Part shown: piece after piece, positions 1 to 35,285 of the stretch
Layout: the number at the start of each line of letters is the position of its first letter
How positions within the stretch are numbered: the stretch's first letter is position 1
Source of the DNA: Candidatus Eiseniibacteriota bacterium
Lineage (GTDB): Bacteria > Eisenbacteria > RBG-16-71-46 > DASYSL01
Assembly (NCBI GenBank): GCA_031431875.1
Contig: JANPEF010000113.1
Coordinates: forward strand, 1 to 35,285
Length of the DNA stretch: 35,285 nt
Reading direction: 5' to 3'
The notes under the pieces: model-generated
What the model was told of the DNA's origin: nothing
The model's database searches: none
Seen by the model: the letters and a program-made list of their open reading frames with translations, nothing else
Position numbers and translations under genes: made by a program

Positions 1-222
1 GTCGGTCGAGACGACGCGGAAGCCCTGCGCCTTCGCGTACAACGAGACCGATCCCCCGCCCAGGAAGGCGTCCAGGAACGTCAGGTTCGCCCACAGTCGC
101 CTCGGCAGGACGCGGTCGATCTCCCGGAAGATCAAGGGACAAAGGCGGCGTTTGCCGCCCAAATACGGCGGCAGTGCCGACCACAGGGCGAGCTTGCGAT
201 GCTTCGGCGTCGACTTGGCCAT
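1..222 (-). CDS. Dam/D12-class N6-adenine DNA methyltransferase, N-terminal part (runs off the window edge)
   Basis: Manual translation from ATG at 222: MAKSTPKHRKLALWSALPPYLGGKRRLCPLIFREIDRVLPRRLWANLTFLDAFLGGGSVSLYAKAQGFRVVSTD. It carries Y-x-GGK (motif X) and F-x-D-x-F-x-GGGSV (SAM-binding motif I). AAGGGAAGGG RBS upstream. Not in the ORF track. Confidence 0.85.
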   Translation of the reverse strand, partial: MAKSTPKHRKLALWSALPPYLGGKRRLCPLIFREIDRVLPRRLWANLTFLDAFLGGGSVSLYAKAQGFRVVSTD

Positions 223-309
223 GTTCGTCACCCTTCCCTTGATGTCGTTCGGGAGCAGCGCCCTTGTTGTCCTGCGTCGGGCACGGGGCCCGGCGAGAAG
301 GAGGACGCA

Positions 310-606
310 ATGGCACGACGGAAGGCACTGCCCCGGCTCTGCGACCTGCGCGAGCCGATGCATCCGTGGAAAGCCGACCACCTGTACGTCGGCGATGAAG
401 GGACGATCCTCTGCGGGTCCTGCATGGGCGTCGAGTCCACGTATCGACCGTGGTGCTGGTCGGACCTGGGGCCGATGGGACCGGATCGTTCGATCCCGCT
501 CGGTCCGTTCGAGGTCGAGCGCGGTCCGGGAAACTTCGTCACGCAGGGGACCATGGTCGCGCGCTGCGAGACCAACCAGTACGCAGCCCGGCCCGAACGC
601 GAGTAG
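310..606 (+). CDS. small hypothetical protein (98 aa, Cys-containing, CGSC)
   Basis: AAGGAGG RBS before ATG 310; within the 199..606 ORF; divergent from the methyltransferase; no family recognised. Confidence 0.6.
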   Translation: MARRKALPRLCDLREPMHPWKADHLYVGDEGTILCGSCMGVESTYRPWCWSDLGPMGPDRSIPLGPFEVERGPGNFVTQGTMVARCETNQYAARPERE

Positions 607-654
607 TCCACGCGCCCCGCAGCCCGGGGCGCACGTCCAGAACAGGAGAACGCC

Positions 655-945
655 ATGACCAAGACCAAGAAGCAGACCAACATCCCGACCCCGAAGCCGG
701 GGCGGAAGGGCGGCGTCGGTGGAACGACACCGACCGTCGAAAAATCGACGGTGGACGAGGAGATGGTCGTCTTCGCGTTCCGTCTCACGGCCGCCGAGCG
801 GGACCTGATCCACAAGGCGGCGGGTCCCGCCAAGGCCAGCAGGTACGTGCGCACGCTGGCGGTCGCAGCGGCGAATGGGGATGAGGAGCTGGTGCTGAAA
901 CTTCTCGGAGGACCGGCTCCCGCGAGCGACGCCACGGCGGGATAG
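655..945 (+). CDS. ribbon-helix-helix / MobC-CopG-like small DNA-binding protein
   Basis: AGGAG RBS; VVFAFRLTAAERDLIHKAAG..ASRYVRTLA fits a beta-strand-helix-helix pattern; basic N-terminal tail. Confidence 0.6.
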   Translation: MTKTKKQTNIPTPKPGRKGGVGGTTPTVEKSTVDEEMVVFAFRLTAAERDLIHKAAGPAKASRYVRTLAVAAANGDEELVLKLLGGPAPASDATAG

Positions 946-967
946 ATCACGCGGCCCCCACGCGAGT

Positions 968-1000
968 CGAGGCCCCCGCGCAGGACGCTCGGGGGCCTTG
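968..1000 (+). terminator. GC-rich hairpin, possible terminator after the RHH gene
   Basis: AGGCCCCCG (970-978) pairs perfectly with CGGGGGCCT (990-998); only a weak T-rich tail follows. Confidence 0.35.
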
Positions 1001-1300
1001 CTCGTTGTGGTGTGACTCACGGATCGGGTTGGGGGCCGACGCGGCGTCCTGGTGGGGATTGGGGGCACTCTCGACGTGATCTGGCGGGGTGGTGCGACGG
1101 CCACGCATCGGAAGTTGGATACGTTTCGTGAGCAGTCGCGTGATCACATCATGGATGATTCCAGAGTGGACCCCCGCTACCAACTTGAAGCACGATCGAA
1201 CGCGAAGGGCCGGCGCCAGCCGGCCCTTTTTTCGCGCATGCCCGAGATCGTCCCATTGCTCTTGGGGAACGTCGCCGTGAGGATGGCGACTCTGGCCCCG

Positions 1301-1720
1301 TCACCTTTCGGGGGGCAGGTCACCACCTTCCGGTGGTGTCTGGGCTGGGTTTGATGTTCCGGCCAGCTGAGCCGCAATAGTCCTCAGGAATTCCTGAACA
1401 CCCATCGGCTTGGCCATGTAGCCATCACACCCTGCGGCTCGAATGCGCTCCTCGTCGCCCTTCATCGCCTGGGCGGAGAGGGCGATCACCGGAATGGCGT
1501 GCGTCGCCTCGTCCCGCTTGAGCAGCCCGGTGGCTTCGAGGCCGTCCATACCGGGAAGCTGAATGTCCATCAGGATCAGGTCGGGCAGCTCATCGCGTGC
1601 CAACGTCAGCCCAGCCTCTGCATCAATGGCGCTGAGGACTGTATGGCCCGCCGAATGCAGCAGGAATACCGCCAACTCCATGTTGTCACGGTTATTCTCG
1701 ACGATCAGGATTTTTGCCAT
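1301..1720 (-). CDS. single-domain response regulator, DivK-like receiver
   Basis: MAKILIVENN...PDLILMDIQLPGMDGLEAT..LK.DEATHAIPVIALSAQAMKGDEERIRAAGCDGYMAKP; ATG at 1720 directly follows the kinase stop. Confidence 0.9.
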   Translation of the reverse strand: MAKILIVENNRDNMELAVFLLHSAGHTVLSAIDAEAGLTLARDELPDLILMDIQLPGMDGLEATGLLKRDEATHAIPVIALSAQAMKGDEERIRAAGCDGYMAKPMGVQEFLRTIAAQLAGTSNPAQTPPEGGDLPPER

Positions 1721-1721
1721 G

Positions 1722-4649
1722 TCAGTCGACCAACCGGCGTCCCGACATTGCCCGCCGGACTTCGGTCGTGAAGCGGCCAAGGCTGAAATCGGCCTTCTCC
1801 ATGATCGTCGTCACGTAGGCACTCAGCCTGGCGCGGTCCTCGGCGGTGATTTGCTTGGCGGTGACCACGATGATCGGAATTCGTGCCGTGTCGGGGTGTT
1901 GGCTGAGGGCGTCCACCACGTCGAAGCCATTCACGTCCGGCATCATCAGATCGAGCACGATCACGTCCGGCAGCTCCTGCCGCGCGACGGCAATCGCCTC
2001 GCGGCCGCCGTGCGCACGCAGCACGGTACTGGCCAGGCCGAGGATGCCGACGGCGATCAGCTCCACCGCCATGGGATCGTCGTCAACCACGAGGACCTTG
2101 AGAGTCTGCCCCCGCAAGAGAGGCAACAACCCGATCTCGACGAGCGCCTCGGACAACTCATGCCGAGACATGGGCTTCTGCATGATGGCCGCGGCGCCGA
2201 GCGCGAAGCCCCGGTTGCGATCCGCCACGATCGAAATGATCACGACCGGGACGTGCATGAGCGGCGGCACTTGCTTGATACAACCGAGGAATTCCCAGCC
2301 GTCCATCTCGGGCAGCACGATATCCAGGGTGATCAGCGACAACGGCTGCTGCGCCGCGCAAACCAGTGCAGCCTCGGCGGAGGCAGCGTGCAGCACCTTG
2401 AATCCCTCCGCTTCGAGTTGCAGGCGAATCAGGTCAGCAGCATTGAAGTCGTCTTCCACCACCAGGGCCGTGCGCGCTCCAGCCAACGCCTCGATACCGG
2501 GGGCGCCTGGCACTTTGGCCGAGGTGAGCGCCCCTTCCCCAGGCGCCCGGAGCGGTAGCCAGGCCGTGAAGCAGGACCCCTCGCCCGCGGCGCTCTGCAC
2601 CGCGACCGTGCCGCCGTGCAGTTCGGCGAGGAGTTTCACCATGGCCAGACCGAGTCCCGTCCCCTCGAACTTTCGCGCCAGGCCGCTGTCGATCTGGCTG
2701 AAAGGGCTGAACAGGCGCATGAGCCCCTCCGGCGAGATGCCAATGCCGCTGTCGGTGACGCTGAACTTGAGAAACTCCGCGAACTCATTGTCGGCCAGAG
2801 GGAAACTCCGGCCCGCCCACGTGCCGGACGGCTGGCCGACTTCAGCCCGCGGTACGCGGCCAGCGCGCAAGGTGACCTGGCCGCCCTCGGGAGTGAACTT
2901 GACCGCATTGGACAGCAGGTTGTACACGATCTGCTTGACCTTGCGCGCGTCCGCCTGGATCGTGCCCAGTTCCTCAATGGCGTCCATGCTCAATCGGATG
3001 CGCCGGGCCATTGCTTGCTCCCTGATGATGGACAGGCTGTTGACGAACAATGAGGACACCTGCACCGGCTCCAGCTCGAGCGTCATCTTGCCGGCTTCCA
3101 CCTTGGAGAGGTCGAGGATGTCGTTGATCAATGCGAGTAGATGCTGCCCGCTGCTGAAGATGTTGCCGATGAACCCTCGCTGCTGATCGGTCATCTGGCC
3201 CATCATGCCATCCCTGAGCACCTCGGAAAAGCCCATGATCGCATTGAGGGGCGTCCTCAGTTCGTGTGACATGTTGGCGAGGAATTCGGACTTCATGCGG
3301 CTCGCTTCTTCCAGCTCGGCATTTTTCTGCTGCAGCGCGTGCTCGAAGCGTTTCAGAACCGTCACGTCGCGCGCCGCTGCGAACACACCTTGCAGGCTCC
3401 CGTCGCGGTCGTGAAAGGTGGTCGCGTTGTAGGACACCACCGTGAGCGTGCCATTCCTGGCACGCGCGGTGAGCTCGTAGTTGGTGACTTTGCCTTCGTC
3501 CAGCACGCGGCGGATGCCCGCCTCAGCCCGGATCGCATCCGTGAAGAACTTCTTGAACGGCGCGCCGATCAGTTCGTCACGCGTGCACCCGGTCAGCGCC
3601 TCCATCTGCTTGTTGACGTCCGTGATGATGCCGCGGGGATCGGTTGTCATCAGTGCGTCGATGTTCGACTCGATGAGCGAGCGGGTGTAGAACTGCTGGT
3701 CGCGCAGCCGCTGATCGAGCTTCATCCGCTCCTCTTCGACTTGCTTGCGCGCGGTATTGTCAGTGCCAATCAACAGGTAGCCGATGATGACGCCCTGAGG
3801 GTCGCGCAATGCCGTGACGGATACCACCGCCGGGAAGCGGCTCCGATCCTTGCGGATGTAGGTCAGTTCGTAGATGTCTTCGATTCCGCGCGAGGCCTTG
3901 AACACCAGCGCCTCGAAGCCGGGAGTAATCGAGGTGCCGAGCTCGACGCTCAGCGCATTGGCGCGTGCGATGACTTCTTGGGGATCGGAAATATCGGCCG
4001 GCGTGATCTTGTTCATCACCTCGGCGGCCGTGTAGCCCAGCATCCGCTCGGCGCCGACGTTGAAGATCTGGATGACGCCCTTCGCATCGGTCGCGATGCT
4101 CGAGAAGTTCGCGCTGTTGAAAATCGCGCTTTGCAGAGCTCCCGCCTTGAGCAGTGCCTCTTCCGCCTGCTTGCGCGCGGTATTGTCGGTGCCAATCAGG
4201 AGGAAGCCGATGATTGCGCCCTGCGGGTCGCGCAATGCCGTGACGGATACCACCGCCGGGAAGCGGCTCCGATCCTCGCGGATATAGGTCAGTTCGTAGA
4301 TGTCTTCGATACCGCGGGAGGCCTTGAACACCAACGCCTCGAAGCCCGGCGCAATCGGAGTCGCGAACTCGAGGCTCAGCGCATTGGCGCGGGCGACTAC
4401 TTCCTGAGGATCGGAGATATCGGCCGGCGTGATCTTGTTCACTACGTCGGCGGCCGCGTAGCCCAGCATCCGCTCGGCGCCGACGTTGAAAATCTGGATG
4501 ACGCCCTTCGCGTCGGTGGCGATGCTCGAGAAGTTCGCGCTGTTGAAAATCGCGCTCTGTAGGGCACCGGTTTTCAGCAGAATGTCTGCGTGTCGGAGGT
4601 CTTTGCTCGCTATAACCGCTTCAGTACTGCTCTTGTCATCGGTAGGCAC
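1722..4649 (-). CDS. cytoplasmic hybrid histidine kinase (3 PAS, HisKA, HATPase, 2 REC)
   Basis: H-box FLANMSHELRTPLN; N-box NLLSNAVKFT; DSGIGI and GTGLGL G-boxes; two receiver domains (LDIVLP, LDLMMP); GTG start with GGAG RBS; no TM segment seen. Confidence 0.95.
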   Translation of the reverse strand: MPTDDKSSTEAVIASKDLRHADILLKTGALQSAIFNSANFSSIATDAKGVIQIFNVGAERMLGYAAADVVNKITPADISDPQEVVARANALSLEFATPIAPGFEALVFKASRGIEDIYELTYIREDRSRFPAVVSVTALRDPQGAIIGFLLIGTDNTARKQAEEALLKAGALQSAIFNSANFSSIATDAKGVIQIFNVGAERMLGYTAAEVMNKITPADISDPQEVIARANALSVELGTSITPGFEALVFKASRGIEDIYELTYIRKDRSRFPAVVSVTALRDPQGVIIGYLLIGTDNTARKQVEEERMKLDQRLRDQQFYTRSLIESNIDALMTTDPRGIITDVNKQMEALTGCTRDELIGAPFKKFFTDAIRAEAGIRRVLDEGKVTNYELTARARNGTLTVVSYNATTFHDRDGSLQGVFAAARDVTVLKRFEHALQQKNAELEEASRMKSEFLANMSHELRTPLNAIMGFSEVLRDGMMGQMTDQQRGFIGNIFSSGQHLLALINDILDLSKVEAGKMTLELEPVQVSSLFVNSLSIIREQAMARRIRLSMDAIEELGTIQADARKVKQIVYNLLSNAVKFTPEGGQVTLRAGRVPRAEVGQPSGTWAGRSFPLADNEFAEFLKFSVTDSGIGISPEGLMRLFSPFSQIDSGLARKFEGTGLGLAMVKLLAELHGGTVAVQSAAGEGSCFTAWLPLRAPGEGALTSAKVPGAPGIEALAGARTALVVEDDFNAADLIRLQLEAEGFKVLHAASAEAALVCAAQQPLSLITLDIVLPEMDGWEFLGCIKQVPPLMHVPVVIISIVADRNRGFALGAAAIMQKPMSRHELSEALVEIGLLPLLRGQTLKVLVVDDDPMAVELIAVGILGLASTVLRAHGGREAIAVARQELPDVIVLDLMMPDVNGFDVVDALSQHPDTARIPIIVVTAKQITAEDRARLSAYVTTIMEKADFSLGRFTTEVRRAMSGRRLVD
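3729..4580 (-). repeat. intragenic tandem duplication, 426-bp period, encoding two near-identical PAS/PAC units
   Basis: LLK(T/A)GALQSAIFNSANFSSIATDAKGVIQIFNVGAERMLGY...IGTDNTARKQ occurs twice; shadow ORFs at 4060 and 4486 start with identical peptides exactly 426 nt apart; boundaries approximate. Confidence 0.9.
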
Positions 4650-4924
4650 GTGTCTCCGGTTTCGCCTTGTGCCTATCCTGTCGACCTGGGGCGGCCGTCA
4701 GCAGCACCTCTATGGGAGGGGGTCGGGAATCAATTCACAAGGCTGCCCTCGAGTAGCGCCCAAGCCCCGTCATCTGCCCACAAGACTCGCCCTCCCGCCA
4801 CCCGCGCAACAAGCGGCGAAGAGGTCGGGCCGCGGCGCCCGACGGACAAGCATGTCCTTTGGTTGACCTCGAGCCTACCCCCTTCCCGAGCGCTGCCCAA
4901 GGGCTTTCTCCCCCCGCGCCGAAC

Positions 4925-4952
4925 TGAACCGCCCCGGGTTCTTCGGCGACTC
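4925..4952 (+). mobile_element. orphan IS3-family (IS51/IS6110-group)-like terminal inverted repeat; alternatively an ECF-sigma promoter
   Basis: TGAACCGCCCCGGGTTCTTCGGCGACTC resembles recalled IS6110/IS629 ends (TGAACCGCCCCGG...GGAGACTC); no transposase or partner IR seen. Confidence 0.35.
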
Positions 4953-6375
4953 AGTTACGAGAGTGCCACCGCTTCGGAGATTCGCCCTCGCCTGCGCCTT
5001 CGGGCTTCTGAAGTTCGTGCCCGCGATCGGGCTCCAGGTGGCGGCGTCGGGACGGCTGGGGCTCGGTCCTCGCCGGGCACTCGAGCGGAACGTCACCTCC
5101 CCGTGGTCGGGGGCGCTCGGCGGCGAGACCAAGGGCTTCGCGGGGGCGCTCCTCTGGCTGATCACCGGCCTCACCATCGCCTATGCAAACCTGGTTGCCA
5201 TTCCGGCGAGCGTGCGGGACTCCTTCGAAGCCGACGAGCGACACCGCACGAGCGTCGCCATCGACACGCTGACCTACGAACTCGCGGACCGGCTCCCGAT
5301 GAAGCCGATTCCCCACTTCGGGGACGGGTACGAAAGGCTTCGCCTCCTCCTCGTCCTTGACGTCGTGGAGCCTGGAGAGACGCGGAGCGCTTGAGCGCAC
5401 CGCTCCCGGCGATTGGGAGGGGTACGACCGGGCCCACATCCGCGGGGATGAGCCCTTGCCGCTCGAGACGATTCTTCCCCTCGTCGGCCTGCGCCTCGTG
5501 CGAGCGGAGGATGGCGTGGAGCGCATCGAGCGGGTCTCCGGGGCGACGACTGGATCGATGTCCCTGTCGTCGGTCGAATCACTCGGGGCACGGGGAGTCA
5601 TCCGGGGGACGCGGATCAGGATGGCGAGCGCGACCGGAGCGGCGTAGCTTCCACCGCGCTCGATCCACTCCCACAGCGGCGCGCCCGCGCTCACGAACAG
5701 GGCCTCGGTCGCAACCTTCCACAGTGCGACGAACAGCAGCAGCGGCACCGTGGCGCGCACGCCGACGGCCGCCGCCAGCGCGAGCTCGAACCAGCCGAGC
5801 ACGGGCAGCACGCTCGCGGCATTCGCCGGCAACACCGAGGCGAGGTTGTAGACGAACGCCGGCTTCCCTGCCAACGACAGCGCGCCGTGACCGACCAGCA
5901 GGAGCACGACCGAGGCCGTCAGCACGAGGCGAACGGATCGCGCCGTCGCCGGGGTGAGCGCGGGGAATCGCCCGGGGGCAAGGAACCCGCGCCACGTCGC
6001 GGCGGGCGCCATGCGCAGCCACAGCGCCAGCGGCACCCCGTAGTTTCCGGCGCGCTCCAGCGCCTCCCACACCGGTTCGCCGGCAAGCGGGCGCAGGAGC
6101 GCCGTCCACACCCCCCACCCGGCCATCCAGACCGCGATGGCGGGCCGCGGCGTGAACAGCACGAGACAGCCCATCAGGATGTCGACGCTGCCGATCACCG
6201 GCATCCATGCAAACGCGGCCGCGGGCGGGATGCCCACGACCGCGAAGTACGCCACCCACGCCGGCTTCGTCATCACGCCGAATGCGCCGTGCCCCACGAA
6301 GCACATCGCGGCGCCGACACGCAGCGTCCAGTCGAAGGTGTTCGCGGAGTCGAGCCGGCTCCGGGAGGGGCTCAT
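4951..6375 (-). CDS. DoxX-like polytopic membrane protein with two internal repeats (real core ~5600-6375; low-complexity read-through tail)
   Basis: Two homologous halves: CFVGHGAFG...KPAW...ERAGNYGVPLAL and LLVGHGALS...KPAF...ERGGSYAAPVAL. The last ~215 aa look like antisense noise. Confidence 0.7.
   Translation of the reverse strand: MSPSRSRLDSANTFDWTLRVGAAMCFVGHGAFGVMTKPAWVAYFAVVGIPPAAAFAWMPVIGSVDILMGCLVLFTPRPAIAVWMAGWGVWTALLRPLAGEPVWEALERAGNYGVPLALWLRMAPAATWRGFLAPGRFPALTPATARSVRLVLTASVVLLLVGHGALSLAGKPAFVYNLASVLPANAASVLPVLGWFELALAAAVGVRATVPLLLFVALWKVATEALFVSAGAPLWEWIERGGSYAAPVALAILIRVPRMTPRAPSDSTDDRDIDPVVAPETRSMRSTPSSARTRRRPTRGRIVSSGKGSSPRMWARSYPSQSPGAVRSSAPRLSRLHDVKDEEEAKPFVPVPEVGNRLHREPVREFVGQRVDGDARAVSLVGFEGVPHARRNGNQVCIGDGEAGDQPEERPREALGLAAERPRPRGGDVPLECPARTEPQPSRRRHLEPDRGHELQKPEGAGEGESPKRWHSRN
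4963..5647 (+). pseudogene. possible decayed M61 glycyl-aminopeptidase-like gene in two frames
   Basis: Frame 4963..5394 contains LLWLITGLTIAYANLV (cf. M61 LLWxxEGxTxYY). Frame 5357..5647 contains LERTAPGDWEGYDRAHIRGDEPLPLETILPLVGLRL (cf. M61 C-terminal VAPYDWxxF...PLPLxxxLxxxGLRL). No intact HExxH. Confidence 0.35.
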
Positions 6376-6394
6376 GCGCCGCGCGGAGTCCGGC

Positions 6395-6916
6395 TCACTT
6401 CCCCGACTTGCTCTTGCCCTGGCTCTTGCCCTTCGCCTCGAGCTCCTTCCGCTTCTCCTTCGCCCACTGCTCGACCTTCGCCTGCTGGTCGGGATGGAGC
6501 ACGCCCTTCGCCTCCTGCCAGGCGGCCTTGCGGTTCTCGCGCATCTGCTTGTACACCGGCTTCAGCTCCGGATGGCTCTTGCCCTCGGCGTGGCGTGCGG
6601 TGACGAAGTCCTCGCGCTGCTCGTCCGTCATGGCGCGCATCTGCTCGGGGCTCGGGCGCTCGCCGATCACGTTCTCCACCTGCTCGACCAGCGGGCGGTT
6701 CTTCTCGGCCAGGTCCTTGCGGATCTGCCTGAGGCGTGACTCCTGGTCGGGCGTGAGGCCCAGCTCGGCCTTGCGTTCCATCATCTGGTCGAGACCGGGA
6801 TTGAGGTCGCGGGTCTTCGCGGTCGTCGACTGCGGCGCACCCGCGTGTGCGGGGGCGGCGAGGACGAGGGCGAGGGCGAGGACGGCGGCGAGAGCGGAAC
6901 GATGCTTCGGGCTCAT
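6395..6916 (-). CDS. periplasmic Spy/CpxP/ZraP-family (LTxxQ) chaperone-like protein
   Basis: Signal peptide ending AHA; LGLTPDQ and VLHPDQ motifs; GGAGG RBS before ATG 6916. Confidence 0.8.
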   Translation of the reverse strand: MSPKHRSALAAVLALALVLAAPAHAGAPQSTTAKTRDLNPGLDQMMERKAELGLTPDQESRLRQIRKDLAEKNRPLVEQVENVIGERPSPEQMRAMTDEQREDFVTARHAEGKSHPELKPVYKQMRENRKAAWQEAKGVLHPDQQAKVEQWAKEKRKELEAKGKSQGKSKSGK

Positions 6917-6962
6917 GAGCGGACACCTCCCTGATGCGGTGGGTGGGACATGCGGTACCGTC

Positions 6963-6979
6963 GGCGACAAGCATGCCAC
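6963..6979 (-). promoter_or_regulatory. putative sigma54 (-24/-12) promoter of the Spy/CpxP gene
   Basis: GTGGCATG-CTTG-TCGCC with GG-N10-GC spacing, about 50 nt upstream of the ATG. Confidence 0.5.
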
Positions 6980-7095
6980 AGGCGTGAAGCCGGCGCACGC
7001 CCGCGCGCCTCGATCCCGGCTGTGCTAACCTCACGTCGTGATCGCGCCCGACCTGACTGCGCGGCGATCGCACCTCCCCCGCACGGTGCTTCCTC

Positions 7096-8805
7096 ATGCG
7101 TCGATTCGTCCCGTTCCTCCCGGCTCTCGGCTTCGCGCTCCTCGTCTCCGCGCACCCGGCATTCGCCGCGCCCCTTCCGCCGGCGGATCCCGCGCCGGAC
7201 CTCAAGGCCATCGTGCGCGCGGCCAGCCACCCGGACCTGCGGTGGCCGGCGATCACCGACGTGCGCTCCGAGATCGAGCGCCTCTACGCGCGCCATGAAT
7301 GGCGACCCCTGTGGCTCGACGGCGCGCGCCCGACCGGGGCCGCAAGACTGCTCGTCGCCCGGCTCGCCGCGGCGGACAGCCTGGGGCTCGACCCCGCCGA
7401 CTACGACGGGGCGTGGCTCGAACGCACGGTCGCGCAGTTCGCTCTCGCGGGCGGGACGGTTTCGGCGGAGCAGCGCGCCCGGTTCGACGTGGGGCTCTCG
7501 GTTGCGGCGGCGCGCTTCGTCTCGGCGCTCGCGTGCGGGCGCATCGACCCGGTCACGCTCGATCCGGAGTACGACATTCCGCGCACCTGCCCGGCGGTCG
7601 ACTCGACGGTCGCCGACCTGCGCGACGGCGCGCGCCAGGGCGCGGTGCTCCGCGCCGTGCAGCCGCAGTTCCATCACTACCAGTTGCTCAAGAACGGGCT
7701 TCTCCGTTACCGGGGGCTGGCCGCCGACACGACGCTCGTGCCGATGCCGCCGATGCCGCCCAATGTGCGCCCCGGGGGGACGCTGCATGCCGCGCGCGCG
7801 CTTCGCCACATCCTGCACGCCACCGGCGACCTGGCGAAGGGCAAGGATCCGAAGCCCGCGCGCGACACGGTGTACACGCCCCAGCTGGTCGAGGCCGTCA
7901 AGCGCTACCAGGGGCGGCAGGGTCTCCTTCCCGACGGCGTGTTGTGGCCCCCGACGCTCGAACAGCTCAGCCGACCGTTCAGCGAGCGCGTGCGCCAGAT
8001 CGAGCTGACGCTCGAACGGTGGCGCTGGCTACCGACCACCTATGCCGTCCCGCCGGTGATCGTGAACATCCCCGCGTTCCGGCTGTACGCGTTCAACGCG
8101 CTGCCCGACCGGCGTGAGAGCATGCTGGCGATGGACGTGCTCGTGGGTGCGGCCGTGTCGAATGAGACGACGGTCTTCAGTGCCCCGATGACGCACGTGA
8201 TCTTCCGCCCGTTCTGGGAAGTGCCCGCGGACCTGGCGCAGTACGAACTGGGCCCCCGCACGGAGTGGGACCGCGCGAACATGGAGCGGCTGGGCTACGT
8301 GCTCGTGCGTCGCGACGGATCCGACACGACGGCCCTCGCCCTGACTCCCGGAAACGTCGCGCGGCTGGGCAAGGACCTGCGCCTGCGCCAGCGGCCAGGC
8401 CCGCTCAACGCCCTGGGGCTGATCAAGTTCATGCTGCCGAATCGGCACGACATCTACCTGCACGACACGCCTGTTCCGGGACTGTTCGTCCTCCCGCGCC
8501 GGGACTTCAGTCACGGTTGCATCCGCGTGGAGGATCCGGTCGCACTGGCAGCCCACGTCCTGCGCGGGCAGCCCGGCTGGACTCCCGAGCGCATCCGGGC
8601 GGCGATGGAGTCGGGACAGGACAACGTGCGGGTGGACCTGCCGCAGAGCGTGCCGGTGTTCATCGTCTACGGGACCGCGGTCGCGGCCGAGAGCGGCGAG
8701 GTCTACTTCTACACGGACATCTACAAGCGGGACGCGGAACTCGATGCGTTGCTCAAGAAGGTCGCACCGTTCCCGCGCTCGGGCGCGATGGCCGCCCGGC
8801 GCTGA
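7096..8805 (+). CDS. L,D-transpeptidase, YcbB/LdtD type (scaffold + PG-binding + YkuD)
   Basis: Signal peptide; AVKRYQ..QGL.PDG PG-binding motif; VNIPAF; RQRPGPLNALGLIKFM.PN; catalytic YLHDTP...FSHGCIRV. Confidence 0.92.
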   Translation: MRRFVPFLPALGFALLVSAHPAFAAPLPPADPAPDLKAIVRAASHPDLRWPAITDVRSEIERLYARHEWRPLWLDGARPTGAARLLVARLAAADSLGLDPADYDGAWLERTVAQFALAGGTVSAEQRARFDVGLSVAAARFVSALACGRIDPVTLDPEYDIPRTCPAVDSTVADLRDGARQGAVLRAVQPQFHHYQLLKNGLLRYRGLAADTTLVPMPPMPPNVRPGGTLHAARALRHILHATGDLAKGKDPKPARDTVYTPQLVEAVKRYQGRQGLLPDGVLWPPTLEQLSRPFSERVRQIELTLERWRWLPTTYAVPPVIVNIPAFRLYAFNALPDRRESMLAMDVLVGAAVSNETTVFSAPMTHVIFRPFWEVPADLAQYELGPRTEWDRANMERLGYVLVRRDGSDTTALALTPGNVARLGKDLRLRQRPGPLNALGLIKFMLPNRHDIYLHDTPVPGLFVLPRRDFSHGCIRVEDPVALAAHVLRGQPGWTPERIRAAMESGQDNVRVDLPQSVPVFIVYGTAVAAESGEVYFYTDIYKRDAELDALLKKVAPFPRSGAMAARR

Positions 8806-8808
8806 CGA

Positions 8809-9366
8809 TCAGGGTCGGATCTCGACCGGCGTGCCGACCGGAATGACGCGGTAGAGTTCGCGGATGTCGGCGTCGTCGAGCGCGACACAGCCCGCCGTCC
8901 AGTCGGCCTGCGAGCCACGACCGTGGATCATGATCTCGCCCCCCAGCCGCGTATTCCACGGCGGCGTGGCGCGCGCTTCGCACGCCGCGAGAATGCTCGC
9001 GCATTCCCGGGCGGTGATCAGGCCATCGAGCAGTCCGCGATCGGCGTCGGCCGGTCCCGGGTAGCTGAGCCCCAGCGACAGCGTGAAGCGGCTCTGCGGA
9101 TTCTTCATGCAGACGTAGTACGTCCCCTCGGGCGTGGCGAAGTCCCCCTGCCGCGCCTTGGGGCTCACCGGATCGATGCCGAGCCCGATCCGGTACGTGC
9201 GGATCACCTCTCCCTGCGACAGGAGCTGCAGCTCGCGCTTCGACTTCACGACGACGAGGCTGGGCAACGCGATCGCGGCGGGCAGGGTCACGGAGATCTC
9301 CTCGATCGACGTCGGGGCGGCTGGCGGATCCGTCACGAGCAGGGCGAACCACAGGGCGAGCATCAT
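8809..9366 (-). CDS. L,D-transpeptidase family protein (YkuD; YafK/DpaA-like)
   Basis: VVKSKRELQL, K.RQGD..TPEG.Y, SLGLSYP, IMIHG...DWTAGCVAL; start ATG 9366 within ORF 8809..10005. Confidence 0.88.
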   Translation of the reverse strand: MMLALWFALLVTDPPAAPTSIEEISVTLPAAIALPSLVVVKSKRELQLLSQGEVIRTYRIGLGIDPVSPKARQGDFATPEGTYYVCMKNPQSRFTLSLGLSYPGPADADRGLLDGLITARECASILAACEARATPPWNTRLGGEIMIHGRGSQADWTAGCVALDDADIRELYRVIPVGTPVEIRP

Positions 9367-9368
9367 GC

Positions 9369-9851
9369 TCACGACCCCGGCTCCGCGGCGCGCGTCGAGG
9401 CCATGGCGATCAGCTGCCAGCGGCCGCGGCGCTTCGCCCAGGTCTCGATCCAGGCGAACCCGGCGCGTTCGGGCTTCGCGTCCGCGGCGGCATCCGCGAG
9501 GACGAGCACGACTTCCTTCTGGACGATGACGGTGGCCAGCGTGCCGTCGGCCGAGACGTGGATCACGGGGGCGACTCGATCGTCCCACTTGTGGAACCGC
9601 ACCGCACCGAAATACGCCGTGAAGCGCTGGCGCTGCTCCTCGCGGGTGGGCCGCTTCACCTCGCCGCCGTCGACCATCACGAAGTCGTCGCCGAACAGGG
9701 AGAGCAACAGTTCGACGTTGCGATCCATGTGCGCGTCGCGCTCGAGCGCATGGCGTGCCGCGACCTCGTCCCGGGGCGTCGGGGCGGCGAGGCTGGGCCC
9801 GGCGAGGACGAGGCTGGAAGCCAGGACGACGGAAAGCAGGGTGCGAGGCAC
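9369..9851 (-). CDS. secreted NTF2-like (DUF4440/SnoaL) protein
   Basis: Signal peptide; LFGDDFVMV, IHVSADGTLA and W.K..GRWQLIA are NTF2 hallmarks; AGGAG RBS. Confidence 0.75.
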   Translation of the reverse strand: MPRTLLSVVLASSLVLAGPSLAAPTPRDEVAARHALERDAHMDRNVELLLSLFGDDFVMVDGGEVKRPTREEQRQRFTAYFGAVRFHKWDDRVAPVIHVSADGTLATVIVQKEVVLVLADAAADAKPERAGFAWIETWAKRRGRWQLIAMASTRAAEPGS

Positions 9852-10049
9852 GGGATGTTCTCCTGGGGGTGCGACGGACGATGCTGCCTCCGAGCATCGT
9901 CGAGGCCCCGCCGAACGGCAACCCCAGGGTGCTCCGAAGTTGACAGGTCGGCGTGTGGCCGGCCTTCACTCTTCGGTTATCGGCCTGGCAGGGGGGCTGG
10001 GTCACCCTTCGTTTCGGCGGGTCGAGGCTCGTTCCGGGACGCCGAAGGC

Positions 10050-10535
10050 TCAGTCGTCGCCGACCGCGCCCCCCGCCGGCACCGGCGTGGTGGCGGTTCC
10101 TGCCCGGATCTCGGGATGGCGGATTTCACCGCCGAGTGTGGCCGTCCGGACGAGAACCGCGACGGCGCCCAGGTCCATGATCAGCACGAGGGTCAGCAGC
10201 GAGCCGGGAATCGCACGCCGGCGGAACCACATCAGGCCGAACAGGGCGACCGCGCCCGCGAGCTCGAGGACGATCACGGCGACCTTCGCCGCGTCCTCGT
10301 GCTGCTCGATGCGACGCTCCTCGATTCCGGCGAGGTGCTCGACGCCTTCTTCCGCCGGCTCGCCGCTGAAGAATGCGGGAAGCCCCGCAAGCGCGACCAC
10401 GACCAGCGTCACGAGGGCGAAGCGGCGATAGGCACGACCGGCGGGAAGGAGCGCGAACAGGAGCAGGAGCGCGACCCCGATGCTCCCCACCACCGGCAGG
10501 TGGTTCATGGCGAGATGGAAGTGGACCGGGCTCAT
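10050..10535 (-). CDS. DUF2231-like 4-TM membrane protein with conserved His residues
   Basis: HFHLAMNHLP, SGEPAEE, IEQHEDAA, GGEIRHPE; four hydrophobic segments. Confidence 0.75.
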   Translation of the reverse strand: MSPVHFHLAMNHLPVVGSIGVALLLLFALLPAGRAYRRFALVTLVVVALAGLPAFFSGEPAEEGVEHLAGIEERRIEQHEDAAKVAVIVLELAGAVALFGLMWFRRRAIPGSLLTLVLIMDLGAVAVLVRTATLGGEIRHPEIRAGTATTPVPAGGAVGDD

Positions 10536-10617
10536 GGTGTGGCCTCGCGTTCCGGGCCCGGGATGGGCCCGAAGTACAGACCGGGGAGGGAGCGGCCTTC
10601 AGCGGCACGCAGCGTCC

Positions 10618-11070
10618 TCAAGACGCGCGGTGTTCCCCCCGCGAAGGGTGCGTCCGCCCCCATTCCCCGGCCATTCCTGGCGCCCTGCCTTCCAGCGCAC
10701 GTCGCACGGTCGCGACGATCGCGGCGGGAGACGCCGGTTTCGACAGCACGGCCTCGACTCCGCAATCCTCGAAACGTCCCGGCGGCACCCGCTCGCCCTG
10801 CGCGGAGAAGACGATCACGCGCAGAGCGCTGTGCTGCCGGTGCAGCTCCTCGGCGAGGTCGAGACCGCTCTCCTCGCCGAGCCCCAGGTCCACCACGACG
10901 ACACGCAGGGTCGAGGCGCTCTCGCGGATCGCGAGGCGAGCCTCGCTGAGGTTCGCCGCTCCGATCGCCGGCACCGATTCGTGCTCGAGCAAGCGCCGCA
11001 GGGCAGTCCGCACCCCGATGTCGTCTTCGACGAGGAGGACGATCGGCCCCGGGCCCGATGCTGCACTCAC
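10618..11070 (-). CDS. single-domain response regulator receiver
   Basis: VLLVEDD...VVVDLGL...SGLDL...VIVFSA...LSKP; GTG start. Confidence 0.85.
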   Translation of the reverse strand: MSAASGPGPIVLLVEDDIGVRTALRRLLEHESVPAIGAANLSEARLAIRESASTLRVVVVDLGLGEESGLDLAEELHRQHSALRVIVFSAQGERVPPGRFEDCGVEAVLSKPASPAAIVATVRRALEGRAPGMAGEWGRTHPSRGEHRAS

Positions 11071-11129
11071 GCCCCCCCCTGCATTCCTCGCTCACGACGT
11101 CCGAATACGTCACGATTGATCGAGAGAAG

Positions 11130-11146
11130 AGCAGCAATCGTGCCGG
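11130..11146 (-). promoter_or_regulatory. putative sigma54 promoter of the receiver/DUF2231 unit
   Basis: CCGGCACG-ATTG-CTGCT, close to consensus TGGCACG-N4-TTGCW, about 60 nt upstream of the start. Confidence 0.6.
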
Positions 11147-11232
11147 GTCAGCGAACGCGGAGAATCGTGGGGCTTCCTGGGAATCTCGGCGGAAACGACC
11201 GCGGCGTGGCGCGCGCGGGGGCCCACCCCGGT

Positions 11233-11264
11233 GCCAATTCGGCGAGGACGCGCGCCAAAACGTC
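11233..11264. promoter_or_regulatory. candidate tandem enhancer (UAS) sites for a sigma54 activator
   Basis: GCCA-ATT-CGGC (11233) and GCCA-AAA-CGTC (11254), 21 bp apart, 90-120 bp upstream of the -24 box; degenerate versions of GACA-N3-TGTC. Confidence 0.3.
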
Positions 11265-11317
11265 GCGGGCGACCCCGTGGTGGGGTCGCCCGCGGGAAGC
11301 CGGCCGTCTGGCCCGGA

Positions 11318-13492
11318 TCAGAACTTGCGCGAGAGCCCGATCGCCAGCGAGTGCGCCGTGTATTTCTGGTAACCGGCGCCCAGGTAGATCGCTGTCGCCG
11401 TGGGTGACGCACCGGCGACGCCCAGGAGCGGGATGTCCTGCGCCGCGAAGTCGTCCACTTTCCATGTGTCGTAGCCGTACTTGCCGATCAGGTCGGTGCC
11501 GTCGGGCAGCTTGTAGTGCGCCTCGAGGCGGCCCTCCTGCCGCAGGTAGTAGGTGTCCGGGAGGTCGATCGCGGTGTTCGTCTCGTTGTCGAGGAGGTAC
11601 TTCACCTGGTCGCGGCTCACCCAGTAGTTGGCGACCAGCTTGAACGAGCGCGGCACGACCTGCCACGTCGACTGCACGAAGCCGAAGTCATTGCGATCGC
11701 GGATGAGCGCCGTCCAGTCCGTGCCGGCCTCGAGGTTTCCGTCGCGGATCGGGATGGTTGTCCCGGCGGTGGTCCGCTCCTGCGACCCCTGATCGGTGTC
11801 GGTTCGCCCGAACCCGTAGCCGCCGGTGAGCGACAGCACGGTCGACGGGGTGTACGCGAGCTGGCCGAGGACCGACCAGCGCTCGTCGTTCTGCAAGCCC
11901 AGGCGCGAATCGAGGTAGTCCGACCGCTGGTAGTCGCCCGAGACCGTGACGTCGAGCTGTTCGTTCACCATGTAGCCGAGCTCGCCGTTCGCGTCCGTGC
12001 GATCCCGATCGGCGACGTCGAAGCGCCGCAGCAACGGGTTCTCGATGTAGACCGTGTCGGGAGCGTCGGCGCGGCGATAGTCCTCGAGCAGGAGCTCGTC
12101 CAGGCGACGGCTCGCGAACGAGGCCCCCGCGGCGGCATGAATGCCGCTCTCGAGGTCGGCGAAGACCTTGCCGCGGATCTCGTTCTCGACGTCGTTCTCG
12201 ACCTCGCGGTAGGTATGCTCCCGCCAGCGGTAGTCATAGCCGAGGACGACATTGACGCCGTCCGCGACGCGCGCGTCCCAGTCGGTGCCCACGGTGATCT
12301 GCTGGTTACCGAAGGGGCGATTGATGAACCCGACGGTGTCGCGGACCAGGGATTGGTCGTACTGCACGACGCCGCGGAACGGGAACTGTTCGGTCTCGTT
12401 GTCGTAGTGCTGCTGACGGAAGCGGACCACGCCCTTCACGCGATCGGTGACCCGGGCCGTGAAGCTGTGGTTCTGCGTGAAGCGGAGGGCGCGCCCGTCG
12501 GTCGAGCGCGCGGTCACGCTGCCGTAGAGCGAGTCGACCGCGGCCGGGCTGATCGCCGAGTTGATGGTGAACGGCAGCCAGGGATCGTCCTGCTCGAGGC
12601 GTGCCAGCCCCAGCGTGCCGGAGTAGCGAAACATCGAGTTGAGCCGGGCGCCGAGGTCGAACTGGGCACGCACCGCGTGGTTGTCCGGGTACAGGTCGAG
12701 CCGGCCCGAGCTGCTGCCGGTGGTCGGCGAGTCCGTGTAGCGGCGCGGGTTGTCCAGCACCAGCGCATCGATCTTGTTGTCGAACCGCGAGTAGCCGACG
12801 AGGGCCCGCAGCTTGACGCCGCCGCGGCCGTAGTTCGCTGCGGCGGACACGTCGGTCATCCGCTGGTTGATCGGCTCGGTGATCTCGTTCGCGTTGGAGA
12901 AACCGAAGCTCATGGCGTACTGCTTCGTGCCCGTGCGCGCACGCTGCTCGGCATTGAGCTCGAGCTGCAACCCGCGGCTGGGCCGCACGCGCAGGCGCGC
13001 GTCGCTGACGTTGGTCCGGTGACTGAGCGGGATGTACGGCGCAACGGCCAGCTCGCTGGTCATCCGGTTGACGTAGCCACCGGGGTCCTCCTGGTTCGCC
13101 CGCTGCAGCGAATCCGGCAGGCGATAGGCTCCCGCCCCCTGGTCGGTGAACGGCGAGCGGGCGATCAGGCTGAACAGGTGCGGCTGTTGCTGGTACGAGC
13201 CGTCGAGCTGCCAGCGGATCCCCTTGTCGAACGACAGCCCCATCGCCTGGTTGTTGAGGAACAGGTCGGTTCCCCAGAGGTTGCCCGCAAAGCTGCCGAC
13301 CTTGCCCGTGACCAGGAAGTTCTCGAGATACGCCCCGTTCGGGAACTCGCCGAACTCCTGCAGCTTCGCCTCGTTCGCGGTCTGCCACCAGTTCTGCGTC
13401 CCGAACTTCACCTCACCCTCGGCGAGAACGACCCGCGGCACGACCAGGGTGCTCACCAGGACCGCCGCGACGAGGAGTCGAATGCACTTCAT
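11318..13492 (-). CDS. mtrB: MtrB/PioB-family decaheme-associated outer-membrane beta-barrel
   Basis: 724 aa; signal peptide; AKLQEFGE, EITEPIN, S.FDN, L..DNP, DLYPDN, ENPLLRRFDVADRDR motifs; C-terminal Phe; directly downstream of the decaheme gene. Confidence 0.92.
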   Translation of the reverse strand: MKCIRLLVAAVLVSTLVVPRVVLAEGEVKFGTQNWWQTANEAKLQEFGEFPNGAYLENFLVTGKVGSFAGNLWGTDLFLNNQAMGLSFDKGIRWQLDGSYQQQPHLFSLIARSPFTDQGAGAYRLPDSLQRANQEDPGGYVNRMTSELAVAPYIPLSHRTNVSDARLRVRPSRGLQLELNAEQRARTGTKQYAMSFGFSNANEITEPINQRMTDVSAAANYGRGGVKLRALVGYSRFDNKIDALVLDNPRRYTDSPTTGSSSGRLDLYPDNHAVRAQFDLGARLNSMFRYSGTLGLARLEQDDPWLPFTINSAISPAAVDSLYGSVTARSTDGRALRFTQNHSFTARVTDRVKGVVRFRQQHYDNETEQFPFRGVVQYDQSLVRDTVGFINRPFGNQQITVGTDWDARVADGVNVVLGYDYRWREHTYREVENDVENEIRGKVFADLESGIHAAAGASFASRRLDELLLEDYRRADAPDTVYIENPLLRRFDVADRDRTDANGELGYMVNEQLDVTVSGDYQRSDYLDSRLGLQNDERWSVLGQLAYTPSTVLSLTGGYGFGRTDTDQGSQERTTAGTTIPIRDGNLEAGTDWTALIRDRNDFGFVQSTWQVVPRSFKLVANYWVSRDQVKYLLDNETNTAIDLPDTYYLRQEGRLEAHYKLPDGTDLIGKYGYDTWKVDDFAAQDIPLLGVAGASPTATAIYLGAGYQKYTAHSLAIGLSRKF

Positions 13493-13504
13493 GATCGTCG
13501 CCTC

Positions 13505-14437
13505 CTAGCGCAGGAAGTACTTGCCGGACGGATGATTCGAACCGTGGATCTGGCTGTGGCAGTTCAGGCACGAGCGGTTGAACAGGCGGTTCGACGCCAG
13601 GTCCGGCTGGTCGTACAGCGTGCTCGGGTGCCGGGTCGCCACGTGACAACGCTGGCAGAGGAAGGGCGTCTTGCTCGCCAGGCTCCGCTGGTTGTTCGAT
13701 CCATGAGGCTCGTGACAGGTGGTGCAGTTCTCGCGCACCGGCGCGTGGTCGAAGAGCATCGGCCCGCGCTTGTCCATGTGGCAGCTCTCGCACAGCTCGT
13801 TGACCGAGTTCGCCTTCAGGTTCTTCGGCGTGGCCGAGCCGTGCGGCTCGTGGCAACTCGCGCAATCCATGCCGCCCTCGAGCAGCGGCATGTGCGCCGA
13901 GCGCGATAGCTGCATGCGCTTGCTCTTGTGGCAGGTCATGCACAGCTCGCTCGTGTTCTCCGCCTTGAGGAGCATCTTGCGCGAGGGGTCCTTCGGCTCG
14001 TGCATGCTGTGGCAATCGACGCACTTCACTCCGCGATCGGAGTGCATGCTCTCCTCCCAGTGCAGCTGGGCGGAGGCCGTGTGGCAGGTGATGCAGGTGC
14101 CGTTCGCCTCTTCGGGCTTCATGCTCTCGAAGCGCTTGATCGACCAGAAGCCGGGGGCGTCCTTGTCGTTGTCGGCGTCGACGTGGAGCGAACCGGGCCC
14201 GTGGCACGATTCGCAGCCGACCTTGCCGTCGACGAGGGCGCTGTCCTCCTCCGCGCGACCGTGACCGGCGAGCCGATACGAATGCTCGATCCCCTCGTGG
14301 CACTCGGCGCACGCTTCGGAACCGACGTAGGCGGCTGTCTCGGTGGTCTGGGAGCCGGAGGGGGTGGAGCGCAGGGCGAACAGCCCGAGAAGCGCTCCGC
14401 CGAAGAGTGTCGCGAGGACCACGGAACGGGACCGCAT
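13505..14437 (-). CDS. mtrA: MtrA/DmsE/MtoA-family periplasmic decaheme c-type cytochrome
   Basis: Ten CxxCH counted (CAECH, CESCH, CITCH, CVDCH, CMTCH, CASCH, CESCH, CTTCH, CQRCH, CLNCH); YVGSE, CHGPG, KRGP..F.HAPV and IHGSNHPSG signatures; GGAGG RBS before ATG 14437. Confidence 0.95.
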   Translation of the reverse strand: MRSRSVVLATLFGGALLGLFALRSTPSGSQTTETAAYVGSEACAECHEGIEHSYRLAGHGRAEEDSALVDGKVGCESCHGPGSLHVDADNDKDAPGFWSIKRFESMKPEEANGTCITCHTASAQLHWEESMHSDRGVKCVDCHSMHEPKDPSRKMLLKAENTSELCMTCHKSKRMQLSRSAHMPLLEGGMDCASCHEPHGSATPKNLKANSVNELCESCHMDKRGPMLFDHAPVRENCTTCHEPHGSNNQRSLASKTPFLCQRCHVATRHPSTLYDQPDLASNRLFNRSCLNCHSQIHGSNHPSGKYFLR

Positions 14438-14473
14438 GCTGTGCTCCTCCTGGACAGGAGTCGGGCCGGGCGG

Positions 14474-14490
14474 CGCAAGGAAAGCGCCGA
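14474..14490 (-). promoter_or_regulatory. putative sigma54 promoter of mtrAB
   Basis: TCGGCGCT-TTCC-TTGCG (GG-N10-GC, with TTGC); predicted start site ~14463, just upstream of the RBS. Confidence 0.55.
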
Positions 14491-14863
14491 ATCCGCCTCC
14501 AACGCACCGAAATCCATCCACCCGGTTGTTCCCGCACGCACAGCGGGGGAGACCAAGCCCGTCGGGGAACGACGAGCAGGAGTGATTTACGGGCGGAGCG
14601 TCCCTGACTGCAACAAGAATCCGAGTTCGGGTGTGGATTTCGTCAAATCGCCCGACCCGGTCGCCCGGTTTCGCTCCGGTGTTCCTTCCACTCACTCCGT
14701 CGCGTGCAATGCCACTGACCGATCATCAAGCATCAGGCGTGCCGCGCGGCCCGGACCGCACTCGTGTTCCTAAGCTGAGCCGGAAGTCATTGTCGTTGAG
14801 TGGGTTGAGCAATCCATCACGATGGGGTACGGGAACCGGGAGGAGTGTCGAGGACGGCCCGCC

Positions 14864-14876
14864 GGACAACCTGTCG
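14864..14876. promoter_or_regulatory. candidate enhancer palindrome GACA-N3-TGTC
   Basis: GGACA-ACC-TGTCG immediately after the activator gene stop; the same motif recurs at 19382-19394. Confidence 0.35.
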
Positions 14877-14904
14877 CGCAGGGTGGCAAGGCGCGACCGC
14901 CGTG

Positions 14905-16335
14905 TCAGTCGACGGCAAAGACTGCCTCGTTCGGGGGATCCCCGTCGTCCGGACCGCCGCGACTGGCCCGCCGGTAGAGCGTGCGGGCCGAGATGCCGAG
15001 GATCCTGGCGGCCCGTTCCTTGTCGCCGTGGCAACGCTCGAGGGTGTCGGCGATGAGGCGTTCCTCGGCCTCGGCAAGCGTGGAGCCGGCGGGCACGAAC
15101 ACCCCGTCGCGCCCCCCGGCGCCCGCGGCCTGTGCAGAGGCGCCCGAGGCGAACGCGGCGAAGCGGAGGTCGCGCGCCTCGAGCATGGGCCCCGGAGCCG
15201 TGACCAGCGCGCGCTGCACGGTGTTCTCGAGCTCGCGCACGTTGCCGGGCCAGGCGTGCGCCGCCAGGACCTCGAGCGCGCCATCGCTCACGCCGACGAG
15301 CGGCGTGGCGCGCAACGAGCGGTGCAGGCGCAGGAAGTGCGCGACGAGCAGCGGCAGGTCCTCGCGCCGCTCGCGCAGCGTGGGTGCGGCGATCTCGATG
15401 ACGTTGATGCGATGGTACAGGTCGCGGCGGAAGCGCCCCTCGCGCATGGCAACCTCGAGATCGGCGTTCGTCGCGGCCACCAGGCGCACGTCGATCGCGA
15501 TGTCCTTCGTGCTGCCGAGGCGCTGCACCATCCCGTCCTGGAGCACGCGCAGCAGCTTCGCCTGCATCGCCGGCGCCAGCTCCCCGATCTCGTCGAGGAA
15601 CAGCGTGCCGCCGTGCGCCAGCTCGAAGCGGCCGCGCTTCGTCGTGGCCGCTCCCGAGAACGCGCCGCGCTCGTAGCCGAACAGCTCGCTCTCGAGCAGG
15701 GTCTCGGGAATGGCGGCGCACGAGATCTTGACCAGGGGTGCCCCCCGCCGCGGCGACTGCGAGTGCAGCAGCTCGGCGATGACCTCCTTGCCCGTCCCGC
15801 TCTCGCCGGTGACGAGCACCGGAACGTCCGTCGGCGCGATCTGGGCGATGGATCGCCGGAGCTCGGCGATCGCGGGGCCCGCCCCGACGAGGCGATCGAG
15901 CCCTTTGCGATCGGCCAGCCGCTCGCGCAGCAGGGCGTTCTCGCTGGTCAGGTTGCGGCGCTCGCAGGCGCGGTGCACCAGCAGGAGCAGGCGATCGCGC
16001 TGGATCGGCTTCTCGACGAAGTCGAAGGCGCCGAGGCGCATGGCCTCGACCGCCCGTTCGACCGACGCGTGCGCGGTCACCAGCAGGACCTCGGGTGGCA
16101 CGGGGAGCGCCCGCGCCTCGCGCAGCAGGTCGATCCCGTCGAGGCCGGGCATCATGAGGTCGGAGACGACGACGGCAGGCGGCCGATCGCGCAGGATCGC
16201 CAGCGCCTCCTCGCCGCTCGCCGCGGTGGTCACTTCATAGCCCGCCTGCTGGAATGTCCGCTCGAGCGCGCGCAGGAGCGCTGCGTCGTCGTCGACGACG
16301 AGCAGCTTCACCCCGGCGCCAACGGCGTCACTCAC
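14905..16335 (-). CDS. sigma54-dependent response regulator (NtrC/AtoC family: REC-AAA+-Fis HTH)
   Basis: LLVVDDD...SDLMMP; Walker A GESGTGKE; ESELFG.ERGAFSGA; Walker B LFLDEIGE; WPGNVRELEN; AARILGISARTLYRR; GTG start overlaps the kinase stop. Confidence 0.95.
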   Translation of the reverse strand: MSDAVGAGVKLLVVDDDAALLRALERTFQQAGYEVTTAASGEEALAILRDRPPAVVVSDLMMPGLDGIDLLREARALPVPPEVLLVTAHASVERAVEAMRLGAFDFVEKPIQRDRLLLLVHRACERRNLTSENALLRERLADRKGLDRLVGAGPAIAELRRSIAQIAPTDVPVLVTGESGTGKEVIAELLHSQSPRRGAPLVKISCAAIPETLLESELFGYERGAFSGAATTKRGRFELAHGGTLFLDEIGELAPAMQAKLLRVLQDGMVQRLGSTKDIAIDVRLVAATNADLEVAMREGRFRRDLYHRINVIEIAAPTLRERREDLPLLVAHFLRLHRSLRATPLVGVSDGALEVLAAHAWPGNVRELENTVQRALVTAPGPMLEARDLRFAAFASGASAQAAGAGGRDGVFVPAGSTLAEAEERLIADTLERCHGDKERAARILGISARTLYRRASRGGPDDGDPPNEAVFAVD

Positions 16336-17872
16336 GGTCTTCTCCCCCGCCGATCCCGCCGGTGGCGCGATCGTCCGGCGGCGAGACGGGCGGCAGTCCG
16401 ATGGTGAACGTGGAGCCGCGGCCCGGCTCCGAGCGGCAGGCCAGCGACGCACCGTGCTCGGTGACGACCTGCCGGACGAACGGCATCCCGAGCCCGGTGC
16501 CGCCGCGCTTCGTGCTGTAGAAGGGGCGGAACATCTCGGCCTGCACCTCGGGTGGCATGCCCACTCCCGTGTCCGCGACCACGCAGGTGACGCGTTCCCC
16601 GTCACGGCGCGTGGTGATCGTGAGGCGCCCGCCGCCCGGCATCGCCTCCATGGCGTTGCGCACCAGGTTGAGGATCGCCTGCCACAGCTGGTCGCCGTCG
16701 GCGTCGACGACGGCGCCGTCGGCGCCCAGGTCGAGCACGAGCGCAACCTCGCGCTGGCCCAGCTCGGGAGCGAGCATGGCGAGGTGCCCGCGCAACAGGT
16801 CGTCGAGCACGACGGGACCGCGCGCGAGCTGGGGTTTGCGCCCGAACTTGAGGTAGTCGCGCACGACGTTCTGGATGCGATTCACCTCGGAGGCGATCGC
16901 GCCCACCGATTCCTCGTCCTCGACCCCGGCCCCGCGCGCGCGGATCGAGTCGCGCAGGAGATCGAGGTTGATGAGGATCGAGGTCAGCGGGTTGCGAATC
17001 TCGTGCGCGAAACGCGCCGACATCACGCCGACCAGGGCCAGGCGCTCGGCGTGGATGCGGTCGTCCAGCACGCGCCGCTGTTCCGTCACGTCGCGGAACA
17101 GGACCCAGACGCCGAGCGCGCGATCGGCGGTGTCGCGGACCAGTGTGTAGCTCGCGTCCACCCACACGGCCGCGCCGTCACGCCGGGTCAGGCTGAGCTC
17201 GGGCGTGCGCACGTGGCCCTGCGACGTGAGCTCCGCGAGGAGCGCCTCCTGTGCCCCCTCCGTCCACCGTCCGCCCGGCAACAACCGGCCGATCGAGGCC
17301 CCGCGCATCTCCTCGGGGGTCCAGCCGAACATCTCCTCGGCGCCGGGATTCCAGTGCTCGATGCGGCAGTCGAGGTCGCACAGGACGATCGCGTCCTGCG
17401 AACTCTCGAGCACGCTCTCGAGGTGGCGCTCGACCTTGACCCGGTTCTCCTCCTGGCGGGCCTGGCACATCGTGCACGTCGTCTGGCCGTAGAGCGAGAT
17501 CACCTGGTTGAACGCCGTGTCGAGGTCGCGTTGGAGCGCCGCCCACTCGTCGGGCTCGACGTGATCCGCCAGAACTTCGCGCATCGCCTCACGCCCGAGC
17601 AGGAGCGAGAGCACGGCGTCGGCCTGGTTGCGCTCGACGCCCGGGCGGCGCAGCTCGATGCGGGCCATGCCGATCGCGAACGGCAGCGCGGCGGCACCGC
17701 CCTTGTGCTCGAGCGCGGCGAGCGCCCCCCGCAACGCCTCCTTGTGGCGACTGCGCCGCTGCTCGGGCGTGCCCGCGCGGCTCGCCAGGTCGGAGCGGTC
17801 GAGCCGCTCCTCCCAGCGATCGAGGATCGCAGGCTCGTGCTCGCGCAGGAGCTGGTCGAGCGTGGTGGTCAT
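16328..17872 (-). CDS. soluble PAS sensor histidine kinase (RsbRD_N-like N-terminus, CxxC, PAS, HisKA, HATPase)
   Basis: LLREHEPAILDRWEERL N-terminus; TTCTMCQ; PAS WNPGAEEMFGW...RDVTE; FAHEIRNPL; NLVRNAMEAM; DTGVG; GTGLG; no TM segment. Confidence 0.93.
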   Translation of the reverse strand: MTTTLDQLLREHEPAILDRWEERLDRSDLASRAGTPEQRRSRHKEALRGALAALEHKGGAAALPFAIGMARIELRRPGVERNQADAVLSLLLGREAMREVLADHVEPDEWAALQRDLDTAFNQVISLYGQTTCTMCQARQEENRVKVERHLESVLESSQDAIVLCDLDCRIEHWNPGAEEMFGWTPEEMRGASIGRLLPGGRWTEGAQEALLAELTSQGHVRTPELSLTRRDGAAVWVDASYTLVRDTADRALGVWVLFRDVTEQRRVLDDRIHAERLALVGVMSARFAHEIRNPLTSILINLDLLRDSIRARGAGVEDEESVGAIASEVNRIQNVVRDYLKFGRKPQLARGPVVLDDLLRGHLAMLAPELGQREVALVLDLGADGAVVDADGDQLWQAILNLVRNAMEAMPGGGRLTITTRRDGERVTCVVADTGVGMPPEVQAEMFRPFYSTKRGGTGLGMPFVRQVVTEHGASLACRSEPGRGSTFTIGLPPVSPPDDRATGGIGGGEDRE

Positions 17873-18075
17873 TCCGCCGGCGCCTCGGTCGCCTGCAACA
17901 ACGCGAGCAGGTAGAACACGGTGCCGAGCAGGATGAGCCCGACGCCCACGCCGGCGAAGACGATGAACGACAGCGGATGGAGGATGTTCAGCGTCACGGC
18001 TTCGACGACGAGGCCGAGCAGGCAGAGGAACGCCGCGAAACGGATGCGGCCCTCGACGGGGCGCCTTCCGGTCAT
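17869..18075 (-). CDS. small two-TM membrane protein (68 aa), unknown function
   Basis: MTGRRPVEGRIRFAAFLCLLGLVVEAVTLNILHPLSFIVFAGVGVGLILLGTVFYLLALLQATEAPAE; ATGA overlaps at both ends. Confidence 0.8.
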   Translation of the reverse strand: MTGRRPVEGRIRFAAFLCLLGLVVEAVTLNILHPLSFIVFAGVGVGLILLGTVFYLLALLQATEAPAE

Positions 18076-18692
18076 GGCCGGGCCCCCTTCCACATCTCGA
18101 GTTGGTCGACGTTGTGCACGTCGTGGACGAAGTCGTGGCAGCCCGACGACAGGCACGACAGCCGATTCGCCTTCATCGCCGCCATCGTCGTGTCGGTTTC
18201 GGCGTGGGCGTCGTTCCCCTCGAACGAGCGTGCGCCCGCGTGGCAGTGCAGGCACTCGCGGTTGTTGTAGGGCTCGTACAGCTTGATCGTGTCGGGCAGC
18301 GTGCCGAAGTAGTTGATCGCCATGTGCCTGAGGCCGCCGATCTTCGCCTTGACGTCCCCGTAGAGCGCGTACGTCGTGTGGCAGGTGAAGCACGCCTCGT
18401 CGACGTTCATACGATTGTTCTGCACGTGGCTGGCGGGGACGTACTCGGAGTCATCGATCTTCAGGCTCTTCCCGTAGGGCTCCATGATGTGGCACGAGAG
18501 GCAGAACTCGGTGCGCTTCGACTTCTCGACGTGGGCGCCGAAGCCGACGGCGAGCGCCAGTGACGGCAGCACGAACAGGGCCAGGAACGCCAGAATGCGG
18601 CCGCCGCGATCGCGGGTGATCCCCGGGCGCACGATGAACGCGAGCAACAGCACGGCCGCGACGGCGATCAGGCCGACGAGTTCGAAGCTCAT
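18072..18692 (-). CDS. NapC/NirT/NrfH-family (CymA-like) membrane-anchored tetraheme cytochrome c
   Basis: Two N-terminal hydrophobic helices; EFCLSCHIM (CxxCHxM), CFTCH, AKIGGLRH, CLHCH, and CLSSGCH (CX4CH) followed by VH; AAGGAG RBS. Confidence 0.88.
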   Translation of the reverse strand: MSFELVGLIAVAAVLLLAFIVRPGITRDRGGRILAFLALFVLPSLALAVGFGAHVEKSKRTEFCLSCHIMEPYGKSLKIDDSEYVPASHVQNNRMNVDEACFTCHTTYALYGDVKAKIGGLRHMAINYFGTLPDTIKLYEPYNNRECLHCHAGARSFEGNDAHAETDTTMAAMKANRLSCLSSGCHDFVHDVHNVDQLEMWKGARP

Positions 18693-18725
18693 GCGGGCTC
18701 CTTCCGGTGAGGGAACCGGGGACGG

Positions 18726-19148
18726 CTACTTCGTCGTCGTGGTCGTCGTCGTCTTGGTGTTGGTGGCCTTCGTCTTCTGCGCCTCGAGCCACGTCGCCAG
18801 CGTGGTCAGCTCGGCCTCGGTGCCGCGAAACTTGCGCGAGTGCTTCTCGCCCTTGATGGCCTCGGTCTTCATCAGGTACTTCGACATCCAGGGGGCCTTC
18901 CGCTCCAGCCCGACGGCCGACAGGTCCGGCGGCTTCTTCTCGGACTTCTCTTCCTTCGCGTCGGTGGCCTCGGCCTTCTTCTTGGCGATCGACTGCCCCT
19001 GCATCGTGTGGCAGGTGTTGCACTTGTTCTCGAGGAACAGGGCCTTCCCGTCCTTCGCGGCGGCTGCGGGCTTGTCCTGGGCGGCGGCGGCGGCCACCAG
19101 GACGGCGCAGGCGATCGCGGCGGCGGTGATGATGCGGGTCGTGGACAT
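18726..19148 (-). CDS. periplasmic monoheme class I cytochrome c, Lys-rich
   Basis: Signal peptide; DGKALF..NKCNTCH; PPDLS; C-terminal helix ELTTLATWL; GGAGG RBS. Confidence 0.88.
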   Translation of the reverse strand: MSTTRIITAAAIACAVLVAAAAAQDKPAAAAKDGKALFLENKCNTCHTMQGQSIAKKKAEATDAKEEKSEKKPPDLSAVGLERKAPWMSKYLMKTEAIKGEKHSRKFRGTEAELTTLATWLEAQKTKATNTKTTTTTTTK

Positions 19149-19229
19149 CGAGCGGCCTCCTCAGAGCGGGTGGGGACTCCACGATCGGCCGCGAACGCGG
19201 GCCTGTCGAGTCCTTCCTGTGATGGCTCC

Positions 19230-19246
19230 CGCAAGATCCGCACCGA
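19230..19246 (-). promoter_or_regulatory. putative sigma54 promoter of the cytochrome c-napC-kinase-regulator operon
   Basis: TCGGTGCG-GATC-TTGCG; same TCGG...TTGCG frame as the mtrA promoter. Confidence 0.45.
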
Positions 19247-19381
19247 TCGCACACCGCAAGCGGCAGCCCTGGGCTTTGCCCTTCCCGCCGGCGGCCAAAT
19301 GCCGTCTGGCCCATTCGTTGCGTCACTCCGCCGCAGGGACCAGCGCTTCCGGTCCGGACGGGACTTACGGCGTCCACACCA

Positions 19382-19394
19382 TGACAGCTTGTCA
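19382..19394. promoter_or_regulatory. palindromic regulator site TGACA-GCT-TGTCA in the divergent cytochrome c/hemN spacer
   Basis: Perfect 5-bp arms in a locally AT-rich stretch, about 140 bp upstream of the 19230 sigma54 motif and about 40 bp before hemN. Confidence 0.5.
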
Positions 19395-19433
19395 ATTTTA
19401 CAATCGACGCGGGCCATTCTGGCAGAGGGTGCA

Positions 19434-20834
19434 ATGGAAAGCCAGCCCATGAGGCGAACCCAGGACCTGATCCGGCGCTACGACGTGCCGGGTCCCCGGT
19501 ACACGTCCTACCCGACCGCGGTCTCGTTCCACACGGGCTTCGGCGAGGCCGCCTACCGCGCCCGGCTGGCCGGGGCTGACGCGCAGGCTGACCAACCGCT
19601 CTCGCTTTACGCGCACCTGCCGTTCTGCGAGGCGCGGTGCCTCTACTGCGGCTGCAATGTGGTGATCAGTCCGCACCGGGAGGTGGCGCAGCCCTACCTC
19701 GAGCGCCTGATCCGCGAGCTCGAGCTGCTCGCCGCCGCCCTGCCCCACCGCCGCCTTCTGTCGCAGATGCAGTGGGGCGGCGGAACGCCGACCTACTACG
19801 GGATCCCGGACCTGGCCCGCCTGTTCGCCGCCGTGAGCGAGCGCTTCAGGTTCACCGCCGACGCCGAGATCGGCATCGAGGTCGACCCGCGGGTCACCTC
19901 GCACGAGCAGATCGACGCGCTCGCGGGGCTCGGGTTCAACCGGATCTCGGCCGGCGTCCAGGACTTCGAGCCCGCCGTGCAGCAGGCGATCGGGCGGATC
20001 CAGAGTTTCGCGCAGACGAAGGAACTGGTGGAGCGCGCCCGCGCGGCAGGATTCCGCTCGGTGAACCTCGACCTCATCTACGGGCTGCCGCTGCAGTCTC
20101 CCGCGGGGTTCGGCCGCACGCTCGAGCACATGCTCGCGATCCGCCCGGAGCGCGTCGCGGTGTATTCGTTCGCGTTCGTGCCGTGGCTCAAGGGCCACAT
20201 GCGACGCATCGACGAGGCGAGCCTGCCGGGACCGGAGCTCAAGCTCGAACTCCTCGCGCTGGCCTATGACGCGTTCACTGGCGCGGGCTACCGCGCGATC
20301 GGCATGGACCACTTCGCGCTGCCCGGGGATGACCTAGCGAAGGCCGCCGACGCCGGCACGCTGGGCCGCAACTTCATGGGCTACACGGTGCAGAGCGCGC
20401 GCGACCTGGTGGGGATCGGCATCTCGGCGATCGGCGACGTGCAGGACGCGTTCGTCCAGAACGTGAAGAAGCTGCCCGCCTACTACGCCGCGCTCGATGC
20501 GGGCCGCTTCCCGGTCGAGCGTGGGTTCGCGCTCGACGACGACGACCGGATCCGCCGCTTCGTGATCGGCGAGATCATGTGCAACGCACGCCTCGACTTC
20601 GCCGCCGTCGAGGCGCGTTTCGGCGGTGCGTTCGAGCGCGACTTCGCCGCCGAGCTTGGCGCGCTGGGCGCGCCCGGCGGGCCGCTCGCCGACGGGCTGC
20701 TCGAGCGCGTCCCGCGCGGGCTGCGCGTCACCGAGCGCGGACGCCCGTTCGTCCGCGTCGTCGCGATGGCGTTCGATCGCCACCTGCGCGACGCGGCCGC
20801 GGGCGACCGCCCGGTGTTCAGCCGGACGGTGTGA
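19434..20834 (+). CDS. hemN: oxygen-independent coproporphyrinogen III oxidase (radical SAM)
   Basis: GPRYTSYPTA; CEARCLYCGC (CxxxCxxC); WGGGTP; IGMDHFA; RNFMGYT; C-terminal FSRTV; alternative start at 19449. Confidence 0.95.
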   Translation: MESQPMRRTQDLIRRYDVPGPRYTSYPTAVSFHTGFGEAAYRARLAGADAQADQPLSLYAHLPFCEARCLYCGCNVVISPHREVAQPYLERLIRELELLAAALPHRRLLSQMQWGGGTPTYYGIPDLARLFAAVSERFRFTADAEIGIEVDPRVTSHEQIDALAGLGFNRISAGVQDFEPAVQQAIGRIQSFAQTKELVERARAAGFRSVNLDLIYGLPLQSPAGFGRTLEHMLAIRPERVAVYSFAFVPWLKGHMRRIDEASLPGPELKLELLALAYDAFTGAGYRAIGMDHFALPGDDLAKAADAGTLGRNFMGYTVQSARDLVGIGISAIGDVQDAFVQNVKKLPAYYAALDAGRFPVERGFALDDDDRIRRFVIGEIMCNARLDFAAVEARFGGAFERDFAAELGALGAPGGPLADGLLERVPRGLRVTERGRPFVRVVAMAFDRHLRDAAAGDRPVFSRTV

Positions 20835-20844
20835 GGATGCGGCC

Positions 20845-22224
20845 ATGACCACGCCTGCCCTCTCGACCCCGCCGCGGCGCGTTGCCGTCGTCGGCGGCGG
20901 GATCTGCGGCCTGGCGCTCGCCCACCGGCTGCTCGATCGCGCGGATGTCGCCGTGTTCGAGGCCGGCCCACGCGCGGGCGGCCACGCCACGACGGTGCGC
21001 AAGGACGGGTACCTGGTCGAGGCGGGGCCGAACGGCTTCCTCGATCGCAATGCCGGGCCGCGCGAACTCGCCGCGGAGCTCGACCTCGCCGCCGAGCTGA
21101 TCGAGGCGCGCCCGGAGGCCAGGCGGCGGTACGTCGTGCGCGGCGGCCGCCTGCACCGCGTTCCGGATTCGCCGTCGATCCTGCTCACCTCCGGCCTGCT
21201 CTCGCCGCAAGGAAAGCTGCGGCTGCTGCTCGAACCGTGGGCGCGGCGGCGGCCGGCGGACCGCGAGGAGACCGTGCACGAGTTCGCGCAGCGGCGCATC
21301 GGCGCCGAGGCCGCCGACGCGCTGGTCGACGCGGCGGTCGCCGGCATCTCGGCGGGCGACAGCCACACGCTGTCGCTGCCGGCGGCGTTTCCGCAGATGG
21401 ACGCGATGGAGCGCGAACACGGGGGCCTGATCCGCGCACTCGCCGCGCGGCGGCACGGCGGCATCGGGGCGCCGCGCCTGCTCGCCTTCCGCGGCGGGAT
21501 GGCGCAGATGGTCGACGCGCTCGCGGCCCGCCTCGGCGGCCGGCTCCACACGGGCGCGCGCGTCGAGTGCGTCACGGCGGGCGCGGCCGCCGAGGCCCGG
21601 TGGCGGCTCGCGTTCGCCGATGGTTCGACGCACGACGCCGACCATGTCGTTTTCGCGACGCCGGCCCACGCGGCGGCGACGATACTCGCCGGACTCGACC
21701 CCGCGCTCGGCGGCAGCCTCGCGGCCACGCCCTACTCGGGCGTCGCTGTCGTCGCGCTCGCCTACCGGGAAGCCGACTTGCCGCGACCGCTCGACGGCTA
21801 CGGCTACCTGGTGACGCGCGGCGAGGGGCTGGCCACGCTGGGCGTGGTCTGGGAGTCGACGCTGTTCGCGGGTCGCGCCCCGGCAGGACATGCGCTCCTG
21901 CGCGTCATCCTGGGAGGCGCGCGCGACCCGTCCATTGCGACGCGACCCGAGCCCGAGGTCATCGCGCTCGCCCGCAGCGAACTGGCGCGGGTCCTCGGAC
22001 TGACCGCAAAGCCCGAGCGGACATGGGCCTTCGGGTGGCCCGGCGCCATCGCGCAGTACGTGCGCGGCCACCGCGAACGGGTGGCCCTGACGCGCGCAGC
22101 CATCGGGCGTCACGCGGGGCTCTCGCTGTGCGGCACGGCGTACGACGGCGTCTCGTTCGGCGCCGCGATCGACGCCGGGCGCGCGCACGCCGACACGGTG
22201 CTTGCCGGCGCGACGGACGCATGA
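20845..22224 (+). CDS. hemY: FAD-dependent protoporphyrinogen oxidase (HemY type)
   Basis: VVGGGICGL Rossmann motif; EAGPNGFL; RRYVVRGGRLH; GISAGD...LS..AAFP; DGYGYLV; AIAQY..GH. Confidence 0.92.
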   Translation: MTTPALSTPPRRVAVVGGGICGLALAHRLLDRADVAVFEAGPRAGGHATTVRKDGYLVEAGPNGFLDRNAGPRELAAELDLAAELIEARPEARRRYVVRGGRLHRVPDSPSILLTSGLLSPQGKLRLLLEPWARRRPADREETVHEFAQRRIGAEAADALVDAAVAGISAGDSHTLSLPAAFPQMDAMEREHGGLIRALAARRHGGIGAPRLLAFRGGMAQMVDALAARLGGRLHTGARVECVTAGAAAEARWRLAFADGSTHDADHVVFATPAHAAATILAGLDPALGGSLAATPYSGVAVVALAYREADLPRPLDGYGYLVTRGEGLATLGVVWESTLFAGRAPAGHALLRVILGGARDPSIATRPEPEVIALARSELARVLGLTAKPERTWAFGWPGAIAQYVRGHRERVALTRAAIGRHAGLSLCGTAYDGVSFGAAIDAGRAHADTVLAGATDA

Positions 22225-23189
22225 CCCGCCACGTCGTCCTCCTCACCTACGGCGAACCGCCCGCGGCACGCTTCATGCCGCAGCTCGCCTACTCGTGGCG
22301 CATCCTGTGGGGGCTCACGCGTCGCGTCGCCCCGATTCCGCCGTTCGTCCTGCCAATCATCGCGCTGGCGCGGGCGCGCTTTCGCGTCGGCCTGTGGCGC
22401 CAGCACGCGTACACGTCGCCGATCGAGGCGATCACCGGCGCGCAGGCGCTGGCGCTCGAGCGTGCGCTCGCCAGGGGCACGGACGGGCCATGGCGCGTGC
22501 ACGTCGGCTACGAGTTCCGGCAGCCCCTGCTCGCCGACGTGCTCGACGCGATCCCGGCTGGCGAACCCGTATCGATCGTCCCGATGTACGTCGCCGAGTC
22601 CGAGTTCACGCACGACATCGCGCGCACCCAGCTCGCGGCGCGTGCGCCGGTCGCGCCCGCCGCCGCCGCGCGGGTCGTGCCTGGCCTCGACGCCGAGGTG
22701 CTCGGCGAACTCTCCGCCCGTCACGTCCTGGCGCAGCTTGCCATTCGCGGCGTGACGCCGGGCGCCGACTGGGGGCTCGTCCTCGCCGCCCACGGAACCC
22801 TGGTCGATCCGCCGCGGCCGATGAACACGGGACGCCTCGCCACCGAGGCGGTCGCCGACGCGATCGAGCGTCGCCTGGCACCGGTGTTCGGGCGTGTGCA
22901 GCGCGGCTGGCTCAATCACACGGTGGGTGGGACCTGGACCTCGCCTGCGGCAGATGTCGCCGTGCGCGATCTGGTCGCCGCTGGGTTCCACCGCGTGGTG
23001 TACTTTCCCTACGGCTTCCTCGCCGACAACGCCGAGAGCCAGCTCGAGGGTCGCCTGCTTCTCGCCGCGCAACCCGGGCTTTCTGCCGTCGAGCACCTGC
23101 CCTGCCTCAACGAGAATGCCGACCTGGCCTCCGCACTGGCCGACGCTGTCCGGCGCACGCTCGACCGCCCGGCCAAAGGAGGGGCCTGA
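22221..23189 (+). CDS. hemH: ferrochelatase (divergent HemH family)
   Basis: VVLLTYGEP, SPIEAIT..QA.AL, VGYEF.QP, VPMY, LAAHG (catalytic His), W..P, GFLADNAESQLE, PCLNE; ATGA overlap with hemY. Confidence 0.8.
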   Translation: MTRHVVLLTYGEPPAARFMPQLAYSWRILWGLTRRVAPIPPFVLPIIALARARFRVGLWRQHAYTSPIEAITGAQALALERALARGTDGPWRVHVGYEFRQPLLADVLDAIPAGEPVSIVPMYVAESEFTHDIARTQLAARAPVAPAAAARVVPGLDAEVLGELSARHVLAQLAIRGVTPGADWGLVLAAHGTLVDPPRPMNTGRLATEAVADAIERRLAPVFGRVQRGWLNHTVGGTWTSPAADVAVRDLVAAGFHRVVYFPYGFLADNAESQLEGRLLLAAQPGLSAVEHLPCLNENADLASALADAVRRTLDRPAKGGA

Positions 23190-23194
23190 CCGCC

Positions 23195-24322
23195 GTGGAA
23201 CCCTATCGCCTCCTGTTCCCGATCGGCGCGATCTTCGCCATTGTCGGCGTCGCCCTGTGGCCCGCGCTCGCGCTCGGCTTCGGCGTCTGGCCCGGCGAGC
23301 TGCACGCCCGCCTCATGGCGCAGGGATTCGAGCTCGCGTTCGTCGGCGGCTTCCTGCTCACCTTCCTGCCGCGCGTGACGCGGACGCTCGAAGTCGTCCG
23401 TCCACTCGACACGGGACTCGTCGTCGGCTGTGTCCTCGTCTTCGGCGCCGCGGCGTGGATGAACGCGCCCATCGTCGCGCAAGCCGCGTTCGTTCTCGGA
23501 CTCGCCGTGCTGGTCGCGACGTTCGTCGATCGTCTGCGCCGGCGGCAGAACGATCCGCCGGAGGAAGTGTTCTTCGTCGCGCTCGGGATCGTGCTCGGCC
23601 TCGCCGGCGGGCTGGTGCAGCTCGCGGCCGCGCTCGGCTGGATCGTCGAGCCCGCACCGCGCTTCGGCCTGCGCCTGGTCTCGCTCGGGATGGTGTTGTC
23701 GATCGTGCTCGGGGTCGGCGCGATCCTCGTGCCCACGTTCATCGGGATCAAGGATCCGCTGGTGATTCCGAAAATCGCGGGGCCGCACGAGCGGGCCGGA
23801 CGACGCTTCCTGTACGCCGTGCTGGCCCAGCTGTTCGTCGGCGCGTTCGGGCTCGAGGCGCTGGGCCTGCCGCGCGCCGGAGCCCTGCTGCGCGCCTTCG
23901 TCGGCGCAACGATGCTGTTGTGGGTGTGGAAGCTGTGGCAGCTGCCGACGCGCGCCGGGACGACCGGCTGGCTCCTGTGGAGCGCCGGCGTCTGCGTCGG
24001 GCTCGGCCTCGTCGCCACCGCGCTGTGGCCCGCGCACGCGACCGGCCTGCAGCACCTCACGCTGCTCGGAGGTTACGGCTTCCTCACCGCCGGGATCGCC
24101 ACGCGCGTCGTGGTCACGCATGGCGGCCACGGCGTCGACGCGGAGCGGACGATCCTCGATCCCCCCGTGCTCGCGCTCCTCGCGCTCGCGCTGGCCGCGC
24201 GCCTCGGCGCGGAGTTCGCCGGCCCCGCCATGAACGGCTGGCTGCTGGTGAGCGGAACGGCGTGGTGCCTGGCGTGGCTCGCCTGGCTCGCGCGCATCCT
24301 GCCGCGGGTCCGCCGTGGCTGA
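23195..24322 (+). CDS. nnrS: NnrS-family membrane protein
   Basis: EPYRLLFP, LHARLM..GF..AF..GFLLT.LP, HL.LLGGYG.L...IATRV...HGG; about 11-12 hydrophobic segments; GTG start (in-frame CTG at 23186 also possible). Confidence 0.8.
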   Translation: MEPYRLLFPIGAIFAIVGVALWPALALGFGVWPGELHARLMAQGFELAFVGGFLLTFLPRVTRTLEVVRPLDTGLVVGCVLVFGAAAWMNAPIVAQAAFVLGLAVLVATFVDRLRRRQNDPPEEVFFVALGIVLGLAGGLVQLAAALGWIVEPAPRFGLRLVSLGMVLSIVLGVGAILVPTFIGIKDPLVIPKIAGPHERAGRRFLYAVLAQLFVGAFGLEALGLPRAGALLRAFVGATMLLWVWKLWQLPTRAGTTGWLLWSAGVCVGLGLVATALWPAHATGLQHLTLLGGYGFLTAGIATRVVVTHGGHGVDAERTILDPPVLALLALALAARLGAEFAGPAMNGWLLVSGTAWCLAWLAWLARILPRVRRG

Positions 24323-24344
24323 GTCGCCAACGCAGGAGGACACC

Positions 24345-24788
24345 ATGAAACTGCTCGTCGCCATCGACACATCCGAACACGCAAAGGCCGCGCTCGCCGA
24401 GGTGCAGCGCCTGTCCTGGCCGACCGACACGTCGGTCACCCTGCTGTCCGTCGTCCGCACCGACGTGTACGCGTTCGGGGACTTCTACGCGCCTGCCGCG
24501 CAGGAAATCGAGATCCTGGTGCGCGAGGAGAAGCAGCGCGCCGAGGCCCTGCTCACGGAGTTCGCAGGGAGGCTAACGGGTTCACGCCTCGGCGTGACGA
24601 CCCGCGTCGAGCATGGCGATCCGCGCTTCGTGCTGTGCGACGTGGCGAAGGAGTTGGCCGTCGATTGGCTGGTCGTCGGCTCGCATGGCCGGCGCGGCTT
24701 CAAGAAGCTGGTCCTGGGCAGCGTCGCGTCGCACGTGGTGACGCACGCGCCCTGCAGCGTGCTGGTGGTGAAGAAGTCGTCCGCCTAG
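24345..24788 (+). CDS. universal stress protein (UspA family)
   Basis: LLVAIDTSE, GDPR, VVGSHGRRG..KLVLGSVA..V..HAPCSVLVV; AGGAGG RBS. Confidence 0.93.
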   Translation: MKLLVAIDTSEHAKAALAEVQRLSWPTDTSVTLLSVVRTDVYAFGDFYAPAAQEIEILVREEKQRAEALLTEFAGRLTGSRLGVTTRVEHGDPRFVLCDVAKELAVDWLVVGSHGRRGFKKLVLGSVASHVVTHAPCSVLVVKKSSA

Positions 24789-25390
24789 GGGCGTCGCTCC
24801 GCCTCGAGAATACGCCGCACTTCGGCGACCTCCGCATCGGCCCAGCGCTCGGCGTAGTCCTCGCCGTCCATGAAGGTGCGTGTCTCCATGCGATCGACGT
24901 AGACAATTCCGTCCAGGTGGTCGATCTCGTGCTGCAGGATGCGCGCGTACCAGCCGTGGGCGTGGATCACGCGCGACGTGCCCGTCTCGTCGAGGCAGTC
25001 GACCCGCACGCCGAGCGCGCGGCCCACCACGCCGACGAAGCCGGTGAGACTCAGGCAACCCTCGAAGAAGTGCCCGGGCGAAGGATCCTCGACGGTGAGC
25101 ACCGGGTTGACGATCACGTGGAACGGCACCGCGTCGCGCGCGCGCGCGGCGCGGACCTCGGGATCGAGCCCCTCGACATTCTCGGGACGGTCCTCGATCA
25201 CCGCGAGGCGCAGCCCCAGGCCGACCTGCGGCGCGGCCAAGCCCACGCCCGGAGCGTCGCGCATGGTCTCGCGCATCGCGTCGACCAGTTCCTGGAGCAT
25301 CTTGTCCTTGAGCGCAGCGGGCTCGATCTCGCGCGCCCGCGCGCGCAGCACGGGATCGCCCAACTGAACGATCGGCAGGATGCGGGGCAC
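24785..25390 (-). CDS. def: peptide deformylase
   Basis: GVGLAAPQVG, EGCLS and QHEIDHLDG motifs. Confidence 0.95.
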   Translation of the reverse strand: MPRILPIVQLGDPVLRARAREIEPAALKDKMLQELVDAMRETMRDAPGVGLAAPQVGLGLRLAVIEDRPENVEGLDPEVRAARARDAVPFHVIVNPVLTVEDPSPGHFFEGCLSLTGFVGVVGRALGVRVDCLDETGTSRVIHAHGWYARILQHEIDHLDGIVYVDRMETRTFMDGEDYAERWADAEVAEVRRILEAERRP

Positions 25391-25404
25391 GGGACCTCCG
25401 GGGC

Positions 25405-27549
25405 TCAGTCGGTGCGGATGAACTTTCGAACGGCGACGGCCGTGCCGCTCCGCGCACGGGCAAAGTAGACGCCGGGCGGCACGATCTTCCCCGCCGCGTC
25501 GCGCCCGTCCCAGACGAGAGTGTGCATTCCGGACTCGCGGCCGTCCACGTCGAAGCGGCGAACCAGGCGGCCCGCCACGTCGTGCAGCGACACTTCGAGC
25601 GCGGCGCCCGCGGCCGGGGCAGTGAGGGCCAGGCGCGCGGATGGACCGTCACCGCGCGACGGGTTCGGCGCGATCGCCGTCCACTGCAGGCGCTCCTCGA
25701 CGCCTGCGGTCGGGACGGGATCCGCCGCGACCAGTTCGTCCCGCGCCAGGAGCAGGAAGGCCGCGTCGCCGGAGGCGATGGCCGCGGCCGAGTCGAAGCT
25801 GCCGTCGTTGATCAGTGGATCGCGGATTCCAGCGATCCGCCGATACTTCTTCTCGAGGGCGACCTCGAGTGGTTGGGAGCCGACGTTGACGAGGATCGCG
25901 CCGTTCTCGAAGTCGCGCCGGTAGACGAACGGCGCGCCGCGCTGAAAGTGCACGTCGTCGAGCCACACGCTCCCCGTCGCACCGCCGGCCCGCAGTTCCA
26001 GCCGGGCGAAGCCGAAGGTGCCATCGAGCAGGACCTGGTGCTGCGTCCAGGTGGTCTTCAGCGACTCGACAGCCGCTGCCATGGTCTGGCCGTTGCTCAC
26101 GTTGACGGCCGCGACTTCGATGGTGCGCGGAGCTGACGCCTTGGCCCAGAACGTCGCCGCATACTTGTCGGAGATCCAGAAGACGTCGCCGATCGTGCGG
26201 TAGCGCACGGCGGTGACGCCGCCCGTCGCGTTGGGCACCGCGATCTTCGCCGAGGCGAGGCCGTGTTTCGCGGTGAGCACGTCAAGCGATACGGTCGCGC
26301 CGTTGGTCTGCAGGAACGTCCAGCCGGTCGTGACGGACGACTCGAAGCTGGAGTTCTGGTCGCACGCGTCCTCGACGCCGACCTGGGCCCACACCATGCG
26401 CGAGTACGGTCCCAGCGCGCGCCCCAGCCAGCCGGTGTGCGCGATCGACGTGCTTGCGGCGCCGCTGATCCGATCGACCGCGTACTCGTCGAACCACCAG
26501 CTCATGTAGCCCGTGGTCGGATCGAGGTCGGGCGGATTGATCGTGCCGTAGCCCTCGCCGAGCGCGGCCGAAGCGAGCGTCATTCGCGCCCGCCGCAGGT
26601 TCTCGCGATCGCCCGCCGGCACGCCGGGGGCAGGCCAGGCTGTCATCCAACCGGCGTAGGGCGTGCGGAACTTCGCCTGGTCGGTGAGATATCCGCCGTT
26701 TGCGGCGAGCAGGTTCGAGTCCCAGCTGCCGCCGCCCTGCTGCGGAAAGTTCTCTCGCATCCAGCCATTGAAAGCGGCGTACTTCGTTCCCTGCGCGCAG
26801 TTGCCGATCAGGATCGGCACCGAGCCGGCGCGGCGGCGCAGGCGGTTCGCCAGCGTGTCGGTCCCTGCCGTCCACGCCGCGTCGAACGCGGCCGCGCTCG
26901 GATAGCCCGCCCGCACGAAGTCCACGCTGTCGGCCGGCTCCTGGTCCCACAGGATCGAGTTGCAGAAACGATCGAGGAAGAGTCCGTCCCAGCCACCGGG
27001 TCCGTAGACGCGATCGACGAAGAAGTCGGCCATCGCCTCGGCCACGATGAAGCGGCCCTGCGCATTGCGCTTCGCCAGGTTGATGTTCGCGTTGCGGAAC
27101 TCCTGCCCCTGCCGGTCGTAGAGGAAACCGTTCAGGTTCCGCACCAGGATGCGGATGCGCGTCGGCAGGTTGACGTTCGAGTCGGCCTGCGCGGCGGGCC
27201 AGATGTACTGCGCCTGGACGTAGCCGATCAGCTTGATGTCGGGCCGGCGCGTGCGCAGCGCGGCGAGCGCGTCGGGCCGGTACTCGGTGAACGGCGACAC
27301 GTCGAGCACGACCGTGTGTCGTCGGGCGATTGCATCGAGCAGCACCGGATCCAGCGATCCGTCGGCCCGCACGATGGGCGCGCCCGTCCCGGCAACGTGG
27401 CCGTACAGTCCCAGGCGCGGAAAGTCGGGATCCGCCGCCTGTGCCGGGGGAACCGCGGCGAGGACGAGGGGGAGAACCAGGGCGAAGATCGCGGCCAAGG
27501 CCGAGGACGGCCCGGTGCGCGGCGGGAGAGAAAGTCGCACGGTTTCCAT
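25405..27549 (-). CDS. secreted putative glycoside hydrolase (GHL15-like TIM barrel) + CBM4/9-like domain + FlgD-Ig C-terminal domain
   Basis: Signal peptide; WDGLFLD, NGWMRENFP, WWFDEY, GWLG, VYRRDFENGAILVN; NSSFE...YAATFWAKA...VWLDDV CBM-like insert; PNP...HDVAGRLVR...WDGRD.AG..V.PGVYF tail. Confidence 0.7.
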   Translation of the reverse strand: METVRLSLPPRTGPSSALAAIFALVLPLVLAAVPPAQAADPDFPRLGLYGHVAGTGAPIVRADGSLDPVLLDAIARRHTVVLDVSPFTEYRPDALAALRTRRPDIKLIGYVQAQYIWPAAQADSNVNLPTRIRILVRNLNGFLYDRQGQEFRNANINLAKRNAQGRFIVAEAMADFFVDRVYGPGGWDGLFLDRFCNSILWDQEPADSVDFVRAGYPSAAAFDAAWTAGTDTLANRLRRRAGSVPILIGNCAQGTKYAAFNGWMRENFPQQGGGSWDSNLLAANGGYLTDQAKFRTPYAGWMTAWPAPGVPAGDRENLRRARMTLASAALGEGYGTINPPDLDPTTGYMSWWFDEYAVDRISGAASTSIAHTGWLGRALGPYSRMVWAQVGVEDACDQNSSFESSVTTGWTFLQTNGATVSLDVLTAKHGLASAKIAVPNATGGVTAVRYRTIGDVFWISDKYAATFWAKASAPRTIEVAAVNVSNGQTMAAAVESLKTTWTQHQVLLDGTFGFARLELRAGGATGSVWLDDVHFQRGAPFVYRRDFENGAILVNVGSQPLEVALEKKYRRIAGIRDPLINDGSFDSAAAIASGDAAFLLLARDELVAADPVPTAGVEERLQWTAIAPNPSRGDGPSARLALTAPAAGAALEVSLHDVAGRLVRRFDVDGRESGMHTLVWDGRDAAGKIVPPGVYFARARSGTAVAVRKFIRTD

Positions 27550-27647
27550 TCCGATGGATGGGCGGGTTCAATCGGGGGGCCGACCCGCGGAGGATGTCGG
27601 AATGCGGGCCCGGGGTCAACTCCGCTGCGGGCCGCGCGGGGCTGGAC

Positions 27648-27929
27648 CTAGCCCCCGCTGACCGCCTGAATGATGGAGATTTCACAGAAATCGTCCAGTT
27701 TCGTCTCGAGCCCGCCGGTCCAGCGGATGCTGGTCTCGCCGACGAACAGGTTGACGTGCCGACGGACTCCACCCGACTCGGTCAGGACGCGGTCGACCAC
27801 GCCGGGATGTTCGACCCGCAGGGTCTCGAGAGCGGCCCCGACGGTCGGCGGATGGGCCGGAATTTCGATCTCTGCCCGCCCCCCGGCGAACGGGCGGAGG
27901 TACGCGGGCAACAGGACGCGGACGGCCAC
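27648..27929 (-). CDS. MoaD/ThiS ubiquitin-like protein
   Basis: V.LPAYLR.FAGG, TVGAALE.L...HPG, RRHVNLFV, C-terminal AVSGG. Confidence 0.9.
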   Translation of the reverse strand: MAVRVLLPAYLRPFAGGRAEIEIPAHPPTVGAALETLRVEHPGVVDRVLTESGGVRRHVNLFVGETSIRWTGGLETKLDDFCEISIIQAVSGG

Positions 27930-27933
27930 CGGG

Positions 27934-29193
27934 TCAGCGACGACGCCGGGTCGCGGCCTTCTTGCGGGTCGCGGCCTTCTTGCGCGGTGCGGCCATCTTG
28001 CGGATCGCGACCTTCTTGCGCGACGCAGGCTTCTTCCGGGCCGCCGGCTTCGGCACGCGCACCTTCTTCGGGTCGCCGATGACCGCGGCCTTCACGCACA
28101 CGATCGGTGGCAATCCATCCGCGAGGAGGCGCCACGAGGCGCCACCGTCGGAGGATGCGAAAAGCTTGCCGCTGCGCGTCCCGAAATACACGCCCGCGGG
28201 ATCGAGCGCGTCGGCTGCCATCCCGTCGCGCAGTACGGTCTCGTAGGCCTGCTTCTGCGGCAGCCCGTTGGTCAGCGGCTCCCACGAACCACCGCCATCG
28301 CGCGTGCGGTAGACGCGCAGCTTCCCCTCGGGGGTTGCGCGGAAGCCGTCGGACTCGAGCGGCACGATGTACACCACGTCGGGATCGTGCGGGTGAATCA
28401 CCATCGCGAAGCCGAAGTCCGACGGCACGCTGCCGGCGATGTCGTGCCACGAATCGCCGCCGTCGTCACTGCGGTACAGCCCCCAGTGGTTCTGCAGGAA
28501 CATCGTGTGCGGCCGCCTGGGGTGCTGCACGATCTTGTGCACGCACTGGCCGAACTCGGGATGCTTCTCGGGCAGGAAGTCGGCGCGCACTCCGCGGTTG
28601 CACGCGTTCCACGTGTGGCCGCCGTCCTCGGTGCGATAGACGCCGCCGGTCGAGATGGCCACCACCATGCGGTGCCGATCGACCGGATCGGGCAGGATCG
28701 TGTGCAGGCAGAGCCCGCCCCCGCCCGGTTCCCAGCGCGGCCGATGCGGGTGATCGTGCAGCCCGCGCACCAGCTCCCACGTTTCGCCCGCATCGCGCGA
28801 CTCGAACAGGGACGCGGGCTCGACCCCGCACCACAGGACATTCGGCTGTTCGTTCGGGCCGACCCGGATCTGCCAGATGTTGGTCAGGGACAGCCCCGCC
28901 TCGGGCGGGAACTTCACGTTTGCCTGCGCCGGCGTGGTCCAGGTCTTCCCGAAGTCGTCGCTCGAACGCAGGTCGCCGCCCCAGTGCATGCTGGTCGCGC
29001 TGGCCCACAGGCGGCGGCGGCCGGCGCGGCCGTCGTAGGCCATGGCGTAGACCGCGTGGCCGGGGAAGTACGGGCCGGCCACGTCCCAGGTCTTGCGCGC
29101 GCCATTGGAGCGGAACAGGAACGCGCCCTTCATCGTACCCACGAGGACGAGCACGTCCCCGTCCTTCACCGTGACGTGTCGGGTGGCGGGCAT
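27934..29193 (-). CDS. BNR/Asp-box beta-propeller (sialidase-like) protein with a basic C-terminal tail
   Basis: LVGTMKG; repeated S/T-x-D-G-G-x-x-W boxes; GGGGLCLH; PEFGQCVHK; LQNHWG; VPSDFGF; no signal peptide; GGAGG RBS. Confidence 0.88.
   Translation of the reverse strand: MPATRHVTVKDGDVLVLVGTMKGAFLFRSNGARKTWDVAGPYFPGHAVYAMAYDGRAGRRRLWASATSMHWGGDLRSSDDFGKTWTTPAQANVKFPPEAGLSLTNIWQIRVGPNEQPNVLWCGVEPASLFESRDAGETWELVRGLHDHPHRPRWEPGGGGLCLHTILPDPVDRHRMVVAISTGGVYRTEDGGHTWNACNRGVRADFLPEKHPEFGQCVHKIVQHPRRPHTMFLQNHWGLYRSDDGGDSWHDIAGSVPSDFGFAMVIHPHDPDVVYIVPLESDGFRATPEGKLRVYRTRDGGGSWEPLTNGLPQKQAYETVLRDGMAADALDPAGVYFGTRSGKLFASSDGGASWRLLADGLPPIVCVKAAVIGDPKKVRVPKPAARKKPASRKKVAIRKMAAPRKKAATRKKAATRRRR
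27948..28037 (-). repeat. five 18-bp tandem repeats encoding RKKAAT-like hexapeptides
   Basis: gggtcgcggccttcttgc twice exactly, then gcggtgcggccatcttgc, ggatcgcgaccttcttgc, gcgacgcaggcttcttcc. Confidence 0.85.
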
Positions 29194-29281
29194 GGAGGAG
29201 TCCTCCGGGCGGGGCGAAAGCGAATGCGGCAGGATCCGTGGGGGTCGGGCGCGGCGAGCCTAGCACCGCGCCGCGGGGCCG

Positions 29282-29821
29282 TCACCCCGGAGGTCGAACG
29301 GGATACCGGGGCATGTCCCCGCCGATGCACTCGCGCAACTGTGCCGAGCCCACGACACCGCCGACGAGGCCGCCGAGCGGGGCCGCCGGAATCGACAGCC
29401 CGAGGCCGAGGACGAGGGAGACTGCGGGTGTGAACGGATCCTCCGCCGTGCTGGTGCCGGTCCACAGGCCCACCGGTTGCGCACCGAAGAAGACGAAGCC
29501 CGTCGTGGCGAGCGCGGCCACGATGGCACCCGCGAACGCGCCGGGGAAGAACCCGAGACGCCCCGCGGGAAGCAGCAGGTAGCGCCAGATTCCCCACGCA
29601 AGCAGTCCGGTCACGAGCGAAGCGGACATCGAAACCATGAAGGCGAACGCGAGGAGCCGCCCGAAGTCGAAGGCGGGCCGGGCGCCGGGGCTGGCCGACT
29701 GCTCGATCGAGTGGAGGAACTCCACCGGCGCCAGGCACGGGATCGCCGACGCGAGGAACGCCGTGATGGCCAGTGCAAGGGCGGCTTGCAGGGAAAATCG
29801 TTCGGTGCGATCGGGGTCCAC
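29282..29821 (-). CDS. hypothetical membrane protein (about 4 TM)
   Basis: GAGGAGG RBS before GTG; several hydrophobic helices; no family recognised. Confidence 0.6.
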   Translation of the reverse strand: MDPDRTERFSLQAALALAITAFLASAIPCLAPVEFLHSIEQSASPGARPAFDFGRLLAFAFMVSMSASLVTGLLAWGIWRYLLLPAGRLGFFPGAFAGAIVAALATTGFVFFGAQPVGLWTGTSTAEDPFTPAVSLVLGLGLSIPAAPLGGLVGGVVGSAQLRECIGGDMPRYPVRPPG

Positions 29822-29952
29822 GGCTCCTCCTCAGGGAGCGGAATACACGATCCGGAATCCCGTTGTGCAAATCGTCGCGGCCGCTCGAACTGCCCGCAGC
29901 GCGTGCGATTCGCAATGCGTGCGGTCCTCGCCGCCCGCAAACTCCCTGGGAC

Positions 29953-29966
29953 TTGACCGGGGTCAA
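29953..29966. promoter_or_regulatory. Crp/Fnr-like palindrome TTGAC-CGGG-GTCAA
   Basis: Perfect 5-4-5 palindrome matching the geometry of FNR TTGAT-N4-ATCAA, located in a divergent intergenic region. Confidence 0.45.
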
Positions 29967-30068
29967 CCGGAATGGCCTGTGGCAGGGTTCGTGCTCGTCT
30001 CCTGCTCGAGTCGGCTGATCGGAAAGATTCCGCTCGGAGATCGCCGAACCCGAATCTCAGGAGGAACG

Positions 30069-30500
30069 ATGTCCCCGCGCAAAGCTTCGATACTCTCGAC
30101 CCTTGCCCTCACCCTCGTCGCCACGGCCGCGCTCACCGGATGCGGGGGCGGCGACAGCGCGGGCGGTAACGTCCTCGCGCCGCAGTTCCAGCCAGAGATC
30201 GTCAACAGCATCGACGACTTCCAGTTCCAGGCGACCGGCGTCACGGGCGTGACCCAGACCCTCAACTACAGTTGGCGGAATACGGGCCAGCAGGCGAACG
30301 TCAATCAGTCGTGCAGCCTCACGGGAGGAACCGCCACCCTCGTGCTCAACGACTCGACAGGTGCCCAAGTCTACTCCCGGAACCTCAACGACAATGGGAC
30401 GTTTCAGACGGTTGTCGGCTCTCCGAGCGCCTGGTCGATGCAGATCATCCTGACCAACGTCACGGGAACACTCAACTTCCGGTGCCAGAAGAAGACCTGA
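30069..30500 (+). CDS. small beta-rich lipoprotein
   Basis: AGGAGG RBS; lipobox ALTG-C; Thr/Asn/Gln-rich beta-type mature domain. Confidence 0.8.
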   Translation: MSPRKASILSTLALTLVATAALTGCGGGDSAGGNVLAPQFQPEIVNSIDDFQFQATGVTGVTQTLNYSWRNTGQQANVNQSCSLTGGTATLVLNDSTGAQVYSRNLNDNGTFQTVVGSPSAWSMQIILTNVTGTLNFRCQKKT

Positions 30501-30617
30501 GCAACCCGGTTGACTGTAGCTCCCGATCGTCGCATCGGGTAGACTGTACGACCTCCGTCCGTGGACGTCCCGCGAACCTCTCGCGGGGGCACGGATCGAC
30601 CCCTGGAAGGATCCCCC

Positions 30618-31511
30618 ATGCGAATGCTTTCTCGCCGCCTGATTGCCGCGACGTTGTTCACGTGCGGGCTTTTCATCTCGCCCGCCGCTCATGCCGTGAA
30701 CCTCGTGCCCAACCCGAGCTTCGAGTCGTACTTCAATTGTCCGACCAGCTTCAGCCAGTTCTTCGAGTGCGTGAGTTGGACGATGCCCAACACCGGCACC
30801 TCCGACCTGTTCAACGTCTGCTCGCCGACGGGCTTCCCGTCGGTCAACGTGCCGACGAACACCACGGGCGTGCAGGCGCCGCAAAATGGCGTCGGCTACG
30901 CGGGGATCATCCCGTACAGCTCGGCACCGGACTACCGCGAGTACCTGCAGGCGCAGCTCACCTCGCCGCTGGTGAACGGCAACACGTACACCGTGTCGTT
31001 CTGGGTCTCGCTCGCCGACACGTCGCTGTACGCGATCGACCGGATCGGCGCCTACTTCTCGGTCGGGCAGGTCGGGCCGCTCGGCAACTACGCGCCGCTC
31101 GCGTTCACGCCACAGATCGAGAGCCCGGTCAACGTGGCGCTGAACAACTCGACGGGCTGGACGCAGATCTCGGGCACGTTCGTCGCCGCCGGTGGCGAGA
31201 GCCACATCATCATCGGGAGCTTCCGCGACGACGGGATCACCAACGTGTCCCCGGGGCCGAGCGTGTGGCCCGGCTATTCCTACTACTACGTCGACGCGGC
31301 CAGCGTGGAAGTGGTGAACAACAACGTCGACCAGGCCTGCTGCCTGCCCAACGGACAGTGCGCACTGCTGACGCCGGCGGAGTGCCAGCTGCTGGGCGGG
31401 ACGCCGGCGGGCGTCGGCACGACGTGCGGGACGGGACCGGATGATCCGTGCGGCGTGACGCCGGCGGAGCGCGCCTCGTGGGGTCATGTGAAGTCGACGT
31501 ACCACCGATAG
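30618..31511 (+). CDS. secreted protein: CBM-like domain, Cys-rich module and C-terminal WGxxK motif
   Basis: Signal peptide ending AHA; NLVPNPSFE..CP...YREY.Q..L..PL..G..Y.VSFWVSLAD...W..ISG.F.A.GGE..I.IG.F...YYYVD; ACCLPNGQC...EC..LGG...TC; TPAERASWGHVKSTYHR-stop. Confidence 0.8.
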   Translation: MRMLSRRLIAATLFTCGLFISPAAHAVNLVPNPSFESYFNCPTSFSQFFECVSWTMPNTGTSDLFNVCSPTGFPSVNVPTNTTGVQAPQNGVGYAGIIPYSSAPDYREYLQAQLTSPLVNGNTYTVSFWVSLADTSLYAIDRIGAYFSVGQVGPLGNYAPLAFTPQIESPVNVALNNSTGWTQISGTFVAAGGESHIIIGSFRDDGITNVSPGPSVWPGYSYYYVDAASVEVVNNNVDQACCLPNGQCALLTPAECQLLGGTPAGVGTTCGTGPDDPCGVTPAERASWGHVKSTYHR

Positions 31512-31529
31512 GCAAAGACCCGCACGACT

Positions 31530-32324
31530 TCACTCCGCCTCGAACATGATGCCGTCGGCAACCGCATCGAGCCGATCGAGCAGGGCCCGTGGATCGTTTT
31601 CCCAGATTCGCGGGCCTTGCCGCAACATGATGGAACGGGCACGTCCGCCATCCGACTCTTCGCGAACCCGCTCGATGATCTGGATCACGGGAGCGCGGTC
31701 AGCCGGATCGATTTGCCTGGCGATCTCTGTCCCGAGGATGAAGCAACCTGCGGTGTCCATGGTGTGCCCGCGATCGATGACTGCGAGCTCGAACCGGCGA
31801 GGATCGTCGTCCGGCGGATACCATTGGAGGATGTGGGCGAGATCTGCAAGATCTCTCTCCCGCTCCTGCGGCCGATCCATGTAGGCGGTGGCCTTCAGTG
31901 AGACCAGAACGGGAACGGGCGCGACACCGATCCGGAAACCCGGCTCGAGCTCGATGTCGATTGCACGTTCGAATGCATGACGGAGATTTCGGACGTTCAT
32001 CTCCAAACCCGACCGGGGCCAGTGGATCAGACCTGCGGCGAGATCTGTCGCACCGACGGGGATCACGTCGATCCGCACCTCATCCCCGACTCGCCACGCG
32101 GCTTCGTGCGCTGTGACGGCGGTCCAATCGAGAAGCGTTGGGTGGATTTCCTCCCACTCTACTCTGGTGATCCGAATCGAGACATCGATGTCGAAGCTCT
32201 GCCGCCAGCGCATCGGCACCCAGTGCGCGAGGGCCCGGGCGCCGATGAGAACGATGCGAATTCCAGGGCGGGACTCGGCAAGGTCGCGCAGTGCCCGGAT
32301 CTCGGCTGCTGAGAACTCGCTCAT
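31530..32324 (-). CDS. AbiEii-like nucleotidyltransferase (type IV TA toxin)
   Basis: VLIGARAL...RQSFDIDV (G-A...DxD NTase motif); IDVIP; LKATAYMDR...ERDLADL; ATGA overlap with the upstream gene. Confidence 0.8.
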   Translation of the reverse strand: MSEFSAAEIRALRDLAESRPGIRIVLIGARALAHWVPMRWRQSFDIDVSIRITRVEWEEIHPTLLDWTAVTAHEAAWRVGDEVRIDVIPVGATDLAAGLIHWPRSGLEMNVRNLRHAFERAIDIELEPGFRIGVAPVPVLVSLKATAYMDRPQERERDLADLAHILQWYPPDDDPRRFELAVIDRGHTMDTAGCFILGTEIARQIDPADRAPVIQIIERVREESDGGRARSIMLRQGPRIWENDPRALLDRLDAVADGIMFEAE

Positions 32325-33379
32325 GCTCTCGTGGTCAGGAATCGCTGACGAAGATCGAGCGCGGCCTGCAGTGCGCGTTCGTCGTCGGCATTCGCGAGTT
32401 CCGCATAGGCGAGAAGCGGATGGATTGTGTCGGGCCTTGCGCTCACGAAGGCAAGTGGGCCGGGGACGCCCACCACGGCGAGATTGCCTTTCGCCGCGGG
32501 CAGCGCGCGGAGTTTACGCCCCAGTCCATGAATGGGCGGATCCACGTGAAGCACCGTGAATTCTCCCCTGTAGTGGCGCGTCATCCTGAACGCGGCCGCG
32601 CCCCCACCCCACGCCCAGCGAGTACCCGGTGCGTCTTGTTCGCCAAGAATGCTGGTGATTCTGGATTCCAGTTCCTCGACCTGCCACTGGGTCTGGTAGA
32701 TCCCCTGAAGCAGGCGCGGCCGCAAGACATCATGATATCCGGTGACCCATCGGTCGATGAGTGCTGGTTGGTCCTCCACTTGCAACCCATTCTTGCTTCT
32801 CCGGAGTTCACCCTCCTCGATCATTCGTTCGAGTGTATATGCGAATGTCGTCTTGCCGACTCCAGCCAGGACCGCGGCCTCGCGAACGGGAAGGTTTGCA
32901 AGTCCCGGTCGCGCCAGGATCGCGAACAGCGCGCGGTATCCCGGTGCGCCAAGTCCGCGCCCCTGGGCTGGCACGTGCTGCGGACGCTTTCCCATGACAT
33001 GGAAGAGCAGACCTGGCTCGAGTTCGAGGCGGACGTTTCCCGCCTGGTCGACGAAGTTCCATCCGGATTCAGCAAGTGCCGCGCCCATGGGAGGCGTGAC
33101 GTGCGGAGTGAAGAGTGCCCGCAACGGGGCCTCTGGAGTCGGGCCACGACGCCCAAGGTGCTCCACGATCATTCGACTAAGTCTCGGGACTCGCTTGAGC
33201 CTGACCTCGATCGAATAGTCTCGCCCGCCGAACCGCAGACGCACAATGAAGTCGCCGCCGCCCGCTCCGGGTGTTTTGAACGTCCCGAGTTGAACGCGCT
33301 CCACCTGCGGGAGGTCTCTGAGCACGCTCAGGTACGGCGCGGCCTCGACGGTGACGGCTTCAGGTCGATTGGGGCTCAT
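32321..33379 (-). CDS. AbiEi-family (AbiEi_2-like) type IV TA antitoxin / transcriptional regulator
   Basis: NFVDQAGNVRL..GL; central HTH (PVREAAVLAGVGKTT..YTL..M...G); LIDRWV.GY...LRP; WAWGGGAAA; HPLLAYAEL...DERA..AA; ATG 33379 preferred over TTG 33415. Confidence 0.8.
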   Translation of the reverse strand: MSPNRPEAVTVEAAPYLSVLRDLPQVERVQLGTFKTPGAGGGDFIVRLRFGGRDYSIEVRLKRVPRLSRMIVEHLGRRGPTPEAPLRALFTPHVTPPMGAALAESGWNFVDQAGNVRLELEPGLLFHVMGKRPQHVPAQGRGLGAPGYRALFAILARPGLANLPVREAAVLAGVGKTTFAYTLERMIEEGELRRSKNGLQVEDQPALIDRWVTGYHDVLRPRLLQGIYQTQWQVEELESRITSILGEQDAPGTRWAWGGGAAAFRMTRHYRGEFTVLHVDPPIHGLGRKLRALPAAKGNLAVVGVPGPLAFVSARPDTIHPLLAYAELANADDERALQAALDLRQRFLTTRA

Positions 33380-33386
33380 GTCCGCT

Positions 33387-33415
33387 ATTATCGGCTGTCC
33401 AGATAATCTGGACAA
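33387..33415 (-). promoter_or_regulatory. sigma70-type leaderless promoter with an overlapping 19-bp operator palindrome
   Basis: Minus strand reads TTGTCC-17 nt-GATAAT-7 nt-ATG; perfect inverted repeat TGTCCAGAT-A-ATCTGGACA at 33396-33414; extra half-site AATTTGGACA at 33422-33431. Confidence 0.75.
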
Positions 33416-33518
33416 GCGAGTAATTTGGACACACAGAAGTTCATGAACTCTCTAACTGATTACAATAAAATGGTTTATGGATCCAATAGGAAATGGGAAC
33501 GAAACCGGACTGTCCCCG

Positions 33519-34493
33519 CTACTCCACCGTCGTCCAGCCACCCTTCGCGCCCCGGATGACGATCAGGCGCGGGGGAAACGCCTTCATCAGGGCGGCCCCC
33601 GCACAGATCTGCACCTCCTCGTCCGTGATCTTCGCCAGCACCGACATGTCGGCGGGGCGATAGAGCGGCATGTTGCCCTTCGCCCGCAGCACGATCTCGG
33701 CATGGCCGCTGGGCACGATCTCGAACTCCTCGGGCGACGCGGCGGCGATGCGCAGGCCCGCGGCGTGCACCTGGTCGATGCACTTGAGACGCTGTACCTC
33801 GGCCACGTCGATCATCGTCGCTCCCGGCGCCCCGGCGGCGGGGGCGAGCAGCGCGTACAGCCTCGCGAAGTCGGGGGTAAACGCGGCGATGCGCTCGTCG
33901 ACGAGCGCACGCAGCGCCGTGCGATCGGCGGCCGTGAGCGTGGTCTCGGGCGCCGCGTGATGCCACGGCCGGTCCGCGGCAAACGGGGCAGCGAAGGCGT
34001 GCTCCATCACCAGGCGACCCGTCGCCTCGCGGGTCTCGACTCCTTCGCCCGCCTGGTTGGTCGTCGTCGTGGTGGCCGCGCCGTCCTCGCTCGTCGTCGC
34101 CTCGTCCATGACGGACACCCACCGCAACTGCGCCTTGTAGGCCGCCTTCGGATCGGCGGGCATGAACTCGATCCGCAGCGTGTTCGTGCCCTGCCGGAGG
34201 ATGGATCCAAGCGACTCGACCGGCAGCCACACCGCCGGCGCGATCTCGCGTGCCTCGAACAACACCGGCACTGCCCCAGCCCCGACCTCCTGGCGGTTCA
34301 GCGGGATCCCATTGACGAAGACGTCGGCCATGCCGGCGACCGTGGTCACCTCGTCCTGCGAGGCGGGATCGCCGACGAACGGCGTGAACTTGAATTCGAC
34401 GTTGAGCACGCGCGCCGCCGCCTGGGCGGGCGCCGCGGTGGCGGGCGCGAGCAGGACGACGGCGACCAACAGGGCACGGGTCTTCGATCGCAT
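33519..34493 (-). CDS. secreted hypothetical protein
   Basis: GGAG RBS; signal peptide MRSKTRALLVAVVLLAPATAAPAQA; globular mature part; no family recognised. Confidence 0.75.
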   Translation of the reverse strand: MRSKTRALLVAVVLLAPATAAPAQAAARVLNVEFKFTPFVGDPASQDEVTTVAGMADVFVNGIPLNRQEVGAGAVPVLFEAREIAPAVWLPVESLGSILRQGTNTLRIEFMPADPKAAYKAQLRWVSVMDEATTSEDGAATTTTTNQAGEGVETREATGRLVMEHAFAAPFAADRPWHHAAPETTLTAADRTALRALVDERIAAFTPDFARLYALLAPAAGAPGATMIDVAEVQRLKCIDQVHAAGLRIAAASPEEFEIVPSGHAEIVLRAKGNMPLYRPADMSVLAKITDEEVQICAGAALMKAFPPRLIVIRGAKGGWTTVE

Positions 34494-34656
34494 CGAACGA
34501 TCTCCGAAGAGGGCGGGCGCAGGCTGCACCACACGGGACAACGCGGACAACGATTGCACGCGCACGGCCACGAACCGGCGCGTCACGGTCTCGGCACGAA
34601 CTGTAGACCGATGGCGAACGACGGGCAATTGACCTGTGCGTGACGGCCCGGACGCG

Positions 34657-34673
34657 CTGGCACGCAGCCTGCA
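34657..34673 (+). promoter_or_regulatory. putative sigma54 promoter
   Basis: CTGGCACG-CAGC-CTGCA, near-consensus, about 90 nt upstream of ATG 34764. Confidence 0.65.
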
Positions 34674-34763
34674 CACCGTTCTGTCGTCCCGCCGGCGGTC
34701 CCGGCCGCCGCGCGATCCGCACCCGCCGGATGCAACGGGGTTCGCCCCGCACAGGAGACGCCC

Positions 34764-35087
34764 ATGCGCCGCACCCTTCTTCTCGCCGCCCTCGCCGTCG
34801 CTGCGCCGCTCTTCCTCGCCCCCACCGCCCATGCCCACCCGAGCGTCGAAGCCCGACGTGTCGCGCCGCATCTCGTGGTTCGCCCTGCCGGCGTTCGCTC
34901 GGTCACGTTGCCCGAAGCCCGGCAACTTCGCCAGGCCCAGGCGCACGTCCGCAGGCTGGTGGCGCAGGCGCGCCGGGACGGCGTGATCACGCGACCCGAG
35001 CGCCGGGCGATCGCCCGCGCCATGGCGAGACGGGACGCGCTGGTGGCACAGGTCCGCCATCACTCGCACAGGCGGAACATCGGCTAA
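34764..35087 (+). CDS. small secreted Arg-rich helical protein
   Basis: AGGAG RBS; signal peptide ending AHA; VTLPEARQL...ARRDGVITRPERRAI pattern. Confidence 0.7.
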   Translation: MRRTLLLAALAVAAPLFLAPTAHAHPSVEARRVAPHLVVRPAGVRSVTLPEARQLRQAQAHVRRLVAQARRDGVITRPERRAIARAMARRDALVAQVRHHSHRRNIG

Positions 35088-35285
35088 ATGAGTTCGCGGG
35101 ATTCGGAGACGGTCGCGCGTGGCGGCACCGGGATGCCTTCGGCTGATTCGGCAACATTCAGCAGCCAATGGCAAGGCATCGGGTCAGGCGATCCCGAGGA
35201 GAGAGGTTGCGCCGCCAGAGACGAAGCCCGATGACCCGTCGGAGGGCTGATGCGTCGCAGGGCCGCCTTGTTCGCCGTCGAACAC

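Follow-up and report, generated by a model that had tools for sequence, protein, structure and literature searches.

Known porin-cytochrome systems

The Mto cluster of Sideroxydans lithotrophicus ES-1 combines a decaheme cytochrome and an MtrB-type barrel with a monoheme cytochrome c and a NapC/NirT tetraheme carrying a CXXCHXM motif, without MtrC. Its tetraheme, ImoA, is 54–64% identical to NapC/NirT (PMC9600427). The CymA-MtrCAB system of Shewanella also joins MtrA and MtrB to a quinol-linked NapC-family tetraheme, but CymA lacks the Met of CXXCHXM (PMC13390432). 'Group 2' porin-cytochrome clusters from karst MAGs pair a small decaheme with a porin of 25–36 strands. According to the main-text section on these clusters, six of the eight have ImcH- or NapC/NirT-like genes, some have petBC, the hosts are mostly heterotrophs and export is suggested; this section mentions neither a partner subunit nor the ligation of a monoheme nor a regulator, and overlap with the module described here is possible (PMC13264449).

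A probable MtrC-less conduit in an Eisenbacteria genome

The window, i.e. the whole stretch of DNA analysed here (35,285 nucleotides), is an entire contig of a genome that is 98.45% complete and belongs to Ca. Eisenbacteria. Seven minus-strand ORFs (11318..19148) encode a monoheme cytochrome c, a NapC-family tetraheme, a 68-aa two-helix protein, a histidine kinase, a sigma54 activator, a decaheme cytochrome and an outer-membrane barrel. The original prediction had read the same seven genes as a conduit of the MtrAB type that lacks MtrC and has partners in the periplasm and the inner membrane, and the family matches support this. It had also compared them to the Sideroxydans parts list, and here too MtrAB homologues, a monoheme cytochrome and an inner-membrane quinone partner are clustered without an MtrC. 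Two transcription units are likely among the seven genes, since mtrA lies behind a 468-bp gap that contains a sigma54-like site.

The decaheme (13505..14437, 310 aa, 10 CXXCH) belongs to the MtrA/DmsE family and lacks a long N-terminal extension. It scores 249.9 bits with TIGR03508 (cut-off 192.2) and its top PDB match is MtrA (6R2Q_A, E 5.7e-58). The adjacent MtrB/PioB-family barrel (11318..13492, 724 aa, with a signal peptide and a C-terminal Phe) scores 232.9 bits with PF11854 (cut-off 23), but only 189.7 bits with TIGR03509, below its cut-off of 240.05. Hence, of the two TIGR models proposed as a check, one recognises its protein and the other does not. Homologues of the barrel occur in 60 of 201 genomes of the phylum. 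The quick MtrA tree covers the fetched loci only, with MtoA, PioA and DmsE references left out, and is silent on direction.

The genome-wide searches called for in the original prediction retrieved neither MtrC nor DmsAB in this 98.45% complete genome. An MtrC partner was rejected because the genome has a single decaheme and no TIGR03507 match; this profile is above cut-off in none of the 201 phylum genomes. That no MtrC/OmcA was found in the host genome separates the locus from the MtrCAB system of Shewanella. A DmsE role was rejected as well: PF00384 matches five times, at four places, where sequence and context point to an FdhF-like protein, an orphan without a signal, an ActB-like and a NuoG-like protein, and none reads as an exported DmsA/DmsB molybdoenzyme. 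Cytochrome maturation, also among the searches proposed, is present, as are futalosine menaquinone genes and RpoN.

A NapC-family tetraheme with a predicted partner subunit

The tetraheme (18072..18692) has the features of the NapC/NirT/NrfH superfamily: a PF03264 match (42.4 bits, cut-off 24.1), a membrane anchor, four heme sites and the quinol-site Lys. It had been described as a CymA-like tetraheme. The four heme sites are there, but they comprise three CXXCH and one CX4CH (C180/C185/H186, invariant in 44/44 rows), and the protein starts with two helices. CymA orthology was rejected given these two helices, the invariant Met of CXXCHXM (Met70), which CymA lacks, and scores below the cut-offs of the equivalog models (TIGR03153, 40 versus 134 bits; TIGR02161, 25 versus 311 bits). 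On sequence grounds, the tetraheme is a two-helix NapC clade distinct from CymA. It also departs from ImoA of Mto in its two N-terminal helices, its CX4CH site, its predicted partner and its mere 25 bits on NapC models. The top PDB sequence match is NrfH of Desulfovibrio vulgaris (2J7A/2VR0, E 0.0067). The Met49 and Lys82 positions of NrfH are kept, and K117 and H123 align to its K82 and D89; this Asp89 is also a His in the genome's own NrfH-like protein. Unlike NrfH, the tetraheme has two helices instead of one, no adjacent nrfA, and an additional invariant histidine, His163, which could ligate the last heme.

The 68-aa protein (17869..18075) has two hydrophobic segments and matches no family in profile searches. 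Its gene directly follows the NapC-like gene in all 15 strong, intact matches within the phylum and in 42 of 43 other loci. A model of its complex with the tetraheme scores 0.63, against 0.00 for the best of three controls; the mark for this score is attained by 116 of 157 solved pairs and by 2 of 215 mismatched pairs. Contacts agree between runs at 95% or more, and the pLDDT of the partner is at least 81. The 68-aa protein is thus predicted to bind the tetraheme in a four-helix membrane unit. A profile of this subunit matches 775 clusters at 50% identity, and we found no description of such a two-protein inner-membrane enzyme in the literature.

The third member of this group is a periplasmic class I monoheme cytochrome c (18726..19148, PF00034 33.6 bits, class I fold). 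Its H103 is invariant in 16/16 rows and no Met is conserved, and the heme is likely bis-His (H47/H103). The protein resembles the MtoD structure 4XXL weakly in sequence (E 1.5). In fold, 4XXL (Z 7.1, rmsd 2.8, 73 aligned) ranks level with other class I cytochromes, i.e. fold and profile searches do not single out MtoD.

Gene-order conservation and distribution

Conservation of the seven-gene order, which had been suggested as a check, is restricted to close relatives (locus L031 is 99% identical to that of the window). A five-gene core of MtrA, barrel, monoheme cytochrome, tetraheme and 68-aa protein is much more widespread: 34 of the 43 fetched loci, most of them acidobacterial, contain it, across several MtrA clades and often as a single operon. 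Uniqueness of the cluster is not supported by this comparison. The cluster is a variant of a known architecture class, already in print for Sideroxydans Mto and, as decaheme, porin and NapC/NirT clusters, for karst MAGs (PMC13264449).

Many barrels associated with the module are missed by the Pfam and NCBIfam MtrB models, which implies that screens with these models undercount such barrels. A 2018 survey counted zero CymA homologues in Acidobacteriota (PMC6295460), and a 2022 survey found acidobacterial mtrCAB without an adjacent inner-membrane partner (PMC8805035). The present analysis names a candidate for this partner. The compact gene set, the interface predicted between the subunits and the putative operator sites lend themselves to tests in Shewanella mutants. 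Acidobacteriota abound in soils. We tentatively propose, with somewhat less than an even chance of being right, that MtrC-less conduits of soil Acidobacteriota and Eisenbacteria, many of whose barrels escape MtrB models, start as a rule at the inner membrane with a quinol oxidoreductase of the NapC family that has so far gone undescribed, a heterodimer of the two-helix tetraheme and its dedicated 68-aa subunit. Under the same proposal, conduit and heme synthesis would form one low-oxygen regulon in a single eisenbacterial lineage, run by a sigma54 activator and a new thiol-redox kinase of globin-CxxC type.

Direction of electron flow

Genes, motifs, neighbourhoods and conserved DNA sites are directly established. 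The reading that we favour, at slightly better than an even chance, is that this MtrC-less porin-cytochrome chain passes menaquinol electrons to soluble extracellular acceptors at low oxygen and is switched on by the neighbouring sigma54 pair. The tetraheme and the 68-aa protein would oxidise menaquinol at the heme-1 site (Met70, Lys117, His123), and the electrons would cross the periplasm directly or via the monoheme cytochrome. Judging from the MtrAB structure, MtrA in its barrel would show the last heme at the surface, where chelated Fe(III), humic quinones and other diffusible acceptors could be reduced.

Export is more likely than uptake because we found no RuBisCO, NiFe hydrogenase or CODH in the genome, and because the locus is shared with hemN, nnrS and usp while formate dehydrogenase-N genes adjoin 10 of the 43 homologous loci (these 10 being related lineages, not independent cases). 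Against export, MtoAB and PioAB, the MtrAB systems that lack MtrC and have a phenotype, take up electrons, and the potential of MtoD (+155 mV) does not suit a simple relay (PMC13390432). Three reports count in its favour: soluble Fe(III) chelates are reported to be reduced by MtrAB without MtrC (PMC7198977), ImoA too oxidises quinol in vivo (PMC9600427), and Fe(III) reduction is reported for Thermoanaerobaculum aquaticum (PMC6137239), whose class carries the five-gene core (L032, L060, L063, L071).

A chain running inward, as in Mto, is rather unlikely. Fe(II) or reduced humics would then be oxidised at MtrA, with the monoheme leading to a terminal oxidase and the tetraheme to quinone, in low-oxygen lithoheterotrophy. 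The parts list is the same as mtoD-mtoA-mtoB-imoA, the monoheme is likely bis-His as is MtoD, and Cyc2 homologues have been reported in Eisenbacteria (PMC9769843). The cbb3- and aa3-type oxidases of the genome, its ACIII-like cluster and two Cyc2-like ORFs (identified by motif) are compatible with uptake too, and in G028 the kinase orthologue lies beside cbb3 maturation genes. However, in contrast with Mto, no carbon-fixation marker among those tested was found in the host, MtoD is no closer to the monoheme than other class I cytochromes are, and the formate dehydrogenase neighbours fit inward flow poorly. The analysis bears on whether MtrC-less 'MtoAB' matches in heterotrophs indicate iron oxidation or electron export.

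It is quite unlikely that the trio of monoheme, tetraheme and partner is instead a general quinol dehydrogenase for periplasmic reductases (e.g. NrfA-like or NO reductase), with mtrAB either independent of it or just one outlet regulated alongside it. Trio and mtrAB can occur separately: of 46 other Eisenbacteria mtrB loci, no more than 5 have a NapC-like gene nearby, most having other inner-membrane modules or none, and G004 has the trio without an MtrB match. It lacks adjacent mtrAB at seven loci (G004, G115, G168, L034, L044, L066, L067), though several of these contigs are short. A separate promoter is predicted ahead of mtrA, and nnrS and a NorC-like gene lie nearby. Yet the trio accompanies MtrA and a barrel in the 34 loci with the core, and the NrfA-like gene of the genome is already paired with an NrfH-like protein.

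Probable regulation of the conduit

The sigma54 pair lies inside the cluster, a further difference from Mto. The kinase (16328..17872) is cytoplasmic, lacks a hydrophobic segment and comprises an RsbR-N/globin-like domain, a CxxC (C133/C136, invariant in 17/17 rows), PAS, HisKA and HATPase. Residues 12–152 align to the stressosome domain 3ZTA (Z 14.9, rmsd 2.5, 136 aligned), a likeness to RsbR-type non-heme globin domains that rests on one VIA-align row, a weak Pfam RsbRD_N match (E 0.054) and Atlas leads below 0.9; Foldseek with the whole kinase returned kinase cores only. A heme-binding globin was rejected, as the N-terminus has no invariant His. The combination of globin-like domain, CxxC and PAS on a kinase gave no named-family match above cut-off. 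The activator (14905..16335) has the receiver, sigma54 AAA+ domain (GAFSGA loop) and Fis-HTH of NtrB/NtrC-type pairs by profiles. It is 52–64% identical to its orthologues, and at most 46% to paralogues in the genome. With an H-box kinase, RpoN and candidate -24/-12 consensus matches, this is an NtrC-type sigma54 two-component system.

Three sigma54-like sites were found, scored against the -24/-12 consensus (background of sites with at most two mismatches, 0.08 per 700 nt). They face mtrA (14730..14744, minus strand, two mismatches, kept in L075), the monoheme gene (19231..19245, minus strand, three mismatches, kept in L031 and L149) and hemN (19307..19321, plus strand, two mismatches, one in L031 and L149). 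A palindrome, GACA-N3-TGTC, to which the activator may bind, lies about 130 nt upstream of the mtrA-facing site (14865..14875), with a second copy in the divergent hemN/cytochrome gap (19383..19393). Behind the activator gene it is exact in the window, L129, L133 and L134, has one mismatch in L131 and is absent in the degenerate L128, i.e. 5 of 6 orthologous loci have it behind the activator, the palindrome itself being derived from three of the loci. The hemN-side copy has no mismatch in the window, in L031 and in L149, nor upstream of hemN in L128; its spacers and flanks vary. Upstream of mtrA, the palindrome occurs in two of five genomes with this kinase (three have none) and in 0 of 69 others; in G028 this mtrA is unlinked to the kinase. 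The genome encodes 19 sigma54 activators, any of which could bind it.

These elements thus precede mtrAB, the cytochrome operon and the divergent operon hemN - protoporphyrinogen oxidase - ferrochelatase-like - nnrS - usp (19434..24788, plus strand; TIGR00538 and TIGR00562 above cut-off, PF00762, PF05940 and Usp), which is likely co-regulated with the conduit. The kinase may sense redox through its CxxC/globin-PAS input and phosphorylate the activator, which would bind the palindrome and open the sigma54 promoters of mtrAB, of the heme-synthesis operon and, by autoregulation, of the cytochrome-kinase-activator operon.

The pair had been called the cluster's own. Sequence evidence for control holds, but the pair is likely a low-oxygen regulator not dedicated to the conduit, since in relatives its orthologues also adjoin cbb3-oxidase maturation, Usp/Hsp20 and heme genes; the palindrome also serves the hemN side. 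That it is a bystander placed by rearrangement, without control of the conduit, is highly improbable: the kinase is present in 0 of the 43 mostly acidobacterial loci and, among 201 phylum genomes, in just 9 (away from mtr genes in two), but in 5 of the 8 genomes examined it neighbours genes of the module, with two gene orders among them, and the palindrome recurs after the activator and, in G028, upstream of an mtrA unlinked to the pair. Other sigma54 pairs adjoin 5 of the 43 loci; their kinship to the window pair was rejected, as activator identity is 39–44%, and they lack the globin-CxxC domain. Sigma54 control does not seem general among these conduits, since a strict scan upstream of 77 mtrA genes gave 15 matches with at most two mismatches (about 6 expected) and only 1 of 21 monoheme genes, not that of the window, was positive.

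Three RNA runs from one study share few words with the locus. They do not establish expression, because their contigs span genes and gaps equally at low depth and are mixed with activator genes of other organisms. A stand-alone receiver domain lies behind mtrB (10618..11070, minus strand, PF00072), 40% and 34% identical to the receivers of L133 and L134; comparable receivers come after the activator in G028 and G158.

Gene content of the cluster

All seven ORFs of the predicted conduit were found on the minus strand, at positions 11318-19148 of the window. Family scans covering 39 window ORFs matched the monoheme c to PF00034 and the NapC/NirT-family tetraheme to PF03264 (far under the NrfH, NapC and TorC equivalog cut-offs). 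They identified PAS, HisKA and HATPase domains in the kinase and receiver, sigma54 and Fis HTH domains in the activator, and matched the 68-aa protein (hereafter the partner) to no family. The decaheme MtrA exceeded the TIGR03508 cut-off; the MtrB barrel was above that of PF11854 but below that of TIGR03509. The cluster is real and is a variant of the Mto/Mtr kind, and the conduit as such is ordinary. What merits testing is the NapC clade with its predicted partner, how widely this clade occurs, and a putative redox regulon that can be traced. In the open-licence literature, we found no paper on an Mtr system of Eisenbacteria, the partner subunit or the present regulator. Clusters of this general type are described from MAGs in PMC13264449 and may include the present module; PMC10654088 has already tallied PioA/MtoA homologues of Acidobacteriia. 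We also drew on PMC6295460, PMC8805035, PMC9769843, PMC5566968, PMC6137239 and PMC13741234.

The window spans contig C113 in full, part of a 3.75-Mb genome (completeness 98.45%). Running divergently from the cluster are hemN, a gene for protoporphyrinogen oxidase, a ferrochelatase-like one, nnrS and usp; GC content of the cluster (0.65-0.73) is similar to the remainder of the contig. Elsewhere in the window is an AbiEi/AbiEii type IV toxin-antitoxin pair (PF09952, PF08843; 31530-33415). The regions 7096-10005 and 25405-27549 encode two L,D-transpeptidases (YkuD) as well as a secreted protein carrying GHL15-like, CBM and FlgD-Ig domains. At 10050-10535, behind the receiver gene, lies a membrane protein of four helices that matches DUF2231 weakly (E 0.004); a similar gene is found near the kinase in another genome of the phylum (G150).

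Distribution across genomes

Among 201 genomes of the phylum, 60 matched the barrel, 16 the tetraheme (17 places) and nine the kinase N-terminus, one of them weakly. Of the 59 other genomes with a barrel match, we retrieved the surroundings of mtrB for 46, many on short contigs. A NapC-like gene was near mtrB in five of the 46, and a Rieske and cytochrome b pair in 13, mostly with a nonaheme. Such mtrAB loci with Rieske, cytochrome b and nonaheme c (L082, L085, L095, L098, L099, L100, L103, L106-L108, L113 and L035) come from Eisenbacteria plus one acidobacterial genome, some with 13-, 17- or 18-heme proteins; these would be interchangeable inner-membrane modules on one conduit. In a quick tree of 77 MtrA proteins, those of Eisenbacteria cluster together with weak support (81), roughly following host family.

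A pattern-limited scan of GTDB for the tetraheme, which is not a census, gave 44 loci: L031 (Ca. Eisenbacteria), whose tetraheme is 99% identical to that of the window, and 43 others, 42 labelled as Acidobacteriota lineages and one unclassified. The partner gene is in 42 of these 43 (the sole miss stops at a contig end), the monoheme in 40, intact MtrA in 36, the barrel in 39 and the full five-gene core in 34. Formate dehydrogenase-N lies beside ten of them, and the window-type kinase beside none of the 43. Hence gene order is conserved in part: the core of MtrA, barrel, monoheme, tetraheme and partner is kept across two phyla, but the seven-gene order only in close relatives (L031/L075, divided by a contig break, and fragments L148 and L150). 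Barrels of the 43 loci fall into two kinds; the second matched TIGR03509 in none of five scanned and PF11854 in one of four, weakly. Acidobacteriota loci L037-L074 (e.g. L038:7029-9539, L039:7398-9479) carry this second family of 680-830-aa putative barrels, mostly missed by both models, behind DmsE-family decahemes. Module decay is visible in two relatives. At L149:2200-2510 the monoheme, tetraheme and partner are reduced to remnants with both DNA motifs retained, and at L128:11750-12700 (genome G161) mtrB is reduced to its 3' end, followed by a NorC-like gene.

Predicted inner-membrane end of the conduit

Across 44 aligned tetrahemes, Met70 of CXXCHXM, Lys117, His123 and His89, 105, 151, 163, 186 and 190 are invariant. 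Against NrfH (2J7A), Met70 corresponds to Met49, Lys117 to Lys82 and His123 to Asp89, the last being a position at which His is found in the NrfH-like protein of this genome too. The fourth heme site reads CX4CH in 46 of 52 ORFs scored and CX2CH in five, a pattern that supports a genuine fourth heme. The N-terminus has two hydrophobic helices.

A partner profile built from 26 rows matched 18 places in 17 of the 201 genomes, 15 strongly and three weakly. All 15 strong places are directly behind a tetraheme gene, and the two tetraheme places without one are both at contig ends. The profile retrieved 775 clusters at 50% identity; Atlas neighbours were acidobacterial clusters without a name. The predicted complex of tetraheme and partner scored 0.63, against 0.00 for the best control. 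Of 157 solved complexes 116 reach the score mark, as do two of 215 mismatched pairs; these counts are only approximate here because our own alignments were the input. At least 95% of contacts were common to the runs, with partner pLDDT of at least 81. In the model, the interface takes in both helices as well as two stretches of residues (57-67 and 120-124) close to the putative quinol site. The prediction supports binding of the partner to the tetraheme as a candidate interaction; hydrophobic helices, however, may associate easily, and we know of no solved complex of this kind.

In the monoheme, H103 is invariant (16/16 rows) and no Met is conserved, several members having none after the heme motif; bis-His ligation is therefore likely. 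PMC13390432 presents such ligation as the special feature of MtoD. Sequence and fold searches did not establish orthology to MtoD. Most acidobacterial loci carry a different, c6-like monoheme in this slot.

The sensor pair and its candidate DNA sites

The kinase has no membrane helix. In its model, residues 12-152 can be superposed on 3ZTA, a non-heme globin of the stressosome (Z 14.9, rmsd 2.5, 136 aligned), and C133 and C136 are invariant (17/17 rows, leaving out the 98% identical P0121). We compared kinase contexts in eight genomes. The window arrangement occurs in its own genome (G000) and G085; G161 has hemN, then kinase-activator-mtrB remnant; G065 and G185 have kinase-activator-osmC-tetR-monoheme-tetraheme-partner-citrate synthase; G028 has ccoI-ccoS-kinase-activator-receiver-usp-usp-hsp20; G158 has kinase-activator-receiver-tetraheme c; and G150 is broken off by the contig end.

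The palindrome GACA-N3-TGTC was first spotted in the window, L129 and L131, with L133 and L134 as independent tests. It lies behind the activator exactly in four of six orthologous loci and with one mismatch in another; L128 has it upstream of hemN instead. In four loci (the window, L129, L131 and L133), a sigma54-like site, scored by its match to the consensus, follows 85-130 nt past the palindrome. Between hemN and the monoheme gene there is another palindrome, together with a pair of sigma54-like sites facing opposite ways; L031 and L149 retain all three. Genome-wide there are 52 exact copies of the palindrome, ten of them in DNA that an approximate gene calling left as intergenic (about 0.009 per 310 nt of such DNA). 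Upstream of mtrA, the palindrome occurs in two of 74 genes (window and G028), i.e. in two of five kinase-bearing genomes vs none of 69 others. In G028 the kinase and this mtrA are on separate contigs, and a sigma54-like site with three mismatches lies about 150 nt past the palindrome. Against assigning the palindrome to this activator, the genome has 19 sigma54 activators; against control of the hemN side, the palindrome there would be downstream of its promoter. G085 lacks the palindrome upstream of mtrA: its place, at the end of the contig, is taken by some 130 nt of AT-rich sequence (L075:11300-11440), either an insertion or an assembly join.

Partners in the genome and direction of electron flow

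No MtrC or DmsAB lies in the window, and we found none elsewhere in the genome. TIGR03507 (MtrC/OmcA) had no match there, and none above cut-off in the 201 genomes (68 gave weak sub-cut-off heme-motif matches). Five PF00384 matches at four places were all assigned other identities from sequence and context: selenocysteine FdhF-like, signal-less orphan, ActB-like and NuoG-like. Only ten of 30,846 six-frame ORFs have at least two CXXCH, and only the window MtrA has ten. The genome encodes RpoN, three cytochrome assembly matches including a ccm-like cluster, two futalosine menaquinone genes and a pair of heme-copper oxidases that includes a cbb3-type enzyme. Judged by motifs, it also has NrfAH-like and ACIII-like genes. 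We found no RuBisCO, NiFe hydrogenase or CODH/prismane gene in the genome.

The same conduit may take electrons up, as in the Mto type of Sideroxydans. Export is favoured because the tested autotrophy markers are absent, because the neighbours are of anoxia type, because formate dehydrogenase genes lie beside homologous loci, and because MtrAB without MtrC is reported to reduce soluble Fe(III) (PMC7198977) and ImoA to oxidise quinol (PMC9600427).

Two genes of the genome contain an in-frame TGA, a UshA-like tetraheme with a PCG* motif (G000:C82:61176-62360) and an FdhF-like molybdoenzyme (C135:1355-3244); both are likely selenoproteins. Two monoheme ORFs (G000:C24:39958-41499 and C162:14708-15871) carry a putative Cyc2-like N-terminal motif.
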